Assembly: GCA_951812995.1 (NCBI GenBank)
Contig: CATOTD010000002.1
Location: 67,468-131,467, forward strand
DNA length: 64,000 bases
Direction of reading: 5' to 3'
Source of the DNA: an uncultured Gammaproteobacteria bacterium
GTDB taxonomy: Bacteria > Pseudomonadota > Gammaproteobacteria > Eutrophobiales > Eutrophobiaceae
Shown: piece by piece, positions 1 through 64,000 of the stretch
How positions within the stretch are numbered: position 1 is the stretch's first letter
How the letters are laid out: every line of letters begins with the position of its first letter
Translations under genes and position numbers: made by a program
Notes under the pieces: model-generated
Seen by the model: only the letters and a program-made list of their open reading frames with translations
What the model was told of the DNA's origin: nothing
The model's database searches: none

Positions 1-923
1 GTGATTTTTATGCCAACAATGAGGAACAGATTGAACTACAAAGGTTGTTTTGTCAGTATGGTTATTTTTATGAAATCAAGCGTGGCGATAGGAAGTTTTT
101 AGAAGGTAAGGAAAATAACACCCATAATTTGCTTGAAAAAAAGCGGACAGATTTTAAGCACTGGGATGAAAAAATCACAATGGAAAAACTGGCCAGTATC
201 CAGATGGCCTACAAAATTGATCCAGCGTTAGATAAATGTCAGAAGGCCAACATCTTTGGTCACGCTAATGACCGCTATTATGAGCAAGTATTTTCTAGTA
301 AAGATAAGATGGATGAGTGCTATGTCAAAGAGATGATCTTGGCTTGGCATCTGTATCATGCAATCAAAATGCAGTCTGATATATACGGGACTGGCAAGAA
401 AAAAGGACAGATCGTCAGTAAAATATCCCAGCTAGAGCGGGACGATACTAAATTGTCAGAGAAGCTGACAAATATCAGCGAGATTATTGGTGGCAGTTAT
501 TTGTTTAATGATCCAATAAAAAAAGACTGTGGTGATATAAAGAATTTTTTTGACGAGAAAGACAGTTTGCGTGAAGAAGTTGAGGGATATGCTTTTTTTT
601 CACACGGCAATTACTTAACCTTAAGCATTTTTCATTTGATACTAGATAAATGCGACTACATCAAAACCTTTATTGGTAATGAGTCTGGTCTCTTTCAAAA
701 TCAAGTATTGATTGATAAGATGGTGCAAAAGTGGCTAAAGAAAGTACTAGACTCGCTCGTCAAGCCAGAATATGCGGAATCCCAAAAAAGCGGGATCACT
801 GTGAAGACCTTTTATCGGAGAAATAGCACTTGGCAAAAAATTCAACAAAGGTTTAAAAAATTGAGATATAAGACAGGGGAAGAGTTGGAAGAGATATTCC
901 CAATACCGAGTCATTTTAACTAG
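1..923 (+). CDS. AIPR-like (abortive infection phage resistance) protein, C-terminal part; 5' end lies outside the window
   Basis: The reading frame is open from the first bases of the window (no stop before the listed ORF at 45). Composition is reminiscent of AIPR-family Abi proteins (recalled from memory, no alignment). Confidence 0.4.
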   Translation, partial: DFYANNEEQIELQRLFCQYGYFYEIKRGDRKFLEGKENNTHNLLEKKRTDFKHWDEKITMEKLASIQMAYKIDPALDKCQKANIFGHANDRYYEQVFSSKDKMDECYVKEMILAWHLYHAIKMQSDIYGTGKKKGQIVSKISQLERDDTKLSEKLTNISEIIGGSYLFNDPIKKDCGDIKNFFDEKDSLREEVEGYAFFSHGNYLTLSIFHLILDKCDYIKTFIGNESGLFQNQVLIDKMVQKWLKKVLDSLVKPEYAESQKSGITVKTFYRRNSTWQKIQQRFKKLRYKTGEELEEIFPIPSHFN

Positions 924-1116
924 CTAGCTAGACTTTAAGCAGTTCGTGCCAGCACTTGTACTAGCTTGCGAAAAAGCGGCATATCAGGTTTTATTGAACC
1001 CAGCTCTGCACCAAGATTTTGAAACAGTTTTTAACAAGGAACCTGGTATCAAAAGTAAGTAACCAGAAAAACTGATCGGCATTACCCACCGCATGAATCG
1101 GCAAACCCGTTAAATA

Positions 1117-2796
1117 TCAAGGCAGATAAAAAACGTTAGCCCGACCTTCGCCACGCGGATCACTAGCAGCGAAAATCAGCCCTCTTTTTTTCCAGATCAT
1201 AATCGCTTGCATGTTGCCATACTGACGATTTTTTTCTTTAAGCACATGCCCTTTAGATTTAAGCACGGCTTGCTCGCTACTACTCAAGCCGCCTTGTTCG
1301 TATTGCACTTCATCGGGCAGATATTGATGGTGATAGCGTGGCAGACTGACCCACGATTGAGGTGGGTTGCCCTTGGCGAAGTCCAATACACCCAACAGCA
1401 CCATAGAGATAATGCGACTGCCGCCTGGCGTACCGAGAATGCCAATGCGATCATCTGTTTCTAAAAAAGTCGGTGTCATGCTCGATAACGGTCGTTTACC
1501 TGGCGCAATGGCATTGGCGTGATCACCAACCAAACCATAGGCATTGGCTGTTAATGGCTTAACCGAGAAGTCATCCATTTCATTATTCAAAAGAACCCCG
1601 GTCCCTTGCGCAATAAAACCAGAGCCAAAGGGTAAGTTGATGCTCAAGGTTGCCGCCACCCGATTACCATCGGTATCAACAACTGAAAAGTGGGTGGTAT
1701 CGGTTCCGGTTTGATCGGTTGTTGTTATATCGCTGAGATCATGGCTCGGTGTTGCGCGGTCCAGATCAATGGATAAGGCGAGGCCCTCGGTATACTCTTC
1801 ATCCAACAGGCGCTCAACTGGAACCTTGACAAAGTCTGGATCACCAAGATAGGCCGCGCGATCACGATAGGCCCTACGCATCGCTTCGATGATGATATGT
1901 TTGCGTGTGACAGGATCATATTGCGCCAGGTCAAATTGCCCAAGTATATGCAGTGCCTGACCCATGACAATCCCACCAGAGGAAGGTGGTGCCACCGAGG
2001 TGATCGTGATCCCATTATAATCAATAATGATGGGCGCGCGTTCAACAACCTGATATTTATCCAGATCATCCAGCTCCCAAATACCGCCATTCGCTTTAAC
2101 ACTCGCCACCATCGCTTCCGCAACCGCCCCTTGATAGAACCCTTGGCTGCCATGCTTGGCCATTGTCGTTAATGTTTGTGCCAGATCTGCCTGCACGATC
2201 AAACTTCCAAGAGCGGGGATTTTGTATTCATCAAGAAAGACGCGTGCCGTATCGGGGTACTGTTTAATGACTTCAATTCTGTAGGCCATGAGTTTTCGAT
2301 AGCGCGCCGTAACCGCAAAACCTGCTTGCGCTTGTTTAATCGCCGGGGCCAGGACTTCCTTTAAGGACAAGCGCCCATAGTGCTTAACCAGATGCTCAAT
2401 ACCCGCCGGCACCCCCGGTATGCCAGCGGCCAGCGGGCCATTCAAAGACAAGCCCTTAATCGTGTTGCCCGCCTTATCTAGGTACATATCATGCGTGCTA
2501 CGCATAGGTGCTCGCTCACGGCCGTCGATCATGACTTGTTTATGATCAGAGGCGCGATGGATCAACCAAAAGCCACCCCCGCCAATCCCGGAGCTGTAAG
2601 GCTCAACAACGGCGAGTGATGCCGTAATCGCCGCCGCCGCATCGAAGGCATTACCACCTTGCTGTAGTATGTCGATACCGGCTTGTGTTGCTAAGGGGTG
2701 CGCGGTTGCAATCGCCGCTTGTTTTGGTTCAGCACTGACATAAGCCGAAAAAACTAAAATAAACAAAAAATAAAATTTCATTAGACCCGCCCTCAA
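1117..2796 (-). CDS. ggt: gamma-glutamyltranspeptidase
   Basis: 559 aa with an N-terminal signal peptide (MKFYFLFILVFSAYVSA) and GGT hallmarks (TTHFSVVD..GN.VA.T.S.N..FGSG, GLLLNNEMDDFS, MSSMTPT). Confidence 0.9.
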   Translation of the reverse strand: MRAGLMKFYFLFILVFSAYVSAEPKQAAIATAHPLATQAGIDILQQGGNAFDAAAAITASLAVVEPYSSGIGGGGFWLIHRASDHKQVMIDGRERAPMRSTHDMYLDKAGNTIKGLSLNGPLAAGIPGVPAGIEHLVKHYGRLSLKEVLAPAIKQAQAGFAVTARYRKLMAYRIEVIKQYPDTARVFLDEYKIPALGSLIVQADLAQTLTTMAKHGSQGFYQGAVAEAMVASVKANGGIWELDDLDKYQVVERAPIIIDYNGITITSVAPPSSGGIVMGQALHILGQFDLAQYDPVTRKHIIIEAMRRAYRDRAAYLGDPDFVKVPVERLLDEEYTEGLALSIDLDRATPSHDLSDITTTDQTGTDTTHFSVVDTDGNRVAATLSINLPFGSGFIAQGTGVLLNNEMDDFSVKPLTANAYGLVGDHANAIAPGKRPLSSMTPTFLETDDRIGILGTPGGSRIISMVLLGVLDFAKGNPPQSWVSLPRYHHQYLPDEVQYEQGGLSSSEQAVLKSKGHVLKEKNRQYGNMQAIMIWKKRGLIFAASDPRGEGRANVFYLP

Positions 2797-2797
2797 A

Positions 2798-3277
2798 TTA
2801 TGTAGAGAATTTTTCTTTTAACGCCGCAACCACTATCGGCTCCACAAATAAACTAACATCACCGTTTAGAGATGCCACCTCACGCACCAGACTTGAGCTC
2901 GTACAGGCCAGGTTTTCTGCCGGGGTTAAAAACACGGTTTCTATATCGGCGTTTAACTGTCGGTTCATGCCAGCCATTTGAAATTCATAATCAAAGTCTG
3001 ATACGGCACGGATCCCGCGCACAATGACCCGGGCATTTTTTTTACGCGCAAAATCTGTTGCCAACGTGTTGAATGGGATCACCGCAACATTCTTAAATGT
3101 CGTCAATATACCCGCCGCAAGCCGAACTCGTTCATTAACCGTAAATAATGTTTTTTTATTACCGGTATCTGCAACGGCGACGATCACCTTATCAAACAGG
3201 TTCGCGGCCCGCTGTGTAATATCAGCATGACCTTTAGTAATCGGATCGAATGTGCCGGGATAAATTGCCGTTATCAT
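2798..3277 (-). CDS. coaD: phosphopantetheine adenylyltransferase
   Basis: 159 aa beginning AIYPGTFDPITKGHADI, the canonical CoaD N-terminus. Confidence 0.9.
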   Translation of the reverse strand: MITAIYPGTFDPITKGHADITQRAANLFDKVIVAVADTGNKKTLFTVNERVRLAAGILTTFKNVAVIPFNTLATDFARKKNARVIVRGIRAVSDFDYEFQMAGMNRQLNADIETVFLTPAENLACTSSSLVREVASLNGDVSLFVEPIVVAALKEKFST

Positions 3278-3290
3278 TGTCTCTTGCTAT

Positions 3291-3842
3291 TTAAACAACT
3301 TGTTTTATGAGCATTGATTGTACATTACCTGCCCGGTTTTGTTTCTTTAATTCCCACCCGGCGGGTAATGCCAGATTTTTTTCTGATTCAATATAAACCA
3401 GGCCATTCGTATTTAATAAGCATTGTTCACAGATTGCGGCACAACATTGTTCGGCAAACCCCTGATCAAACGGCGGGTCGAGGAAAATAATATCAAACTT
3501 GCAAGTACATAGCCGCAACCAATTTATGGCATCGGCGAGCCAGATAGTATGATTTTCGCTACCTAATGTTATCGCCTGTCGCCTTAAAACTTCGATTAAT
3601 TCTGGATTCGATTCAACCATGATCACATCTGCCGCACCCCGTGACAGTGCCTCAAACCCAAGTGCGCCGGTACCGGCAAACAGATCTAAACACCGTGCGC
3701 CAATGATCTCTTGTTGTAACCAATTAAATAATGTTTCGCGAACTCTGCCGGGCGTAGGCCGCAGATCTGAGGTGTTGATCACATCAAGTTTTCTGCCACG
3801 CCACTTGCCGGCAATAATCCGAATCCTGCCAGGTGCAGACAA
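3291..3842 (-). CDS. rsmD: 16S rRNA (guanine966-N2)-methyltransferase RsmD
   Basis: 183 aa with GKWRGRKL, LDLFAGTGALGFEALSRGA and DPPF motifs. Confidence 0.85.
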   Translation of the reverse strand: MSAPGRIRIIAGKWRGRKLDVINTSDLRPTPGRVRETLFNWLQQEIIGARCLDLFAGTGALGFEALSRGAADVIMVESNPELIEVLRRQAITLGSENHTIWLADAINWLRLCTCKFDIIFLDPPFDQGFAEQCCAAICEQCLLNTNGLVYIESEKNLALPAGWELKKQNRAGNVQSMLIKQVV

Positions 3843-3844
3843 TG

Positions 3845-5167
3845 CTATTTAGGAGCCTGCTTTTGTTTTTCCGCTGACGCACCCACCATCACAGTAACCA
3901 GCTTGTCTGGCAACAGACGTTGGCTAAATGCGCGCTTGATTTGATCAATCGTCACGGCATCGACATTGGCATTAAACGTATCGAGATAATCCAACGGCAA
4001 TTTATAGTAAGCAATAACGACCACATAGCCAAGAATCTTGGCATTGCTGTCTATGCGCATTGGATAGCTACCGGTAATATTTTTCTTGGCGGCAATTAAT
4101 TCTGCCTCGGTGGGGCCTGTTTCTATATAACTTTTTATATTTTCCATTAAGACAGACAAGGCCGCATTGGCCTGTTCTGTTTTGGTCTGTAATCCGGCAA
4201 TGAAAGGGCCTGCAAAACGCATGGGTGAAAAATAACTGTATGCGCTGTAAGACAAACCGCGTTTCTCACGCACCTCGGCAAATAAACGCGAAACCATGCC
4301 ACCCCCTCCTAAGATATGATTGCCAACATATAGCGGAAAATAATCCAGATCGTCACGTTTAAGGCCAGGTTGTCCGATCAGGATATGGGTTTGTGTTGAT
4401 GGGTGTTCTATAAATACGTTATGGGCTTGGTGCAGATTATTGACTGGCGGTAAAGGTTCGGCTTTCTCGCCGGGGTTAAGATCACGGGTTATATCTTCGG
4501 CAATCTTCTCGGCATGGCTTCGATCAATCGCACCAACAATGGCGATAAGCGCGTTGTTAGCGACGTAATACTGCTGGTAAAAAGCCGTTATATCGCGCCG
4601 CCCGATAGCACTCACAGATGCCTGCGTGCCTTCGCCGGGATTAGCATAAGGATGAGATTGATAGACCGCCCGCATAAAAGCATCTTTAGCCACTGCGCTC
4701 GGCGATTGTTTTTTTGCTTGTATTCCAATCAGCCTTTGCGCACGGTGGCGCGCTAACGCCGCTTCCGGAAAATCAGGTTTTGACAAGACACGTTTAAAGT
4801 TTTCTATGGCTGCCGTTAATAGTGTGTCATCGGTAAGTGATCGTAATTGAACGGTTGCAAAATCATAACCGGCACTGGCACCAAACACCGCACCAAGCGA
4901 TTCAAACCCCGTGCTGACCGTATCCGCATCCAGCCCGCCCGCACCTTGATCCAACAGGCCGCTGGTCAAGGTTGCTAACCCGGGTAAATCACCATCGCGA
5001 CTACTGCCCGCATCAAACACGACTTGTAAATCAACCATCGGTATCTCAGGCGTGTAGACATAATAAACGGCCACACCGTTTTTTGTCTGCCAATGTTCAA
5101 TCTTGGGCGCAGCTTGAATAGCCGCCCCACTTGTAAGCAACACGACACTCAAAATAAATTTTACAAT
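3845..5167 (-). CDS. M16-family peptidase, non-catalytic partner (no HxxEH); start codon uncertain
   Basis: Insulinase-like domain organisation and a signal peptide (KFILSVVLLTSGAAIQAAP), but no zinc-binding HxxEH. No in-frame ATG near the signal peptide, so a non-ATG start is likely; the listed ORF start at 5320 overlaps the upstream gene. Confidence 0.7.
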   Translation of the reverse strand: MVKFILSVVLLTSGAAIQAAPKIEHWQTKNGVAVYYVYTPEIPMVDLQVVFDAGSSRDGDLPGLATLTSGLLDQGAGGLDADTVSTGFESLGAVFGASAGYDFATVQLRSLTDDTLLTAAIENFKRVLSKPDFPEAALARHRAQRLIGIQAKKQSPSAVAKDAFMRAVYQSHPYANPGEGTQASVSAIGRRDITAFYQQYYVANNALIAIVGAIDRSHAEKIAEDITRDLNPGEKAEPLPPVNNLHQAHNVFIEHPSTQTHILIGQPGLKRDDLDYFPLYVGNHILGGGGMVSRLFAEVREKRGLSYSAYSYFSPMRFAGPFIAGLQTKTEQANAALSVLMENIKSYIETGPTEAELIAAKKNITGSYPMRIDSNAKILGYVVVIAYYKLPLDYLDTFNANVDAVTIDQIKRAFSQRLLPDKLVTVMVGASAEKQKQAPK

Positions 5168-5309
5168 GCCATTGAAAATAGTAGTTTTTTTGTGTGTACA
5201 TAACAGAGTCGGAAGGGATAGGTTATGCCTAAAACCACCGTGCCTTACACTTACCCGAACACTAAATCGATGCAACAATCGCTGGATAAATCTATTGGTA
5301 AACGTACGC

Positions 5310-6704
5310 TTAACGATCATGAGGATCCCCTCGTTGTTGCCGCTGTGTTTGGCTGGTCATGGGTTGAGGATCCAGCACCGCTACGGTTAGACGATCATCA
5401 ACCAAATATTTTTTTGCAACCATCATCACCTGCTCCGCCGTTATCGCTTTAACATTATCAACATAGCGGTCTGCAAGATGCCAGGACAACCCCACGGTCT
5501 CCAATATTCCAAGGATCATCGCTTGATAAAAAACCGAATCTTTTTCATAAACATCACTTGATATAACCTGTGCCTTAACACGTTGCAACTCTTCCGCGCT
5601 GACAGGATTATGTTGTAAATCCAATAACTCGTTGCGTAATGCTGTTTCAAGTGCTGCTACCGTCTTACCTTTTGCCGGCGTGCCGGACAGGATAAACAAA
5701 TTATCCAAACGGGAAATCATCCGATAACCCGCGCTGGCACCTGCTGCAACCTCCGCACCTCTTATAAGACGACTGGCAATGCGGGCACTGCTACCGCCAT
5801 CGAGTATTCCAGCCAACACTTCCAGGGCATAAGGCTCCCAGGCCAATGGGTTTTGTGCTTCGCCGTCGGCTGGCTTCACGACCGGTGTTTTATACGCCAT
5901 CATCAAATAAGGTAGTTCTGCGGGACGTTTAACCGTTACTCGCTTGGTCCCTTTTTGTGCGACTTCTTTGAGTGATTTTGGGGTCATTGCTGGGCCTGCC
6001 GGCAAGGGGCCAAAGTATTTTTTAGCCAGGGTCAACACGGCCTCTGGCTTTACATCGCCCGCCACCACCAGCGTTGCATTGTTGGGCGCATACCATTTTT
6101 TATACCAGACACTCAAATCCGCAACGGTCATATTATCTAGATCCTGCATCCAACCGATCACCGGGAAACGATAAGGACTCGTCTGAAATGCCGTTGCCAT
6201 CGCGACTTCATAAAGGTATGACTGCGGCCTGTCATCGGTACGCCAACGGCGTTCTTCTTTAACGACCTCGATCTCTTTGGCAAACGCGGTCTCAGGCAGG
6301 CTTAGAAAACGCATACGATCGGCTTCTAATTCAAAACTGATTGCCAGGCGTGATTTCTCCAGTGTTTGAAAATATGCCGTGTAATCGGGCCCGGTGAAGG
6401 CATTATCACTACCGCCATTTTCTGCAATGATGCGAGAAAACGCACCGTCTGGAAATTTTTCTGTACCTTTAAACATCATGTGTTCCAGCACATGGGACAG
6501 GCCAGTAATACCATCATGTTCATAACTGCCGCCTACTTTGTACCAGACTTGAGTGACGACGATAGGGGCGCGATGGTCTTCTTTAACCAGCAATTTAAGG
6601 CCGTTTTCCAAGCGAAATTCAGTCACTGTTGCATCAGCAAACACGGGGGTGATTAAAACCAGACTTAGTAAAACTATTTTCAGGGGTCGATAAGAATATT
6701 TCAT
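5310..6704 (-). CDS. M16-family zinc peptidase (PqqL/insulinase-like), catalytic subunit
   Basis: 464 aa with a signal peptide and the inverted zinc-binding motif HVLEHMMFKGT (HxxEH). Paired with the downstream inactive M16 homologue. Confidence 0.85.
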   Translation of the reverse strand: MKYSYRPLKIVLLSLVLITPVFADATVTEFRLENGLKLLVKEDHRAPIVVTQVWYKVGGSYEHDGITGLSHVLEHMMFKGTEKFPDGAFSRIIAENGGSDNAFTGPDYTAYFQTLEKSRLAISFELEADRMRFLSLPETAFAKEIEVVKEERRWRTDDRPQSYLYEVAMATAFQTSPYRFPVIGWMQDLDNMTVADLSVWYKKWYAPNNATLVVAGDVKPEAVLTLAKKYFGPLPAGPAMTPKSLKEVAQKGTKRVTVKRPAELPYLMMAYKTPVVKPADGEAQNPLAWEPYALEVLAGILDGGSSARIASRLIRGAEVAAGASAGYRMISRLDNLFILSGTPAKGKTVAALETALRNELLDLQHNPVSAEELQRVKAQVISSDVYEKDSVFYQAMILGILETVGLSWHLADRYVDNVKAITAEQVMMVAKKYLVDDRLTVAVLDPQPMTSQTQRQQRGDPHDR

Positions 6705-6825
6705 TTTTTATATGTCTTAAATTTAAGAAATCAAATCTTTATGTTGTGGACATTATAGCGTGCGGCCTTTGCACAAAACACCTTATTTGAAGGTTATGCC
6801 GGCAATGATGCCATTTTCGGATGCC

Positions 6826-7088
6826 CGCCGTGGGTCGGACTGGGTCGGATTGGGCCAAGCTGGGTCGAGCTGGGTCAAGCTGGGCCAAGTTGGGTCGAGC
6901 TGGGTCAAGCTGGGTCGAGTTGGGTCGGACGTGGGTTGAGTCGGATCGAGCTGGGTCAAGCTGGGCCGGGTTGGGTCGGACGTGGGTTGAGTCGGGTCGA
7001 GCTGGGTCGGGCTGGGTCAAGCTGGGTCGAGTTGGGTCGGGCTGGGCCAAGCTGGATCGGGCTGGGTCGGGTTGGGCCGGGTTGAGTC
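6826..7088. repeat. tandem array of ~26 copies of a 10-bp unit (consensus TGGGTCGAGC, variants TGGGTCGGAC / TGGGCCAAGC)
   Basis: Directly visible head-to-tail 10-mers in the intergenic region between the minus-strand M16 peptidase and ftsY. Both overlapping six-frame ORFs (6739..7050 and 6821..7093) are products of the repeat. Confidence 0.9.
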
Positions 7089-7188
7089 GTTAGTGCAAAG
7101 GTCTCAGTATGTATTTCTCTTTATGAGTTCGATATTACTTAGTGGTAGGATATGGCAATCTAACTGACAGCATATTGAAAAATTACGG

Positions 7189-8145
7189 GTGTTTGGTTTT
7201 AAGAAAAAAAGCATTGCTGATACAACTATCAATTCGGATGCAAAGGCAACACTCGCAGAACGCCTGAAACGTACCCGTACGGGTATGTTTGGCGGGTTGT
7301 TCAAACACAATAAAACGGTGATTGATAATGCCGCATTAGCAGATCTTGAAGACCGCCTGTTATTGGCTGACATCGGCATCAAAACAACCGATCAGATCAT
7401 GCAATTACTCAAGACTGACACAAACAAGCGCACGCTCAAAGACCCGCTCGAACAATTAAAAGAAATCCTGTTACCCACCCTGCAATCAGTCGCAAAAGGG
7501 CTGACTATTCCGGTTGTTGCAAACAAGCCCTATTTGATTTTGGTGGTAGGGGTCAACGGTGTCGGCAAGACCACCACCATCGGCAAACTTGCCAAACGAT
7601 TACAGCGTGAGGGTAAGACGGTCATGTTGGCAGCGGGCGACACCTTTCGCGCCGCGGCCATTGAACAACTGCAAGTCTGGGGCGAACGACATAACATTAG
7701 AGTGGTCGCGCAAGCACCAGGGGCCGACTCGGCCGCAGTTATTTTTGATGCCTTAAAGTCGGCGCGGGCCAATAATATTGATGTCTTAATCGCCGATACC
7801 GCCGGCCGCTTACACAATAAAAGCAACTTGATGGCAGAAATGAAAAAAATCCATCGCATCGGCAGCAAGTTTGATGCCGACTTGCACAGCGAAGTGTTAT
7901 TGATATTAGACGCTGGCACCGGTCAAAATGCGTTGATACAAGCGCAACAGTTCCATGACATTATTGGTGTTGACGGGATCGTCTTAACCAAACTTGATGG
8001 GACTGCAAAAGGCGGGATTGTGTTTTTACTCGCCGAAGAACTAGGCATCCCGATACGATTTATTGGTGTGGGTGAACAGGTTGAGGATTTACGACCCTTT
8101 AATGCCGTCGAATTTATGGATGCCCTACTCAGAGATAAGCCATGA
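7189..8145 (+). CDS. ftsY: signal recognition particle receptor FtsY
   Basis: SRP GTPase motifs (VGVNGVGKTTTIGKLA, DTAGRL, TKLDGTAKGG) and conserved ftsY-ftsE-ftsX order. Confidence 0.9.
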   Translation: MFGFKKKSIADTTINSDAKATLAERLKRTRTGMFGGLFKHNKTVIDNAALADLEDRLLLADIGIKTTDQIMQLLKTDTNKRTLKDPLEQLKEILLPTLQSVAKGLTIPVVANKPYLILVVGVNGVGKTTTIGKLAKRLQREGKTVMLAAGDTFRAAAIEQLQVWGERHNIRVVAQAPGADSAAVIFDALKSARANNIDVLIADTAGRLHNKSNLMAEMKKIHRIGSKFDADLHSEVLLILDAGTGQNALIQAQQFHDIIGVDGIVLTKLDGTAKGGIVFLLAEELGIPIRFIGVGEQVEDLRPFNAVEFMDALLRDKP

Positions 8146-8819
8146 TTCAATTTACCCATGTACACATGAATTACCCGGGCGGCAACGAAGCCCTGCGCAA
8201 CATCAATCTGCATATAGAACAAGGGGCTATGGTTTACATTGCGGGTCGGTCGGGTGCGGGTAAGAGTACGCTATTACGTTTAGTCGCCTTGATTGATCGT
8301 CATTCCCGCGGTCAGATCATCGTTAATGGCCAGAACCTGGCGCGCGTACGCAATGCACGGATCCCCATCTTCAGGCGGCATATTGGGTTCATGTTTCAAG
8401 ATCACCGCCTGCTTAATGACCGCACCGTATTTGATAATGTCGCCCTACCGTTGGTTATCGCTGGTAGTCGGCATCGAGAAATACGCAAACGTGTACAGGC
8501 CGCGCTGGATAAGGTCAGTCTGTTAGCTAAGGTCAATAGCTACCCAATGGCGTTATCGGGTGGTGAACAGCAACGTGTTGGTGTCGCTCGTGCCGTGGTG
8601 CACCGTCCGGCCATATTACTGGCTGATGAACCAACCGGTAATCTGGACCCGACCTTATCATGGGATACGATGAAGTTGTTTGAACAATTCAATCAAGTCG
8701 GTGTCACCGTGCTGATTGCCAGTCATGATATCGATATGGTTAGACGCATGTCCAAGCGCATCATCACGTTAAAAAAGGGGCGCATACTAACGCATGATGG
8801 CACACCGACAACGCAATGA
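8142..8819 (+). CDS. ftsE: cell division ATP-binding protein FtsE
   Basis: ABC ATPase (GRSGAGKST, LSGGEQQRV, LLADEPTGNLD). The start overlaps the ftsY stop. Confidence 0.9.
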   Translation: MIQFTHVHMNYPGGNEALRNINLHIEQGAMVYIAGRSGAGKSTLLRLVALIDRHSRGQIIVNGQNLARVRNARIPIFRRHIGFMFQDHRLLNDRTVFDNVALPLVIAGSRHREIRKRVQAALDKVSLLAKVNSYPMALSGGEQQRVGVARAVVHRPAILLADEPTGNLDPTLSWDTMKLFEQFNQVGVTVLIASHDIDMVRRMSKRIITLKKGRILTHDGTPTTQ

Positions 8820-9796
8820 ACGCCGCCAAGCGCCGCAATACCCGTCCCGACAAGACCGCCAAGAGTGCGCTAAGACACCGTTTTGAACGATGGCTGTTAC
8901 AACATGCGCAGGCTTTTATTTTTAGTCTTGGGCAATACATCAAACACCCAGTCAGTAATATATTAACCACCGCCGTAATAGGGATTTCACTGGCCTTGCC
9001 CGCCAGTTTTTATTTACTACTCGATAATGTACGTCACGTCTCATCAGGTTGGGATGGATCATCGCAAATAACCTTGTTCCTACAAACAGAGATAGACGAT
9101 ACACAAGCACTTGCGTTTGCAAACACCTTGGCTAATAACGACAACGTGCGTGAAACCATCTTGATCAAACGCGCTGAGGCACTGGCTGAATATCGACAAC
9201 TGTCTGGTTTTGCAGATGCCCTTGAGATCCTTGACGAAAACCCACTGCCGAACGTCGTACTGGTTAAACCGCACTTCGACAATGCCAACGAGGACCAAAT
9301 CAAGACCTTGATCAAAGCACTTGAAACGATGCCAGCAGTAGATAGCGCCCAGTATGATAGCCGCTGGCTACAACGTCTGCTGTCGTTGCTGGATATCGTT
9401 AATCGCTTGATCGTGATTCTATCGACGCTACTTGGCGTTGCCGTATTGTTGGTTGTTGGCAATACCATACGCCTTGCTATCCATAATCATCGAGCAGAGA
9501 TTGAAATTAGCAAACTCTTTGGCGGCACCGACAGCTTTATCCAGCGCCCTTTTTTATATAGTGGTCTCTGGTATGGCATGTTTGGCGGCATTATTGCTTG
9601 GTTACTGATCGTCATATCTACGCACATACTGCGCCAGCCAGTCAGACAACTGGCCAATCTCTATGCCAGCGATTTTCAACTCATCGGGCTAGGTTTTGGC
9701 CATTCTTTGGTGCTGCTCGGTGTCGGTATCGCACTCGGATTAGTGGGTTCATGGATAGCCGTCAAGCGTCATTTAAGGGCTATTGAGCCAGTCTAA
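8816..9796 (+). CDS. ftsX: cell division permease FtsX
   Basis: 326 aa membrane protein immediately after ftsE, with FtsX topology (periplasmic loop then 3 C-terminal TM segments). Confidence 0.85.
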   Translation: MNAAKRRNTRPDKTAKSALRHRFERWLLQHAQAFIFSLGQYIKHPVSNILTTAVIGISLALPASFYLLLDNVRHVSSGWDGSSQITLFLQTEIDDTQALAFANTLANNDNVRETILIKRAEALAEYRQLSGFADALEILDENPLPNVVLVKPHFDNANEDQIKTLIKALETMPAVDSAQYDSRWLQRLLSLLDIVNRLIVILSTLLGVAVLLVVGNTIRLAIHNHRAEIEISKLFGGTDSFIQRPFLYSGLWYGMFGGIIAWLLIVISTHILRQPVRQLANLYASDFQLIGLGFGHSLVLLGVGIALGLVGSWIAVKRHLRAIEPV

Positions 9797-9947
9797 AGCC
9801 GCGCTCTTAAATTTATAATCTTTATTATATTCATTAACTTAGGGAAATATTCAGACTGAATGCAGTCAAAAATTAGCACTCTATGCTTTTGAGTGCTAAA
9901 CTTACGCTAACAACAGCCGATCTAACTTAACAGTACAGGAAAAGATT

Positions 9948-10799
9948 ATGAATCAGCTAACAAACCTACAATTTGCATTGCCCACAGGATCGATAGAATG
10001 TTATATCGCATCGGTCAATCAAATACCCATCCTGTCTCAGGATGAAGAACAAATATTGGCGCGGCATCTGCGCGATGAAGGCGATCTTGAGGCAGCGCGC
10101 CGCTTGGTCTTATCACATTTGCGCTTTGTCGTAAAAATTGCGCGCGGCTACAACGGCTATGGTCTGCCACAAGCCGATCTAATCCAAGAAGGCAATATCG
10201 GTCTGATGAAGGCCATCAAACGCTTTGACCCCAATGTTGGTGTTCGACTTGTGTCGTTTGCCGTACATTGGATACGTGCTGAAATGCACGAATTTATTCT
10301 TAAAAACTGGCGCATTGTAAAAATCGCGACCACCAAGGCCCAACGCAAACTATTTTTCAATCTGCGTTCTTCTAAAAAACGATTAGGTTGGTTAGATCAG
10401 CATGAAGTTGATGAAATTGCAGAGACCTTGGGCGTGAAACCTAGCGATGTTGTGGAAATGGAAAAACGCATGGGTAATTACGATGCGTCTTTCGATGGAT
10501 TTGATAGTGATGCCGATGACGACTCAATCTGTACACCATCTTACTATCTTAAGAACAAAACGGCCGGCCCGGAAGCGTTTATCGAAGCTGCCGAATGCGA
10601 CGGCGAGCGTCGCACAGGTTTGCATAAGGCATTAGCGTTGCTTGATGACCGCAGCAAAGACATCATTACGAGACGCTGGTTGGCAGAAGACAAGGCGACC
10701 CTGCATGAACTTGCCGCCATCCATGCTGTCTCTGCAGAGCGCATAAGGCAAATAGAAAACAACGCAATGAAGAAATTGCGCGCGGCCCTCGCTACATAA
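9948..10799 (+). CDS. rpoH: RNA polymerase sigma-32 factor
   Basis: Sigma-70 region 2 (DLIQEGNIGLMKAIKRFDP) plus the RpoH box (QRKLFFNLR); located downstream of ftsYEX as in E. coli. Confidence 0.9.
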   Translation: MNQLTNLQFALPTGSIECYIASVNQIPILSQDEEQILARHLRDEGDLEAARRLVLSHLRFVVKIARGYNGYGLPQADLIQEGNIGLMKAIKRFDPNVGVRLVSFAVHWIRAEMHEFILKNWRIVKIATTKAQRKLFFNLRSSKKRLGWLDQHEVDEIAETLGVKPSDVVEMEKRMGNYDASFDGFDSDADDDSICTPSYYLKNKTAGPEAFIEAAECDGERRTGLHKALALLDDRSKDIITRRWLAEDKATLHELAAIHAVSAERIRQIENNAMKKLRAALAT

Positions 10800-10934
10800 C
10801 CGCAGTCGCGGCCTCTGTGGCCAGGCCACCTTAACCGCCCCACGGTCACATCAGCCCATGCTTTCTACAAACGTGCGCGTCATAGTTATGGCGTGCATGG
10901 GCAAGCATTAGGTATTAGGCAATGAATGCGTAAC

Positions 10935-11750
10935 TTAAAAATTTCTTTCTCTCTTGATAGTCTCGTACGCTGTTCTTATTTCATGGGTGCGGTCGGTTGC
11001 CACTTTCATCATTTCTTCCGGCAGACCTTTTGCGACCAGTTTATCGGGGTGATGTTGGCTTAGCAGGCGACGGTAGGCCTTCTTGATTTCACTCGTGCTG
11101 GCAGATTCTTTGATACCCAGTATGCTGTAGGCTTGCTGCAAAGAGGGGCCACCCTTATTTCCCGCACGGGAGGCACCCTCCATACCACCAATCATTGCCG
11201 AGAGGTGATCAAACGTATGTTTTGAGATATTCAGCATCTTACAGATATTTAATAAGACACGGCGTTCTGCCGGATCCATAACACCGTCGGCATAGGCGGC
11301 CATAATCTGTATCTCAATAAACATGCGCAACAAATTGGGCTTAAAACCTATCTCTTGTTTGAATTGTTTGAGTACAGCATTTAACGGGAAGGTATCTTTT
11401 TTGCCTTCATTAAATAAGCGTATGGCCGCTTTGCGCTGTGACTCAACGAGGTTCATTTGCTGCATGACTTGTTTGGCAAGTACAATTTCGCTGTCGGTAA
11501 CGTGTCCATCGGCCTTGCAAACATGACCCATTACCGAGAAGGTTGTGGTGTAGAACAGGGTCTGAATACGTTCTCGTCCACCTCGCGGGAAAGGGATGAC
11601 ATTATCCTCTTGCCCGAAGCCCGTTCGATTTGCAGATTGCGATAGGCCCTTATCAAAGTTATGCCCCATGGCAGCACCGAGCACGGCCCCGATAGGCCCA
11701 CCTATCATCATGCCAAAGGCACCCCCTAAAATTTTCCCCCACCAACTCAT
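10935..11750 (-). CDS. djlA: co-chaperone DjlA (DnaJ-like membrane protein)
   Basis: N-terminal TM segment, a central TerB-like region and a C-terminal J domain (YSILGIKESASTSEIKKAYRRLLSQHHPDKL). Confidence 0.85.
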   Translation of the reverse strand: MSWWGKILGGAFGMMIGGPIGAVLGAAMGHNFDKGLSQSANRTGFGQEDNVIPFPRGGRERIQTLFYTTTFSVMGHVCKADGHVTDSEIVLAKQVMQQMNLVESQRKAAIRLFNEGKKDTFPLNAVLKQFKQEIGFKPNLLRMFIEIQIMAAYADGVMDPAERRVLLNICKMLNISKHTFDHLSAMIGGMEGASRAGNKGGPSLQQAYSILGIKESASTSEIKKAYRRLLSQHHPDKLVAKGLPEEMMKVATDRTHEIRTAYETIKRERNF

Positions 11751-11871
11751 TTCATTCCCCTGTAATAAAAAATAGCCATTAACTCAATGCCATAACGATC
11801 CGTTATAATGCCGCTTTTTTATCGGCCTGGCACGCTAAAATCACATTAACCCCCTATGCACGGTAATCATC

Positions 11872-12702
11872 ATGGCTACAAATAATAAAAAGCACCGCGG
11901 AAAACCATCAACACCCACAATGGCCGATCGGGCGGATAAATATATCTGTTATGAGGCATCCGTCCAATGTGTTGAAGCAGAGATTGATTTCGTCGATGCG
12001 ACCTTTTTTGAACTCCGCAAGCGCCGCGCCCAGCGTCTGCGAGAAGATTTTTGTGGAACGGCGAATACATCCTGTGAGTGGGTACGGCGGCGGCGCACCA
12101 ATACCGCCATCAGTGTTGATCGTGATCTGTCAGTGCTTGATTGGAGCAAACAAAACAAGGTAGCCAAGCTACCGCCCGGGCCGGCAAAGCGGCTGACGAT
12201 GGTCAATGGTGACGTACTAAAAATAAAAACGGATCCGGTTGATATGGTGTTAGCCATGAATTTCAGTTATTGGCTTTTGCTGGAACGCCGCGCCACCATT
12301 CGGTATTTTAAGCGGGTTCGGGACGCATTGGTTGATGACGGGATATTTTTCCTGGATGCGTATGGCGGTTATGAGGCCTTTCAGGAAGTGACCGAAGAGA
12401 CCCAGAACGAAACTTGTACCTATATATGGGAGCAATATAAATACAGCCCGGTGACCGGCATTGCTAAAAACTACATCCACTTCAAGTTTGAAGATGGCTC
12501 CGAGATGAGGCGGGCTTTTGCTTATGACTGGCGGGTCTGGACCTTGCCAGAGTTAACCGACATGCTGTCTGTCGCTGGTTTTAAGCCGACTGTGTACTGG
12601 GAGCAAACAGATGCCGCGGGTGAGGGTAATGGTGTTTTTGAGCCTGAGACCGAAGGTGAGGCAGATGCGGGATGGATTGCTTACCTGGTTGCCGAGAAGT
12701 AG
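11872..12702 (+). CDS. class I SAM-dependent methyltransferase (function unknown)
   Basis: 276 aa with a Rossmann-like methyltransferase core (VLAMNFSYWLL..., DGIFFLDAYGG). Assignment by general fold signature only. Confidence 0.5.
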   Translation: MATNNKKHRGKPSTPTMADRADKYICYEASVQCVEAEIDFVDATFFELRKRRAQRLREDFCGTANTSCEWVRRRRTNTAISVDRDLSVLDWSKQNKVAKLPPGPAKRLTMVNGDVLKIKTDPVDMVLAMNFSYWLLLERRATIRYFKRVRDALVDDGIFFLDAYGGYEAFQEVTEETQNETCTYIWEQYKYSPVTGIAKNYIHFKFEDGSEMRRAFAYDWRVWTLPELTDMLSVAGFKPTVYWEQTDAAGEGNGVFEPETEGEADAGWIAYLVAEK

Positions 12703-12726
12703 CGCAACTACTTGACAAGGGCCCGG

Positions 12727-12790
12727 TTGAAGTCGGTCGGAGCTGGTCGAGGTTGGTCGGAGTCGGGCCGAGGCCGATCGAAGCGTGTCT
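12727..12790. repeat. short array (~6 units) of the same 10-bp repeat family (GCTGGTCGAG / GTTGGTCGGA)
   Basis: Visible 10-mer periodicity between the methyltransferase stop and phoB; same unit family and orientation as the 6826..7088 array. Confidence 0.7.
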
Positions 12791-12863
12791 GCTGAACGGG
12801 GATCATTTAAGGTCTTTTTTGTAATGAAGCTGTAATATTATTCTTTTCTAATACACCGCAGGC

Positions 12864-13577
12864 ATGAGTCGCACATTGCATAAAACAAAAGCAACAATAC
12901 TGATCGTCGAAGACGAGGCGGCGATTCGCGCCATGCTGGACTATGCCTTGACGCAACAAGGTCTCCATTGTGTTGCAGCGGCCGCTGTCGAAGAGGCAAA
13001 GAGGATAATAGAGGCAACCCCGCCCGATCTTATATTACTGGACTGGATGTTGCCCGGCATGAGTGGCATCGACTATGCGCGACGTTTACGTAGCACCTCG
13101 GCAACACAAGACATCCCGATCATAATGTTGACGGCAAAAGGTGAAGAGGCAGATAAGGTGATAGCGCTTGATGCGGGTGCCGATGATTACGTGACTAAAC
13201 CCTTCTCAACCAAGGAGTTGATCGCACGGGTCAATGCGGTGCTGAGACGCTATGCCGATGCGAATGAGGCGGGTGTGATCAATGTCAATGGGCTGGTGCT
13301 GGATCCGTATACTTATCGTGTCACGGTGGATGATCAGGTTATCGGCATGACGGCCACCGAGTTTAAATTACTGCATTTCTTTATCACACATCCGGAACGG
13401 GTGTATAGTCGGTCGCAGATACTGGATCAAGTTTGGGGTGAGCATATTTACGTTGAAGAACGTACGGTCGATGTGCATATTCGCAGGCTGAGAAAAAAAC
13501 TGGAGTCGGAGTCATTTAATTTTGATAAATTTATACGGACTGTTCGCAGTGTTGGTTATTTTTTTTCCACCCGTTAA
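12864..13577 (+). CDS. phoB: phosphate regulon response regulator PhoB
   Basis: REC domain (ILIVEDEAAIRAML...DLILLDWMLPGMSG) plus a winged-helix OmpR/PhoB output domain. Followed by phoR and the pst operon. Confidence 0.9.
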   Translation: MSRTLHKTKATILIVEDEAAIRAMLDYALTQQGLHCVAAAAVEEAKRIIEATPPDLILLDWMLPGMSGIDYARRLRSTSATQDIPIIMLTAKGEEADKVIALDAGADDYVTKPFSTKELIARVNAVLRRYADANEAGVINVNGLVLDPYTYRVTVDDQVIGMTATEFKLLHFFITHPERVYSRSQILDQVWGEHIYVEERTVDVHIRRLRKKLESESFNFDKFIRTVRSVGYFFSTR

Positions 13578-13586
13578 GGCAACACT

Positions 13587-14903
13587 ATGAAGTATGACAT
13601 CTGGCGTTTTATAGGCGTTCTCTTTCTTGGTGGCCTGGCCGGGATTGTCTTTAATCACGTCTTCTTATGCCTCATTGTCGGCTTATTGTTTTATATTTGG
13701 TGGCAATACAGAGAGTTCGTAAAAATACTGTTATGGCTGAAGAGGAGACACGAGGCCAGCAGTCCTTCGCAAGCCGGTATTGTTGATGAGATTTGCCGTG
13801 AAATTGATTATCTGCGCGATAGAAATAAATCACGTAAATTAAAACTCTCCGGCTACTTAAAACGCTTTCAGAAAGGCACGGGCGCGTTGCCAGATGCGGT
13901 TATTATTCTGGGTGAGCAAGGTGAAATAGAATGGGCGAATGCCAAGGCACAAGAATACATGGGTGTACACTGGCCAAAAGACGGCGGTTTGCGTTTATCT
14001 AATCTGGTACGTTATCCAACCTTAATTAAATACCTTGATGCCAGTAACGCTGAATTGGAAAAAGACCTACAAATCACGTCTCCTGTCAATCTAAAACGCG
14101 TGCTTGAGATACGCATTTCGCCGTACGGTGAAACACAAAAATTATTTGTCGCAAGAGACGTTACCGCAATTTCACGCACGAACCAGATGCGTAAGGATTT
14201 TATCATGAATGCCTCGCATGAATTGCGTACGCCATTGACAGTGCTGTCGGGCTATCTTGAAGGGTTTGTCGATGATCCAAAATGTCCGGAACAATGGATT
14301 GAGTATATAAAGCAAATGCGACTACACACAACCCGTATGCAACGTTTGATAGAAGATCTTATGCATCTCTCCAGTCTCGAAGCAAATGTTGGAAAAAGCG
14401 AACATGCTGTTATTTTTGTGCCCGATATGTTGCTTACAATAGCAAATGAAGCACGTGCGCTCAGCGGTTTTATGGATCATGAAATCACGCTTGATGTGGA
14501 TAACGATTTGTATCTGAATGCCAATCAGCATGAACTATACAGTGTATTTTCCAACCTGGTATTTAATGCGGTGCAATACACGCCAGAGCAAGGGCGTATT
14601 GCATTAAAATGGTATGCAGATGATGCCGGGGCACATTTTTGTGTGCATGACAACGGGACTGGCATCGCGCCTCAGCACATTCCAAGATTAACCGAACGTT
14701 TCTATCGCGTTGATGTAGGGCGTTCCAGAGAGAAAGGCGGCACGGGTCTGGGGCTTGCTATCGTCAAGCATGTGTTGGCACGATATGATGGCAAATTGTT
14801 TATCGAGAGTCATCTTGATAAAGGTAGCTTATTCCGTTGCGATTTACCAAAATCATGTGTAGTCAACGCCGAGACTATTAGCCAGAAAACCTTAAGCGCT
14901 TGA
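13587..14903 (+). CDS. phoR: phosphate regulon sensor histidine kinase PhoR
   Basis: N-terminal TM segments and a PAS-like region, then HisKA (ASHELRTPLT) and HATPase_c (GTGLGLAIVKH) domains. Confidence 0.9.
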   Translation: MKYDIWRFIGVLFLGGLAGIVFNHVFLCLIVGLLFYIWWQYREFVKILLWLKRRHEASSPSQAGIVDEICREIDYLRDRNKSRKLKLSGYLKRFQKGTGALPDAVIILGEQGEIEWANAKAQEYMGVHWPKDGGLRLSNLVRYPTLIKYLDASNAELEKDLQITSPVNLKRVLEIRISPYGETQKLFVARDVTAISRTNQMRKDFIMNASHELRTPLTVLSGYLEGFVDDPKCPEQWIEYIKQMRLHTTRMQRLIEDLMHLSSLEANVGKSEHAVIFVPDMLLTIANEARALSGFMDHEITLDVDNDLYLNANQHELYSVFSNLVFNAVQYTPEQGRIALKWYADDAGAHFCVHDNGTGIAPQHIPRLTERFYRVDVGRSREKGGTGLGLAIVKHVLARYDGKLFIESHLDKGSLFRCDLPKSCVVNAETISQKTLSA

Positions 14904-14948
14904 ATGCGCCAGATTTATAGTTTTAGGTGTCACGAAACTTTAATACTT

Positions 14949-14966
14949 TTGTCATCACATTGTCAT
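14949..14966 (+). promoter_or_regulatory. Pho box (PhoB binding site) upstream of pstS
   Basis: TTGTCATCACATTGTCAT is two 7-bp direct repeats separated by 4 bp, matching the CTGTCAT-N4-CTGTCAT consensus; lies about 55 bp upstream of the pstS start. Confidence 0.55.
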
Positions 14967-15019
14967 TTTATTATTCAATAATAGTTTTTTCATATTATAT
15001 TTTTCAAAGGAGATAAACG

Positions 15020-16015
15020 TTGATGATTAACAAAAAATGCTTTGCAATACTACTTATGTTATCTGCACTAATGCCACTGCACGCCGTGGCGGCAGACAAG
15101 ATTGATGCGGGTTTGCCAGCGTATGTGAAGGCGAGTGGTGTATCTGGCAATATCAGCAGTATAGGCTCTGATACACTGGCAAATTTAATGACACTCTGGG
15201 CCGAAGCGTTCAAACAACTCTACCCAAACGTCAATATTCAGATCCAGGCCGCAGGTTCTTCTACCGCCCCTCCGGCGTTGACTGAGGGCACCTCAAATTT
15301 TGGCCCCATGAGTCGCAAAATGAAGGACAAGGAGCTGGCTGCTTTTGAAAGCAAGCATGGCTACAAACCAACCGCTGTTGCTGTCGCTATTGATGCGCTT
15401 GCTGTATTTGTCAACAAGGATAATCCAATTACAGGTCTTTCTATCGCGCAAGTCGATGCCCTCTTTTCGGCAACACGTAAATGTGATTATCCCAATGATA
15501 TTACCGTCTGGGGACAGCTTGGCTTAACGGGTGACTGGGCCCGTCGTCCGATCCAATTGTATGGTCGCAACTCGGTTTCGGGTACCTATGGCTACTTTAA
15601 GAAAAAGGCACTTTGTAAGGGCGACTACAAGGATAGTGTTAATGAGCAACCTGGCTCAGCTTCTGTTGTACAAGGCGTAGCCAAGTCGTTAAACGGCATA
15701 GGTTACTCTGGTATTGGCTACAAGACTTCCGGGGTTAAGGCGGTTGCTTTGGCTCGTAAAGACGGAGATGAGTTTATTCAAGCAACCCTTGCCAATGCCT
15801 CGGCTGGCACCTATCCATTAGCGCGTCTCCTATATGTTTATATAAACAAGCAACCCAATAAACCGCTGGCACCTTTGGAGCGTGAGTTTATAAAAATGAT
15901 TCTTGCAAAAACCGGACAGCGCGTCGTTGTAAAAGATGGTTATATTCCTTTGCCCGCCAAATCAGCTGCCGCGCAATTAGCCAAGCTGGGTCTCGGAGCT
16001 GGTCTTGCGGAATAG
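15020..16015 (+). CDS. pstS: phosphate ABC transporter substrate-binding protein PstS
   Basis: 331 aa with a signal peptide and PstS/PBP2 family signatures ([23 protein letters not shown]). Confidence 0.9.
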
Positions 16016-16223
16016 AAAATAGATCATTAAGTCAGTGCTTAATCCTTGCGCACACTGCGACCGTGTGCCAGCATCTTTCATCGCCATGGATGGCGATAGC
16101 GTAAGGTTTGCCGCCGTTGCCGTTACATTGCCCACCAATAAATAGTACGGGCGTTGCAATAAGATCGTATCGCCTTATTATGCCAACTGTAAGATTGTCA
16201 TAAACCCATTCTAAAATGACTGC

Positions 16224-18506
16224 ATGGATAAAAATGAGATTATTACTGATGTTCTGAGCCATGATTTTAATTCAAAATCGGCTCGATATTATCGTAAATG
16301 GCGACATATAAAGGATGCGGCGACTCGTTATTTAATGGCGTTCGGTGGTATCAGCGTGATTATGGCCATAGTCTTGATCGCATTTTATTTGCTCTATGTC
16401 GTCATTCCAATGTTTAAGTCGGCCGCGATTGAATCCATAGCGACTTACGCGGTGCCGGGAGCGGCAAATGCCAAGACGCTACTTTATGCCATGGAAGAAC
16501 AGCGCGAAGTCGCCTTGCGTATCAGCGATCAGGGTCAGGCCGTATTTTTCTCAACAAACAACGGCGAGATGCGCAAAACAGTCAATTTTAATATTCCTGA
16601 TGGCGTTGTTGTAACCGCAATAGCAGCCGGCGATCAAACAGAAAAAGTAATTGGTCTTGGTCTGTCAGATGGTAGCGTTTTACTTTTTCAACATACTTAT
16701 GATGTCTCTTATCCTAACGATGTGCGCTTAATTACACCTAATATCATATTCCCCTATGGCGAGGCACCGATTCAGATTAATGGTATTGGTGAACCGGTGA
16801 CCGAGCTTAGTGTTCAATATGATGGCGAGCGGGCTACATTGGTGGCACATGGCAATCATGCAGCAATAAACCTTGTCAGTTTTGTTAAAGAAGAATCCAT
16901 GTTGAGTGACGATGTAGAAATCACACGTGAAAAAAGTGTCATTTTAATCGAAATGGAAAAAATTATTGATTTAAGACTGGATATTGAACAACGTGAGCTG
17001 TATGTCGCTGATACGCCCGGTAATATTTATTATTACAACGTAAGTAAAAAGACCGCACCGCGACTCATGCAAAAGGTAAGGGCAGTGGCAGGTAATGCCG
17101 AAATAACTGCATTGGAATTCCTTGCTGGTGGCATCTCAATTCTGGTCGGCGACACCAATGGTCGGATCGCGCAGTGGTTTCCAGTCAGGGATGATGACAA
17201 TAACTACACCTTACAGAAAATACGCACCTTCGATAAACAAAAAGCACCGATTACCGCGATCGCGGCAGAACATGCACGCAAGGGATTCGCTGCCATAGAT
17301 GCCAGCGGCCAGATGGGTCTTTACCACACCACTGCACACCGCACCGTCTTGCTTGAAAAAATAGATGGACATGCGCTAAATACAATCAGTATCGCGCCTC
17401 GTGCGAATGCCGTATTAGTTGAAAATGACAAAGGTCAAATACAATTTTGGTATGTACATAACGAGCATCCGGAAATTTCCTGGCAGTCAGTATGGGGCAA
17501 GGTCTGGTATGAAAGTCGTGGCCAGCCAGAATATGTCTGGCAATCGTCTTCGGCCAGTAGTGATTTTGAACCCAAGTTCAGTCTGACACCATTGGCTTAT
17601 GGCACGTTTAAGGCGGCATTTTATGCCATGCTGTTTGCGGTGCCACTGGCCATATTGGGTGCCATGTATACGGCTTATTTTATGGCACCCAAAATGCGAC
17701 AAGTGGTCAAACCAACGATTGAAATCATGGAAGCACTGCCGACCGTTATTCTGGGGTTTCTGGCCGGTTTGTGGTTGGCACCGTTTGTTGAACTGCATCT
17801 ACCGGGCGTGTTCATCATGATGTTTTTCGTACCATTCGGCATTTTATTGGCCGCTGCGATCTGGGATTTTTTTCCTGATAATATTAAACATAAACTACCC
17901 GCGGGTTGGGAAGCGGCCTTGTTAATACCGGTAGTCATCATCGCCGCGGCCCTTTCAATTAAACTTAGTCAACCGGTTGAGAATCTGTTGTTTGCGGGCA
18001 ATCTACCCCTTTGGTTGAGCCAGGAAATGGGGATCACGTATGATCAACGAAACTCCATGGTGGTTGGTCTGGCAATGGGCTTTGCGGTAATCCCGACAAT
18101 ATTTTCTATTAGCGAAGATGCGATCTATGGTGTGCCGAAGCATTTAACGACCGGTTCACTGGCACTCGGTGCCACCGCCTGGCAGACCATGGTGCGGGTT
18201 GTTTTATTAACCGCAAGCCCGGGGATATTTTCTGCTGTTATGATCGGGTTGGGTCGCGCTGTTGGGGAGACGATGATCGTCGTCATGGCAACAGGTAATA
18301 CCGCCATCATGGACATGAGTATCTTTGAAGGATTTCGGGCCTTGTCAGCAAATATAGCGGTAGAGATGCCAGAAACAGAAGTAGACAGTACGCATTATCG
18401 AATTTTATTTCTAGGTGCGTTCGTCCTGTTTGTGGTGACCTTCTTTTTCAATACGATTGCTGAAGTTGTGCGCCAGCGCTTGCGTACAAAATACAGCTCG
18501 CTCTGA
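16224..18506 (+). CDS. pstC: phosphate ABC transporter permease PstC (long form with N-terminal extension)
   Basis: 760 aa with a C-terminal six-TM PstC core (EAA-like loop) and a ~450-aa N-terminal extension; position pstS-pstC-pstA-pstB. Confidence 0.85.
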   Translation: MDKNEIITDVLSHDFNSKSARYYRKWRHIKDAATRYLMAFGGISVIMAIVLIAFYLLYVVIPMFKSAAIESIATYAVPGAANAKTLLYAMEEQREVALRISDQGQAVFFSTNNGEMRKTVNFNIPDGVVVTAIAAGDQTEKVIGLGLSDGSVLLFQHTYDVSYPNDVRLITPNIIFPYGEAPIQINGIGEPVTELSVQYDGERATLVAHGNHAAINLVSFVKEESMLSDDVEITREKSVILIEMEKIIDLRLDIEQRELYVADTPGNIYYYNVSKKTAPRLMQKVRAVAGNAEITALEFLAGGISILVGDTNGRIAQWFPVRDDDNNYTLQKIRTFDKQKAPITAIAAEHARKGFAAIDASGQMGLYHTTAHRTVLLEKIDGHALNTISIAPRANAVLVENDKGQIQFWYVHNEHPEISWQSVWGKVWYESRGQPEYVWQSSSASSDFEPKFSLTPLAYGTFKAAFYAMLFAVPLAILGAMYTAYFMAPKMRQVVKPTIEIMEALPTVILGFLAGLWLAPFVELHLPGVFIMMFFVPFGILLAAAIWDFFPDNIKHKLPAGWEAALLIPVVIIAAALSIKLSQPVENLLFAGNLPLWLSQEMGITYDQRNSMVVGLAMGFAVIPTIFSISEDAIYGVPKHLTTGSLALGATAWQTMVRVVLLTASPGIFSAVMIGLGRAVGETMIVVMATGNTAIMDMSIFEGFRALSANIAVEMPETEVDSTHYRILFLGAFVLFVVTFFFNTIAEVVRQRLRTKYSSL

Positions 18507-20164
18507 TGCAATCAAAAATAAAAAACTGGCTTGATTCAGGTGCCCCCTTTGTTTGGTTAAACGCGGGTGCGGTTTCTGTTTCTGTCGTCATGGTGGTTGG
18601 CTTGATCGCGTTGATTGCCGTACGCGGTTTGGGCCATTTTTGGCCGTCCGATATTGCCGTGTTTGATTATGCCTTTGCACCAGATAGCGAAAGCAGTCAG
18701 TTGATGGGCGAGTTCATTGATGAAGAAACCGTCTTGCGCGCACGCGCCGGTAATCCTGCTTACGCGGGCGCGACCATCAAACGACATTTGCTCAAGACCG
18801 GTAACAGAGATATATCGGGACTTGATTTTAGTTGGATATTGGATGCCGGGATAAAGCATAAAACGTACCCTGATGATGCAATGGTTGTTGAGCGTCGTGA
18901 GTGGGGAAATTTTTATGGCTTTCTAAACAGCGTGCAATTAGATGGCCATAACTTGCAGAACAATGCAACGCTTTGGGCTACCTTAGAGCAGGCAATAACA
19001 CAAAACAATGCGGTCTTTGATGAGATTAGATATATCGAAAAAAATCTGATTGGCGGCATCAACTATAAAATGGAAAAACTGCGCCTTAAAGAGCGTGAAT
19101 TGGTATTAAAAGAAGAAAATACGCCTGTAAATTTACAAGCGCTGATCGCGCAACGGGAAGCGTTGCAACTTGCATACAATAGTCATACTGCTACATTAGA
19201 GACGCTTTACGCTACCTTAAACAGTGCCAGCCTTACCGCCACAACGGCTGATGGGCAAGCAGTCAGTATTGCGCTGTCTAAAGTGATTCGGGTTTACCGG
19301 CCAAATGCGATGAGTTTGCCGGATAAAGTCCTGTTCTATTTTGAGAAGTTTTGGGAGTTTCTAACAGATGATCCACGCGAGGCCAATACGGAGGGTGGCA
19401 TCTTTCCAGCCATATTTGGTACGGTGTTAATGGTGATAATCATGGCCGTCATAGTAACGCCGTTTGGTGTTATTGCGGCGGTTTATTTGCGTGAGTACGC
19501 AACTCAAAATCTGATTACACGCCTCATACGGATTGCCGTTAATAATCTTGCGGGTGTGCCGTCTGTGGTTTACGGGGTGTTTGGTCTTGGCTTTTTTGTT
19601 TATTTTCTAGGCGGATCAATCGATCAATTATTTTTTCCTGAATCATTACCGGCACCAAAATTTGGCACGCCTGGGCTGTTATGGGCCTCGTTGACACTTG
19701 CCATATTGACGGTGCCGGTTGTTATTGTCGCAACCGAAGAAGGGTTGTCGCGTGTACCGCGCGCCATTCGCGAAGGCAGTTTGGCATTAGGCGCGACCAA
19801 GGCCGAGACCCTGTGGCGTACTGTTTTACCGATGACGACACCCGCTATGATTACCGGTTTGATCTTGGCTGTAGCCAGAGCAGCGGGTGAAGTGGCACCG
19901 TTGATGTTGGTCGGCGTGGTTAAGCTCGCGCCCTCACTGGGGGTCGATGGTAATGCGCCATTTTTACATCTGGATAGAAAATTCATGCACCTTGGCTTTC
20001 ATATTTATGATGTGGGTTTTCAGAGCCCGAATGTTGAGGCGGCACAGCCGTTAGTCTATGCCACAGCCCTGTTACTGGTCGTATTGATTATCATTTTAAA
20101 TCTGACAGCTATACGAATTCGTAATAGTCTAAGAGAGAAATATCGCGCAGCAGAACAAACCTGA
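18506..20164 (+). CDS. pstA: phosphate ABC transporter permease PstA (long form)
   Basis: 552 aa with a C-terminal PstA transmembrane core and a long periplasmic insert; adjacent to pstC and pstB. Confidence 0.85.
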
Positions 20165-20165
20165 T

Positions 20166-21050
20166 ATGGCGGCTGAAAAAATTGAAAAATACGCAGAGGA
20201 TATTGCCGTGACTGAATCAAGCACAGCCACACGTACACATGCTATCGACATGAACAACATCGTCGATACGGCGGTTGATATGAAACTTGCCAACGAAAAA
20301 ACATGTATTGCGGTAAGCAATTTCAGTTTGTTTTATAGCGGCAAGCAAGCGTTGAAAAATATTAGCCTGACGATACCCGAGAAACGGGCGACTGCATTTA
20401 TCGGCCCTAGTGGTTGTGGTAAATCGACATTATTGCGCTGTTTTAACCGGATGAACGATCTCATTGAGGGTGTGACTACAGCAGGCAACATCAAGTTAGA
20501 AGGCAATGACATTTTCGATAAGAGTATAAATGTGGCTGATTTGCGCCGCCGCGTGGGCATGGTTTTTCAAAAACCCAACCCGTTTCCAAAATCAATTTAT
20601 GAGAACGTGGCCTATGGCTTGCGTATTCAAGGGATAAAAGATCGCCGGACTATCGATACGGTCGTGGAAAAATCATTGCGCGGTGCGGCACTGTGGGATG
20701 AAGTTAAAGATCGGCTGGAAGATTTAGCGATGGGGTTGTCGGGTGGCCAACAACAACGACTGGTGATAGCGCGTGCGATTGCGATTGAGCCAGAAGTCAT
20801 CTTGTTAGATGAGCCAGCCTCCGCATTGGACCCCGTCTCAACCTTAAAGATTGAAGAATTGATTTATGGATTAAAAGATAAATATACTATTGTGATTGTG
20901 ACACATAATATGCAGCAAGCTGCGCGTGTATCAGACTATACGACCTATATGTATATGGGCGAGATGATCGAGTTTAATGACACGAGTACATTATTTACTA
21001 ATCCACATAAGAAGATGACGGAAGATTATATTACCGGACGTTATGGATAA
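20166..21050 (+). CDS. pstB: phosphate ABC transporter ATP-binding protein PstB
   Basis: Walker A (GPSGCGKST), ABC signature (LSGGQQQR) and Walker B ([10 protein letters not shown]) motifs. Confidence 0.9.
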
Positions 21051-21085
21051 TATTAGTTATTAGTTATTAGTTATAGGAGAGTCGC

Positions 21086-21799
21086 ATGAGCACGGGCGTA
21101 GTAAGCCACCATATTTCAAAACAGTTCGATGATGAATTAGAGCGTATTCGCACCACGGTATTTGCCATGGGTGGGTTGGTTGAGCAACAGCTCAATAACG
21201 CGCTTAAATCACTTATCGATGGTGATATAGATCTTGGCAATACAGTTATTGAAACGGAAGTCCAGGTTAATTCCTATGATGTATCGATTGATCAGGAGTG
21301 TATAAGAATTCTGGCGAGACGCCAGCCTGCGGCCGGTGATCTGAGATTGGTTATGGCGATAACGAAAACGATTACAGATTTAGAACGTGTCGGTGATGAG
21401 GCAGAAAAGATCGCGATGATGGGTATTGGATTAACAGATAAACATGGACTCAAGTCGTATCATGTTGGCATCAATGCAATGGGTAATCTCGTGAGCCAGT
21501 TGTTGCATGGGGCATTAGATGCGTTTGCACGCATGGATTCTAAAAAAGCAGTAGAAGTTGCCGGCAAAGAAGCAGAATCGGATGATCAGTATGGTGCAAT
21601 ACTCCGACAACTCATCACTTATATGATGGAGGATCCACGCAATATCAGTGGTGCGCTCGATGCCGTCTGGGTCGCGCGCGCATTGGAGCGTATTGGTGAT
21701 CACTCACGTAATATTTGTGAGAACATTATTTACCTGGTGGAAGGCGAAGACGTGCGACATAGCAGTATTAAGCACATGGAACAGATTGTTGCAGATTAA
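21086..21799 (+). CDS. phoU: phosphate signalling complex protein PhoU
   Basis: 237 aa with two PhoU repeats (E..LE.IGD motifs) directly after pstB. Confidence 0.9.
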   Translation: MSTGVVSHHISKQFDDELERIRTTVFAMGGLVEQQLNNALKSLIDGDIDLGNTVIETEVQVNSYDVSIDQECIRILARRQPAAGDLRLVMAITKTITDLERVGDEAEKIAMMGIGLTDKHGLKSYHVGINAMGNLVSQLLHGALDAFARMDSKKAVEVAGKEAESDDQYGAILRQLITYMMEDPRNISGALDAVWVARALERIGDHSRNICENIIYLVEGEDVRHSSIKHMEQIVAD

Positions 21800-21942
21800 C
21801 CCGTATGTTCCTCAAGTGTCGTTCTTATTGGGGAAAAATCACAAAATTGTAATAAATAATCAACCGCTTCTTTCTTGATCGATGTCGCCCAAAACGGAGC
21901 GGCGGGCACCAAAAACGCACAAAAGTCCATAGGCATCGCTTT

Positions 21943-21971
21943 CCCGTCTGCAGACGGGTTGAGATTTTTGT
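21943..21971 (+). terminator. candidate rho-independent terminator after the pst-phoU operon
   Basis: Perfect palindrome CCCGTCTG/CAGACGGG followed by a T-rich stretch (TTGAGATTTTTG). Confidence 0.4.
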
Positions 21972-22092
21972 ACAAAAACCTTATTTGAATATTCTCCCGG
22001 CAATGGTTCAATTTTCAGCCACGATGCGGGATTTCTGGCCGTTATCGGGACTTTTTTCGTTTTTCAGACTTAAGAAAAAAGGCTTCCAGCTT

Positions 22093-23443
22093 TCGCACTT
22101 TCTGATTTAGCTTTCCCTTAAATCTGTTTGTTACGCTACCTGAAAATCCTTTTCTTTATCCATCTCTTGGAGCAAATCCATGTTCAGATATGTCCGCGTT
22201 CCCCACTAGCTCCCCGCGATGTGTCTAAGCCTTGCCGCACAAAGCATCAACGCCGAGTTGCCATCCGGGAATGCTCCCACTACTCAAGTTCGCCGCCTGA
22301 TTTCTCGAATGATCCGCTCCAAAGGATTGTTAGTCCGAATGCAAATCCAGTGCTCTGCCAGAAACCGATAATACGTCAGGGTCTCTGCCATGCACTGGTC
22401 CAGCCAATCCGCTACACTCGATAACTTCATGTCCCTGAGCTTCTTCTCGACCTCCGTGGCCTTATGCCTGACTGATTCCATATATTCAGATGCATGGATA
22501 GCCTGCAACATGCGAGAGACTTCTTTGACACGACCACGAGACACATGACTGAAGACGTTGCGGTAGCAGTGCACAATACAACGCTGCCAGCCAGCTTCGG
22601 GTAGAAGTCACCTATTGACTCCTTGAGCCCAAGACAGGCATCACTGAGCACCAACCTGATGCCCTTGAGACCGCGTGCCTTTAAATGACGCAGGAATCCT
22701 GACCATCCCACCTTATCCTCCTTAGTACCTTCAACAATCCCTGGAATGCGGCGGTAGCCATCGTCCCCAACACCTATGGCGACTAGAACAGAAACGTTCT
22801 TCACTGCACCGCCCCAACTGCGTTTGAGCACAACACCGTCCAGGTATACATAAGGGAAATCACTCCCTATGGGGCGATTACGCCACTCTTCAATCTGCCC
22901 ATAGATACGCTGGTTGAGCTTTGAAATAGTCCCTAAGCTAACACGGGTACCCCACAATGCTGCGGTAATGTCTTCTACACGTTGTACTGAAACACCTGCC
23001 AGATACATCTCAATCAGTGCCTCTTCGACAGACGCTACACGGTGTCGATAGCGCTCTATGATGGCCATCTCAAAGGTCTGCTTGCGTAGCTTCGGCATCT
23101 TTAACTCAAGCTCTCCAGCCCTTGTGTGGCACTTCCTGGTGTAGCTATCAGACCGGTCGTCTTTGCGCGTCTCAGTGCGTGCATATCGATCAGCACCCAC
23201 CAGCGCATCAACCTCAGCATGAAGCATCTGGTTGCGGGTGTCTTCCACAGTCTTCAGTACCACTTTGTTGAGATGGCCCTGCAGTGCCTGTTCATCAATA
23301 GGGACTACGTTGTTCAAGTGCTTGCTTGTATCATCGCTCATGGCGACTCTTCTCCTAGTCAAATAAATGGTTATGTCACTTTTTATTTAACCAGATAAAG
23401 GGGAACCGCCTCTTCAAATTTGCGAAAGATAATTTATGTTATC
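22093..23443 (-). mobile_element. IS256-family element, lineage 1, copy A: transposase pseudogene (1-nt deletion plus in-frame TGA), right end truncated
   Basis: ORF pieces 23362..22427, 22574..22284 and the tail beyond carry IS256/mutator motifs (AL.GADRYARTETRKD, YLDGVVLKR, NNPLERIIREIRRRT). The left end starts GATAACATAAATTATCTTTCGC, like IS256 IRs; the terminal ~17 bp of the right IR seen in copies B and C is missing and there is no target-site duplication. Confidence 0.8.
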
Positions 23444-23772
23444 GTGTGTTGAATCATCTAACTCAATAATACAAATTACTTTTGTTGCAGTATCCGTGAT
23501 AACAAAGTCCATACGTTTAGACCATGCTTTATATTTATATTCACATGGTTCAACCAATGCGATTAACGAAGTTTGGCAGTGAATTAAATATTTATCATTC
23601 AATGCCTTTCGTAGAGCATAGAATAACTTTCTTTCATTCTCAGTAGTTAAATACTCATTTTTTCTGTGGTCGATTTTTATTTCTTTAGAAGCAATTACTT
23701 TTTTTTAGGCTGTAATTTTATAAAGAAAAACATGACTAGCGTAATCAAACCGATTAAGAGAATTATTTCCAT
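23444..23772 (-). pseudogene. DUF2726-like gene (N-terminal TM segment plus domain ending ..VICIIELDDSTH), frameshifted and cut by IS256 copy A
   Basis: A small TM ORF (MEIILLIGLITLVMFFFIKLQPKKK, 23772..23695) overlaps out of frame with an open frame reading ...KLFYALRKALNDKYLIHCQTSLIALVEPCEYKYKAWSKRMDFVITDTATKVICIIELDDSTH, which runs directly into the IS end. A possible continuation (..SEKRKKSRD..) lies beyond the IS near 22030..22090. Confidence 0.45.
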
Positions 23773-24066
23773 TAGTACTCCTTATACTCATAACGCTTAG
23801 CATCCAGCGGTCCATCGAAGACCCGCGGAGCGGGCTTTGGGCGATCCGACTGCATACGCTTGTTATAAGCCATTCTGCAACTTAGTTGTGCGAGAATCTA
23901 AAATAATCGCTATGCACCCGTTGAATCAAATTAATTGGGAATTATATACTTTACTCCAACTTCACTACAAAATACAAACACAATGATTTGTTAGTTTTTT
24001 CAAGTAACAAGCTCACCATGCTCACCTGTTACCTTATGCAATTTTTCAATTGCACTCCATTTTGGG

Positions 24067-24369
24067 TTAAACCATCTTTTCTTGTCTTTCGTTTGCACGC
24101 AACGACAATAAAAAGGTTTTTATCGGTTTTTTATCTTTGTTGAATACTGCAATATCAAGCGGATACTCTTTTTTGGTATCAGATGGCCTTACTTTTACAC
24201 GCCACTGTGGTCGTGTTTGTAATTGTTCTTTGGGGTATCCGTAATCTTCGACAAGTGTTTCGGAAAAGACTTGTACTGCTTCTACTTCTTCTGGCGTAGC
24301 TTTTACTTCTTCACCACTTATATAGTCTTTGATGTAACCTTCTCTCATTATCGTCCTGTATATCCGCAT
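24067..24369 (-). CDS. IS-borne passenger ORF, ~100 aa, resembling the N-terminal part of HsdR-N / PD-(D/E)xK nuclease-type proteins
   Basis: Conserved in both IS1595 copies between the transposase and the right IR, differing only by an in-frame 6-nt indel (PEEVEAVQ vs PAEAVQ). The GYPKEQLQTRP..YPLDIAVFNKDKKPIKTFLL segment is reminiscent of the HsdR N-terminal domain; similarity not verified. Confidence 0.5.
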   Translation of the reverse strand: MRIYRTIMREGYIKDYISGEEVKATPEEVEAVQVFSETLVEDYGYPKEQLQTRPQWRVKVRPSDTKKEYPLDIAVFNKDKKPIKTFLLSLRANERQEKMV

Positions 24370-24388
24370 TCTATTTCCATTGCTTTGC

Positions 24389-25312
24389 TCATGCTAGCAC
24401 CTCGCGATAGGTAATCCGTTTACCTATCGCGTTGCTTATAAGTGATTCTATACGTTGATTGGTTGGTAACTTACATGGTCCGTTATTCAGTCTAAAAGTC
24501 ACTTCGTTCACATAGCGATGTAAGTGTTTAGTGCTGGCATGAGGCCATACCCCATACAGACCGCGTTTGAGTAAAGCCCAGACACTTTCAATGCTATTGG
24601 TATGAATGTTGTTTGAACCCACATATTCTCCCGCACTATGGGTTACCGTACCATGCTGATAAGCAGACTGTAAATGCTGATATGACCTGTGTTCATCTGT
24701 GTAAATGGTGGCACCATATTCCACTGAACAGCCAATCTCTTTGTGTAGGGTCGGTATATCAGTTGATGGGATAGGCTTAGCCCTTGTGCGGCCACCGCGC
24801 TCACGCATTCCGACCACTACCTGCTTGCCAGCTACGCCACGGCCTGCGCGGGCTTTCTTGTGTTTGTTATGTTCCTTCCCACCGATATAGGTCTCATCAA
24901 TCTCAACAATGCCAGAAAGTAAATTATCTGTATTATCGTTACAGGTTTCACGAATGCGGGCCTGCATAAACCAGGCGGTCTTTTGAGTTACTCCGATTTG
25001 TTTAGATAACTGCAAGCTAGATATGCCCTTGCGCGAGGTGACAGTTAAGTAAATAGCATACAGCCATTTATGTAGTGGTACATGAGAACGTTCAAAGATA
25101 GTGCCGGTTCTCACTGTAAACTCACTCTTGCAGTCCCGGCATAAGTAATATCCTGTCCGCTTTCCTTTGCGCGGGGTAATACGCTTAAATCCCCCACAAT
25201 GAGGACAGGATATGTAATCTCCCCAGCGTTGTCCCTCAAAATACAATCTAGCGGCTTCAGCATCCGGAAACTGGCGAAATAACTCAAATGTGGATATGGT
25301 ATTGTCTTTCAT
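24389..25312 (-). CDS. IS1595-family transposase (N-terminal zinc-ribbon plus DDE domain)
   Basis: 307 aa with CPHCGG..C..C zinc ribbon, KWLYAIYL and DETYIGG motifs typical of IS1595/ISXO2-like transposases. About 99% identical to the copy at 31607..32536. Confidence 0.85.
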   Translation of the reverse strand: MKDNTISTFELFRQFPDAEAARLYFEGQRWGDYISCPHCGGFKRITPRKGKRTGYYLCRDCKSEFTVRTGTIFERSHVPLHKWLYAIYLTVTSRKGISSLQLSKQIGVTQKTAWFMQARIRETCNDNTDNLLSGIVEIDETYIGGKEHNKHKKARAGRGVAGKQVVVGMRERGGRTRAKPIPSTDIPTLHKEIGCSVEYGATIYTDEHRSYQHLQSAYQHGTVTHSAGEYVGSNNIHTNSIESVWALLKRGLYGVWPHASTKHLHRYVNEVTFRLNNGPCKLPTNQRIESLISNAIGKRITYREVLA

Positions 25313-25397
25313 TGATGACCCTCCGTTTTATTGCATTTTTATGTTAGATTATATGGGTTATTTATTGGAGTCAAGTATATAATTCCCAATTAATTCC

Positions 25398-25694
25398 CTA
25401 TGCCATTGTTCTGAACCAGTCCTTAACTGTGAGATTTAGTCTATCAATTTCATCTTCTGTGATAGGGCAGCAATGTGCAATTGGGCCTCGAAGTAGGTTT
25501 AAACTACTCATTACCCGTTCGACTGCCCTGCGGCTATTGAAGATAGTGCCAAATACGTCCCAGCTGTCAATAATTATCACGGAAAGTTCGCCAAAGGTCG
25601 TATAGTCAATTTCGTTATCTGATCGTCGCGTAATGCCACTATCAAGTTCCCTTTGAGTTCGGTTTGCCACATCATTTCGTATTTTCTCTGGCAC
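25398..25694 (-). CDS. small HEPN-like protein (R-x4-6-H motif LRGPIAH)
   Basis: 98-aa ORF ending 2 bp before the IS1595 target duplication. Contains an ..NLLRGPIAHCC.. segment matching the HEPN Rx4-6H signature. 5' context is disturbed by an IS903-like element. Confidence 0.35.
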   Translation of the reverse strand: MPEKIRNDVANRTQRELDSGITRRSDNEIDYTTFGELSVIIIDSWDVFGTIFNSRRAVERVMSSLNLLRGPIAHCCPITEDEIDRLNLTVKDWFRTMA

Positions 25695-25902
25695 TCGATC
25701 TGAAGACCACCAATTTCCGCCTTCGGCATCAGTAAGTGTCTCTGAAATGAGTTTTCTAATCGAAGTTTCTAAGCAATAAAAAAATTCATAGTGTTAATGG
25801 AACCTCTATTAATGCAATCACTTTCCAGTTTATTGGCTCAGAGAGGTTAAAAATAACCAATTTGATCCAAAAAGCCGGTAGTCTCCGTACAGCCCTGTTC
25901 TC

Positions 25903-26900
25903 GGCTTTACTTCGTTTTCAAGACGCACTGACCCGTGCCAGAAAGCATAAACGCCTCATGTTGTACCTTAGATTCATCAAGCCGATATGCATGTTTGTGC
26001 GCGTAATGCCAATGCAAGGAACCGCTTTGCGGTGTAAATTGCGCTGTGCTCCAAACACAGGTTCGACCCGACTACGAACTTTGGAGCGCGTGCGCTTACC
26101 TTGCGCCTTGAGAAACGCTACTTTTTCCTCTGACCGATAGGCACTGTCAGCCCAGACATCTTTACTGGTATTGCTGTCATCTGGCAGGTCGGCAAAAACC
26201 TGCGCATCATGGACGCTGGCATCAGTGACCTGATAGTCACGAATCAACTTGTTGTCATGGTCTATCTGTATGTGGTTCTTGTAAGCAAAATGGCTACGGC
26301 TATGTTTCTTCGTCCAGCGGGCCGGGACAGTGCCTGCCTTAATCCGGGCATTGTATTCCCGAAGGTTACGCGGCAACAGTGCCGGAATGATCGAGGAGGC
26401 AACTATCTGACCCTTGCGAGTGATATAAGCCGCCTGGTTCAACGACAACTGCTCAAACAACGATGCCATCAGACCCAGCGCCGCTAACCGATGCTTGAAT
26501 GCCCAGCAGGTTTTGGTATCAGCGACTCGTTGCTGCCTAGCAAGACCCAGAAACTGCTGAAAACTGCAACGGTCTTCGATTTGGTATTCCAACTGAGCAT
26601 CGCTAAGACCATACAGATTTTGCACAAGCAGTCCCTTGAACATCATCACTACGTTTGTTGGGCGTTGCCCGCCTGACGCTTACGTTGTTTCTCATGAACC
26701 TTGTTCAACAACGACCGAAAAGATCCCCAGTCAACCGTCTTTTCCAGTTCAGGCAGAGGATTACCCAACTGTTTGAGACGATAGTCTTGAAGATTAAACA
26801 GAGAACCGAAAATGTCATTGCTCATGGAAGTTTCTTTGTCAGTTTGGAAACTTCAACATTGTACCAAATAACGTCATTAATAGAGATGCCTTAAAGTTTC
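25903..26900 (-). mobile_element. IS903-like (IS5-family) element, transposase pseudogene with a 1-nt frameshift
   Basis: ORF 26649..25918 has an IS903-group DDE core (KTCWAFKHRL..., DSAYRSEEKVAFLKAQG). The N-terminal MSNDIFGSLFNLQDYRLKQLGNPLPELEKTVDWGSFRSLLNKVHEKQRKRQAG... reads in another frame from about 26828. The low-coordinate end begins GGCTTTAC.., like the IS903 IR. Confidence 0.6.
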
Positions 26901-26993
26901 ACGTTTAACATTGGGAATTACTTTAGTCATTATCTTGCCGCCGCGCTCAACCATTCCGAGAATACCGGTTTTCTTAGATCTTATGTCAGTTGG

Positions 26994-27392
26994 TCAACCG
27001 CGCACATTGTCCTTGTCGCATCCATGGGCTTCGTTGACCTCTACATGGCCGGATAGTTCGTCATCACCGTCTATTTTACCCATGTACTTGCGAATTTCGT
27101 GCCCCATACGCCATGCAGTCTTGTAAGTGACAGAGAGTTGGTGCTGTAGCTCCTTAGCTGGCACACCATGACGAGAAGAGGTGAATAGGTAGATCGCGTA
27201 AAACCACTTCTGTAATGGTGTAGAAGACCCCGCAAACGGAGTAACGGCCATAGGGCTGATCTGGCGGTCGCAATACTGACAGGAGAACACAGGGCGCTTG
27301 GCAACTCTGTGAAACTTAGAATTCTTCTTGCACTTCGGACACTCTAGATCTTTGCCATAGCGAACATTGTGAGTCAAGGGAATAATGCCCAC
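26994..27392 (-). pseudogene. N-terminal fragment (~130 aa) of a third, divergent IS1595-family transposase
   Basis: Zinc-ribbon C.KC..(n)..CQYC, then WFYAIYLFTSSRHGVPAKEL and VEVNEAH (cf. DETYIGG), but no downstream DDE core. Confidence 0.6.
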
Positions 27393-27433
27393 GAAAATTA
27401 GTTCAATCAGGGGTGCTTAATGATTAATGAACA

Positions 27434-28592
27434 TCTGATTAATTCCATAATATGCGATAATACCGCAATGTTTTAAGTGGAGGGTCAAAAGATGCAACAA
27501 AAAAGCCTGGCAGTATCTGGATTCGAGAAATACCGCAAGCAGACACGCAAAGAGATATTTCTCGAAGAGATGAATCAGCTCATTCCCTGGCAAGCGCTGA
27601 CTGCAGTAATTGAGCCTCATTACCCCAACCCCCGGGGTGCTGGTCGCCGTCCGGTGGGCATGGAACGCATGCTGAGAATCTACTTCCTGCAACACGGGTT
27701 TGCCTTATCTGATCCTGCCACAGAAGCGGCTTTATATGACACACCTGCCATGCGGTGCTTTGCCCAGATAGACTTAGGTCAGGAACCCGTGCCAGATGCA
27801 AGCACCCGCTGTCAATGCCGTCATCTACTGGAGGAGAACAACCTCGGAGTTGCCCTGTTTGATGCTGTTGCCGTCTATCTGGAAGCAAACGGCATGCAAA
27901 GTATCCAAAGGCACTATTGTTGATGCGACCCTCATCAATGCGCCTACCGCCACCAAGAACAAAAGCAAAACCCGTGACCTTGATAGGCATCAGACCAAAA
28001 AAGGCAAGCAATGGTACTTTGGCATGAAGGCGCACATCGGTGTGGATAGCAAAACCAAACTGATACACTCGGTTGTTGCCACACCAGCCCATGTCCACGA
28101 CTCACAGGTACTTGGAGACCTACTGCATGGAGAAGAGACCCGTCTTTGGGGAGATAGTGCCTATGCGGGTCAGCAATCCGTACTCAAGGATAATGACCCC
28201 AAGGTAAAAGACTACACCCAGGTCAAAGGCTCACGTCACCGCAAACTGACCGAACAGGACAAGGCTAAAAACCGGCACAAATCCAAAGTCCGTGCCAAGG
28301 TTGAGCATGTCTTTCATATCATGCAGCGACAATATGGATTTACCAAAGTCAGATTCAAAGGGCCAGGCAAGAATGCGAACCACCTGTTTGCCCACTGTGC
28401 CCTGATTAATCTTATGCTATCAAAGAAACAATTATTACGGCTATCAGTGGCTTAGTACGCCTGGAATAGGGGCGATAGCTGAAAACCAGTAGGCCGGGAC
28501 AAGAGAAATGAAAGAGAGTAATGAGCAAGACGTTCAATGCTCGCTACTATCGAGCACAGTGATGCCCACTTGCTTGAAAATCCTTAATTAAT
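27434..28592 (+). mobile_element. IS5-type element copy 1 (IS5 group), transposase split by a frameshift
   Basis: ORFs 27477..27923 and 27796..28455 together match E. coli IS5 transposase (RKEIFLEEMNQLIPWQAL..., DATLINAPTATKNK, HQTKKGKQWYFGMKAHIGVD). Both ends are shared with the second copy at 40597..41742. Confidence 0.8.
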
Positions 28593-28630
28593 TAGATGTT
28601 CCTTAAATTGTATTCTGGTGTTATAATAGT

Positions 28631-29407
28631 TTGGGTGAGAAAATGGAACAAATAAAACTAAAAAGTTGTGCTGAGGAATGTGTAAATAAAATTATGGAAG
28701 GTGATTTTTTTGCCATGCCATATAAACACCTTGTTGTTGATAATTTTTTACCTGTTGATTTAGCGAAGAAGTGTACGGAAAGTTTTCCAAGTTTAGATGA
28801 TCCAGTGTGGGAGCATGAATCTGACTTTGATGTAGAAGTAAAATCGAGGACAATGTGGAGATCAGAGTTTGATATTCCATCAAATATTGTTGATGCGGTA
28901 AGAATATTAAATTCATCTCTAGTTTTATATGCTCTTTCAGAAATGTTCAGTATTCCTAAACTTGTTCCTGATCCTTATTTTACTGGCGGAGGTTTAAATG
29001 TCTCTAATAGAGGTGGTTTACTTGGCGTGCATGTTGACGGTAACTATCATGATGCAACAGGCTTAAATAGAAGAATGAATGCTTTGATATATTTAAACCC
29101 TAGATGGGAAGAAAGTTGGGGAGGAGAGTTTGGACTTTATAATAATGATGGAAGTGAAGTTGTAAAAAAAATAGCCCCTATTTTTAATAGATTGATTGTT
29201 TTTGACTCTCACGATTATAGCTTTCATGGACTTCCTGAGGCTATCAAGTGTCCTGAAGGGGAGCAGAGAAAATCTATAATACTGTATTACTATACTAAGG
29301 AAAATCGTCCCGCGACACAGGTAAGTATTAAAGAGCCTCACCGTGCTTTGTGGGTTAAAAGAAAGTTGAAAGACAAAAGTGGAAATATATGCCGTGAATT
29401 TGATTAG
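28631..29407 (+). CDS. 2OG-Fe(II) oxygenase superfamily protein
   Basis: 258 aa with an H-x-D...H arrangement (GVHVDGNYHD ... FHGLPE) in a low-GC glycan-biosynthesis context. Confidence 0.55.
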   Translation: MGEKMEQIKLKSCAEECVNKIMEGDFFAMPYKHLVVDNFLPVDLAKKCTESFPSLDDPVWEHESDFDVEVKSRTMWRSEFDIPSNIVDAVRILNSSLVLYALSEMFSIPKLVPDPYFTGGGLNVSNRGGLLGVHVDGNYHDATGLNRRMNALIYLNPRWEESWGGEFGLYNNDGSEVVKKIAPIFNRLIVFDSHDYSFHGLPEAIKCPEGEQRKSIILYYYTKENRPATQVSIKEPHRALWVKRKLKDKSGNICREFD

Positions 29408-29421
29408 ATGGAAAATTGTAG

Positions 29422-30432
29422 ATGTTTGAAAATAGAGTATTAATGATTACAGGTGGAACAGGTTCATTTGGTAATGCCGTATTAAATCGTTTCTTACCCA
29501 CCGGTGTAAGTGAGGTTCGTATTTTTAGTCGTGATGAAAAAAAACAAGAGGAAATGCGGCTCATTCATAATAATGACAAGCTACGATTTTACATAGGAGA
29601 TGTGCGTGATTTTGATAGCATCGCTCATGCTATGAAAGGGGTGGATTATGTATTTCATGCGGCCGCACTTAAGCAAGTACCTTCTTGTGAGTTTTATCCG
29701 ATGGAAGCTGTGCGCACTAATGTGATTGGTGCGGGAAACGTCATGTCGGCCGCAACTATGAATAGTGTGAAACGTGTTATTGTTTTAAGCACTGATAAAG
29801 CAGTATATCCAATTAATGCGATGGGCTTATCGAAAGCATTGATGGAGAAATTAATGATAGCTAAATCACGCTCACAAAATGAAGGAGAAACAATATTTTC
29901 TGCTACCAGGTATGGAAATGTAATGGCTTCTCGAGGGTCCGTAATTCCATTGTTTATTTCACAATTGAAACAAGGGGAACCCTTGACGATAACAGACCCA
30001 AACATGACGCGATTCTTAATGTCATTAGAAGATTCTGTAGATCTGGTATTACATGCTTTTAAGTATAGTCAACAAGGTGATATTTTTGTGCAAAAAGCGC
30101 CTGCGGCAACAGTTATGGATCTTGCTGAGGCTTTAAGAAATATATTTAACAAGGGGAATCCTATTAATATTATTGGCACTCGTCATGGTGAAAAACTTTA
30201 TGAATCATTAATTTCTAGAGAAGAAATCGAACGGGCAAATGAAAAGGATAAGTATTTTTGTATTCCTGCTGACTCCCGCGACTTAAATTACAATATGTAT
30301 TTTAGTAATGGAGAAGAAAGAATATCTCAATTAGAGGATTATACCTCCCACAACACACAAAGGTTGGATGTTAAAGAGATTGAAGCACTCCTTTTAAGTC
30401 TTGATTGCGTAAAAGAAGCGCTTGATGCTTAA
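29422..30432 (+). CDS. fnlA: UDP-N-acetylglucosamine 4,6-dehydratase/5-epimerase (CapE/FnlA/WbjB family)
   Basis: Very close to Cap5E/FnlA by recall (ITGGTGSFGNAVLKRFL, FYIGDVRD, AAALKQVPSCEF, STDKAVYPINAMGLSKA, RYGNVMASRGSVIPLF, TITDPNMTRF). Confidence 0.85.
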   Translation: MFENRVLMITGGTGSFGNAVLNRFLPTGVSEVRIFSRDEKKQEEMRLIHNNDKLRFYIGDVRDFDSIAHAMKGVDYVFHAAALKQVPSCEFYPMEAVRTNVIGAGNVMSAATMNSVKRVIVLSTDKAVYPINAMGLSKALMEKLMIAKSRSQNEGETIFSATRYGNVMASRGSVIPLFISQLKQGEPLTITDPNMTRFLMSLEDSVDLVLHAFKYSQQGDIFVQKAPAATVMDLAEALRNIFNKGNPINIIGTRHGEKLYESLISREEIERANEKDKYFCIPADSRDLNYNMYFSNGEERISQLEDYTSHNTQRLDVKEIEALLLSLDCVKEALDA

Positions 30433-31561
30433 GGTTATGACTATTGTTGGAACTCGACCCGAGCTTATCAAGATGAGCCGTGTTATAGTAGAGTTTGATC
30501 GCCAAACTGAACATGTTCTTGTGCATACTGGCCAAAATTATGACTATGAATTGAATCAAATATTTTTTGATGAAATGAATATTCGAAAACCAAATTATTT
30601 TCTGGATGTTGCCAGTGAAAATGCCGCAAAAACCATAGGTCAGGTTATTATTAGTTCCGATGAAATATTACGTAGGGAAAAGCCAGATGCTGTTTTGCTT
30701 TATGGTGATACAAATTCTTGCCTTGCGGTTATTTCTGCAAAACGACTTAAAATTCCTATATTTCATTTTGAAGCCGGCAATCGTTGTTTTAATCAATGTG
30801 TTCCAGAAGAATTAAATCGTAAGATTGTTGATCATTTAAGTGATATAAATCTCGTTTTAAGTGAACACGCCAGGCGTTGTTTGATTGCAGAAGGCATCCC
30901 TGCGGACAGAATAATTAAGACGGGTTCTCATATGCAAGAAGTGTTGGAATATTATCTTCCAGAAATAGAAAAATCAGAGGTGTTGCAACATAATAAGCTA
31001 AAACAAAACGAATATTTCGTTGTGAGCGCACATCGGGAGGAGAATGTTGATTCTCCAGAAAATCTTGTTGAGCTCTTAAACACACTTAATATATTAGCCA
31101 GAACGTATAAGTTTCCAATAATCGTATCGACTCATCCGCGAACACAAAAACGGTTAAATAAAATTGATGATATAGGAGTAAATAGTCTGATTAGATTTAT
31201 CAAACCTTTTGGTTTTGTAGATTATATAAAATTACAGATTGATTCGTACTGTGTGATCTCAGATAGTGGGACTATTATGGAAGAAGCGGCATTATTGAAC
31301 TTTCCTGCAATCACTATTCGAGATGAACATGAAAGACCAGAAGGTTTTGATTCAGGAACACTGGTTATGACTGGTTTAAAGCAAGAACGGGTACAAGATG
31401 GTATAAAGATAATTAAGAGTCAGCGAAAAGAACTCGAAAAAAATATAGGGGTGGTGACTGATTATGAAGCGGGGTCCGTATCAAAAAAAGCAGTCAGGAT
31501 TGTTTTAAGCTATATTGATTACGTAAATAAAGGGAATTATATACTTGAATCCAATAAATAA
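30422..31561 (+). CDS. fnlC: non-hydrolysing UDP-sugar 2-epimerase (CapG/FnlC/WbjD family); C-terminal 6 codons rewritten by IS1595 insertion
   Basis: TIVGTRPELIKM..., HTGQNYDYELNQIFF, FHFEAGNRCF, TGSHMQEVL signatures of UDP-GlcNAc 2-epimerase-like enzymes. The last residues (GNYILESNK) are encoded by the IS1595 left IR. Confidence 0.8.
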   Translation: MMLKVMTIVGTRPELIKMSRVIVEFDRQTEHVLVHTGQNYDYELNQIFFDEMNIRKPNYFLDVASENAAKTIGQVIISSDEILRREKPDAVLLYGDTNSCLAVISAKRLKIPIFHFEAGNRCFNQCVPEELNRKIVDHLSDINLVLSEHARRCLIAEGIPADRIIKTGSHMQEVLEYYLPEIEKSEVLQHNKLKQNEYFVVSAHREENVDSPENLVELLNTLNILARTYKFPIIVSTHPRTQKRLNKIDDIGVNSLIRFIKPFGFVDYIKLQIDSYCVISDSGTIMEEAALLNFPAITIRDEHERPEGFDSGTLVMTGLKQERVQDGIKIIKSQRKELEKNIGVVTDYEAGSVSKKAVRIVLSYIDYVNKGNYILESNK

Positions 31562-31606
31562 CCCATATAATCTAACATAAAAATGCAATAAAACGGAGGG
31601 GTATCA

Positions 31607-32536
31607 ATGAAAGACAATACCATATCCACATTTGAGTTATTTCGCCAGTTTCCGGATGCTGAAGCCGCTAGATTGTATTTTGAGGGACAACGCTGGGGAG
31701 ATTACATATCCTGTCCTCATTGTGGGGAATTTAAGCGTATTACCCCGCGCAAAGGAAAGCGGACAGGATATTACTTATGCCGGGACTGCAAGAGTGAGTT
31801 TACGGTGAGAACCGGCACTATCTTTGAACGTTCTCATGTACCACTACATAAATGGCTATATGCTATTTACTTAACTGTCACCTCGCGCAAGGGCATATCT
31901 AGCTTGCAGTTATCTAAACAAATCGGAGTAACTCAAAAGACCGCCTGGTTTATGCAGGCCCGCATTCGTGAATCCTGTAACGATAATACAGATAATTTAC
32001 TTTCTGGCATTGTTGAGATTGATGAGACCTATATCGGTGGGAAGGAACATAACAAACACAAACACAAGAAAGCCCGCGCAGGCCGTGGCGTAGCTGGCAA
32101 GCAGGTAGTGGTCGGAATGCGTGAGCGCGGTGGCCGCACAAGGGCTAAGCCTATCCCATCAACTGATATACCGACCCTGCACAAAGAGATTGGCTGTTCA
32201 GTGGAATATGGTGCCACCATTTACACAGATGAACACAGGTCATATCAGCATTTACAGTCTGCTTATCAGCATGGTACGGTAACCCATAGTGCGGGAGAAT
32301 ATGTGGGTTCAAACAACATTCATACCAATAGCATTGAAAGTGTCTGGGCTTTACTCAAACGCGGTCTGTATGGGGTATGGCCTCATGCCAGCACTAAACA
32401 CTTACATCGCTATGTGAACGAAGTGACTTTTAGACTGAATAACGGACCATGTAAGTTACCAACCAATCAACGTATAGAATCACTTATAAGCAACGCGATA
32501 GGTAAACGGATTACCTATCGCGAGGTGCTAGCATGA
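31607..32536 (+). CDS. IS1595-family transposase
   Basis: 309 aa, identical to the copy 1 transposase apart from a few substitutions and an in-frame KH insertion (EHNKHKHKKARAG vs EHNKHKKARAG). Confidence 0.85.
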   Translation: MKDNTISTFELFRQFPDAEAARLYFEGQRWGDYISCPHCGEFKRITPRKGKRTGYYLCRDCKSEFTVRTGTIFERSHVPLHKWLYAIYLTVTSRKGISSLQLSKQIGVTQKTAWFMQARIRESCNDNTDNLLSGIVEIDETYIGGKEHNKHKHKKARAGRGVAGKQVVVGMRERGGRTRAKPIPSTDIPTLHKEIGCSVEYGATIYTDEHRSYQHLQSAYQHGTVTHSAGEYVGSNNIHTNSIESVWALLKRGLYGVWPHASTKHLHRYVNEVTFRLNNGPCKLPTNQRIESLISNAIGKRITYREVLA

Positions 32537-32555
32537 GCAAAGCAATGGAAATAGA

Positions 32556-32852
32556 ATGCGGATATACAGGACGATAATGAGAGCAGGTTACATCAAAGAC
32601 TATATAAGTGGTGAAGAAGTAAAAGCTACGCCAGCAGAAGCAGTACAAGTCTTTTCCGAAACACTTGTCGAAGATTACGGATACCCCAAAGAACAATTAC
32701 AAACACGACCACAGTGGCGTGTAAAAGTAAGGCCATCTGATACCAAAAAAGAGTATCCGCTTGATATTGCAGTATTCAACAAAGATAAAAAACCGATAAA
32801 AACCTTTTTATTGTCGTTGCGTGCAAACGAAAGACAAGAAAAGATGGTTTAA
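32556..32852 (+). CDS. IS-borne passenger ORF (HsdR-N-like), second copy
   Basis: 98 aa, paralogue of 24067..24369 with an in-frame 2-aa indel. Confidence 0.5.
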   Translation: MRIYRTIMRAGYIKDYISGEEVKATPAEAVQVFSETLVEDYGYPKEQLQTRPQWRVKVRPSDTKKEYPLDIAVFNKDKKPIKTFLLSLRANERQEKMV

Positions 32853-33027
32853 CCCAAAATGGAGTGCAATTGAAAAATTGCATAAGGTAACAGGTGAGCA
32901 TGGTGAGCTTGTTACTTGAAAAAACTAACAAATCATTGTGTTTGTATTTTGTAGTGAAGTTGGAGTAAAGTATATAATTCCATAAATAAAAATGTTTGGC
33001 ACTCTCCATAATTTTTTATAATAAATT

Positions 33028-34236
33028 TTGAATATATATATAATTTCACAATGGTACTACCCTGAGCCCGATGGTAGGGTAAGTGCGCTTGCCGAAGGAC
33101 TGGTTAAACTTGGACATGACGTTACCGTCGTTACCGGATTCCCTAATTATCCCATAGGCAGGATATATGCTGGTTATAATATAAAATGGCGACAGTGGGA
33201 AAAATTAAATGGCGTTAATGTATTGCGTTTGCCACTATATCCAAACCACAGCAAATCAGTAATCAAACGTGTACTTAATTACGCAAGCTTTTCCTTATCA
33301 TGTTTACTAATAGCACCGTGGTTTATTAAAAAGCCAGATGTCATCTGGGCATATACCCCTTTTATTGTGATGCCTGTAATTTATTTGCATAAAATATTTA
33401 AGATTCCTTATGTATTAGAAATTCCAGATATGTGGCCTGATACGATTTATGCTACTGGAATGTTAAGGCGCGGAGTATTAACAAAATTATTAAATGGAAT
33501 AGCAAATATTGGTTATAAATATGCTTCAGCGATTACAGTCCAAAATATTGGGTTTAAGACATGTTTGATAGAGAGAAATGTTGAATATAGTAAAATATTT
33601 GTTATTGAAAACTGGGCCGATGAAAAAATATTTAGACCCATTAATTACGATATTGAATTAGCAAAAAAATATAAATTGCAAGATAAATTTATTATTATGT
33701 TTGCTGGCAATATGGGAATTGCGCAAGGACTTAATAATATTATTGAGGCAGCCAATTTATGTAAAAATATAACAGAGATTCAATATGTCTTTATTGGGGA
33801 TGGTGTATGTCTTCAAGAAATTAAACAAAAAACATTGGATTTAGATATTGATAATATTTCCTTTATCGATAAAAAACCTATAAATGAAATAGTCTATTAC
33901 TTATCCCTTGCTGATGTTTTGTTAGTGTCACTACGTGACGACCCGCTATTTGAAATAACTTTACCAGGGAAAACTCAAGCATACCTTGCATGTGGCAAAC
34001 CCATTATTATTGCCAAGCGAGGTGAGGATGCAAAAGCATTAGAAAAACAGGGTTGCGCTATAAACTGTGAGCCTGACGACCCTGTTGCGCTTGTTGATGC
34101 AATAAAAAAAATATTCAATATGTTGCCGGCTAATCGCATTAAAATGGGTGTTTCAGGATTGAAATTATCTAATGAAAAATATAATAAAGACATCTTGTTG
34201 AAAAAAATGGAAGAAGTATTATCGAGAGTTGTTTAA
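33028..34236 (+). CDS. GT4-family glycosyltransferase (WbuB-like)
   Basis: 402 aa with the GT4 architecture (N-terminal ISQWYYPE.., C-terminal FAGNMG...E..G.P.I). AT-rich like the adjacent fnl genes. Confidence 0.75.
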   Translation: MNIYIISQWYYPEPDGRVSALAEGLVKLGHDVTVVTGFPNYPIGRIYAGYNIKWRQWEKLNGVNVLRLPLYPNHSKSVIKRVLNYASFSLSCLLIAPWFIKKPDVIWAYTPFIVMPVIYLHKIFKIPYVLEIPDMWPDTIYATGMLRRGVLTKLLNGIANIGYKYASAITVQNIGFKTCLIERNVEYSKIFVIENWADEKIFRPINYDIELAKKYKLQDKFIIMFAGNMGIAQGLNNIIEAANLCKNITEIQYVFIGDGVCLQEIKQKTLDLDIDNISFIDKKPINEIVYYLSLADVLLVSLRDDPLFEITLPGKTQAYLACGKPIIIAKRGEDAKALEKQGCAINCEPDDPVALVDAIKKIFNMLPANRIKMGVSGLKLSNEKYNKDILLKKMEEVLSRVV

Positions 34237-34561
34237 TCCTTGCAGGATATCGCCGTATTAACTGATATATCACCCTACAATCCACCCATTTGTAGTCGAA
34301 TTTAAAAGTAGAATCATGCGGCCTTTTTCACTTGTGTGAGTTACATGTCTAGTGTAACTTCGCCAATCGCCATATTAAGCAGGACATTGTTGTAAGTCCA
34401 GAGCCATTGAAATCCCTGTTCTTGCACCCCTTATTGTTGCAAAAATGTTCTGGTCCAACCATTCCTAGAAGTGTTCCCCAAAATCTGGACAACGCTTATA
34501 ACCCCTTCCCGATTATGCAGGCATCTTTGTCTGCGTACTGGCAGTATACCGAACCCGGTGT

Positions 34562-34957
34562 CTACTTGTTCAGTGATTGGTGTCGTTGACGCTCATTGTA
34601 AAACACAAAGTAACGCTGCAATGATTGTCGGGCTTGGGCTACCGTGTCGTACGCTTTGAGATAGACTGCTTCGTATTTCACGCTACGCCATAACCGCTCC
34701 ACAAACACATTATCCACCCAGCGGTACTTGCCATCCATACTGCTCTTGATGTCATTGCCCTTTAGCACCGAAGTGAAGATTTCACCCGTAAACTGATGTC
34801 CTTGGTCAGTATTGAAGCTGGAAACCTCGAACAACTTGGTTTTTGGGACGAGGACGAAGCGAGTTTCGCTCGGTCTCACCCGCATTGCGGGCATGGAGGT
34901 CATGAGTTGGGGTATTTGAGGCAAAAGCGCGGCGTTTTGGGCTACATAAGCAGGCAA
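34562..34957 (-). pseudogene. IS3-family orfB (integrase-core) C-terminal remnant
   Basis: ..DQGHQFTGEIF...SMDGKYRWVDNVFVERLWRSVKYEAVYL...FYNERQRHQSL is typical of the C-terminal rve domain of IS3-family OrfB; interrupted on its 5' side by the IS5-family element at ~34966. Confidence 0.65.
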
Positions 34958-34965
34958 TTTCCGAA

Positions 34966-36130
34966 TTTGGACAGAGTCAGGCTGTGGCCTGTCGTCGCTC
35001 GTGGAAAATGAGACGGCGGAAGTTGTAGCTCAGGTTGGCCATGGTCATGCGGGCCTTCGCACGGGTTTGGCCGATTGAGCGGATGGTCAGAGCCATGGGC
35101 CCTTTCTCGTAGCCGAACACAGGCGCGGATGGCGGAGCGTGTCGCGTTGCCCCGGCGAATATGCCTGGCCATGGGTTTGCCGCGTGGCTTCTTGCGATGG
35201 ATATGTGAGCGGTACCCTTGCGCCTTCAGCCAAGCCTCATTCCTGGCCGAGCGGTACCTGGTATCGGCCCAAACCGCCTTCGAGCTGTTTGTCTCGTCCA
35301 GAACCGAGGAGCGTTCATGCCCGTCGTAGCGAGCCGCATTCGTGCCAGTCTCACCCCGGATGAAGCGCCATTTGCGGTCAATGGACACGTGGTTCTTGTA
35401 CCCAAAGTGCGGAACCGAAATATCGACAAGGCCAGTATCCTCCTCACCCTCCCTGGTCGTCTTGGCCTTTGAATACTTGACCGTCCAACGCGCATCGGTG
35501 TCTTTCTGCGCTGCCTTGGACAGATCATCGGGCCAGATGTCAGATGCGGCCTCACCTGCCTTGGCGCGCGCTTTCTCTGCTTTCGTCATCCGCTGGCGCG
35601 GGGCAAAGACCAACGTGGCATCCATAATCTGACCGCCGGTCGGTTTGTATCCCCGCGCGCACAGCTGAGCTTCAAACGCGGCAAACAGGGCCTTGAAGAC
35701 ACCCGCCTGGGTCAGCTTCTCTCTGAAAAGCCAGAGCGTTTTTTGGTCGGGGGTTGGCTCCCCGATTTGAAATCCCAGGAACCGCAGCCAACTGAAACGG
35801 TCACGAATGAGAAACTCCATCCGCTCATCACTCAGATTGTGCATCGAGGCCAACACCAGCACCTTGAACATCACAACGGCATCATAGGGCGGACGACCAC
35901 CTTTGGGACGTTCCCCATAATCAAGCGCTTCAACAAGAACTGGGCGAAACACTTCGAAATCAACGTGCCGCTCCAAAACCTCAAGCGGATCTCCCATCGC
36001 CGAAAGCCGCGCCAAATGATCCGTCAAATCAAACAATCCAGGTGCGTGCATAAACAAAATCCTCCCACATCAAGTGAATCAGACCGTACCACAAAATGCA
36101 CGGTTTTTAGAGGCTTCCAGTTGGCAAACC
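34966..36130 (-). mobile_element. IS5-family element (lineage 2) copy 1 with intact 371-aa transposase (34942..36057)
   Basis: DDE_Tnp_1 signatures (GGQIMDATLVFAP, DTDARWTVKY, FGYKNHVSIDRKW, AVWADTRYRS). About 97% identical to the inverted copy at 37575..38713. Sequence identity to that copy drops abruptly outside these bounds. Confidence 0.75.
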
Positions 36131-36401
36131 ACACCAAGGTGCGTCCGTGCGCAAAATCCTCAAACACCACATTAATGACCGTGGTTATCTTAGTGTCAAT
36201 CGCCTCTGGTTCGGTCCAGCAGACAGGACTCTAGTAGTAACGTAACCCAGTGTTATCCGAAATATCATGGTGTTGATGGGCTGGCTTCATGGTCATGGCC
36301 AGCAAGCATGGCATGAGGTTGGCGGCGCGGTATCAAGGATAAGTTTTTGGCAATGTATAAGTAATCTCGTTTTCTTTTATGACCAGGTATCCTAGCTTCT
36401 G

Positions 36402-37557
36402 TAGTTTCTTGGGTAGTGTCAATAATCTCTCGCACTTTCTGATTTGGCTTTCCCTTAAATCTGGTTGTTACGCGATCTGAAAATCCTTTTCTTTATCCAT
36501 CTCTTGGAGCAAATCCATGTTCAGATATTTCCGCGTTCCCCACTAGCTCCCCGCGATGTGTCTAAGCCTTGCCGCACAAAGCATCAACGCCGAGTTGCCA
36601 TCCGGGAATGCACACACTACTCGTGTTCGCCGCCTGATTTCTCGGATGATCCTCTCCAAAGGATTGTTAGTCCGAATGCGAATCCAGTGCTCTGCCAGAA
36701 ACCGATAATACGTCAGGGTCTCTTCCATGCACTACCCAGCCAATCCGCTACACTCGATAACTTCATGTCCCTGAGTTTCTTCTCGACCTCCGTGGCCTTA
36801 TGCCTGGCAGATTCCAGATATTCAGATGCATGGATAGCCTGCAACATGCGAGAGACTTCTTTGACACGACCACGAGACACATGACTGAAGACGTTGCGGT
36901 AGAAGTGCACAATACAACGCTGCCAGCCAGCTTAGGGGTAGAAGTCACCGATAGACTCCTTGCGCCCAAGACAGGCATCACTGAGCACCAACCTGATGCC
37001 CTTGAGACCGCGTGCCTGCAAATGACGCAGGAATCCTGACCATCCCACCTTATCCTCCTTAGTACCTTCAACAATCCCTAGAATGCGGCGGTAGCCATCG
37101 TCCCCAACACCGATGGCGACTAGAACAGAAACGTTCTTCACTGCACCGCCCCAACTGCGTTTGAGCACAACACCGTCCAGGTATACATAAGGGAAATCAC
37201 TCCCTATGGGGCGATTACGCCACTCTTCAATCTGCCCATAGATACGCTGGTTGAGCTTTGAAATAGTCCCTAAGCTGACACGGGTACCCCACAATGCTAC
37301 GGTAATGTCTTCTACACGTTGTACTGAAACACCTGCCAGATACATCTCGATCAGTGCCTCTTCAATTGACGCTACACGGTGCCGATAGTGCTCTATGATG
37401 GCCATCTCAAAGGTCTGCTTGCGTAGCTTCGGCATCTTTAACTCAAGCTCTCCGGCCCTTGTGTGGCACTTCCTGGTGTAGCTACCAGACCGGTCGTCTT
37501 TGCGCGTCTCAGTGCGTGCATATCGATCAGCACCCACCAGCGCATCAGCCTCAGCAC
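36402..37557 (-). mobile_element. IS256-family element, lineage 1, copy B: 5'-truncated by the IS5-family element, independent TAA nonsense
   Basis: Homology with copies A and C from the right IR (GGTAGTGTCAATAATCTTTCGCAC) up to transposase residue ~75, where the IS5-family end abuts. It has ccc-taa-gct where A and C have the 1-nt deletion, and reads through where A and C have TGA. Confidence 0.75.
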
Positions 37558-37574
37558 GAATCAGTTGGAATCCT

Positions 37575-38713
37575 CTAAAAACCGTACACTTTGTGGTACG
37601 GTCTGATTCACTTGATGTGGGAGGATTTTGTTTATGCACGCACCTGGATTGTTTGATTTGACGGATCATTTGGCGCGGCTTTCGGCGATGGGAGATCCGC
37701 TTGAGGTTTTGGAGCGGCACGTTGATTTCGAAGTGTTTCGCCCAGTTCTTGTTGAAGCGCTTGGCTATGGGGAACGTCCCAAAGGTGGTCGCCCGCCCTA
37801 TGATGCCGTTGTGATGTTCAAGGTTCTGGTGTTGGCCTCGATGCACAATCTGAGCGATGAGCGGATGGAGTTTCTCATTCGTAACCGTTTCAGTTGGCTA
37901 CGGTTCCTGGGATTTCAAATCGGGGAGCCGACACCTGATCAGAAGACGATCTGGCTTTTCAGAGAGAAGCTGACCTAGGCGGGTGTCTTCAAGGCCCTGT
38001 TTGCCGCGTTTGAAGCTCAGCTGTGCGCGCGGGGATACAAACCGACCGGCGGTCAGATTGTGGATGCCACGTTGGTCTCTGCCCCGCGCCAGCGGATGAC
38101 GAAAGCAGAGAAAGCGCGCGCCAAGGCAGGTGAGGCCGCGTCTGACATCTGGCCCGATGATCTGTCCAAGGCAGCGCAGAAAGACACCGATGCACGTTGG
38201 ACGGTCAAGTATTCAAAGGCCAAGACAACCAAGGAGGGTGAGGAGGATACTGGCCTTGTCGATATTTCTGTTCCGCACTTTGGGTACAAGAACCACGTGT
38301 CCATAGACCGCAAATGGCGCTTCATCCAGGGTGAGACTGGCACGAATGCGGCTCGCTACGACGGGCATGAACTCTCCTCGGTTCTGGACGAGACAAACAG
38401 CTCGAAGGCGGTTTGGGCCGATACCGGGTACCGCTTGGCCAGGAATGAGGCTTGGCTGAAGGCGCAAGGGTACCGCTCACATATCCATCGCAAGAAGCCA
38501 CGCGGCAAACCCATGGCCAGGCATATTCGTCGGGGCAACGCGACACGCTCCGCCATCCGCGCCTGTGTTCGGCTACGAGAAAGGGCCCATGGCTCTGACC
38601 ATCCGCTCAATCGGCCAAACCCGTGCGAAGGCCCGCATGACCATGGCCAACCTGAGCTACAACTTCCGCCGTCTCATCTTCCACGAGCGACGACAGGCCA
38701 CAGCCTGACTCCG
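37575..38713 (+). mobile_element. IS5-family element (lineage 2) copy 2, inverted; transposase pseudogene (in-frame TAG at 37976..37978)
   Basis: ORFs 37628..37978 and 38060..38785 equal the copy 1 transposase with a premature stop (..EKLT*AGVFK..). Inserted into IS256 copy B on one side and next to an IS3 orfB-like remnant on the other. Confidence 0.75.
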
Positions 38714-38859
38714 CCCAAATTCCGGAAATACCCGCCCTGGCGGACCCAAACAGCGCAACACAGCCTCAAATACCACCGATCTTGACCTTCACACCCACTA
38801 TGCGGGTGACAACGACTGGTGCTCGCGTCAAAATCCATCCAGAATCAGCGTTGTTCGAG

Positions 38860-39433
38860 GTCTCCAACTTCCCATTGCCGTTTCAAACGACCCACGACAT
38901 TGGCCGACAGCCCTTTAGCCTCCAATCCGACAATCGCTTCCAGTGCACTTTGCATCTGACCACTCGAAACACCTTTCAAATAAAGCCAGGGAATCGCCGC
39001 ATCCAGGGTCGCTGTGCGCCGGATGTAGGGCGGTACAAGCAAAGATTGAAAGCTCGCCGACTCACCCTCACGGCTACGGATATTGGGCACCTCGACGCTG
39101 ACCTTGCCAACCCCGATGATGATCTCTCGTTCTGGATGATGGCCACTGCGGACAACGCGCTGGCATCCGTCAGCCGTTTTTTGATCATCATACTGCCTCA
39201 TCAACTCATCTGGCTCTACCTGGACAGCTTCGGTGATTAACTGCCTCGCACCAGATCTGAGTAACTCTGTCAGTGGATCAATTCCCTCTGGTGTACCCAG
39301 ATCAATCACAGTATTGTTTGTCATGTGTGGCGTACTCCTCTTGTTACTTTTGATTGCTAGACAAAACCGATTCCAGCAAGGCACGCCGCATACTTCAACC
39401 TCTTCAGACATCAGGTTCGATTATAACTCTATA
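38860..39433 (-). mobile_element. IS256-family element, lineage 3, fragment: N-terminal ~180 aa of transposase plus one IS end
   Basis: ORF 39411..38845 (MTNNTVIDLGTPEG...PWLYLKGVSSGQMQSALEAIVG...GRLKRQWE) breaks off where the IS3-like remnant begins. The end sequence ..GCCGCATACTTCAACCTCTTCAGACATCAGGTTCGATTATAACTC is shared with copies at 58436 and 62147. Confidence 0.7.
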
Positions 39434-39639
39434 AATCAATCCGTGATTTCAATAGTTTTGCCATTTTTTAGCTTAAACTTGCACTCTAGTTCTTTTTTAG
39501 GTGGTGGATTATTAGGCATCCTATAAGCCTTTTTAGGCTTATAGGATGCTATTTTCTTAACTGTTTTAGTAAATTGTTTTTGTGTGATCATTTTCTAGGT
39601 GTGATCTGGGCATAGGTTATTCATGCGAGCCATGTGAGA

Positions 39640-40590
39640 GATTATATAAGTGACCAAACCAATAGGGTCAACAGAAACCCGCATGAACGTACACAAGCAT
39701 GCCCCATTGACACCGGAAGGTTGACTGAGTATGGTCAGACGAGCCCAACAACCTGGTTTTTCAGCGACCCAGGTGGCGCAAGAGTTTCATACGTCAACTC
39801 ACACTGTATTGAAGTGGAACAATCGATTTGAGAAGGAAGGTCTGGCAGGCCTGGAAGATAGCAGTTCTCGGCCAGTCAGCCGCCATCCCAGAGCACTGAC
39901 AAATAGGCAAGTCCGCCAAACCTCTTTGCTACGTAAGCACCGCCGGACCATGGAGCGGATTGCCAGGAATGTCGGCTCGACCCCGCCACAATGTCTTCGC
40001 ACCGCAGACGACTCGGTCTAAACAAACGCTCCGCGCTTGCACCCGCTAAACCCAATAATCGCTATGAGCGGTCTTATCCAGGTTCACTGTTGCACCTGGA
40101 CAGCAAGAAACTTAGGCGTTTTTGCAAAGGTAAGCCGTCTGCAGGGGCTGGCTGGGAGTACATACACATCTGCATCGATGCTCATTCCCGACTCAGTTAC
40201 GCTGAGATTCTGCCCGATGAACGCAAAGAGCGTGAAAGCCTACTATGAATCGATGGGCATACAGATTGAGCAGGTGATGACCGACTATGGCTTGAGGGTA
40301 TCGAGCAAAGTTCTTCAATAGGGTACTCAAGGCCATGGGTAGCGGCCACCTGTTTACTCGGCCTTACACACCAAGAACCAACGGCAAGGCCGAGCGATTC
40401 ATACAAACAATGCTCAGAGAGTGGGCCTATGCGATGCGTTATCAAACTTCTCATCTTAGGGCCAAAGCACTACTACCGTGGATTCATGACTACCATTGGC
40501 ATCGACCTCACGGCAGTATAGACAATCAACCACCCATCTCTCGGATAGACATTGCCATGAACAACCTATTTAGGTTCCACATCTAAGAAA
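39640..40590 (+). mobile_element. IS481-family element, transposase pseudogene (multiple frameshifts)
   Basis: ORFs 39731..40021 (HTH region), 39991..40248 (GSLLHLDSKKL...GWEYIHICIDAHSRLSYAEILPDE) and 40335..40586 (RPYTPRTNGKAERFIQT...RPHGS) are successive IS481-type transposase segments in different frames. Confidence 0.7.
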
Positions 40591-40596
40591 CCTCCG

Positions 40597-41742
40597 ATTA
40601 ATTCCATAATATGCGATAATACCGCAATGTTTTAAGTGGAGGGTCAAAAGATGCAACAAAAAAGCCTGGCAGTATCTGGATTCGAGAAATACCGCAAGAA
40701 GACACGCAAAGAGATATTTCTCGAAGAGATGAATCAGCTCATTCCCTGGCAAGCGCTGACTGCAGTAATTGAGCCTCATTACCCCAACCCCTGCTGGTCG
40801 CCGTCCGGTGGGCCTGGAACGCATGCTGAGAATTGACTTCCTGCAACACTGGTTTGCCTTATCTGATCCTGCCACAGAAGCGGCTTTATATGACACACCT
40901 GCCATGCGGTGTTTTGCCCAGATAGACTTAGGTCAGGAACCCGTGCCAGATGCAAGCACCCGCTGTCAATGCCGTCATCTACTGGAGGAGAACAACCTCG
41001 GAGTTGCCCTGTTTGATGCTGTTGCCGTCTATCTGGAGGAAAACGGCATGAAAGTATCCAAAGGCACTATTGTTGATGCGACCATCATCAATGCGCCTAC
41101 CGCCACCAAGAACAAAAGCAACACCCGTGACCCTGATAGGCATCAGACCAAACAAGGCAAGCCATGGTACTTTGGCATGAAGGCACACATCGGTGTGGAT
41201 AGCAAAACCAAACTGATACACTCTGTTGTTGCCACACCAGCCAATGTCCACGACTCACAGGTACCTGGAGACCTGCTGCATGGAGAAGAGACCCGTCTTT
41301 GGGGAGATAGTGCCTATGCGGGTCAGCAATCCGTACTCAAGGATAATGACCCCAAGGTAAAAGACTACACCCAGGTCAAAGGCTCACGTCACCGCAAACT
41401 GACCGAACAGGACAAGGCTAAAAACCGGCACAAATCCAAAGTCCGTGCCAAGGTTGAGCATGTCTTTCATATCATGCAGCGACAATATGGATTTACCAAA
41501 GTCAGATTCAAAGGGCCAGGCAAGAATGCGAACCACCTGTTTGCCCACTGTGCCCTGATTAATCTTATGCTATCAAAGAAACAATTATTACGGCTATCAG
41601 TGGCTTAGTACGCCTGGAATAGGGGCGATAGCTGAAAACAGTAGGCCGGGACAAGAGAAATGAAAGAGAGTAATGAGCAAGACGTTCAATGCTCGCTACT
41701 ATCGAGCACAGTGATGCCCACTTGCTTGAAAATCCTTAATTG
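40597..41742 (+). mobile_element. IS5-type element copy 2, transposase disrupted by a short deletion near 40790
   Basis: Same ends and transposase as 27434..28592 (ORFs 40636..40836 and 40769..41608); the N-terminal part jumps from ..EPHYPNP to CWSPSGG.. instead of ..RGAGRRPVGMERML. Confidence 0.8.
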
Positions 41743-41999
41743 ATCAGATGTTCCTTAGGTAATTATATATCTGAGTAACAATATGCTTTCAGTCCTTTTC
41801 CACAATATTGATTGATAGGTTGGCAGTAATAGTGCAATGTTTTGATTATTTATTAGGCTAGGCATTGGTACACGCTTTTTCATTGCTTAGCCCCCTGTTG
41901 GCTATCTGTATTAATCTCCATCACTCTCCAGTCCGCCTTCTTTCGAAGCTTTTCAAAACTAAGCCGTACCCTGAAATCTTCCCCTAAAGTTGGTGCGTT

Positions 42000-42605
42000 T
42001 CAACCCGCAAGCCAAATAGTATCAGTGGCTGACGGGTTATACCTGTCCTGTAGTTCGCCGTTTGGGATGCAAGCTATAATGATGCGGTTTAGTTTTTGTG
42101 AACTACCCACTACTTCATAGACATACTTGGCAATCATGGTAACCACATACATCCTACGCTCGCCCCGTTCAATGAAGCGGTCCAACTTGCCGACTTCAGC
42201 TAAAGACTCTCCTGCACGATGCATCTTCACGGTCATTGATGTTTGCGACATTTGAATGGTTGCTGTTCTGTTGCCATTGCGTTTTTCAGCTTTTGCGTCC
42301 AGCATCAGCGCAACAGGCACAGGATTGGGGAGAAAGGCGTATATTGCCTTCTTGTAATCAACTTTTCCGTATAGGCGCTCGGCAATAGCAGATACCCCCA
42401 TGGTTTCAAGTGCCTCTCTGGTTACGTCCTCAGCGATATCTTGAGGGAGATCGGTCTCCTCTCGAAAGATGGTAACAGCTTGGTCGTAGTAATCAGTGAT
42501 GGCTTGCACCACTACCCCCATGACAGCCTGTTCAAGATGTTCCAATTCCTCAGGCAGCATCGGTACGAAGTCTCGCCATGGCCGTATATTTTGGGTCTGA
42601 ATCAA
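42000..42605 (-). CDS. hypothetical protein, candidate cognate restriction endonuclease (by position only)
   Basis: 201-aa ORF overlapping the methyltransferase stop by ~55 nt on the same strand (classic coupled M-R layout). No confident nuclease motif seen; LDAKAEK is only a weak PD-(D/E)xK candidate. Confidence 0.3.
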   Translation of the reverse strand: MIQTQNIRPWRDFVPMLPEELEHLEQAVMGVVVQAITDYYDQAVTIFREETDLPQDIAEDVTREALETMGVSAIAERLYGKVDYKKAIYAFLPNPVPVALMLDAKAEKRNGNRTATIQMSQTSMTVKMHRAGESLAEVGKLDRFIERGERRMYVVTMIAKYVYEVVGSSQKLNRIIIACIPNGELQDRYNPSATDTIWLAG

Positions 42606-43581
42606 TGCCGTACCATTGTCGATTCAGCTTCTTGGCCACTGCCGTAGTGGTGCCGCTACCAACAAACGGGTCAATAACGACACCTCCTTCGGGTGAGAAT
42701 AAACGTATTACTCTAGAGGCTAATTCTTCAGGAAACTCTGCTTCGTGCCGATTGTTCCGCGCCACTGACCTTATCTGCCAAATACCACGTGATCCCCAGC
42801 TAGACCATTCGTGATCATCTATCCGAGCACGATCATAAGTTACGATGCCAGGCCGATGGAGTACATAAATGTGCTCAAATTCATCCACAGATCGATAACT
42901 GTTAGAATGCCACCTGCTATTCATCCAGCAGGGGTCTTTATGCCAGATGCGCTGATCATACAAATATAATCCAGCCGCTTCCCCCCATTCCACCACCATG
43001 CATCCAGTCAACAATAGCTTGGTTTGGGTTTGTCGTTTCCCGCCCCGTACATTATTGTGCTCCAGCCGCCTCTGAACGGTTTGTTCGCTACAGCCGAGAA
43101 CAGCACCTATCTCTTTCCTGTTGTAGTCTGGGTATACGGTCATGGTCTCCAGGATTTGTTTGCGCGTCACAGGATTTTTTTTGTGCCTCATGTTGTCAGC
43201 CCGGAAACGCGGAATGCTTTTATCTGGGAAACAAAGAATATCTCCAATGTTAATCGCAAGGAATCCGCCAGGTTTGATGATTCTGGCATGACCAGCTATG
43301 ACTGCACACACCATATCTTGCCACTCTTCAAATGTTAAATTGCGCTCATACGACTTGCCAACGTAGTAAGGCGGCGACCAGAAGCTCAAATCAACGGAAC
43401 TGTCAGGAATCTGGGGTAAAACGTCTCTCGCGTCCCCGGTGACAATTCGATTAAACGGGAGGTTAGCTTTCGCTTTCCTAGACCCTTGCACCTCTTCATG
43501 CTGGCGGGAAAGCCCCTGATTATTGGACCTGTTTCTGGTCTTGATGCCTTGTATTGGCGGTGTCTGAACTCCGCCAATCAC
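42550..43581 (-). CDS. beta-class DNA methyltransferase (SPPY motif, probably N4-cytosine or N6-adenine) with an HTH-like insert
   Basis: Motif IV DLSFWSPPYY near the N-terminus and motif I VIDPFVGSGTT near the C-terminus (beta-class order). The central segment RKQILETMTVYPDYNRKEIGAVLGCSEQTVQRRLE resembles a helix-turn-helix. Confidence 0.75.
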   Translation of the reverse strand: MIGGVQTPPIQGIKTRNRSNNQGLSRQHEEVQGSRKAKANLPFNRIVTGDARDVLPQIPDSSVDLSFWSPPYYVGKSYERNLTFEEWQDMVCAVIAGHARIIKPGGFLAINIGDILCFPDKSIPRFRADNMRHKKNPVTRKQILETMTVYPDYNRKEIGAVLGCSEQTVQRRLEHNNVRGGKRQTQTKLLLTGCMVVEWGEAAGLYLYDQRIWHKDPCWMNSRWHSNSYRSVDEFEHIYVLHRPGIVTYDRARIDDHEWSSWGSRGIWQIRSVARNNRHEAEFPEELASRVIRLFSPEGGVVIDPFVGSGTTTAVAKKLNRQWYGIDSDPKYTAMARLRTDAA

Positions 43582-43853
43582 GACCGCGCACCACTTGATA
43601 GTCCGTTGTCGGTAATCAATTCGCGGTAGCGAAGTTGCTTTCCCCCCATCCCAATAACGATACAGGCCATCTGATCCGTCGTGTCAGCATCACGGTTGTT
43701 CTGCCTTTCGGCAAACTCATTGACATAACGGTCAAGGTGCTTCTCACTCGTTTTGTGGTAGGTACCGTAATACCAACGCTTGAGCATCGCCCAGAAGCTC
43801 TCAATTTCCAGATATTTTTGATACTGCTTATCGCTAATCGGTTTGTCAATCAT
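43578..43853 (-). pseudogene. C-terminal fragment of an IS1595-family transposase
   Basis: ..ESFWAMLKRWYYGTYHKTSEKHLDRYVNEFAERQNNRD.. matches the conserved IS1595 C-terminus (cf. SVWALLKRGLYGVWPHASTKHLHRYVNEVTFRLNN); no upstream remainder. Confidence 0.65.
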
Positions 43854-43955
43854 AGCTTTCCTACCTCTTTAAACTCGTTGGAGAAGTAACCACAAGGTCA
43901 ACAAAACAATCTGGCATACTAGCCATTATTTTAAGGCAGTTGCCTTGCATATATT

Positions 43956-44882
43956 CTATTGCGTAAGATTTTGATAGGTCAGTCTCTTGCCGGTAATATT
44001 AGCTATTAAACTGCATACCCGGTTAATGGTATCAATCCGGCAATTACCATCATTTAATCTAAAAACAAACTCATTGATATACCGATGACAATGCTTTTTA
44101 CTCCAGTTATGATAAGTGCCATAGAACCCACGCTTTAATACAGCCCAGACGCTTTCAATGCTGTTTGTGTGGGCCATCCCGTTTACAAACTCCTTGGCAC
44201 TGTGATTAACCGTATCATGCTGATACAAACGCTCAAGACCAGCATATCCCTTATGCTCATCAGTAACTAGCTGGCTTCCAGCGGTGATATTTTTATGAAT
44301 TGTAGACTGTATGGTATACTGGTCGGTATTGCTTATCGGAACTGCCCTAACAGAACCACCGCGTACTTTCATACCCATGACCGCAACCTTGCCAACCGTC
44401 CCACGTCCTGCCTTGAGCTTCTTGTTCTCATGCTTGTTCGCTTCCTTGCCTCCAAGGTAAGTCTCATCAATCTCTATGATGCCACTCAACTTGTTGTCAT
44501 TACCTCCACATGCTTCTCTAATTCTATGTGATAGAAACCAGGCAGATTTTTGGGTAATACCCAACTCTTTGGCTAAATGCAAACTGGATATGCCTTTGCG
44601 CCCAGTTTGCATTAAATAGATAGCGTACAGCCATTTTCTTAAGGGTAATTTTGAAGTATTAAAGATTGTACCAATGCGCACGGTAAAGTCTTTTCGGCAA
44701 GTTTTATTCTTACATCTATGCCCATGTCTTTTGGGTCTGGGTGTAGAATTGCCGATACAGTTGCAATGGGGGCATATTGTTTGATCGCCCCATACTTGTT
44801 TTTCTATAAATGACACTGCTGTAGCCTCATCAAGGAATAATGTCATAAATTGAAATGTTGATATTGTTTTTGCTGTTTTCAT
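43956..44882 (-). CDS. IS1595-family transposase, divergent lineage (308 aa, apparently intact)
   Basis: Zinc ribbon CPHCNC..C..C, KWLYAIYL and IIEIDETYLGG motifs, ~45% identical to the 24389..25312 protein. An IR-like AAGTATATAATTCCC lies at 44967..44981; the other end is not identifiable and there is no passenger ORF. Confidence 0.8.
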   Translation of the reverse strand: MKTAKTISTFQFMTLFLDEATAVSFIEKQVWGDQTICPHCNCIGNSTPRPKRHGHRCKNKTCRKDFTVRIGTIFNTSKLPLRKWLYAIYLMQTGRKGISSLHLAKELGITQKSAWFLSHRIREACGGNDNKLSGIIEIDETYLGGKEANKHENKKLKAGRGTVGKVAVMGMKVRGGSVRAVPISNTDQYTIQSTIHKNITAGSQLVTDEHKGYAGLERLYQHDTVNHSAKEFVNGMAHTNSIESVWAVLKRGFYGTYHNWSKKHCHRYINEFVFRLNDGNCRIDTINRVCSLIANITGKRLTYQNLTQ

Positions 44883-45014
44883 CTATCATATAACCAGCGT
44901 TTACTCATTATTAAGCAGTAATACATTATATGACACATAAAAAATCAATCTGTTTTAAATATATTTGTGGCGTTAAGTATATAATTCCCAAGTATAGGGA
45001 TCCCCTACCTGGAC

Positions 45015-45725
45015 TTACCGGTTGTTAATCTGGCTCACGATCTCATCTGGCGGCATATAGCCTGGTAACATGTCGCCATTTTGTAGATAGATTGCAGGCG
45101 TGCCACGCACACCTAATTTTTGCCCCAGGGCATATTGTTCAGCGACGGGATCATCACAAGATTTGGCGGCTACTGGTTCTCTATTTTTTGCGGCTGTCAA
45201 TGCCGTTTGTCGGTTATCAGCACACCATACATGACGCATTTTACGACCTATGGCCGACTCGGTGCCGGTGCGTGGATAAGCCAGGTAGCGCACGGTAATC
45301 CCTAGCGCATTTAGTGTCGGCACATCAAGATGGAGTTTTCTGCAATAGCCGCAATCAACATCAGTAAAAACATAGATAGTGTCTTGCGCATGTTGCGATG
45401 CAAACTCGATATAGTCATCTTTCGCAATCGTCTTGAGCAATTTTATTCTGGCATTGGATCGGACTTCTTCGGTCAGGTTGCGACGTTCATTCGCATCGAG
45501 CAAATCACCTCTGAATACATAATTGCCATCGCCGGTCATGTAAATAATATCTGTGCCGATGACAACCTGGTAGAGACCATCAACCGGTGTCGCTTGCACG
45601 CTGTCAATTTCTACATCCGGCAACAATCTGGCCAAGGCGGCGTTTAATTCAGCGTTGCGGTCATCTGCGGCCAGCGCTACTGATGAGATAAAAATACCCA
45701 GCAATAAAAACGGACTGAATTTCAT
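45015..45725 (-). CDS. dsbC: thiol:disulfide interchange protein DsbC/DsbG family
   Basis: 236 aa with a signal peptide, an N-terminal dimerisation region and a thioredoxin fold with CGYC active site (FTDVDCGYCRKLH). Confidence 0.85.
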   Translation of the reverse strand: MKFSPFLLLGIFISSVALAADDRNAELNAALARLLPDVEIDSVQATPVDGLYQVVIGTDIIYMTGDGNYVFRGDLLDANERRNLTEEVRSNARIKLLKTIAKDDYIEFASQHAQDTIYVFTDVDCGYCRKLHLDVPTLNALGITVRYLAYPRTGTESAIGRKMRHVWCADNRQTALTAAKNREPVAAKSCDDPVAEQYALGQKLGVRGTPAIYLQNGDMLPGYMPPDEIVSQINNR

Positions 45726-45738
45726 GTGTGCTCCCTAG

Positions 45739-45850
45739 GTTATGGTGTATTTAGGTTATGGTGTATTTAGGTTATGGTGTATTTAGGTTATGGTGTATTT
45801 AGGTTATGGTGTATTTAGGTTATGGTGTATTTAGGTTATCGTGTATTTAG
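45739..45850. repeat. 7 tandem copies of a 16-bp unit GTTATGGTGTATTTAG (last copy GTTATCGTGTATTTAG)
   Basis: Perfect head-to-tail repeats immediately upstream of the dsbC start codon (45725, minus strand), in the divergent region shared with the 45972 gene. Confidence 0.9.
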
Positions 45851-45971
45851 CGATTGCAGAACCTTAACATCAGACCATTATACAGGGTTTGTGTTCCTTA
45901 ACGATTGAATAATTCGATGCGTCCTCTTTTCGTGATACAGTCATGGGATACTAAACTGAATCTACATAATA

Positions 45972-47735
45972 ATGTCTGAAGCCAAGTTAGAGATTGACTA
46001 CATCCTCAACTTATTGGGGAAAGATGGACTGATAAACCAGCAACAGCGTAGCCAGCTATCCAATATCAGCACGGAGCGGACAAAAGTGCATATTCATCCT
46101 TTGATTACGATCGCCGAACAAGGCTGGAAGTCGTCAACAGTCCCCAGCTATCCGCTGAGTCTTGAAACACTGACCAAGTGGCTGGCCGCAAAAGTCAATC
46201 AAACCTATTTGCGGATCGATCCACTTAAAATAAATGTGCAGAAAATCACGGCGGTTGTCTCGCAGGCCTATGCGGCAAAACTTAAGATACTACCCGTAGA
46301 GGTGAACAAAACCGAGCTAACGATTGCAACATGTGAGCCTTTTATTACGGCTTGGGAAGCGGAGTTGGCGCGCATTGCGAAACTCAAGATCAAGCGTGTC
46401 ATCATCAATCCCAGAGATCTTGAGCGTTATTTAATCGAGTTTTATGGTGTCAGTAAATCCATATCGAGCGCGGTCGGGCAAAAAAAAGACGAGCCGATAG
46501 CGCTTATTCAAAACTTTGAGCAATTAGTCAAGGTTGGTAAAGCGGGCGAACCAGACGCGAATGATCAGCATATCGTCAGCATTGTAGATTGGCTGTTGCA
46601 GTTTGCCTTTGAACAACGCGCGAGTGATATTCATCTTGAGCCGCGACGGGAAAAAGGCCGCATCCGTTTTAGGATAGACAGCGTATTGCATACGGTGCAT
46701 GAACTACCGGTGGTGCTGATGGTCGCCATTACCAGCCGACTGAAATCGCTTGGTCGCATGGATGTCACAGACCGCCGCCGCCCGCAAGACGGGCGAGTCA
46801 AGACCCTAACCCCTTCTGGAAAAGAAGTCGAGATGCGACTCTCGACGATGCCGACGACCTTTGGTGAAAAACTCGTTATGCGGATTTTCGATCCTGATAT
46901 GTTGGTCAAGAATTACCAGGAACTTGGTTTTACCAAGCATGATCAAGCAAAACTAGATGACATGTTGAGCAATTCACATGGCATTATTGTAATCACCGGG
47001 CCAACCGGTTCTGGCAAAACAACCACGTTATACTCGGCGTTGAATCAGATTGCTTGTCCAGAGATCAATATTTGTACTATTGAAGATCCGATTGAAATGG
47101 TGACACCGCAGTTTAATCAAATGCAGGTTCAACAATCTATAGGGATAGACTTCTCGGCGGGTGTTAGGACGTTGTTGAGGCAAGATCCCGACATCATCAT
47201 GATCGGTGAGATCCGCGATCGGGAAACGGCTGATATCGCTGTACAAGCGGCCTTGACAGGCCATCTTGTGTTATCCAGTTTACATACCAATGATGCGCCT
47301 TCTGCCGTGACACGATTGCTAGATTTAGGCTTGCAGGCTTTTCTATTAAACGCAACAATACAGGGTGTGATAGCCCAGCGGTTGTTAAGGACGTTGTGTA
47401 TTCATTGTCGGGTGCAGATCCTGACTGACAAGCAAAGCTGGACGGAATTTACCTATCCCGACAACTTAAAAATGCCGCCCCAGATATGCCGACCGGTTGG
47501 TTGTGATGAGTGTCGGCATACCGGTTATTTAGGCCGCACTGCTATTTACGAAGTCTTAAAAATGGACGCAACCATACGTGAACAGGTGTCTATGCATACG
47601 AATCTGGACCTATTGCGTGCGGCGACCTTAAAAAGTGGTATGCGGCCATTAAAAATCAGCGCCGCCCAAAAAGTTGCCAATGGCTTGACGACGCTTGAAG
47701 AAGCGTATTCTGTATTACCGCAGCGGCAACATTAA
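45972..47735 (+). CDS. GspE/PilB/MshE-family secretion ATPase (type II secretion / type IV pilus)
   Basis: 587 aa with a T2SSE_N/MshEN-like N-domain (LLGKDGLINQQQ...), Walker A (ITGPTGSGKTTTLY), Asp/His boxes and a C-terminal tetracysteine (CIHC...CDEC). Confidence 0.8.
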   Translation: MSEAKLEIDYILNLLGKDGLINQQQRSQLSNISTERTKVHIHPLITIAEQGWKSSTVPSYPLSLETLTKWLAAKVNQTYLRIDPLKINVQKITAVVSQAYAAKLKILPVEVNKTELTIATCEPFITAWEAELARIAKLKIKRVIINPRDLERYLIEFYGVSKSISSAVGQKKDEPIALIQNFEQLVKVGKAGEPDANDQHIVSIVDWLLQFAFEQRASDIHLEPRREKGRIRFRIDSVLHTVHELPVVLMVAITSRLKSLGRMDVTDRRRPQDGRVKTLTPSGKEVEMRLSTMPTTFGEKLVMRIFDPDMLVKNYQELGFTKHDQAKLDDMLSNSHGIIVITGPTGSGKTTTLYSALNQIACPEINICTIEDPIEMVTPQFNQMQVQQSIGIDFSAGVRTLLRQDPDIIMIGEIRDRETADIAVQAALTGHLVLSSLHTNDAPSAVTRLLDLGLQAFLLNATIQGVIAQRLLRTLCIHCRVQILTDKQSWTEFTYPDNLKMPPQICRPVGCDECRHTGYLGRTAIYEVLKMDATIREQVSMHTNLDLLRAATLKSGMRPLKISAAQKVANGLTTLEEAYSVLPQRQH

Positions 47736-47745
47736 ACCGCAATCC

Positions 47746-48657
47746 TTAGCCGCGTGGATGATGTTCGGCATGTAAATCCTTGAGACGTTCTCTTGCAACA
47801 TGCGTATATATTTGCGTGGTAGAAATATCACTATGCCCCAACAGCATCTGCACGACTCTTAAATCAGCACCATGATTGAGCAGATGGGTGGCAAAGGCGT
47901 GGCGCAATACATGGGGCGATAATGTTTTTTTAATATCCGCGACGGCCGCATAGCGTTTGACGATATGCCAAAAAGTTTGGCGCGTCATCGCCGTGCGCCG
48001 ATTACTCGGGAACAGCGCATCGGTTAAGGTATGATTCAGAATCTCGTTGCGGGCTGATGCAAGATAGCGTTCAAGCCACACGCCAGCCTCTTCACCCATT
48101 GGCACCAAACGCTCTTTATTGCCTTTACCGGTCACTCTCAGGACACCTTGACGCAGATTCACCTGCTGCATTGTTAAGGCAACAAGTTCCGAGACGCGCA
48201 AACCAGTCGCATACAGTAATTCCAGCATCGTTCTATCCCTTACCCCGGCTACTTGTGCGGTATCTGGCGCGTTGAGCAGTGCTTCAACTTCAGATTCAGT
48301 CAGGGTCTTTGGCAGTGTGCGTCCAAGCCTTGGTGCATCGACATGGCTAACTGGATTTTGTTTGATGTGATCCTCGCGCAGTAGGTATTCATACAGCCGC
48401 CGCAAGCTGGATAATCGTCGTGCCACTGTTCGTGCCGAGCTATGCTTTGCAGCCGCGAGATAAGCCAGCACATCTTTCGGCTCGGCGCTGGCCAATGTCA
48501 CATGCTGTTGTTGTAGCCAACATGAAAAATGGGTCAAGTCGCTACGATAGGCGGCCAGCGTGTTATTGCTCAAGCCGCGCTCCATCCATAAAGCATCAAG
48601 GAATGCGTCTATAATGCGCCTCGATTCGGGCGCACTGTTTGTGTGTTGTTCGGTCAA
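47746..48657 (-). CDS. xerC: tyrosine recombinase XerC (apparent TTG start)
   Basis: 303 aa with the catalytic R..HxxR..Y tail (HVLRHAFATHLLNHGADLRVVQMLLGHSDISTTQIYTHV). The first codon in frame is TTG; the 5' end lies inside a ~185-bp direct repeat. Confidence 0.85.
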   Translation of the reverse strand: MTEQHTNSAPESRRIIDAFLDALWMERGLSNNTLAAYRSDLTHFSCWLQQQHVTLASAEPKDVLAYLAAAKHSSARTVARRLSSLRRLYEYLLREDHIKQNPVSHVDAPRLGRTLPKTLTESEVEALLNAPDTAQVAGVRDRTMLELLYATGLRVSELVALTMQQVNLRQGVLRVTGKGNKERLVPMGEEAGVWLERYLASARNEILNHTLTDALFPSNRRTAMTRQTFWHIVKRYAAVADIKKTLSPHVLRHAFATHLLNHGADLRVVQMLLGHSDISTTQIYTHVARERLKDLHAEHHPRG

Positions 48658-48751
48658 TTACGTCATGCCTAAACGATTCATGGATACAGCCGCGGTCGGC
48701 AGCTTAGATGCGCATGTTGCAGGTGTTGATGGCACCGCCACGTTAATAAGG
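48569..48751. repeat. left copy of a ~185-bp direct repeat (xerC 5' end plus upstream) bracketing the EcoRV-like R-M insertion; right copy at 50663..50850
   Basis: Near-identical sequence (CAAGCCGCGCTCCATCCATAAAGCATCAAGGAATGCGTC...GATGGCACCGCC) at both positions. The right copy contains a duplicated 5' fragment of xerC (first ~30 codons). Confidence 0.85.
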
Positions 48752-48875
48752 GAATTATATACTTAAGAATAAGCATATTATATACAATTACTTATCCAGT
48801 CATAAATTATGAATATCAGAAAAACAGCAGATACAATTTCATCAATATACGCCTTAAATATCAGGAGAAAATACA

Positions 48876-49631
48876 ATGAAAAAAGAGTTTGAAGCGCATC
48901 TCAAACAATTTGTCGCAGGACTCAAAGCACATATAAGCACAGAAAACAAACAGTGGACGATCAAGGGATTTATTGATGTATTCCAAAACATTTATACGAT
49001 TTCTGCAGACACCAAAATCATCTCTAAAATTTTAGAAATTCATTTATTTCCGAAAATCATGGAGTTTGCGCAAACTTGTGGCTACAAAATCGTGCTTGCC
49101 GAACACCAAAACTACTACCCCGATATATCATTTATAAAGACTGATGATGAGGATGTTAAATTTGCACTGGATCTAAAAACAACTTATAGAAACCCAAGAA
49201 AACCATTTTTATGCAACGGCTTTACATTAGGCTCCCACGGAAAATACTTTACAGACCGAACCAGCAAGAAAAACATACAATTTCCTTACGGCGAATATGC
49301 AGGTCATTTTTGCCTTGGGATTATCTATGACCGAGGGTCTAAGGTCGCTACAAAAGAAACAATCAATTACAATATAAACGAGCTGCGCTCAATTGTATCT
49401 GTCATTAGTAATTTTCAGTTTTTTGTGGCAGAAAAATGGAAGATTGCAGGCGATAAAAGTGGCAGTGGTAATACAGCCAATATCGGTAGCATCAACAACA
49501 TTGCCGACATCGTAAGTAACAACGGGATGTTTGCAAAACTAGGTGAGTCGTGGTTTGATGACTACTGGATGAATTTAATAAAATTACCGCTTCTGATGGC
49601 AAAGGCGGCACCAAGAAAATCACATCTTTAA
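48876..49631 (+). CDS. type II restriction endonuclease, EcoRV-like
   Basis: 251 aa, alignable by recall to R.EcoRV (QNYYPDISF vs QNHYPDF, LDLKTTY vs IDIKTTY, YNINEL, KWKIAGDKSGSGNTANIGSI vs KWVIAGDLAGSGNTTNIGSI, DDYWMN vs DYWRN). Low GC. Confidence 0.75.
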   Translation: MKKEFEAHLKQFVAGLKAHISTENKQWTIKGFIDVFQNIYTISADTKIISKILEIHLFPKIMEFAQTCGYKIVLAEHQNYYPDISFIKTDDEDVKFALDLKTTYRNPRKPFLCNGFTLGSHGKYFTDRTSKKNIQFPYGEYAGHFCLGIIYDRGSKVATKETINYNINELRSIVSVISNFQFFVAEKWKIAGDKSGSGNTANIGSINNIADIVSNNGMFAKLGESWFDDYWMNLIKLPLLMAKAAPRKSHL

Positions 49632-49709
49632 GCGATTTTGTGAAATATAGAAAAGGAGATAAATCGTTAATAGTGCCAAAAAGAAATAGTCCGCCGTAAC
49701 CACAAACCA

Positions 49710-50627
49710 ATGAAACTACAGGCTCCACCAATCAAATCACAAGGCATAAAAACCAAGTTAGTGCCTTGGATAAAAACGGTTGTACCCAATCAATTAACCG
49801 GGAAATGGATAGAGCCTTTTATGGGAACAGGGGCAGTAGCCTTTAATATTGCTCCTCATCATGCTTTGTTATGCGATATTAACCCCCATTTAATCAATTT
49901 CTATCAAGCCGTTGCCGAACAAGACATTACCCCATCTGGCGTCAGAGAATATTTAAGTAGTGAAGGTGCTAATCTATTGAAAAGAGGTGAAGCGCATTAC
50001 TACCACGTAAGAGAAAGATTCAATAAAAAATTTAATCCTTTGGATTTTCTGTTTCTAAATAGAGCGGGGTTTAACGGAATGATACGCTTCAATAGAAAAG
50101 GCCATTTTAATACGCCATTTTGTAAAAAACCGCAAAGGTTCTCTCCAGCTTACATAACCAAAATTGTCAATCAAGTTGCTTATGTGAGCCACTTGCTGGC
50201 CACAAAAAAATTCAAATTCAAATGTCAATCATTCAAGGATACAATAACCCGTGCTAATACAGATGATGTGATTTACTGTGATCCTCCCTATATAGACAGA
50301 CATGCCGATTATTTTAATGGCTGGGATGTTGAGCAGGAAAAAAGTCTTTTTAATGTTTTGGCGAAAACAAATAGCCAGTTTATTTTATCAACATGGCATC
50401 ACAATCAATACCGGGAAAATAAGTACATAAAGAGTCTATGGGGTCAGTTTAATATGCTTACAAGAGAGCATTTTTACCATATCGGTGCAAGCGAAAAAAA
50501 CAGAAACCTGATGATAGAAGCCATTGTAACAAATTGCGAAATACAACACGGTAATAACGAAACAAACGAAACGGACGAAATGAACGAAACGTTGAAACAG
50601 CAAGAACAAACCAGCTTGCTAATATAA
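49710..50627 (+). CDS. N6-adenine DNA methyltransferase, M.EcoRV-like (Dam/D12 class)
   Basis: 305 aa closely matching M.EcoRV by recall ([77 protein letters not shown]). Confidence 0.85.
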
Positions 50628-50662
50628 CAACACCCAAGATAGCAAATCACTCAAGCATTACG

Positions 50663-50850
50663 AACAAGCCGCGCTCCATCCATAAAGCATCAAGGAATGC
50701 GTCGATAATGCGCCTCGATTCGGGCGCACTGTTTGTGTGTTGTTCGGTCAATTACGTCATGCCTAAACGATTCATGGATACAGCCGCGGTCGGTAGCTTA
50801 GATGCGCATGTTGCAAGTGTTGATGGCACCGCCGTGGTTATTTAATAAGG
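50663..50850. repeat. right copy of the ~185-bp direct repeat, carrying a xerC 5' pseudo-fragment
   Basis: See 48569..48751. The minus strand encodes LTEQHTNSAPESRRIIDAFLDALWMERGL and then diverges. Confidence 0.85.
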
Positions 50851-50907
50851 CCCGTGCTTGCTTTTACGGCAAGCTACGGGAGCGGCCAGATGAGGCCATT
50901 GTCCCAT

Positions 50908-51264
50908 TTATTGCTTTGTCTTGATTTTTTCTTTGATGCGTGCCGCCTTGCCGCGCAGATTGCGCATGTAATAGAGTTTGGCGCGTCTGACATCACCACG
51001 GCGTTTGACCTGAATATCCGCAACGGTGTTGCTGTATGTTTGGAAGACGCGCTCTACACCTTCATCATAAGCAATCTTGCGCACGGTGAATGATGAATTC
51101 AGACCGCGGTTTTTAATCGCAATCACAACGCCTTCAAAGGCCTGTAGACGTTCGCGTTGTCCTTCTTTTACTTTGACTTGCACAACAACGGTATCGCCTG
51201 GCGCAAACGCGGGAATATCGCGGGTCATTTGTTCAGCTTCAAGTTGTTCGATTATATTTGCCAT
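50908..51264 (-). CDS. rplS: 50S ribosomal protein L19
   Basis: [13 protein letters not shown]...[13 protein letters not shown]; last gene of the rpsP-rimM-trmD-rplS operon. Confidence 0.9.
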
Positions 51265-51275
51265 TTTCATAACTC

Positions 51276-52031
51276 CTAATCACAATTATCGGGTTGCCCG
51301 GTTTCTGTAATAAATGCTTGTAGCAACGCTTTTTGTTCATCATCAAGTTCAATCCATTCAAGTAAATCAGGCCGCGCCTGCCATGTCTTTCCAAGTGCCT
51401 GTTGTAAGCGCCAGCGGCGTATTTCCTCGTGGTTGCCGCTGCGCAATACAGCGGGAACCTGATAACCATCAATCTGCTCTGGGCGCGTATAATGCGGATA
51501 GTCTAGCAACCCGTCAACAAATGAATCCTCACGCGCTGAATCTTGATGCCCCAAGACCCCCGGCAGTGTTCTGCAAACACTGTCTATCAAGACCATTGCG
51601 GCAAGTTCGCCGCCACTTAGCACATAATCACCAATCGACCATTCCTCATCGACCGCAGATTCGATAATACGTTCATCGATGCCTTCATAACGACCCGCGA
51701 GCAAGATCATGCCGCCGCGCTCGGCGAGCTCAGCGATGCCGACCTGATCCAAACGGCGGCCTTGTGGTGATAAATAAATCACCTTAGCTCCAGGTTGCGC
51801 CTCTTTGGCTTTGGCAATGGCCGCGCGCACTGGCGCATACATAATGACCATGCCGGGTCCGCCGCCATACGGCCGGTCGTCCACGGTCTTGTGTTTGTCT
51901 TGCGCGAAGTCCCGCAGATCCCAGACTCTGTATGCCAGTAACTCAGCCGCCGCCGCCCGTCCGATGACACCGTGTTCCAGTACGGGTGTCAGCATCGTCG
52001 GCAACAGCGTGATGACATCAAGCTGGTACAT
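51276..52031 (-). CDS. trmD: tRNA (guanine37-N1)-methyltransferase
   Basis: 251 aa with TrmD SPOUT signatures ([21 protein letters not shown]) and operon position. Confidence 0.9.
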
Positions 52032-52549
52032 TACGCCTCACGCGCCCATGCAACCTGCATCGTATGGGTTGTTAAATCAACGTGTTTGACGAATATCCCC
52101 ATCAGTAATGGAATCAGCGTCTTGACCTGCTTATCGTCATGGATCACAAGCACGTCGTGCGCACCAGTTTCGACAATATCGCTAATCTTGCCGAGCCGCA
52201 CTGCGTCTTGATTAACAACCTCAAGCCCGATTAGATCGTGCCAGTAATATGTGCCGTCTGTGAGTGTCGGTAATTGTCCGCGTGTTATGCCCAGTTCGCA
52301 GTGTATGAGTCGGCGTGCGTTTTCTGAATTATCGATGCCGGTTATTTTCAGCAACCGCCGCCGCCCTTGGTGTTGGAATGCTTCCACTGCAAGCCTCTCC
52401 CAATGATTGTGTACATGAATCAACAGGGGTGAATAGGTAGTAATGTTTTTTTCTGGTCGTGTGTATGAATCTATCTTCAACCAGCCCCGCACCCCGTAGA
52501 CCCCGCCAATACGGCCGACGATAAGGTGTTCCCGTTCCCGCATCAACAA
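52031..52549 (-). CDS. rimM: ribosome maturation factor RimM
   Basis: 172 aa ([15 protein letters not shown]..., PRC barrel), between rpsP and trmD. Confidence 0.85.
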
Positions 52550-52607
52550 TGTGGGTGTTGTTTTGTTAAAGGGTCATTATTTAATATCCAGAACACAACA
52601 CGCATCG

Positions 52608-52865
52608 TTATGCGGCATCAACCGTTGTCGCATGTTTTTTAATCAGTTGCGCCACCCGCTCGGATGTTTGTGCGCCTTGTGTAACCCAGTAGTCAACACG
52701 CGCCGTATCCAATCTGAAGGTAACCTCCGCACCGGTCGCCACTGGATTGAAAAACCCTAAGCGTTCCAGTACCCGGCCATCGCGCTTGTTGCGGCTATCG
52801 GTTGCGACTATGTGATAAAAAGGCTTTTTCTTCGCCCCAGTTCTCGACAATCTAATTTTTACCAT
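52608..52865 (-). CDS. rpsP: 30S ribosomal protein S16
   Basis: [41 protein letters not shown]. The listed ORF (to 53015) has a spurious upstream extension. Confidence 0.9.
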
Positions 52866-52890
52866 CCGTCTTACGACCTCTATTATAATG

Positions 52891-53079
52891 TTATAAATTA
52901 TTGTTTTGTGGTGTAGCTTTGCGCGCAAGTGATTCGCAAGCGAGTTGATAGAGCTTGCTGACGCAGGGTCGGTTAAATTGATCAAACAGCGTTGCGCGCC
53001 CGACACCAAATTCAATAGCGGCCTGGTCTACTGTCCAACCGCGATCTTTAATAAATTGCTTTAGTTCTGCCCCGGTCAT
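52891..53079 (-). CDS. small putative HTH DNA-binding protein (62 aa)
   Basis: [18 protein letters not shown] looks like a helix-turn-helix; sits just upstream of rpsP. Weak evidence. Confidence 0.25.
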
Positions 53080-53390
53080 TTGAATTTATCTCGTAAATAA
53101 GCCATTTTTTGCAAATGTCTTAAAAAACCTGTTTCTTGCTCTCCGCCGCACGGATTCAAACGTTTCACACATTTTTTCAAATCAGATTTTGATATTACAA
53201 ATGTATACATAAAATCATCTAATGTAAATAACGCGCAGGAGATGCCTCGCCCGAAAAAGCCGCTATTGTACATAAAACCATTGAAAAAGAAAGTAGCGAC
53301 CACAACGGTAACCTAGGGTGGTAATTGTTGACAAAATTATATTAAAATTACCCTTAATAGTTAAATTAACATACAATACGCCAAACCAAA

Positions 53391-53478
53391 CTGGCCAAAG
53401 AACTAAAGAAACTGAACCCAAAGAAACTGAACCCAAAGAAACTGAACCCAAAGAAACTGAACCCAAAGAAACTGGGCA
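53391..53478 (+). repeat. about 4.7 tandem copies of a 15-bp unit AAAGAAACTGAACCC ending 2 nt before the start codon of the giant surface protein gene
   Basis: Directly visible; preceded by a degenerate copy (CCAAAGAACTAAAG) and by a TTGACA hexamer at 53327. Confidence 0.85.
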
Positions 53479-53480
53479 AT

Positions 53481-56400
53481 ATGCAACGTGCCAACACCGC
53501 AATCATTACGTCATTCCAAGCCGTTATTGTCTTTTTTCTATGGCTGGTTGCAAGCCCGTCGCTGTTTGCGCAAGTCGCACCCGGGGTGACGGTCTCCGAG
53601 GCGAGGCTCACGGTTGCCGAAAATGGCGGCACGACTGAGTTCACGATACGGCTCTCCAGCCCACCCACCGAGCCTATCTTGGTTATCGCTCAGCCATTGG
53701 CTAACAATTCTGGTGTCACCGCCAATGTGATCGGCGGGACCCTAATCAACGACCTTAACTGGAACATCCCCAAGACGATCAGGATCACGGGGGTTGATGA
53801 TGATATCGCCAATCCCGACCCGCGCCGCACGGCACGTGTCCAGATACTCCTTAGAGATCAGGATGGCGGTAGCATTGGTAGCCGTAGTAGCTATCACAAC
53901 CTCAGTACTACCCTGGACATCACGGTCATCGATGATGATGTCGCCCCCGATGCCCCAAGCAATCTTACCGCTATCCCCGACAATGCCAAGGTACACCTGA
54001 ATTGGGTAGCCCCGACTACGGGCGGGGCGGTTGCCAGGTATGAGTATTCAACGGATGGCGGCACCACCTGGATCAGTACCGGCACGAATACCCGCGTTAC
54101 CGTAACTGGCTTGGCCAACGACAACCTAGTCAGCTTTACCGTGCGCGCGGCCAATGCCGCAGGCAACAGCGCGGCCAGCACTGCAGTACCCGCCACGCCG
54201 ACAGCAGGCGCAAGACCCCCCGATGCCCCAACAAACCTGGCCGCTGTCCCGCGCCAAACTCAGGAGGTAAACCTGACCTGGGATGCCCCGGCCAACAATG
54301 GCGGTTCAGCGATTACCGACTATGCGTATTCAACGGATGACGGCACGACTTGGACTCTCACCGATAGCACCAATACCAACTTTGTCGTACTCAACTTGAT
54401 CGACTATAACCTATACACCTTTATCGTGCGCGCGGTCAATGCCCAAGGTGCCAGTGTGGCCAGCGCGCCAGCGTCAGCCACGCCGGTGCCAAGCGGAATC
54501 ACGGTGATGCGTCCTCGCGTGTTTGTAGTTCCCGAAAATGGCCGCACCCCGGTCAGTTTCACGTTAAGGCTCAACACGCAACCTGGCGGCGATGTTACTA
54601 TTCGCATCACACCACCTAGCATTGATGGAACGGCCATCGCCACCCTCTCTGGAAGTGGGACAGCGGCGGCAAACGGGGTCAGGACGCTGACCTTTACGCC
54701 TGATAACTGGAACACCGCCCAGACAGTCACAGTCACGGGTGTGAATGACGCAATCGACAACCCGGGCGATGGGCGCACCGCAAGTTTAATCACACAGGTT
54801 CAAAACTATGGGCGCAACATTAGAATAGATCCTCCCATCAGTGTCACGGTCACCGATGATGATGCCGCACCCGATGCCCCGACCGGTCTTGGTGCCGCCA
54901 CCGCCGGTGATGGCGAGATAGTCTTAAGCTGGACCGCTCCGGTCAATACTGGCACCGTCGATGCCGTCGCCGCGGCGATGAGCGGCTATGAGTATCGGCA
55001 ACAGGCCGCTGGGGTATGGAGTGATTGGAACACGATACATGACAGTGCCCCCGGGGGTGCCAATGCGGCGAGTTATACCGTACCTAACTTGGTCAATGGC
55101 ACGGCCTATACCTTTGCGGTACGGGCGGTTAGTGCCGCCGGTAAGGGTGCGGCCAGTAATCAAGAATCAGCTACACCGCAAGCCAGGGTCGTTGCTAATG
55201 CCCCAACGGTGAGTATTGCCACAATAGACGACCATGGGGGTAGGACAGCCCGGAATGTTGAGGTTACAGTTATTTTTGATGTGGCTGTGAATGGTTTTAT
55301 CGCAAGCGATGTGCGCGTGACGGGGGGAACGGTAGAAAGATTTAACGGCGCTGATGGCGGCACGAGATACAACTTTTTTATTGCGCCAGCGGGCACGGAT
55401 GCGATTACGCTGCTTGTGCCTGCAGGTGTTGCTCAAGGTGTTGTAGGCGGCATCGGCAATGTCCAGAGCCAGCAAGTGACAATACCCTATATTGGCCCGC
55501 CTTCTGCGCCTAGAGACATTCAGGCAACGCCTGGTAATGCCCAAGTCATTTTACGTTGGAATTCCCCGGCCAATATCGGTGGTCGACCGATTACCCGCTA
55601 TGAGTATCGGCAAGATGACGGTGCTGGTTTTGGTGCTTGGCAGGCCATTGCTGACAGTGCCCCCGGGGGTGCCAATGATGACAGCTTTACCGTGACCACC
55701 GGATTGACCAACGGAACTCGATATACTTTTCAGGTGCGTGCGGTCAATGGTGCGGGTGATGGTGCGGCCAGTGTCTCGGTATCAAAAACACCGACCGACG
55801 CTGATGTCGCTCCCCCAACGGTAATGATCACCACCAATGCGGGTGGTAGCCATGATGGCAGTACGGCCTTTACTGCGACCTTTACCTTTAGTGAAGACCT
55901 AGACCCAACCGACCCCTTTGCGATAGGCGATATCCGCTTAGCGGAAGCGACCGCCAGTAAATTCGTAGCAACAACGATCAACCGCGTCTACACCGCCACC
56001 ATCACGCCGGATGTGGGTACGACTGCGGCCATAACGATAGATGTTAATGCTAATGTTGTCCAAGACTTGGCGAGTAACAATAATGAGGCGGCGGCACAAG
56101 TGAGTGTGCCTTATGTTGCGGTCACGGTAACCGATGATGATGTTGCGACGGCAGAGCGTGAGCGGATTGATCAGGTGAACAATGATATTGCCCCGCGGCT
56201 GGCGCAAGCGATGCTGGCAAGTCCATTGTCGGCGATTACCAGTCGTATCGTGTCGGTGACCTCGGGTGTGTCATCGGCGGTTAACCTGACTGATGCGTCC
56301 AATGTTGCGCAGGTATTGAAGTCTAACGAGCGGTCGCTGGAACAGGGTACGTTTGATCCGAAGGTGTTGCTGGACGGCCGTACGTTTGTATTGCCGTTGC

Positions 56401-57602
56401 AGGCGTTTGGTGGCGGTGCTCGGGATGCGGATGGTATGGGTGGTTTGGCACTTTGGGGCAGTGGTGATTATACCGATCTCAAGGGCAACCCAGACCAGCG
56501 ATTGCAATGGGATGGCAATATGACGACGGCGCATCTCGGTGCGGATATGTGGTTGAGCCAGAATATATTGGCGGGTCTGTCAGTCGCGTGGTCGCGCGGT
56601 TCGTTTGACTATACCGACCGGTCGGCTACAGTAGCAGGTAGCAGTGCTGCGGTAGATGGTCCCATAGACGGCAACTATGAGAGTGAGATGTTGAGCGTGC
56701 ATCCGTATGTGAATTTTGCTTTGACCAAGGACTTTGAGGCGTGGGCGACCGTGGGTTACGGTTGGGGTGATGTGGAGATTGGCGACAATCTGATGACGGC
56801 ACCGCAGTCAAGTGATACGACGTTGACGATGGCGGCAGTCGGTGCGAGCGGTCAGTTGTTGTCGGTGGATGATCTGATCGTGGGCGGCACGACGATCCTG
56901 AAGCTGAAGGCCGAGGGTGCGTTATCGCAACTTGATATTGATGGTAATGGTGCGCGTATCAACCCGTTGACTGCGGATATACAGCGGTTGCGTTTGTTGT
57001 TGGAGGGCAGTCACGTACACACACTGGACTCAGGTAAGACGTTGACCCCGGCGTTGGAGGTGGGTGTGCGTCATGACAGTGGTGACGGGGTGCAGGGCAT
57101 TGGTTATGAGCTGGGCGGCAGTATACGCTTTTTGAATCCGGCTAGCGGTGTGACGATGGATATACATGGTCGGGTGTTGCTTGCGCATGAGGATGATTAT
57201 GAGGAATGGGGTGTGGGTGGTTTGATGCGGTTTGACTCGGGTCGGCGTGGTCGCGGTTTGTCGCTTAGTGTGGCACCGGTGTATGGTGAGGCGACGAGCG
57301 GGGTCGCGCAGTTGTGGGATCAGGGTGTGAGCCGTGCGACCATGGCGGCCGTGGACAATACGCCACGTTTGCGTTTGGACAGTGAGATTGGGTATGGTTA
57401 TGATGTGTTTGGTGGACGGGCGTTGTTGACACCTTACAGTGGTTTCTCGTTGGTGGGTGAGGGCGCGCAGCGTTATCGGCTTGGCACACGTCTTGAGATT
57501 GGGTCTGTGTTCAAGTTGAGTTTTGAGGGTGCGCGTCGTGAGGCATCGGGTGATGCGGCGGCCGATCATGGTGCCATGTTGCGGCTTGATTGGGCGTTGT
57601 AA
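53481..57602 (+). CDS. giant secreted adhesin-like protein: signal peptide, Calx-beta/fn3 repeat passenger, autotransporter-like C-terminal beta-domain
   Basis: 1373 aa. Signal peptide MQRANTAIITSFQAVIVFFLWLVASPSLFAQ. Repeated fn3-type segments (PDAPSNLTAIPDNAKVHLNWVAP...YEYSTDGGTTW). The C-terminal ~450 aa (..ALWGSGDYTDLKGN...GADMWLSQNILAGLSVAWSRGSFDY...MLRLDWAL) resemble an autotransporter barrel. Confidence 0.6.
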   Translation: MQRANTAIITSFQAVIVFFLWLVASPSLFAQVAPGVTVSEARLTVAENGGTTEFTIRLSSPPTEPILVIAQPLANNSGVTANVIGGTLINDLNWNIPKTIRITGVDDDIANPDPRRTARVQILLRDQDGGSIGSRSSYHNLSTTLDITVIDDDVAPDAPSNLTAIPDNAKVHLNWVAPTTGGAVARYEYSTDGGTTWISTGTNTRVTVTGLANDNLVSFTVRAANAAGNSAASTAVPATPTAGARPPDAPTNLAAVPRQTQEVNLTWDAPANNGGSAITDYAYSTDDGTTWTLTDSTNTNFVVLNLIDYNLYTFIVRAVNAQGASVASAPASATPVPSGITVMRPRVFVVPENGRTPVSFTLRLNTQPGGDVTIRITPPSIDGTAIATLSGSGTAAANGVRTLTFTPDNWNTAQTVTVTGVNDAIDNPGDGRTASLITQVQNYGRNIRIDPPISVTVTDDDAAPDAPTGLGAATAGDGEIVLSWTAPVNTGTVDAVAAAMSGYEYRQQAAGVWSDWNTIHDSAPGGANAASYTVPNLVNGTAYTFAVRAVSAAGKGAASNQESATPQARVVANAPTVSIATIDDHGGRTARNVEVTVIFDVAVNGFIASDVRVTGGTVERFNGADGGTRYNFFIAPAGTDAITLLVPAGVAQGVVGGIGNVQSQQVTIPYIGPPSAPRDIQATPGNAQVILRWNSPANIGGRPITRYEYRQDDGAGFGAWQAIADSAPGGANDDSFTVTTGLTNGTRYTFQVRAVNGAGDGAASVSVSKTPTDADVAPPTVMITTNAGGSHDGSTAFTATFTFSEDLDPTDPFAIGDIRLAEATASKFVATTINRVYTATITPDVGTTAAITIDVNANVVQDLASNNNEAAAQVSVPYVAVTVTDDDVATAERERIDQVNNDIAPRLAQAMLASPLSAITSRIVSVTSGVSSAVNLTDASNVAQVLKSNERSLEQGTFDPKVLLDGRTFVLPLQAFGGGARDADGMGGLALWGSGDYTDLKGNPDQRLQWDGNMTTAHLGADMWLSQNILAGLSVAWSRGSFDYTDRSATVAGSSAAVDGPIDGNYESEMLSVHPYVNFALTKDFEAWATVGYGWGDVEIGDNLMTAPQSSDTTLTMAAVGASGQLLSVDDLIVGGTTILKLKAEGALSQLDIDGNGARINPLTADIQRLRLLLEGSHVHTLDSGKTLTPALEVGVRHDSGDGVQGIGYELGGSIRFLNPASGVTMDIHGRVLLAHEDDYEEWGVGGLMRFDSGRRGRGLSLSVAPVYGEATSGVAQLWDQGVSRATMAAVDNTPRLRLDSEIGYGYDVFGGRALLTPYSGFSLVGEGAQRYRLGTRLEIGSVFKLSFEGARREASGDAAADHGAMLRLDWAL

Positions 57603-58024
57603 CGGGTAAAAAAGGCCTGTAAAAGACACCCGATGCTAACGCCGAGAATGTGTGCTTTATCAACCTGGAACGGCAAGAAAGATGAAATCTAGCTATTTTT
57701 TCCGCGTCAGCTACAGATGATGTTAGATAACCCCATGCGTGGCACTGCTTTATATCGTGCCTTGGTTCATGCGGACGCACCCGAAGACGAAGCCAAAGAG
57801 GCCGCCGATGGTTGAGGATAAATTTAATAATATTGATAGTCGTTTAACACGACTAAAAACGATGTCGAAAGTTACGATTGCATTGTTAATAGCGATATTG
57901 ATTAAATCATTTTTTTAGTATGGCGGCGGCACACTGCCCTTGAAACCTTGTTTAATGAGCGTTTAATAAGGGAATGATATACTTCAATAAGAGCCTTTCC
58001 CAAAAACTGTGTAACTGCCGTTGG

Positions 58025-58363
58025 TTAAACGAGGTCCTTTAGTCGGTCTTCGAATTCGATCATAAAGCGATTCATCGCTGGTTTCCAATATTTAATCGAC
58101 ATAGTCCACTGCTTTGATGCATCTTGAATCGCCAGATAGATCACCTTTCTGGTAGCGTTGTTGGTTGGAAACAACTTACGTTTTTTGATAGCTTTCCTGA
58201 TGACGCTGTTGAACGATGCAATGGCGTTGGTGGTATAGATTGCCTTGCGCAAGTCCTGCGGGTAATCAAACAGGGTGTTGAGGTTCTGCCAATGACTCTG
58301 CCAGGAACGGCTGGTCTTAGGGTATTTGGCATCCCATTCGTCACCAAAGACATCAAGCACCAA
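58025..58363 (-). pseudogene. C-terminal fragment of an IS256-family transposase (a further lineage)
   Basis: ..WQNLNTLFDYPQDLRKAIYTTNAIASFNSVIRKAIKKRKLFPTNNATRKVIYLAIQDASKQWTMSIKYW is the conserved IS256 C-terminus; the N-terminal part is missing (IS256 lineage 3 copy abuts at 58436). Confidence 0.7.
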
Positions 58364-58435
58364 CAGTGCTTCCGCCTCCGTAGTTGACTGGTAGATTTGC
58401 TACAAGTCGACTACAACCGCCTTGTAGCTCAGAGT

Positions 58436-59045
58436 TACAACCGAACCTGGTGTCTGAAGAGGTTGAAGTATGCGGCGTGCCTTGCTGGAATCGGTTTTGT
58501 CTAGCAATCAAAAGTAACAAGAGGAGTACGCCACACATGACAAACAATACTGTGATTGATCTGGGTACACCAGAGGGAATTGATCCACTGACAGAGTTAC
58601 TCAGATCTGGTGCGAGGCAGTTAATCACCGAAGCTGTCCAGGTAGAGCCAGATGAGTTGATGAGGCAGTATGATGATCAAAAAACGGCTGACGTACGCCA
58701 GCACGTTGTCCGTAGCGGTCATCATCCAGAACGAGAGATCATCATCGGGGTTGGCAAGGTCAGCGTTGAGGTGCCCAATATCCGTAGCCGTGAGGGTGAG
58801 TCGGCGAGCTTTCAATCTTTGCTTGTACCGCCCTACATCCGGCGCACAGCGACCCTGGATGCGGCGATTCCCTGGCTTTATTTGAAGGGTGTTTCGAGTG
58901 GTCAGATGCAAAGTGCACTGGAAGCGATTGTCGGATTGGAGGCTAAAGGGCTGTCGGCCAATGTCGTGGGTCGTTTGAAACGGCAATGGGAAGCTGCATA
59001 CAAGCAATGGTGTACACGTTCCGTGTCTGATGAATGGGTCTATAT
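58436..59045 (+). mobile_element. IS256-family lineage 3 copy, interrupted after ..DEWVY by insertion of IS256 lineage 1 copy C
   Basis: End sequence shared with 39433 and 62147. Transposase from 58537 (MTNNTVIDLGTPEG..) reads to ..RSVSDEWVY, then runs into the GATAACATA.. IR of the other element. Confidence 0.7.
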
Positions 59046-60415
59046 GATAACATACATTATCTTTCGCAAATATGAAGAGGCGGTTTTCCTTTATCTGGTT
59101 AAATAAAAAGTGACATAACCATTTATTTGACCAGGAGAAGAGTCGCCATGAGCGATGATACAAGCAAGCACTTGAACAATGTAGTCCCTATTGATGAACA
59201 GGAACTGCAGGGCCATCTCAACAAAGTGGTACTGAAGACTGTGGAAGACACCCGCAACCAGATTCTGGACGCTGAGGCTGATGCGCTGGTGGGTGCTGAT
59301 CGATATGCACGCACTGAGACGCGCAAAGACGACCGGTCTGGTAGTTACACCAGGAAGCGCCACACAAAGGGCCGGAGAGCTTGAGTTAAAGATGCAGAAG
59401 CTACGCAAGCAGACCTTTGAGATGGCCATCATAGAGCGCTATCGGTGCCGTGTAGCATCTGTCGAAGAGGCACTGATTGAGATGTATCTGGCTGGCGTAT
59501 CGGTCTTACGGGTGGAGGATGTCACCGCAGTCCTCTGGGGTACCCGTGTTAGCTCAGGGACTATTTCAAAGCTCAACCAGCGTATCTATGGGCAGATTGA
59601 AGAGTGGCGTAATCGCCCCATAGGGAGTGATTTCCCTTATGTATACCTGGACGGTGTTGTGCTCAAACGCAGTTGGGGCGGTGCAGTGAAGAACGTTTCT
59701 GTTCTGGTCGCCATCGGTGTTGGGGACGATGACTACCGCCGCATTCCAGGGATTGTTGAAGGGACTAAGGGGGATAAGGCGGGCTGGTCAGGATGCCTGC
59801 GTCATTTGCAGGCACGCGGTCTCAAGGGCATCAGGTTGGTGCTCAGTGATGCCTGTCTTGGGCGCCAGGAGTCAATAGGTGACTTCTACCCGAAGCTGGC
59901 TGGCAGCGTTGTATTGTGCACTGCTACCGCAACGTCTTCAGTCATGTGTCTCGTGGTCGTGTCAAAGAAGTCTCTCGCATGTTGCAGGCTATCCATGCAT
60001 CTGAATATATGGAATCAGTCAGGCATAAGGCCACGGAGGTTGAGAAGAAGCTCAGGGACATGAAGTTATCGAGTGCAGCGGATTGGCTGGACCAGTGCAT
60101 GGCAGAGACCCTGACGTATTATCGGTTTCTGGCAGAGCACTGGATTTGCATTCGGACTAACAATCCTTTGGAGCGGATCATTCGAGAAATCAGGCGGCGA
60201 ACTTGAGTAGTGGGAGCATTCCCGGATGGCAACTCGGCGTTGATGCTTTGTGCGGCAAGGCTTAGACACATCGCGGGGAGCTAGTGGGGAACGCGGACAT
60301 ATCTGAACATGGATTTGCTCCAAGAGATGGATAAAGAAAAGGATTTTCAGGTAGCGTAACAACCAGATTTAAGGGAAAGCCAAATCAGAAAGTGCGAAAG
60401 ATTATTGACACTACC
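59046..60415 (+). mobile_element. IS256-family lineage 1 copy C: full-length ends, transposase pseudogene with the same 1-nt deletion and in-frame TGA as copy A
   Basis: Left IR GATAACATACATTATCTTTCGCAAAT, right IR ..GAAAGTGCGAAAGATTATTGACACTACC. ORFs 59127..59384, 59281..60063 and 59916..60206, with TGA between ..IRRRT and VVGAFPDG. Confidence 0.8.
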
Positions 60416-60698
60416 CATTAACGGCCGAGGTGATACTATCATACCCGGTAAATGCTCCTATCGTAGCAAATGTTCCGCTTAGAGAATCACCTTCAAAAAA
60501 CTCAAGCGTCTCAACGCCATCATCAAAGGTAAATGATTGCGTCTGTGTATTATCGCCACCGTTATTAACTGTTATCTGAAGCCCATAGAGTTTACCTCCA
60601 TCAGATGGTAGACTTTGCGCCATGACTCCTCGCCCGCCAAGTAATAATAGTATTGGCAAGACAAAAAACAAGATTTTACCGAAGTTATATTTATTCAT
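60411..60698 (-). CDS. small secreted hypothetical protein (95 aa, signal peptide)
   Basis: MNKYNFGKILFFVLPILLLLGGRGVMA signal sequence. The stop codon overlaps the IS256 right end, so the C-terminus may be altered. Confidence 0.35.
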   Translation of the reverse strand: MNKYNFGKILFFVLPILLLLGGRGVMAQSLPSDGGKLYGLQITVNNGGDNTQTQSFTFDDGVETLEFFEGDSLSGTFATIGAFTGYDSITSAVNG

Positions 60699-60749
60699 TT
60701 TTATATCTCCTTAAAGTAGGTTTTTAGATTATGGTTTATTGAAGAAGGT

Positions 60750-62147
60750 TAGCGATTAATTGAGCTATTGTCAAAAGTAGTGTCTGACAAGTTAATCATG
60801 CGGCTGCCTTGTCGTCCTCAGTTACCTCGATTCCATCTTTAAGCTTCACGCCTCCAATCACCTTCGCCAGGTGTCTGAAGCCTCGCAGTTTGCGCCAGGA
60901 ATCTTCTGCGCATAATCCCATCTTGTAGATCATCGTCAGCATCGTTATTCGTGTGACACAACCTTTGGCCTGGCGTGTTCTATGCCGGATTGTCGCAAAG
61001 CTCGACGGGGTGACATTCGTTGTCCTGATGTGGGTCCAGTGCTCTGCTGGAAAGTCATAAAATGCCAGCAACGCATCACGGTCTTTCGATAAGCATGGCC
61101 ACTGCCTTCGGATACTTCGCCCCAAAACGTTCCTCAAATGCATCAAATGCCTTCTCTGCATCAGTGCGCCCCTCTGCCATCCAAATGTCATGTAGCCCTT
61201 GTTTCGCTTTCTCCTGGACAGACTTCGGCAGATAGTTCAGTACATTACCGGTCTTATGCATCCAGTAGCGTTGTGCTGTTGTCTCAGGATAGACTTCTTC
61301 CAATGCTACCCAGAATCCCAGAGCACCGTCGCCAATCGCCAGCTTCGGTGGTTGGTTTAAACCTCGCTGTTTCAACGACAACAAGACTTCTCACCAGCTC
61401 TGCTTCGATTCCCTGACACCATCCTTAATTGCCAGGAAGTGCTTCTGACCGCGGCTGTTCACGCCAATGATGACCAGACAACACAATCAACCATCGTCAC
61501 CTCGAAGACCACTGTAGATGCCATCAGCCCAGATATAGACCCATTCGTCAGTCACTGAACGTGTACTCCAGGTTTTGTACTCTGATTCCCACTGACGTTT
61601 CAGGCGACCAACTGCATTGGCGGATAAGCCCTTGGCATCAGGCCCGACAATCACTTCCAGGGCGCTCTGCATCTGACCACTCGAAACACCCTGCAAATAA
61701 AGCCAGGGAATCGCCGCGTCCAGGGTCGCTGTGCGCCGGATGTAAGGAGGCACTATTAACGATTGGAAGCTCTCAGGCTCGCCTTCTCGGCTACGGATCT
61801 TTGGCACCGACACTGGTACTTTGCCAACACCGGTCAATACTTCTCGTTCTGGGTGATAGCCATTGCGCACAACACGCTGTCTGCCTTCACTCGTTTTCTG
61901 ATTATCAAAACTTGCCATCAACTCGGCCAACTCCGCCTGAATCGCTTCTGTTATCAGCTGTTTGGCACCGCTACGTAGCAATCCAGTCAACGGGTCAATA
62001 TCCTCTGGTGTACCCAGATTAATCACAGTATCTTTTGTCATGTGTGGCGTGCTCCTCTTGTTACTTTCGATTGCTAGACAAAACCGATTTCAGCAAGGCA
62101 CGCCGCATACTTCAAATTTATTCAGACACCAGATTCGGTTATAACTC
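60750..62147 (-). mobile_element. IS256-family lineage 3, divergent full-length copy, transposase in three frameshifted pieces
   Basis: ORFs 62041..61487 (MTKDTVINLGTPED...), 61384..61076 and 61191..60796 (..FYDFPAEHWTHIRTTNVTPSSFATIRHRT..) together span an entire IS256-type transposase; the left end is shared with the 39433 and 58436 copies. The low-coordinate end is approximate. Confidence 0.75.
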
Positions 62148-62350
62148 ACATGGGGGATGCCTGCAATGCTGTACATTGACCAACCCCTGGTAGCCGCCCT
62201 AGCTATACGCATAAATGACGTTACTACCACCGACCAATCTTGCCTGTTCAACTTTTTGCATCGACCGTTTTCCTTAGTGAATTGAATGACGCACGGATTA
62301 TTTTATTTTTATCGCTTGAAGTCTCATAGCTATTAAACCCAGGCACTGGA

Positions 62351-64000
62351 TTAGCTTTTAAGTAACGCTTGGCTGAACTCATGCTTATCTTTTTCTGATG
62401 CTGATGTAGTCATTAATAAATACTGCTGTGCCCTTGTCATACCAACATACAACAAGCGAGCACTATTGCTCTTCTCCTCGTCATGGGTATTTAGTGCGCC
62501 AATTCCCAGTATCATGACGCGCAAAAACTCCAGCCCCTTGCTGCTATGAATGGTCGATATCGTGACTTGCTCTATAGCAGAGTCGTATGCCTGCTTGCGT
62601 TGTTTATCGGCCAGCCAGGTATGCGGGATATGTTGTGCTTTGAATTGCTTAGCGAGTGCATCTCCCTGCCACTTCTGTACAACCAATACAGCCATATCGC
62701 GTAACGGCACTTTGTTGCCCTGCCACGTTTGTACACACTTGATCGCATGACGCACCTCGCCATCGAAATTATCAAACTGCCTGGTGACCGGCATACAACC
62801 GCTGGTCCCGGCTGCCTTTGGCTCAAGCAACGGGATATGGTCGTCATCGGCACTGTGTGGGTCTAGGTATTGCTGTACGAAGCGGTAAGCAAACGCCAGG
62901 ATTTCTCGTGTGTTACGATAATTAAGGCGCAAGATACTGGTCCTGCCTTTCGCCTTGATGCCAACACTGGAAAGCGTAAATCCCAGACCGGATGGCTTGC
63001 TATAAAGCGATTGCGCATCGTCATAGAGCAGCAATAAAGAATCCGTATCCGGATCAATCATCTGTACGACCAGCCGCAACCAATCTGCTTCAAAATCGTG
63101 ACCCTCATCAATCAACAGTGCGCCGTACTGCGCCCGTGGAATACGCCCTTTATCCACTGCGTCAATGACTGATTCAACCTGCCGCTCAAAATAGGAATGA
63201 TCCGATTTCTTGATCTCAACATGATAGGTTTTTAATTGTTCACCACACCAGTCATGAAAGTGATAAACCTGAACCTGTCCACCAATGCCCTTGGTGTTCA
63301 TGAAAGCGCGCAATTTTGCGGCCAAGGTAATGTTATAACATAACACCAAAATCGGCTTAGGTATCGTTTGTGCTAACTGTAAACAGCGATAACCCAGTAT
63401 CAATGTTTTACCCGAACCCGAAACACCATGAATGACACGATGCCCGGCTCCCATACTGCGTGCCAACTGCTCCTGCTGAATATCCATGATGCGGATGACT
63501 TCAGGCAAGGCCGCTGCTGGCTCAATATCCGGCTTCGAATCGTCGACGAATAAATCTTCCTGGGAGCTATCAATGCGAATTTCAGGGAATAAATGCCATC
63601 GCACTTGATTGATTTGCGGCAATGTCAATTTATTACCAAACTGATAATGAAACATGCCCCATAGCTGTTCCTGGAATTTTTCAGCATCGGCATTTTCCGT
63701 CATTTCATCTTTATAAATGATTAGGTGATCGGGCAACAGGATTTCGCGCTTATCATCTGGAATTGCTTTTTGGATCTGCTGGCGAGTCATGTTGGTCAAT
63801 ACGGCACCCCAGCCATAAGGCATAATCAAATTACCCTTATGTTTGCCGGATGATTGAATCAGCCTGGGGTCGCGCTGCAATACATTTAGCACCGCATAAG
63901 CATATTGACGCGCCTGATCCAGTGGGTGAGCTGTTCTAACCAAGCCGCTACCTGTCAACAACTCAACACCGGTCTTGCTGATTTTTTTAAGTGTATTGGG
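62351..64000 (-). CDS. UvrD/DUF2075-type superfamily-1 helicase, likely NERD-domain protein; N-terminus beyond window end
   Basis: Walker A (HGVSGSGKTLILGY), DEAH-like (LLIDEGHDF) and C-terminal UvrD-like helicase motifs (TIHSSKGLEF, LYVGMTRAQQ). The reading frame is open to the last base of the window. Confidence 0.65.
   Translation of the reverse strand, partial: PNTLKKISKTGVELLTGSGLVRTAHPLDQARQYAYAVLNVLQRDPRLIQSSGKHKGNLIMPYGWGAVLTNMTRQQIQKAIPDDKREILLPDHLIIYKDEMTENADAEKFQEQLWGMFHYQFGNKLTLPQINQVRWHLFPEIRIDSSQEDLFVDDSKPDIEPAAALPEVIRIMDIQQEQLARSMGAGHRVIHGVSGSGKTLILGYRCLQLAQTIPKPILVLCYNITLAAKLRAFMNTKGIGGQVQVYHFHDWCGEQLKTYHVEIKKSDHSYFERQVESVIDAVDKGRIPRAQYGALLIDEGHDFEADWLRLVVQMIDPDTDSLLLLYDDAQSLYSKPSGLGFTLSSVGIKAKGRTSILRLNYRNTREILAFAYRFVQQYLDPHSADDDHIPLLEPKAAGTSGCMPVTRQFDNFDGEVRHAIKCVQTWQGNKVPLRDMAVLVVQKWQGDALAKQFKAQHIPHTWLADKQRKQAYDSAIEQVTISTIHSSKGLEFLRVMILGIGALNTHDEEKSNSARLLYVGMTRAQQYLLMTTSASEKDKHEFSQALLKS

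Follow-up and report, generated by a model that had tools for sequence, protein, structure and literature searches.

A probable G-rich decamer minisatellite inside an inverted-repeat-bounded insertion between a peptidase gene and ftsY

In the 64-kb stretch of DNA analysed here (the window), a gene for an M16 peptidase (5310–6704, minus strand) and ftsY (7189–8145, plus strand; 318 aa) stand back to back, separated by an intergenic spacer of 484 bp. The genes ftsE, ftsX and rpoH lie downstream of ftsY. The spacer contains array 1 (6831–7089, plus strand), about 26 head-to-tail units of TGGGTCGAGC that are G-rich on the plus strand. Tandem Repeats Finder (TRF) reported this array at 6831–7069 with a period of 10, 23.7 copies, the consensus TGGGTCGAGC and a score of 208; a unit-by-unit layout, made by eye and by script, gave 25 full units and one partial unit over 6831–7089. 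Two of the units are 11 bp long, each with one extra G (6931 and 6982). A degenerate three-unit pattern (TGGGYCRRRY repeated) had 12 matches in the window versus none in 100 shuffles. The TRF copy number and the shuffles bear out an earlier note on this DNA, which had described a 10-bp tandem array between the peptidase gene and ftsY.

Spelled in purines and pyrimidines, array 1 is a perfect pentamer, (YRRRY)n, interrupted only by the two inserted G's, which leave runs of 100, 50 and 107 nt (6831–6930, 6932–6981 and 6983–7089, plus strand). No further (YRRRY)n run of at least 18 nt occurs on either strand of the 64-kb window. This perfect periodicity is the one unusual feature of array 1. All 41 departures from the consensus are transitions, as are all 742 pairwise differences among units, and the minimum spanning tree that joins the 14 unit types has 13 steps, every one of them a transition. 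With a transition fraction of two thirds, the chance of a transition-only outcome is P = 0.04 when one event is counted per variable site and P = 0.006 when the tree steps are counted; the combined probability is lower still, because a second array in the window (array 2, described below) independently behaves likewise. The first half of the unit is better kept than the second (9 versus 32 departures): the first pentamer reads TGGGY in 22 of 25 units, and the second takes nine forms. Such unequal conservation would also be expected from a functional core, be it a G-tract or a binding site.

TRF also detected a 51-bp higher-order repeat within array 1 (6851–7029, plus strand; period 51, 3.5 copies, 84% matches). 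The blocks starting at 6921 and 6972 are identical over their first 36 nt save for one base, and each contains the 11-bp variant unit: the inserted G that breaks the register at 6931 (plus strand) has its second copy at 6982 in the unit layout. Since this G is present twice, the variant unit was copied within a larger block. Multi-unit block duplication built array 1, which combines the head-to-tail units of a minisatellite with the higher-order structure expected of slippage or unequal exchange. Long-read base-callers are known to stumble on G-rich tandem repeats and typically make transition-type errors, which would speak for degenerate units that assembly or base-calling has imposed on a simpler, perfect repeat. 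We consider this very unlikely, because the variants are structured (a 36-nt block with a 1-bp insertion was duplicated almost exactly), only two indels occur in 259 bp, array 2 independently has the same pattern, and similar architectures are found in unrelated assemblies, for example that of Actinokineospora (L041).

Long open reading frames span array 1 on both strands, as the earlier note had reported (90 aa on the plus strand and 103 aa on the minus strand). That one of them encodes a repetitive protein is nevertheless hardly credible: the unit is stop-free in all six frames because of its composition, and we conclude that array 1 is non-coding because its period is not a multiple of three, it contains 1-bp indels, no Pfam family matched its reading frames above threshold, and it is missing from the corresponding spacer of relatives. 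The start of FtsY is conserved and lies downstream of the array. The nearest FtsY homologues are about 80% identical (81% for the closest among 5.8 billion proteins) and have the same length; the ftsY start given in the list of open reading frames is therefore correct, and array 1 is not an N-terminal extension of FtsY.

Two exclusions made by the earlier note were also supported. CRISPR arrays consist of repeats of 23–50 bp with unique spacers, and array 1 is not one of them because its units are contiguous, without spacers. It is not a REP-type palindrome because it has no inverted repeats of at least 20 nt, and a REP/BIME-type element was rejected also since the C-rich strand folds no better than chance. 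No Rfam family at gathering score and no tRNA or tmRNA was found anywhere in the window. Two perfect intergenic tandem repeats are also present in the window, and the source genome therefore seems prone to tandem repeats.

Array 1 makes up three quarters of a 346-bp segment (6761–7106; 63% G+C) that is missing from five related loci. Four relatives (L001, L007, L008 and L149) share the gene order, and their spacers measure 132–143 bp and lack the array; subtracting the segment from the 484-bp spacer leaves 138 bp, which matches that length. The segment is bounded by a left arm, TGCGGCCTTTGCACAAA (6761–6777), and a right arm, TTAGTGCAAAGGTCTCA (7090–7106). The arms are complementary at 14 of 17 positions, with a perfect core of 9 bp; when the flanking segments were shuffled 3,000 times, a run of at least 9 bp had P = 0.004 and a 14/17 match P = 0.0003. 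A non-repeat part (6778–6830) lies between the left arm and the first unit. Array 1 is thus part of an insertion with inverted repeats at both ends. The insertion had escaped the earlier note, and so had the 5-bp purine/pyrimidine periodicity, the transition-only variation, and the potential for G-quadruplexes and fold-back.

In the fifth relative (L148), the corresponding spacer contains an insertion of about 245 bp that differs from the one in the window and ends in clear terminal inverted repeats of 21 nt; small elements of this inverted-repeat type are therefore accepted between the peptidase gene and ftsY. Purine/pyrimidine-periodic arrays were absent from 155 kb of the relatives' loci. 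Judged by these loci, array 1 is lineage-specific. The 346-bp segment has terminal inverted repeats and is absent, with precise boundaries, from the orthologous site of relatives, two properties of miniature inverted-repeat elements (MITEs). Neither the window nor 1.1 Mb of loci contained a second copy of the segment or its flanks, and in a metagenome collection a 21-mer from the left flank had a single match, a coding sequence hit by chance. The two junctions show no clear target-site duplication, GTAT being doubled on the right side only. With a single known copy, no clear target-site duplication and flanks that have no match, the MITE status of the segment is unproven.

On the peptidase side, a candidate −10 element of the peptidase gene, a perfect TATAAT (6752–6757, minus strand), precedes the start codon by 48 nt. 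A gap of 3 bp separates it from the left arm, which suggests that the peptidase promoter abuts the insertion. On the ftsY side, alignment with relatives delimits a conserved upstream block downstream of array 1 (7111–7188, plus strand; GTATTTCTCTTTATGAGTTCGATAT...TGGTAGGATA), within which TGGTAGGAT resembles an extended −10 element and may mark a promoter. Consensus scans found no strong promoters or terminators in the spacers that hold array 1 and array 2. If the two assignments are correct, the 346-bp segment was inserted between back-to-back promoters of the peptidase gene and ftsY.

The earlier note had suggested a phased protein-binding array; on this reading, array 1 would be a set of phased sites (of the iteron, plasmid centromere or operator type) whose TGGGTC, spaced by about one helical turn, binds a protein that covers or wraps the spacer and regulates or insulates the divergent promoters. 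The six-base core is 76–94% conserved, the remaining four bases of the unit are variable, and the period is 10 bp, which sets the core at a fixed helical phase, albeit one that drifts against the 10.5 bp of a helical turn. Some phage contigs also carry clusters of TGGGCCA or TGGGTCA at a spacing of about 10 bp that resemble binding-site arrays; however, those clusters have mixed orientation and variable spacing, a different architecture. No candidate gene for a cognate protein is present, the genes on either side are conserved even where relatives lack the array, TGGGTC occurs elsewhere in the window at chance frequency (26 observed versus 24 expected), and no palindromic version of the core was found. 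Nor does a binding array explain the transition-only variation of the bases between cores, and its absence from relatives argues against a conserved function. We therefore judge a protein-binding array unlikely.

Helical geometry also speaks against that reading. The helical turn of DNA is about 10.5–10.6 bp. At a period of 10.0 bp, the exposed face consequently drifts by about 17 degrees per unit, and the claim that every copy presents the same face holds for neighbouring copies and fails for the whole array, where the drift exceeds one turn over 25 units. Intrinsically bent DNA, another role that had been proposed, was not apparent either: predicted curvature was 7.2 degrees per turn for array 1, an ordinary value compared with 6.2 ± 1.3 for tiles of the window (101 of 495 tiles exceed it) and 22–28 for A-tract controls. 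These estimates come from our own implementation of a wedge model, and we give them low weight.

Structure-forming potential is concentrated on one strand of the array. Canonical G-quadruplex motifs (four tracts, G3+ N1-7) number 16 in the 64 kb, overlapping, and all 16 lie within array 1 on the plus strand, the minus strand of the window having none. The densest G-tracts (7059–7081, plus strand), five GGG with 2-nt loops and a GGG spacing of 5, form the strongest G-quadruplex candidate. The G4Hunter score averages 0.99 across array 1 (258 bp) and peaks at 1.56 over 7057–7083, a peak that ordinary coding segments of the window match. When folded as single-stranded DNA, the G-rich strand reaches a minimum free energy of −48.7 kcal/mol versus −29.4 ± 2.9 for shuffled sequences (z = −6.7), and none of 200 shuffles folded as well; the C-rich strand folds no better than chance (z = +1.3). 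The fold of the G-rich strand consists of 4-bp helices with single mismatches between them, and the sequence indicates fold-back pairing of AGCT with AGCT and, through G–T pairs, of GGTC with GGTC. GC skew is inconsistent along the window and gave no assignment of replication strands.

These properties could make array 1 a functional G-quadruplex/i-motif element, in which negative supercoils of divergent transcription drive quadruplex formation on the plus strand and thereby tune the promoters of ftsY, the peptidase gene or both. The confinement of all canonical motifs to the array, its mean G4Hunter score, the retention of GGG in 23 of 25 units while the loops vary, and its position between divergent promoters are consistent with such a role, and dispersed G-rich repeats that form quadruplexes are documented in Xanthomonas and Nostoc (PMC4692102). 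Yet most loops are 7 nt long and would give weak quadruplexes, the G4Hunter peaks are equalled by ordinary coding segments, 25 units far exceed the four tracts needed, array 2 has GG tracts only, and the array is missing in relatives. The transition-only variation of the loops is unexplained by this reading, and the published class is scarcer between divergent ORFs, with no regulatory role found (PMC4692102). A regulatory quadruplex element thus seems improbable to us.

In array 2 (12725–12784, plus strand), GGTCGRRGYY recurs six times, and a G is inserted at 12765. This is the second related array that the earlier note had seen upstream of the phoB promoter, and it is weaker than array 1 (2.8 copies by TRF). 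In purine/pyrimidine letters it has a perfect 10-bp period, RRYYRRRRYY, and no such run appeared in 20 shuffles; its register differs from that of array 1. It is the top match outside array 1 to a position-weight matrix of array 1, at 11.6 bits versus a null maximum of 3.9. Transversions are confined to its terminal base, all other differences being transitions. Array 2 begins 23 nt past the stop codon of a gene for a SAM-dependent methyltransferase and ends about 35 nt before a candidate Pho box (12819–12836, plus strand; TTGTAAT-gaag-CTGTAAT), which lies between the array and the phoB start codon at 12864 and which we take to resemble the E. coli Pho box consensus. The gene order breaks exactly at array 2, since the relatives have a different gene after the methyltransferase gene.

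No inverted repeat flanks array 2, and its G-tracts are GG without any GGG, short of the four G3 tracts of a canonical quadruplex motif. For these two reasons, neither a carrier element nor G-quadruplex formation accounts for array 2. We read it as a shorter, more decayed relative of array 1 at a break in gene order. The arrays had been described as a dispersed family; the 64 kb contain these two, and dispersal is established to that extent only.

The three-unit pattern was also scanned against a genome collection, where it matched at least 119 loci, mostly in high-GC bacteria among the matches listed. From lower-GC genomes, the matches listed include a perfect 4.7-copy array in Arenicella sp. 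and an array of nine units in a phytoplasma (23% G+C). Three Vicinamibacteria genomes have (TGGGTCRGGT)n, each time with unique flanks, in many intergenic places. Actinokineospora has a perfect (YRRRY)n run of 219 nt with the same architecture as array 1, and in Couchioplanes (L083) single-base indels likewise interrupt long, perfect (YRRRY)n stretches. The unaltered pattern matched 11 loci in viral contigs, where composition-matched reversed or permuted controls matched 4, 33 and 4; matches elsewhere are therefore what is expected of any decamer repeat, and a special cross-phylum family was rejected. Outside the search seed, units in other genomes differed by 450 transitions versus 323 transversions, one subset being strongly biased, and transition-only variation was rejected as a general rule on these counts. 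A literature search found no publications on these repeat sequences.

We also considered that the perfect periodicity may be no by-product and that (YRRRY)n may be a distinct class of bacterial repeat that changes only by transitions, through a specific process or through selection on shape or fold-back. The process could be half-unit out-of-register pairing with correction of wobble-type mismatches, or deamination of extruded hairpins or quadruplexes; selection would maintain the shape or the fold-back structure of the G-rich strand. We give such a class only an outside chance.

Several known systems resemble array 1 in part. The dispersed G-rich repeats of Xanthomonas and Nostoc, of the GGGNATC or GGGGA(C/T)T type, form G-quadruplexes (Rehm et al. 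2015, PMC4692102); the Nostoc heptamers are of a kind long known in cyanobacteria as STRR. Their copy number and sequence vary among relatives and they have no known function; the class is under-represented between divergent ORFs, and its authors saw no regulatory role (PMC4692102). Array 1 is likewise non-coding, strand-asymmetric and G-rich, has a single GGG in each unit and up to 26 units in all, and contains, as that class does, at least four consecutive G3 tracts with loops of at most 7 nt. It differs in its unit of 10 bp (TGGGTCGAGC; 5 bp in purine/pyrimidine letters) rather than 7, in units that are degenerate by transitions only, in its 25 units versus their preferred four, in its place between divergent genes, where their class is scarce, in the two loci known here (in the 64-kb window) versus hundreds, and in being embedded in an insertion with inverted-repeat bounds. 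The TAACTGA direct repeats of marine Beggiatoaceae, which are sulfur-oxidising gammaproteobacteria, are intergenic, AT-rich, near-perfect heptamers found at 169 loci in one genome (MacGregor 2015, PMC4679880). Short tandem direct repeats in intergenic DNA are common to both cases, whereas the heptamer, the AT-richness, the near-perfect copies and the 169 loci are features of the Beggiatoaceae family.

Bacterial VNTR or minisatellite loci are used for MLVA typing, and copy-number polymorphism is their defining property. Array 1, which is known from one sequence, resembles them in its head-to-tail intergenic units of at least 10 bp, its higher-order duplications and its lineage specificity, and differs from VNTRs generally in its transition-only degeneracy and perfect purine/pyrimidine periodicity. 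The pneumococcal BOX element is a small composite, boxA-(boxB)n-boxC, with an internal unit of about 45 bp. Like MITEs and BOX, the 346-bp segment is small and non-coding, has inverted-repeat bounds and an internal tandem module, and its orthologous site is empty in relatives; unlike them, its internal unit is 10 bp, and a second copy, a target-site duplication and a related transposase are not known for it. In eukaryotes, the CEB1 minisatellite and the C9orf72 repeat (GGGGCC)n are expansion-prone repeats that form G-quadruplexes or hairpins. The G-rich strand of array 1 is similarly predicted to form imperfect hairpins and quadruplexes that the C-rich strand cannot, in a bacterial host and with a different unit. 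By analogy with CEB1 and C9orf72, such strand-specific structures may favour slippage and block duplication.

Taking the insertion, the block duplications and the strand-specific folding together, the explanation we favour, with confidence somewhat above even, is that array 1 is a non-coding, G-rich minisatellite specific to this lineage, which rides on a MITE-like insertion, expanded by structure-assisted slippage and has no dedicated function. A MITE-like segment with inverted repeats would have landed between the divergent promoters, and the array would have arisen, or been seeded, inside it. A G-rich decamer in the segment may then have expanded by slipped-strand mispairing or unequal exchange, assisted, as in other expansion-prone repeats, by hairpins and quadruplexes that form on the G-rich strand only. 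The setting could favour this: array 1 would lie outside the transcribed regions, between divergent promoters, and negative supercoiling there favours non-B DNA.

Thereafter the units would have diverged by transitions alone, to an extent that exceeds what an ordinary mutation spectrum predicts, and we can envisage two routes. The first is heteroduplex correction of G–T and A–C mismatches after out-of-register pairing by 5 or 10 nt: since the two pentamers have their purine/pyrimidine pattern in common, a 5-nt misregister gives only G–T and A–C mismatches, whose correction would shuffle transitions between units. The second is deamination of strands exposed by the structures. Any effect of the array is likely to be structural, in that it may push the promoters apart and act as a sink for the negative supercoils of divergent transcription; we infer no dedicated, sequence-specific function. 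Its copy number is probably unstable, and hypervariability, which the earlier note had raised, is plausible.

Array 1 leaves our understanding of ftsY and the peptidase gene unchanged. If our reading is right, it would chiefly be useful as a marker, and since it is likely to be hypervariable it could serve strain typing. It would also be a natural bacterial repeat prone to hairpins and G-quadruplexes at a place where divergent transcription makes negative supercoils, and would indicate that a bacterial minisatellite can ride on, or arise in, a small insertion with inverted repeats at its ends. As a signature, the transition-only, purine/pyrimidine-perfect degeneracy is clean and simple to search for; if general, it would inform how such repeats mutate and homogenise.

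The divergent spacer between the M16 peptidase gene and ftsY, which in the window houses array 1 (about 26 degenerate G-rich 10-bp units), is interrupted by a different insertion, about 245 bp long, in L148 (2706-2950), a relative with the same gene order. This insertion is bounded by 21-nt terminal inverted repeats (GACCTGCATATTACACGAATT / AATTCGTGCAATATTGCAGGTT) and lies within the conserved ftsY upstream block, just upstream of a TGnTAGGAT element. L148 and L007, a second relative locus with this order, both originate from assembly GCA_025450675.1, which contains two differing copies of the entire peptidase-peptidase-ftsY-ftsE-ftsX-rpoH locus, encoding FtsY proteins of 318 aa and 319 aa. 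The two copies are found on separate contigs, and their presence suggests that two genomes were binned together in this assembly.

Array 2 (six units of GGTCGRRGYY) is located at the methyltransferase/phoB gene-order junction. When window 12703-12863 was compared with the methyltransferase loci of relatives (L128, L130, L132), gene order was found to break directly after the methyltransferase gene, which is followed by phoB and phoR in the window and by a His_Phos_1 gene, ppx and ppk in the relatives. The methyltransferase stop codon is immediately followed by an imperfect palindrome centred on GGGCCC (window 12710-12733; ACTTGACAAGGGCCC / GGGCCCGGTTGAAGT), with which the first unit of array 2 overlaps. 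The counterpart of this spacer in L128 (4832-5087) is odd, being purine-rich with a rhythm of about 10 bp.

Two further tandem repeats were identified in the window. The first, near-perfect (7.2 copies of the 16-bp unit TAGGTTATGGTGTATT; 45734-45850), occupies a divergent spacer, begins roughly 10 bp before the start codon of a minus-strand ORF (45015-45725) and looks like a VNTR within a promoter or leader. The second consists of 4.7 perfect copies of the 15-bp unit AAAGAAACTGAACCC (53405-53474); it stops 7 nt short of the ATG (53481) of a 1373-aa ORF and therefore takes up the expected position of the ribosome-binding site.

In the viral contig L143, dense CTGGGCCA sites in both orientations and repeated TTTGGTAACG motifs fill about 350 bp of non-coding sequence (7740-8100). 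Such a region, also present in the related contigs L134 and L142, resembles the operator or origin region of a phage.

Decamer arrays were also detected in other bacterial genomes. In Actinokineospora sp. G85, about 25 degenerate CTGGGCCGRG units upstream of a small gene (L041, 5822-6078) have the same architecture as array 1: a 219-nt perfect (YRRRY)n run, a 1-nt indel, then a second run. Candidatus Phytoplasma sacchari carries nine perfect intergenic copies of TGGGTCAGAC (L035, 4138-4227), with 60% G+C against 23% for its genome. Among the matches listed, short (TGGGTCRGGT)n arrays, whose GGG every 5 nt constitutes a strong G-quadruplex motif, occur in one Vicinamibacteria MAG at L034, L052, L064, L085, L087, L092, L093, L106, L114 and L123, and in a second at L013, L026, L028, L038 and others. 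These arrays occupy many intergenic sites, each with unique flanks. In Acidobacteriota, (TGGGTCRGGT)n is a truly dispersed decamer-repeat family.

What the first reader, a model, noticed from the sequence alone, without database searches (positions are those of the whole stretch)
23938..32982. Active-looking IS1595-family element carrying a conserved HsdR-N-like passenger ORF, present as an inverted pair around a glycan-gene segment
Two 1450-bp copies with identical terminal IRs and intact, different 8-bp target duplications (AATTAATT, TAAATAAA) indicate two independent, recent transpositions. Both carry a transposase and, between transposase and right IR, a ~100-aa ORF that differs between copies only by an in-frame 6-nt indel, as does the transposase (KHK vs KHKHK). 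That pattern of in-frame indels is consistent with a functional ORF under selection rather than junk. The ORF resembles the N-terminal region of type I restriction R subunits / PD-(D/E)xK nucleases. The copies are inverted and bracket 6.1 kb (25388..31532) containing the HEPN-like ORF, an IS903-like pseudogene, an IS5 copy, the 2OG oxygenase, fnlA and fnlC. Homologous recombination between them would invert this segment and swap which genes abut the GT4 gene.
Basis: partly seen in the sequence, partly recalled or inferred. Interest (0 to 1): 0.62.

Follow-up and report, generated by a model that had tools for sequence, protein, structure and literature searches.

The report
Methylase gene stump inside IS1595 copies
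Two inverted copies of an IS1595-family insertion sequence are real, but their small "HsdR-N-like" ORF is the leftover of an 827-codon restriction-modification-type methylase gene that lost 2.1 kb internally, so this is a decayed cargo-carrying IS of a known kind, not a new functional passenger gene.

Summary
There are two 1451-bp IS1595-family copies, A at 23937-25387 and B at 31532-32982. They are inverted, differ by 11 substitutions and two 6-nt indels, and each has its own 8-bp target duplication.

It consists of the first ~96 codons and the last 20 codons of an 827-aa HSDR_N_2 + N6_Mtase gene, which is intact in metagenome loci L085-L089. The two pieces are joined out of frame at a CAA microhomology, which implies a ~2.13-kb internal deletion. 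The nuclease ExK glutamate is replaced by alanine. Both window copies also carry a 1-nt loss in an A-run that shifts the frame before that motif. The "in-frame indels" lie in AAACAC and AAG repeats, so they are in frame by construction.

Relatives of the transposase (43-67% identity, near-identical ends in the closest) are mostly 2.0-3.2-kb transporter ISs. At least five lineages carry DNA methylases, three with a recognisable nuclease. The window holds two more such modules.

Matched duplications around each copy show that the 6.1-kb segment is not inverted in this assembly. There is no sign that the pair moved as a composite transposon.

Verdict: a decayed member of a known kind, of modest interest.

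The parts
23929..23936 (.). Target-site duplication of copy A (AATTAATT), left copy
   Evidence: Identical 8-mer at 25388-25395.
23937..25387 (-). IS copy A, 1451 bp. The transposase reads on the - strand.
23937..23987 (-). The IS's own right end in copy A (51 nt), including the 23-nt right terminal repeat at 23937-23959
   Evidence: This stretch has no homology to the methylase gene. Homology to L088 stops at IS position 1400.
23988..24064 (-). 3' remnant of the methylase gene in copy A: the last 20 codons (KWSAIEKLHKVTGEHGELVT), the stop codon, and trailing bases to the end of the 77-nt remnant
   Evidence: 83.5% identical to L088 2580-2658. The translation matches the C-terminus of the 827-aa protein.
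24062..24349 (-). 5' remnant of the methylase gene in copy A (start codon to about codon 96). The deletion junction is the CAA at 24062-24064.
   Evidence: 82.7% identical to L088 160-448. The two blast segments overlap by 3 nt.
24067..24369 (-). Small ORF of the finding in copy A. It is 100 aa from the first ATG, or 93 aa from the ATG at 24348 that corresponds to the homologues' start.
24127..24132 (-). A6 run that is one base shorter than in the intact gene and in sister copy P0002. This frameshift puts the ExK motif out of frame.
   Evidence: Alignment gap. The P0002 sequence is, and the three-frame translation is.
24389..25312 (-). Transposase of copy A, 307 aa
   Evidence: DDE_Tnp_IS1595 at 1.5e-41 and Zn_ribbon_IS1595. 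NCBIfam transpos_IS1595 scores 194.8 bits against a cutoff of 75.
25365..25387 (-). Left terminal inverted repeat of copy A
   Evidence: (I4).
25388..25395 (.). Target-site duplication of copy A, right copy
31524..31531 (.). Target-site duplication of copy B (TAAATAAA), left copy. It lies in the last codons of the fnlC-like gene.
   Evidence: empty-site reconstruction.
31532..32982 (+). IS copy B, 1451 bp. Its final base is A instead of C.
31607..32536 (+). Transposase of copy B, 309 aa (the KHKHK form, which is the commonest among the listed public variants)
32556..32852 (+). Small ORF in copy B (98 aa, or 91 aa from the homologous ATG at 32577)
32576..32857 (+). 5' remnant of the methylase gene in copy B
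   Evidence: The sequence is the same as in copy A apart from 2 substitutions and the (AAG)2 deletion.
32855..32931 (+). 3' remnant of the methylase gene in copy B
   Evidence: identical to copy A.
32932..32982 (+). The IS's own right end in copy B, with the right terminal repeat at 32960-32982
32983..32990 (.). Target-site duplication of copy B, right copy
25396..31523 (.). Bracketed segment: Swt1-like HEPN ORF, IS5 pseudogene, IS1595 transposase N-terminal fragment, frameshifted IS5, 2OG-oxygenase-like gene, FnlA-like gene and WecB/FnlC-like gene

Best explanation
The element is a decayed transporter IS (tIS) of the IS1595 family.

An ancestor carried, between the transposase stop and the right terminal repeat, a complete 827-codon gene. 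That gene encodes a restriction-modification-type enzyme with an N-terminal HSDR_N_2 PD-(D/E)xK nuclease domain, an N6-adenine methylase domain and a C-terminal region.

A ~2.13-kb internal deletion at a 3-nt CAA microhomology then removed about codons 97-807. It joined the two ends out of frame. What remained was a 106-codon ORF in which the nuclease ExK glutamate is alanine.

A later 1-nt loss in an A-run gave the 93/100-aa ORF seen in both window copies.

The shortened 1451-bp element kept its intact DDE transposase and both terminal repeats, and it went on transposing. The two window copies are separate insertions, each with its own 8-bp duplication.

Shown here: the anatomy, the homology of both remnants to one gene, the frameshift, the separate insertions, and the cargo-carrying habit of relatives.

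Inferred: that the whole gene was once inside the element, the order of events, and that the stump has no function of its own.
For: (1) blastn of the IS against L085-L089 gives two colinear pieces of one gene. IS 1039-1326 matches L088 160-448 at 82.7%. IS 1324-1400 matches L088 2580-2658 at 83.5%.

(2) L088 161-2644 is an intact 827-aa ORF. Its N-terminus (MKDGYIKDYISGEE...IVVECKRKTRKDGLTQ) and C-terminus (...KWSAIEKLHKVKGVHGELVT) match the two remnants.

(3) The outer limits of the homology are the start codon and a point just past the stop codon, so a whole coding sequence was carried.

(4) The intact protein has HSDR_N_2 (50 bits, profile 7-110), N6_Mtase (128.9 bits) and Eco57I-type methylase matches. 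It matches PADLOC MTase_II.

(5) The stump covers only HSDR_N_2 profile positions 7-51 at 24.5 bits, below the cutoff.

(6) Sister copy P0002 reads ...KDKKTDKNLFIVVACKRK...NCIR*. The window copies read ...KDKKPIKTFLLSLRANERQEKMV*. This is a 1-nt difference in an A-run, and the frameshifted form is the commoner one (20 contig occurrences against 6).

(7) None of 80 loci with related transposases has a tblastn match to the ORF.

(8) Relatives with the same or very similar ends are 2.0-3.2-kb elements, most with 8-bp duplications, and carry methylase or restriction cargo directly after the transposase.

(9) tISs are a described class, said to be restricted to the IS1595 and IS66 families (bioRxiv 10.1101/2021.05.26.445724). 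Restriction-modification or solitary methylase genes associated with IS elements, including a truncated type IIG gene next to a COG3677 transposase-like ORF with 8-bp duplication, are in PMC2853133.
Against: - No copy of this IS with the full-length gene was found. The nearest intact genes (L085-L089) have no IS1595 transposase within the available flanks, so whole-gene carriage is inferred, not observed.
- The first ~75 codons are open in all four known ORF variants. However, at about 1% divergence between copies this is expected without selection.
- Expression of the stump was not tested.
Confidence: 0.88

Rival explanations
1. The ~95-aa HsdR-N-like ORF is a functional small passenger protein kept by selection, for example a regulator, a decoy or an anti-restriction factor.
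For: - The ORF is open in both copies and in four public variants.
- It has a plausible ribosome-binding site (AGGA 6 nt before the ATG at 24348).
- The indel between the copies is in frame.
- Its N-terminal 75 residues are 70-80% identical to a widespread family.
Against: - It is an out-of-frame fusion of the two ends of an 827-codon gene.
- The fold is cut in the middle, with only profile positions 7-51 of 110 present.
- The ExK glutamate is lost, and the reading frame after codon ~75 differs between sister copies.
- The copies differ by 2 non-synonymous and 0 synonymous changes in the ORF.
- The indel is a loss of (AAG)2 in a triplet repeat, so it is in frame by construction.
- The ORF is absent from 80 related loci.
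Confidence: 0.05
2. The IS never carried the whole gene. It picked up a pre-existing broken gene fragment, or gained a new right end after inserting next to an already deleted methylase pseudogene.
For: - No full-length version inside this IS was found.
- The genome is full of pseudogenes and IS debris.
Against: - The outer limits of the captured DNA coincide with the start codon and a point just past the stop codon of the gene. This fits capture of an entire gene, as in relatives whose cargo genes are complete.
- Both terminal repeats match at 21-22 of 23 positions, so a chance surrogate end is unlikely.
Confidence: 0.07
3. The inverted pair acts as a unit, either as a composite transposon or as an invertible switch that rearranges the glycan locus.
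For: Two 1451-bp inverted repeats that differ at only 11 base positions plus two 6-nt indels are good substrates for homologous recombination. Copy B sits between the fnlC-like gene and the glycosyltransferase gene.
Against: - Each copy has its own matched 8-bp duplication, so the segment is in the parental orientation. One inversion would leave each copy with mismatched flanks.
- The outer flanks (AATTAATT and TAAATAAA) differ, so the pair was not inserted as one unit.
- The segment is mostly IS debris.
Confidence: 0.1

Closest known systems
Transporter ISs (tIS) of the IS1595 family. From my memory of ISfinder (not checked against a source here), this is the ISNwi1 / 'ISNwi1+' subgroup of Siguier, Gagnevin & Chandler 2009.
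   Same: - DDE_Tnp_IS1595 domain plus N-terminal zinc ribbon
- 8-bp duplications
- Ends beginning GGGAATTAT
- A D..D..E..K(+7) catalytic pattern by inspection
- Cargo DNA between the transposase stop and the right repeat (class described)
   Different: The cargo here is not a gene but a deletion stump. At 1451 bp the element is about 400 bp longer than the only cargo-free relative retrieved (1038 bp, L006) and shorter than its cargo-carrying relatives (2.0-3.2 kb).
Neisseria gonorrhoeae unit described by Furuta, Abe & Kobayashi 2010 (PMC2853133). It has 26-bp inverted repeats and an 8-bp duplication. It carries a truncated type IIG RM gene, an S-subunit homologue and a COG3677 transposase-like ORF.
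   Same: Transposon-like unit with short inverted repeats, an 8-bp duplication, a truncated restriction-modification fusion gene and a transposase-like ORF (COG3677). That COG3677 corresponds to IS1595-type transposases is from my memory, not checked here.
   Different: In that unit the RM gene lacks its N-terminal half and the transposase looks inactive. Here only the two tips of the gene remain and the transposase ORF is intact.
HSDR_N_2 + N6_Mtase enzymes: NCBI 'N-6 DNA methylase' (816 aa on Aerococcus plasmid pK79-1-A), the MADS MAD2 methyltransferase family, and RM.BsaXI
   Same: The intact relative of the stump (L088, 827 aa) has the same domain order. It scores 380 bits against the MAD2 model and E 5.5e-27 against RM.BsaXI.
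   Different: The MAD2 score is below the curated cutoff of 720, so the relative is not a MAD2 equivalog. The window retains only about 14% of the codons, so no enzyme can be made.

Membership tests
IS1595 family | Transposase with the DDE_Tnp_IS1595 catalytic domain | tested here: met
   Pfam PF12762 at E 1.5e-41, 142 bits. NCBIfam transpos_IS1595 at 194.8 bits against a cutoff of 75.
IS1595 family | N-terminal zinc-ribbon domain (present in all groups except IS1016; PMC8101967) | tested here: met
   PF12760 at 30.5 bits against a cutoff of 25.4, residues 17-62.
IS1595 family | 8-bp target-site duplication and terminal inverted repeats starting GG | tested here: met
   AATTAATT and TAAATAAA flank GGGAATTATATACTT... 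ends.
ISNwi1 subgroup of IS1595 (definition recalled from ISfinder: ends ggnnatTAT, DDEK motif) | End consensus and a D-D-E triad with K seven residues after the E | tested here: inconclusive
   The ends read GGGAATTAT. The protein reads VEIDETY, IYTDEH and NSIESVWALLK, with E then K at +7. The subgroup definition could not be checked because Siguier 2009 is not held. No tree with reference members was built.
Transporter IS (tIS) | Non-transposition DNA carried inside the terminal repeats and moved with the element | tested here: met
   Both copies, at different sites with different duplications, carry the same 362-nt methylase-derived stretch.
Transporter IS (tIS) | An intact passenger gene | tested here: not met
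   Only codons 1 to ~96 and the last 20 of 827 remain, fused out of frame.
HSDR_N_2 / PD-(D/E)xK nuclease domain | Score at or above Pfam's gathering threshold over the whole domain | tested here: not met
   24.5 and 24.2 bits against a cutoff of 25, over profile positions 7-51 of 110 only. The intact relative scores 50 bits over positions 7-110.
HSDR_N_2 / PD-(D/E)xK nuclease domain | Catalytic D ... E-x-K residues | tested here: not met
   The D is present (PLDIAVF). The ExK is out of frame in the window. In the unshifted sister copy it reads VACK, where relatives have VECK.
Composite transposon | The same target duplication at the two outer ends of the IS pair | tested here: not met
   The outer flanks are AATTAATT and TAAATAAA. 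Each IS has its own pair.
Invertible (switching) DNA segment | Both orientations present in the population | not testable with these tools
   No reads are available. The assembly shows the parental orientation, with matched duplications around each copy.
MADS MAD2 methyltransferase (for the ancestral cargo gene) | NCBIfam NF047738 curated cutoff | tested here: not met
   L088 protein scores 380.4 bits against a cutoff of 720.

The most novel reading that the evidence does not exclude
The lineage of IS1595 elements with GGGAATTATATACTT-type ends may be a dedicated vehicle for restriction-modification modules.

- At least six unrelated methylase or methylase-plus-nuclease types sit at the same slot directly after the transposase stop. 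Among the relatives these are D12, C5+GIY-YIG, N6_N4+EcoO109I-like, N6_N4(+BsaWI-like) and N6_N4-HNH. The window adds N6_N4+SfiI-like and the 827-aa fusion enzyme.
- The methylase often overlaps the transposase stop codon, and the cargo limits are precise to the coding sequence. This would imply an unknown cassette-exchange mechanism.
- The element studied here would then be a derivative that lost its restriction cargo and afterwards multiplied.
- The EcoRV-like module at 48750-50664 has one such IS end and is flanked by a ~170-180-bp direct repeat. It might link these ends to the unexplained 'insertion with long target duplication' of restriction-modification systems.
Probability: 0.25. Interest if true: 0.55.

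Novelty: new member of a known kind. Interest (0 to 1): 0.3.

Why it matters
For annotation, the small "HsdR N-terminal domain protein" ORFs next to these transposases should be read as pseudogene stumps. They are not a new accessory gene, and the element should be catalogued as a deletion derivative of a cargo-carrying IS.

For biology, the modest point of interest is the family pattern. Close and distant relatives of this transposase repeatedly carry restriction-modification modules. This window holds three stages side by side: a methylase plus SfiI-like nuclease module still attached to IS1595 parts, an EcoRV-type module with a lone IS end, and the stump-bearing elements. That offers a natural series for studying how restriction systems ride on, and are lost from, insertion sequences.

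The glycan-locus angle is minor. Copy B replaces the last few codons of the fnlC-like gene and separates it from the downstream glycosyltransferase.

Tried and rejected
- megablast of the IS against PLSDB plasmids found no match.
- Exact look-ups of the small ORF variants P0001 and P0002 for genomic context found nothing on record. Other copies in the source genome therefore could not be read as DNA. Only protein variants were available.
- A PDB sequence search with the frameshift-corrected stump gave nothing meaningful.
- tblastn of the stump against 80 loci with related transposases gave no hits. This ruled out a family-wide conserved ORF.
- tblastn of the transposase against 80 loci holding relatives of the stump gave no hits. 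No IS carrying the intact gene was found.
- L003, the closest relative by identity (67%), proved uninformative on natural length because an IS630-type element has replaced its 3' part.
- The primary paper on the IS1595 family (Siguier 2009) and the 2014 FEMS review are not held. The subgroup assignment therefore rests on memory.
- I considered a surrogate-end (ISEcp1-like) capture and set it aside, because both terminal repeats are near-perfect.
- I considered structure prediction of the stump and did not run it. The two-piece DNA homology already settles what the ORF is.
Full report
**1. Observation**

Repeat finding on 22-35 kb returns three contiguous inverted-repeat blocks, separated only by indels, that add up to two full-length copies. 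A pairwise alignment and blastn of copy A against the whole window agree.
- Copy A is 23937-25387, with the transposase on the - strand.
- Copy B is 31532-32982, with the transposase on the + strand.
- Both are 1451 bp. They differ by 11 substitutions and two 6-nt indels.
- Copy A is flanked by AATTAATT on both sides and copy B by TAAATAAA.
- The 23-nt terminal repeats (GGGAATTATATACTT[T/G]A[C/A]TCCAA) carry one or two mismatches. The outermost base of copy B's right end is A instead of C.

Each copy has an intact transposase ORF of 307 or 309 aa and a small ORF of 100 or 98 aa. The small ORF starts about 20 nt after the transposase stop, or about 40 nt after it when counted from the ATG that corresponds to the homologues' start (93 or 91 aa).

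The transposase matches DDE_Tnp_IS1595 (E 1.5e-41) and the IS1595 zinc ribbon. It also matches NCBIfam transpos_IS1595 at 194.8 bits against a cutoff of 75.

**2. What the small ORF is**

Pfam gives HSDR_N_2 at 24.5 bits, just below the 25-bit cutoff. The match covers only profile positions 7-51 of 110.

A search of the large protein collection gives 368 hits. Most share 59-80% identity with roughly the first 70-90 residues. Where a name is given, it is "type I restriction enzyme M protein", "N-6 DNA methylase" or "HsdR N-terminal domain-containing protein".

Longer hits continue canonically as ...IIVECKKKNRKDGKSQLQDYLRFSKAFLGVWFNG.... The window ORF instead ends ...KDKKPIKTFLLSLRANERQEKMV*.

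Three-frame translation shows the canonical continuation in another frame...KTDKNLFIVVACKRKTRKDGLTQNGVQLKNCIR*. That is exactly the sequence of P0002, a 106-aa sister variant from another copy in public data.

So both window copies carry a 1-nt loss in an A-run (24127-24132 in copy A). Even the unshifted form has alanine where the family has the ExK glutamate.

**3. The decisive evidence**

A scan of metagenome contigs with the frame-corrected stump returned five loci (L085-L089) with 83-86% protein identity. blastn of the IS, in transposase-forward coordinates, against these loci gives two colinear segments.
- IS 1039-1326 matches L088 160-448 at 82.7%.
- IS 1324-1400 matches L088 2580-2658 at 83.5%.

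L088 161-2644 is one intact 827-aa ORF.
- Its N-terminus is MKDGYIKDYISGEEIKATPEEVEAVQVFSE...LFIVVECKRKTRKDGLTQ.
- Its C-terminus is ...KWSAIEKLHKVKGVHGELVT.
- The IS encodes KWSAIEKLHKVTGEHGELVT* in a third frame just before its right end.

The alignment places the junction at a CAA shared by both parents. It also shows that homology begins at the start codon and ends just past the stop codon.

The intact protein has HSDR_N_2 (50 bits, full length), N6_Mtase (128.9 bits) and Eco57I-type methylase signatures. It resembles RM.BsaXI and type I M subunits in the PDB. It scores 380 bits on the MAD2 model, below the 720 cutoff. It matches PADLOC MTase_II. An 816-aa plasmid homologue is annotated as N-6 DNA methylase.

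The small ORF is thus the two tips of a restriction-modification-type gene after a ~2.13-kb internal, out-of-frame deletion.

**4. Is there any sign of selection on the stump?**

Between copies A and B the transposase has 2 non-synonymous and 3 synonymous differences. The stump has 2 non-synonymous and none synonymous.

Slippage there is in frame by construction.

The frameshifted form of the stump is the more common one in public data (20 contig occurrences against 6). The element therefore went on spreading after the C-terminal third of the ORF changed completely.

With about 1% divergence between copies, an open 75-codon stretch is expected by chance.

**5. Relatives**

A scan of one genome per species with the transposase found 129 related stretches. 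The best reached 65-67% identity, and many come from metagenome-assembled genomes. None of the 80 loci kept has a match to the stump.

Searching those loci for the terminal 15-mer and extracting the elements showed that most relatives are 2.0-3.2 kb, and most have 8-bp duplications: AAGGTAAT, CTTTTTTT, CTAAAACT, TTTCTGAG, AATCGCGA, TTACTTTA, AAAAAATA. They carry 1-2 kb of cargo directly after the transposase, often with the first cargo gene overlapping the transposase stop.

The cargo is as follows.

| Locus | Cargo |
|---|---|
| L001 | D12 adenine methylase plus an unassigned ORF |
| L002 | C5 cytosine methylase plus a GIY-YIG nuclease |
| L011/L017 | N6_N4 methylase (plus a BsaWI-like fragment) |
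| L021 | N6_N4 methylase plus an EcoO109I-like endonuclease |
| L027 | Methylase-HNH fusion |
| L023 | Leishmanolysin-like protein |
| L026 | No family match (predicted secreted) |
| L006 | None (1038 bp) |

The stump-bearing element therefore fits a lineage whose habit is to carry restriction-modification genes.

**6. Literature**

ISs with passenger genes ("transporter IS") were introduced with the IS1595 family (PMC3129680). They are described as restricted to the IS1595 and IS66 families (bioRxiv 10.1101/2021.05.26.445724). [quoted passage not shown]

Furuta et al. (PMC2853133) cite the IS1595 paper among reports of restriction-modification and solitary methylase genes flanked by IS elements. 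They also describe a Neisseria unit with 26-bp inverted repeats, an 8-bp duplication, a truncated type IIG gene and a COG3677 transposase-like ORF.

The kind is therefore known. What is new here is only this member and the precise reconstruction of its decay.

From memory, the ends (ggnnatTAT) and the DDEK pattern place it in the ISNwi1 group. I could not check that against the primary source.

**7. The inverted pair and the glycan genes**

The bracketed 6.1 kb contains:
- a Swt1-like HEPN ORF;
- an IS5 pseudogene;
- an N-terminal fragment of another IS1595 transposase (26994-27392);
- a frameshifted IS5;
- a 2OG-oxygenase-like gene;
- an FnlA-like gene (526 bits, below the 730 equivalog cutoff);
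- a WecB/FnlC-type 2-epimerase.

Reconstruction of the empty site shows that copy B inserted into the last codons of the epimerase gene, upstream of a WcaI-family glycosyltransferase.

Each copy has matching duplications on both sides. A single inversion through the copies would leave mismatched flanks, so the assembly shows the parental orientation. The outer flanks differ, so the pair did not insert as a composite.

Recombination between the copies remains possible but is not evidenced here.

**8. Verdict**

The sequence features are real. The element belongs to the IS1595 family and has inserted at least twice. The "conserved HsdR-N-like passenger ORF" is a deletion stump of a former methylase or restriction cargo gene.

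I rate it a new member of a known kind, of modest interest. The family-wide link between this transposase lineage and restriction-modification cargo, with further examples in the same window, is the part most worth following.

Noticed in passing
window 41758-44989: This looks like a cargo-carrying IS1595 element of the 'parent' type. In order it has: an end at 44975-44989 (GGGAATTATATACTT); an intact 308-aa IS1595 transposase (43956-44882, -; 67% nt identity to the studied IS over a ~270-nt stretch); a 91-aa C-terminal fragment of another IS1595 transposase (43578-43853, -) overlapping the start of an N6_N4 DNA methylase (42550-43581, -); a SfiI-like endonuclease (42000-42605, -); and a degenerate end-like sequence GGTAATTATATATCT at 41758. 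No matching 8-bp duplication was seen.
   Followed up: partly
window 48571-50851: An EcoRV-like endonuclease (48876-49631) and a D12 Dam-like methylase (49710-50627) are preceded by a lone perfect IS1595 end (48750-48764). The unit is flanked by a 169-nt direct repeat at 98% identity (48571-48739 and 50665-50833) that covers the 5' end and upstream region of xerD. TTAATAAG follows both repeat copies. This resembles the 'insertion with long target duplication' reported for restriction-modification systems (PMC2853133), but here a transposon end sits at one boundary.
   Followed up: partly
window 57963-57984: A third lone end, TTAATAAGGGAATGATATACTT, shares the preceding 8 nt TTAATAAG with the end at 48743-48764. 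It is in the same orientation and next to IS256 debris. The origin is unexplained.
   Followed up: no
window 24403-24431 and 32494-32522: There is a perfect 12-bp-stem palindrome (CGCGATAGGTAA-loop-TTACCTATCGCG) inside the last codons of the transposase gene in both copies. Whether relatives conserve it was not checked (D1).
   Followed up: no
proteins P0081, P0086, P0090, P0110: Many database homologues of the methylase N-terminus are 85-111-aa ORFs on long contigs. They go out of frame right after ...ECKKK, which suggests an A-rich stretch. P0081 is seen on 164 contigs. This could be phase variation or recurrent homopolymer errors in this methylase family.
   Followed up: no
L081 4064-4229 (Aerococcus plasmid pK79-1-A): The IS stump also matches a second place about 750 bp upstream of the 816-aa N-6 methylase gene. 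It lies on the opposite strand of an annotated hypothetical CDS and beside a recombinase gene. This may be a spare 5' cassette for recombinase-driven switching.
   Followed up: no
window 45720-45866 and 53405-53479: There are two perfect tandem arrays. One has a 16-nt unit (TAGGTTATGGTGTATT) repeated about 8 times, between a 236-aa ORF and a 587-aa ORF, neither assigned here. The other has a 15-nt unit (AAAGAAACTGAACCC) repeated about 4.5 times, just upstream of a 1373-aa repeat-rich protein.
   Followed up: no
window-wide (for example 22427-23362, 25918-28455, 38060-41608, 58025-62041): There is a very high load of IS remnants (IS256, IS5, IS1595 and others), many of them frameshifted. At least 47 protein variants of this one transposase exist in public data, including zinc-finger Cys-to-Tyr variants. 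This fits a genome undergoing IS expansion and decay.
   Followed up: partly
L003 3359-4583: In the closest relative by identity (67%), an IS630-type element with CTAG-bordered inverted repeats has replaced the 3' part of the IS1595 element and abuts its right terminal repeat.
   Followed up: yes

Follow-up and report, generated by a model that had tools for sequence, protein, structure and literature searches.

A probable insertion of an EcoRV-type restriction-modification unit with long target duplication between rplS and xerD in an uncultured gammaproteobacterium

The rplS-xerD locus and its flanking repeats

The stretch of DNA analysed here (64,000 nucleotides, hereafter the window) carries a low-GC insert of 1,913 bp (48752-50664) between rplS and the recombinase gene xerD. 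The insert contains an endonuclease gene (R) followed by a methyltransferase gene (M), and is bracketed by two copies of a direct repeat that includes the beginning of xerD. The features of the locus are the following:

47746..48657, minus strand: xerD, functional copy, 303 codons from TTG (TIGR02225)
48571..48751, no strand: left copy of the target duplication, 181 nt, as defined by alignment
48750..48764, plus strand: solo IS1595-family terminal inverted repeat GGGAATTATATACTT, exact match, 15-mer
48876..49631, plus strand: EcoRV-family endonuclease ORF as read, 251 aa, the last 18 codons out of frame
49571..49699, plus strand: displaced 3' part of the R gene, where the other frame still encodes the conserved C-terminal subdomain
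49710..50627, plus strand: D12/Dam-class N6-adenine methyltransferase, intact, with FMGTG and DPPY motifs
50556..50591, plus strand: four tandem copies of a 9-nt unit within the M gene's 3' tail, which encode NET-like repeats
50647..50760, minus strand: xerD 5' pseudo-fragment, with ATG ACG TAA TTG, 29 xerD codons, 5 further codons and a stop inside the insert
50665..50850, no strand: right copy of the target duplication, 186 nt, directly adjoining the rplS terminator region
50853..50882, minus strand: terminator-like hairpin 3' of rplS (RNA fold -26.1 kcal/mol, z -2.7)
50908..51270, minus strand: rplS, final gene of the rpsP-rimM-trmD-rplS operon, ancestrally next to xerD on its upstream side

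The insert has a GC content of 0.32-0.41, against about 0.47-0.55 in the flanks, and the boundaries of the repeat are the exact edges of this low-GC block. The repeat core of 169 nt (48571-48739 and 50665-50833) is 98% identical between the two copies, and alignment beyond the core places the ends of the repeat at 48751 and 50850, giving copies of 181 and 186 nt that differ by five substitutions (2.8%) and one 5-nt indel. Four of these five substitutions, as well as the indel, are found within the 50 nt nearest the 48751/50850 end. A very recent event would be expected to leave less divergence than this, and a pair of donor and recipient alleles could likewise account for it.

The left copy comprises codons 1-29 of xerD (counted from TTG) and 94 nt of upstream region. 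The duplicated stretch reaches from 2 nt short of the base of the terminator-like hairpin of rplS to codon 29 of xerD (codon 32 if counting starts at the ancestral ATG). With some 180 bp of the target duplicated, xerD and its whole upstream region survive complete, and a dead 5' fragment is left beside rplS. A scan for sigma-70 promoters returned fewer matches than in shuffled sequence, and no candidate of use for either xerD or R.

An earlier, sequence-only reading of this DNA had described an R-M cassette between rplS and xerC, bracketed by ~185-bp repeats made of the upstream region and 5' end of the recombinase gene, the right one holding a 5' pseudo-fragment of that gene. The arrangement is as described, with both R and M on the plus strand, low GC, repeats that align over 181/186 bp, and a fragment that runs to a stop within the insert. 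The identity of the recombinase has to be corrected, since it scores 394 bits against the NCBIfam XerD model TIGR02225 (cutoff 329.6) and does not reach that for XerC; the target is xerD.

The same reading had remarked that the first in-frame codon of the recombinase gene is now TTG. The ancestral ATG of xerD is located at 48664-48666, and is followed by an in-frame TAA at 48658-48660 (ancestral codon 3). XerD relatives are 306 amino acids long and possess an MNQ or MKQ N-terminus, whereas the corresponding sequence of xerD here is M T * L T E Q; at the DNA level, both repeat copies have ATG ACG TAA TTG, where three aligned relatives have ATG-xxx-CAA. As the TAA is present in both copies, the nonsense codon and the TTG restart are either older than the duplication or the outcome of homogenisation between the copies, and the insertion is not their cause.

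The locus was compared with its counterparts in other genomes. The rplS gene lies upstream of xerD in 74 of 80 gammaproteobacterial species genomes, and neither R nor M was found at this position in any of the 80. In the two nearest available relatives, L081 and L082 (XerD 83% and 82% identical, respectively), rplS is followed, after a spacer of 160 nt, by xerD; R-M genes are absent and there is one xerD 5' end; the reconstructed empty site of the window measures 147 nt. This comparison is one of gene order and coding sequence, in relatives with at most 83% identity in XerD; the spacer DNA, which is the non-coding part of the repeat, gave no alignment with that of the relatives. The insertion with long target duplication proposed from the sequence alone is thereby supported, with repeats aligned over 181/186 bp and relatives in which rplS directly precedes xerD.

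It is most improbable that the duplicated segment is ancestral or independent of the R-M genes, or that the locus is an assembly chimera. No support for either was found. Against them stand the one xerD 5' region that immediately follows rplS in the relatives and the exact coincidence of the repeat boundaries with the edges of the low-GC block; the five differences and the indel between the copies are a misfit with a collapsed or duplicated assembly. Site-specific integration, at a tRNA target by an integrase or at dif by an Xer-exploiting element, was considered and rejected: there is no transposase or integrase gene within the insert, no tRNA gene in the window, and no dif-like 28-mer with up to 3 mismatches, and XerD itself is the host's conserved gene. 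No Rfam family was found either. Searches of phage and plasmid collections returned no near-identical cassette, the best plasmid matches being 60-74% identical. Taken as a whole, the feature is very likely an EcoRV-type R-M unit of foreign origin, whose insertion at rplS-xerD duplicated a long stretch of the target.

An EcoRV-type operon with a frameshifted endonuclease

The R protein matches the Pfam family Endonuc-EcoRV (PF09233) with an E-value of 6.9e-110, and the chains of EcoRV crystal structures (PDB) with an E-value of 3.5e-39; PADLOC classifies it as REase_II. It is 38% identical to R.EcoRV of the E. coli plasmid pLG13, and shares its fold family, catalytic motif and recognition loop. 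The motifs YPDISF, LDLK and GSGNTANIGSI align with YPDFTL, IDIK and GSGNTTNIGSI of EcoRV, and both the catalytic PD...(D/E)xK and the recognition loop GSGNT(A/T)NIGSI are conserved. The roles of these residues are established by structural work on EcoRV. The M protein is 62% identical to M.EcoRV of pLG13 over 274 residues (E 1e-134), and scores 218 bits against TIGR00571. The earlier assignment of both proteins to the EcoRV type is therefore upheld. The probable target is GATATC, as in pLG13, and from these similarities the intact M very probably methylates this sequence, of which the 64 kb contain 8 sites versus 14.4 +/- 3.6 expected.

Homologues of R with about 70% identity are found in Cycloclasticus, Methylobacter, Nitrospira, Anaerolineales and Sulfurovum, in keeping with a foreign origin. 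The operon is a horizontally acquired type IIP system of the EcoRV family, located in the ancestral rplS-xerD spacer.

The order of the two genes had been singled out as unlike that of E. coli EcoRV. In pLG13, M is indeed divergent from a gene for an HTH regulator and R, whereas in the window R and then M lie on one strand with no regulator gene. This arrangement is however not unusual, as R precedes M in 73 of 75 related metagenomic loci; the R-then-M tandem is the norm for this EcoRV-like clade. Other differences are that the homologues in this clade are ~30 residues longer than EcoRV at the C-terminus, and that the unit of the window is chromosomal while that of pLG13 is plasmid-borne.

A 1-nt deletion, overlooked in the earlier reading, is present in the R gene at 49575/49576, and replaces the C-terminal DNA-binding subdomain. 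At this site, seven homologous genes have one extra base (GAATTAYAAY, versus GAATT-TAAT in the window), and a near-identical protein from another assembly (P0241, >90% identical) reads WMNYNKITASDG across it. The homologues of R are 275-281 aa in length, and R as read is not a full-length endonuclease with its C-terminal DNA-binding subdomain. The break corresponds to the residue aligned to N218 of EcoRV, and an engineered C-terminal deletion mutant of EcoRV (chain 2ge5, 219 aa) ends at the same place. In EcoRV, the C-terminal subdomain contributes to binding, bending and cleavage (PMC4081073, review). Without this positively charged subdomain, restriction by R is probably weak or absent, although the tail read in the wrong frame, LIKLPLLMAKAAPRKSHL, is also basic and might still be of some function. 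The locus is thus probably not an intact restriction system, and with restriction weak or absent the unit would be drifting toward an orphan methyltransferase.

It could be argued that the deletion is a sequencing or assembly error, and that R is intact and active. P0241 stays in frame through the deletion site, the remainder of R has no stops and retains the catalytic and recognition motifs, and the displaced coding sequence for the C-terminus remains open and conserved. I nonetheless regard an error as unlikely: the deleted base is outside any long homopolymer (TAT to T-T), the source gene call gives the same 251-aa product, and the housekeeping genes nearby are intact, suggesting that indels are not a general problem of the assembly. 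P0241, at 262 aa versus about 274-281 in homologues, is also truncated close to its end.

Possible routes of insertion

The left junction of the insert coincides with an IS terminus. The first two bases (GG) of the 15-mer GGGAATTATATACTT overlap the end of the left repeat, and the 15-mer is the exact terminal inverted repeat of a 1,451-bp IS1595-family element, whose transposase (24389-25312 in one copy) matches PF12762 (E 1.5e-41). Two full copies of this element are present in the window (23937-25387 and 31532-32982), bounded by paired 15-mers with 8-bp target duplications. The solo IS1595-type repeat reported at this junction is therefore genuine. In total, the window contains five exact copies of the 15-mer, and 9 matches with up to 3 mismatches versus 2.0 expected; a further solo 15-mer is found at 57970. 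The AT-rich site at the junction, TTTAATAA, resembles the other two target duplications of this element in the window. A second type II R-M system (42000-43581) also abuts IS1595-family remnants.

Similarity to the IS at the left junction ends after 15-17 nt, and beyond the 15-mer no IS sequence above chance was detected. No second, inverted IS end (up to 3 mismatches) was found near 50664, and neither a transposase gene nor an 8-bp target duplication is present at the insert. An IS1595-family transposon, or a composite with R and M as passengers, was for these reasons discarded: there is one 15-nt end and no transposase, and the flanking repeat is 181 bp rather than 8 bp.

Related EcoRV-like loci were inspected for similar structures. 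Tight flanking repeats are present at 3 of 41 such loci, compared to 0 of 1,790 control positions; they measure 48, 55 and 131 nt, and each spans a gene start or stop. Two more cases were left out of this count, namely a 161-nt repeat at L139, which resembles a palindromic genomic repeat on either side of a 4-kb segment, and a repeat at L136, which involves tRNA-Met. The three repeat-flanked loci share no common terminal sequence and have no IS end, indicating that an IS end is not required for this kind of insertion. The 15-mer has no match in 162 related loci. A search for a conserved upstream region or common termini among the related R-M units revealed only a short motif before the start codon in some loci, which is absent from the window.

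A route initiated by the IS is a possibility that I put forward tentatively. The incoming DNA fragment would have carried a precise IS1595-family terminus at its left end, and this terminus would have been joined to the AT-rich TTTAATAA by a transposase-type strand transfer. The other end of the fragment, not being an IS end, would have been joined illegitimately 181 nt away, inside xerD, and fill-in or replication of the 181-nt stagger would then have led to the long duplication. The more specific claim, that the IS1595 terminus at the edge of the 181-bp duplication records a one-ended, transposase-initiated insertion with the far end joined by host repair, is quite doubtful; if true, it would be the first clue to the mechanism behind long target duplication at R-M insertions.

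Two other routes have to be weighed against one initiated by the IS. The R-M fragment may have entered at a staggered break without any transposase, as a classic insertion with long target duplication, in which case the 15-nt IS end would have come along from the donor as a passenger, or be left over from an IS that inserted separately at the AT-rich junction. Other mobile elements are by definition lacking in the published class (PMC2853133), the three other EcoRV-like loci have flanking repeats without an IS end or shared termini, just 15-17 nt of IS sequence are left here, and the solo 15-mer at 57970 is another such end in this IS-rich genome. Nevertheless, the outer end of the IS repeat falls within 2 nt of the duplication boundary, and the adjoining 8-mer resembles the other target sites of the element, a combination that is unlikely to be the chance product of an unrelated event. 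I consider an entry independent of the IS somewhat unlikely.

Alternatively, an incoming circle or transformed linear fragment carrying the IS end, R, M and a copy of the xerD upstream segment could have recombined within this segment, either in a Campbell-type event or by homology-facilitated illegitimate recombination, with the far end joined illegitimately. Both would automatically leave the segment duplicated on either side of the insert. The five substitutions and the 5-nt indel lie mostly by the junction with the IS end, as would be expected if the left copy were partly a donor allele with the crossover inside the repeat. A gene for a type IV pilus assembly ATPase adjoins xerD, a near-identical R gene (P0241) exists in a second assembly, and R-M insertions with long target duplication were found mostly in naturally competent species in the published survey (PMC2853133). 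This route is still improbable, as it needs a prior event linking the cassette to the same chromosomal segment in a donor, and the clustering of just five differences is not statistically compelling.

Relation to known R-M insertions

R-M insertion with long duplication of the target has been described earlier (Nobusato et al., 2000, Gene 259:99; Furuta, Abe & Kobayashi, 2010, PMC2853133), and was delimited by the presence of R and M in the insert, an insert below 20 kb and a duplication above 30 bp (PMC2853133). The window has homologues of both R and M inside an insert of 1,913 bp, with a duplication of 181/186 bp that far exceeds the length of a transposon target duplication. The insert is low in GC, and the repeated region is single-copy at the empty site of related genomes, here relatives with at most 83% XerD identity rather than conspecific strains. 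In the published class, the repeats often span a translation start or stop, so that the target gene stays intact (PMC2853133); the repeat of the window likewise spans a translation start, with the target gene intact. It differs from that class in its frameshifted R and in the IS1595-family terminal repeat exactly at one junction, whereas Furuta et al. (2010) specify that no other mobile element be present.

Movement of R-M systems linked to IS elements has also been described (Takahashi et al., 2011, PMC3031569), and 16-bp repeats that exactly match part of an IS bound the PluTI unit (Khan et al., 2010, PMC2875022). As in these cases, the R-M unit of the window is physically attached to the terminal sequence of an IS, in a genome rich in IS elements. 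In contrast to them, it has one 15-nt IS end, with no full flanking IS and no cointegrate structure, and its duplication is 181 bp, with no 8-bp duplication of the IS type.

The locus is a clear new example of a known form of R-M movement, described in 2000 and to my knowledge mechanistically unexplained. The R-M pair is here well resolved as a mobile unit, with both junctions defined and a reconstructable rplS-xerD target, and a gene of essential function was kept intact by the duplication. Three aspects are new with respect to the published cases, namely the IS end located exactly at a long-duplication junction, the recurrence of similar flanking repeats within this EcoRV-like clade, where they occur independently (3 of the 41 loci), and the apparent decay of the unit, with R truncated and M intact, which is the expected route to orphan methyltransferases. 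With 98% identity between the repeats, precise excision or tandem amplification by a RecA-dependent route would be expected to be possible. How R-M mobility is currently understood is not altered by this locus, which would be a convenient experimental system for excision, amplification and the involvement of the IS.

The EcoRV-like unit and its flanking repeats

A 1,913-bp segment of foreign composition (GC 0.32-0.41, against roughly 0.47-0.55 on each side) encodes an endonuclease (R) and a methyltransferase (M), and separates a tyrosine recombinase gene from rplS.

Genes of the insert and its flanks
47746-48657, minus strand: tyrosine recombinase gene (xerD), 303 codons, flanking the R-M pair
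48876-49631, plus strand: R ORF, 251 aa
49710-50627, plus strand: M ORF, 305 aa
50908-51270, minus strand: rplS, flanking the pair on the other side, followed by trmD, rimM and rpsP

A repeat finder returned a 169-nt direct repeat around this segment, 98% identical (48571-48739 and 50665-50833). On alignment the copies reach 48751 and 50850, giving lengths of 181 and 186 nt, and they are five substitutions and one 5-nt indel apart, most of these differences falling within 50 nt of the 48751/50850 end. This repeat-flanked feature is real and far exceeds chance, in agreement with the sequence-only reading, which had described a low-GC R-M pair bracketed by direct repeats of ∼185 bp.

The EcoRV-type assignment of both proteins was also confirmed. 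With the R ORF, Pfam Endonuc-EcoRV is hit at E 6.9e-110 and EcoRV crystal-structure chains at E 3.5e-39; its identity to R.EcoRV of plasmid pLG13 is 38%. The alignments show conservation of the catalytic PD...DxK motif and of the recognition loop GSGNT(A/T)NIGSI. The M ORF is a D12/Dam-class methyltransferase, 62% identical to M.EcoRV across 274 residues (E 1e-134). Given this similarity, GATATC is most likely the target of the pair; the window has 8 such sites where 14.4 ± 3.6 are expected, a depletion that is not significant. The BLASTP alignment to M.EcoRV stops at residue 275, and tblastn matches in related loci stop at residues 275-280. Four copies of a 9-nt tandem repeat (AACGAAACG, 50556-50591), encoding NET-like repeats, make up part of the M gene's 3' tail.

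In E. coli pLG13, M is divergent from an HTH-regulator gene and R, whereas here R precedes M in tandem. This difference, pointed out previously, holds, but it is no peculiarity of the window, since 73 of 75 related metagenomic loci likewise place M after R on one strand. An overlap of 4 nt between the genes was seen in three loci inspected, and an annotated Rhodothermus plasmid has the R-then-M order too. Tandem order is thus the norm of this EcoRV-like clade.

The target gene and the empty site

The recombinase reaches 394 bits with the TIGR02225 XerD model, above the cutoff of 329.6, but its 316 bits with XerC lie below that model's cutoff of 335. Its nearest relatives carry XerD annotation; the target gene, previously called xerC, is therefore renamed xerD here. 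XerD of relatives has 306 aa and begins with MNQ or MKQ. Both repeat copies read ATG ACG TAA TTG (48658-48666 and 50752-50760), with TAA at ancestral codon 3, a position at which CAA stands in three relatives. Translation presumably restarts at the TTG adjoining this TAA. Since this nonsense codon is common to both copies, the TTG start was not caused by the insertion, contrary to the initial proposal. The source gene call starts at Leu29, yielding 275 aa, and XerD is otherwise intact.

The duplication begins 2 nt past the terminator-like hairpin of rplS (50853-50882) and reaches xerD codon 29, and the functional xerD therefore retains its entire upstream region. Each repeat copy contains a plus-strand hairpin followed by T-rich sequence (48615-48634 and 50709-50728). 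The copy at 50709 could end M transcription ahead of rplS, although its position antisense to coding sequence of xerD means that the hairpin may be accidental.

The nearest retrievable relatives, with XerD 83% and 82% identical, show rpsP-rimM-trmD-rplS, then xerD after a spacer of 160 nt, then a pilus ATPase gene in convergent orientation, and have no R-M genes. When the right repeat copy is joined to the remainder of xerD, the empty site of the window is rebuilt with a 147-nt spacer. Among 80 species-representative genomes, rplS lies upstream of xerD in 74, and no homolog of R or M was found near rplS-xerD in any of them. The suggested insertion with long target duplication is thus upheld, with an empty site at the level of gene order, and the locus has the defining features of the published R-M class (PMC2853133). 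Repeats in that class often cover a translation start or stop while sparing the target gene (PMC2853133), a pattern with which the window agrees, its repeat covering the start and leaving the gene spared. The strict class excludes other mobile elements, and here the locus departs from it, having an IS end at the junction. Across Pseudomonas genomes, the size of the rplS-xerD gap ranges between ∼130 nt and ∼5 kb; examples among Pseudomonas and relatives are ∼130 nt (locus L017), 2.4 kb (L007) and 5 kb (L067). Genes may have been gained repeatedly at this junction.

The IS1595-family terminus and possible routes of insertion

The window is rich in IS, and GGGAATTATATACTT has five exact occurrences in it, two inverted pairs of which bound IS elements.

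IS1595-family elements bounded by GGGAATTATATACTT
23937-25387: IS1595-family element, 1,451 bp
31532-32982: IS1595-family element, 1,451 bp

These copies are 98.5% identical to each other, with 8-bp target duplications (AATTAATT and TAAATAAA), and encode a 307-aa transposase with IS1595 DDE and zinc-ribbon domains. Each contains an extra ORF of 100 aa (24067-24369) that weakly resembles HSDR_N_2, an N-terminal domain of restriction enzymes.

The copy at 48750-48764 stands alone and corresponds to the inverted repeat that had been noticed at the left junction; it is the exact terminus of the 1,451-bp IS. Its outer end coincides with the left repeat end with a 2-nt overlap, it is preceded by TTAATAA, AT-rich like the other targets of this IS, and the IS similarity ends after 15-17 nt. 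No partner end was found near 50664. Within 48745-48785, the IS end and its preceding bases are followed, upstream of R, by a degenerate second copy, the two forming a local direct repeat (AATAAGGGAATTATATAC and AATAAGCATATTATATAC, 23 nt apart); the second copy may be a nested remnant or, the DNA being AT-rich, a match by chance.

The minus strand at 42000-43581 carries a second R-M system of type II, with an N4/N6 methyltransferase (343 aa) and an SfiI-like endonuclease (201 aa) that may lack part of its N-terminus. Immediately next to this system lie a fragment of IS1595 transposase (43578-43853) and a variant IS1595-family element, whose end is at 44989. A further solo IS 15-mer with one mismatch (57970-57984), also after TTTAATAA, adjoins fragmented transposase-like ORFs (58025-60206). 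Separately, a perfect 15-nt tandem repeat of 4.7 copies (AAAGAAACTGAACCC, 53405-53474) ends just ahead of the annotated start (53481) of a 1,373-aa ORF (53481-57602).

The structure, its foreign composition, the empty site by gene order and the exact IS terminus are shown directly; the way in which the insert junctions formed is inferred. I tentatively favour a fragment linked to an IS: transposase-type strand transfer would have attached its IS end at TTTAATAA, its other end would have been joined illegitimately 181 nt away, and fill-in of the stagger would then have produced the duplication. Movement of R-M systems through IS linkage has been demonstrated experimentally (PMC3031569), and an R-M unit between short IS-derived repeats has been described (PMC2875022). 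It is almost as plausible that the insertion was IS-independent, the 15-mer being a passenger or a later remnant. Tight direct repeats surround the R-M pair in three of the 41 related loci with enough flanking sequence (48 nt in L092, 55 nt in L127, 131 nt in L138), against 0 of 1,790 control positions in those loci. Those of L092 and L138 cover the stops of a 591-aa and a 571-aa gene, and that of L127 covers the start of a 459-aa gene. The insert termini of these three loci have no sequence in common with one another or with the window. The recurrence supports a general, sequence-independent insertion process for this EcoRV-like family, and it also means that insertion can do without an IS end.

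Homology-driven integration, whether Campbell-type or by homology-facilitated illegitimate recombination, is less likely but still plausible, and would account for the 2.8% repeat divergence and its concentration near one junction. Beside the unoccupied spacer of the relatives, an ancestral duplication or assembly artefact is disfavoured as highly improbable.

The R reading frame and consequences of the insertion

The sequence-only reading had missed that R is frameshifted. Its homologs have 275-281 aa, whereas the window ORF ends at 251 aa, with the conserved C-terminal sequence still encoded at 49571-49699 in another frame. One nucleotide is deleted between 49575 and 49576 (GAATT-TAAT, against GAATTAYAAY in seven homologous genes). 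P0241, an R protein over 90% identical from another assembly, reads an uninterrupted WMNYNKITASDG across the site, which argues that the window allele is derived, or an error. P0241 itself (2,039,669-nt contig) lacks the codon-233 frameshift but is short (262 aa, ...FVKYRIRK), which suggests a second, different change close to the 3' end.

The break aligns to EcoRV N218, the end point of an engineered C-terminal deletion mutant (chain 2ge5, 219 aa). According to a review, the C-terminal subdomain plays a part in DNA binding, bending and cleavage (PMC4081073). Loss of this subdomain was reportedly found by Hiller and Perona in 2006 to weaken binding by several orders of magnitude. Restriction by the window R would be weak or absent, with M intact, and this is how orphan methyltransferases usually come about.

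With 2.1 kb of convergently oriented DNA in between, read-through from rplS would no longer serve xerD, which would have to depend on its kept 94-nt upstream region. The 98%-identical repeats would allow precise excision or amplification, both proposed in the published life-cycle model for R-M units. With R impaired, the unit would no longer be guarded from loss by post-segregational killing. The locus is a genuine, well-defined new instance of an already known phenomenon, to which the IS end at the junction adds a suggestive extra.
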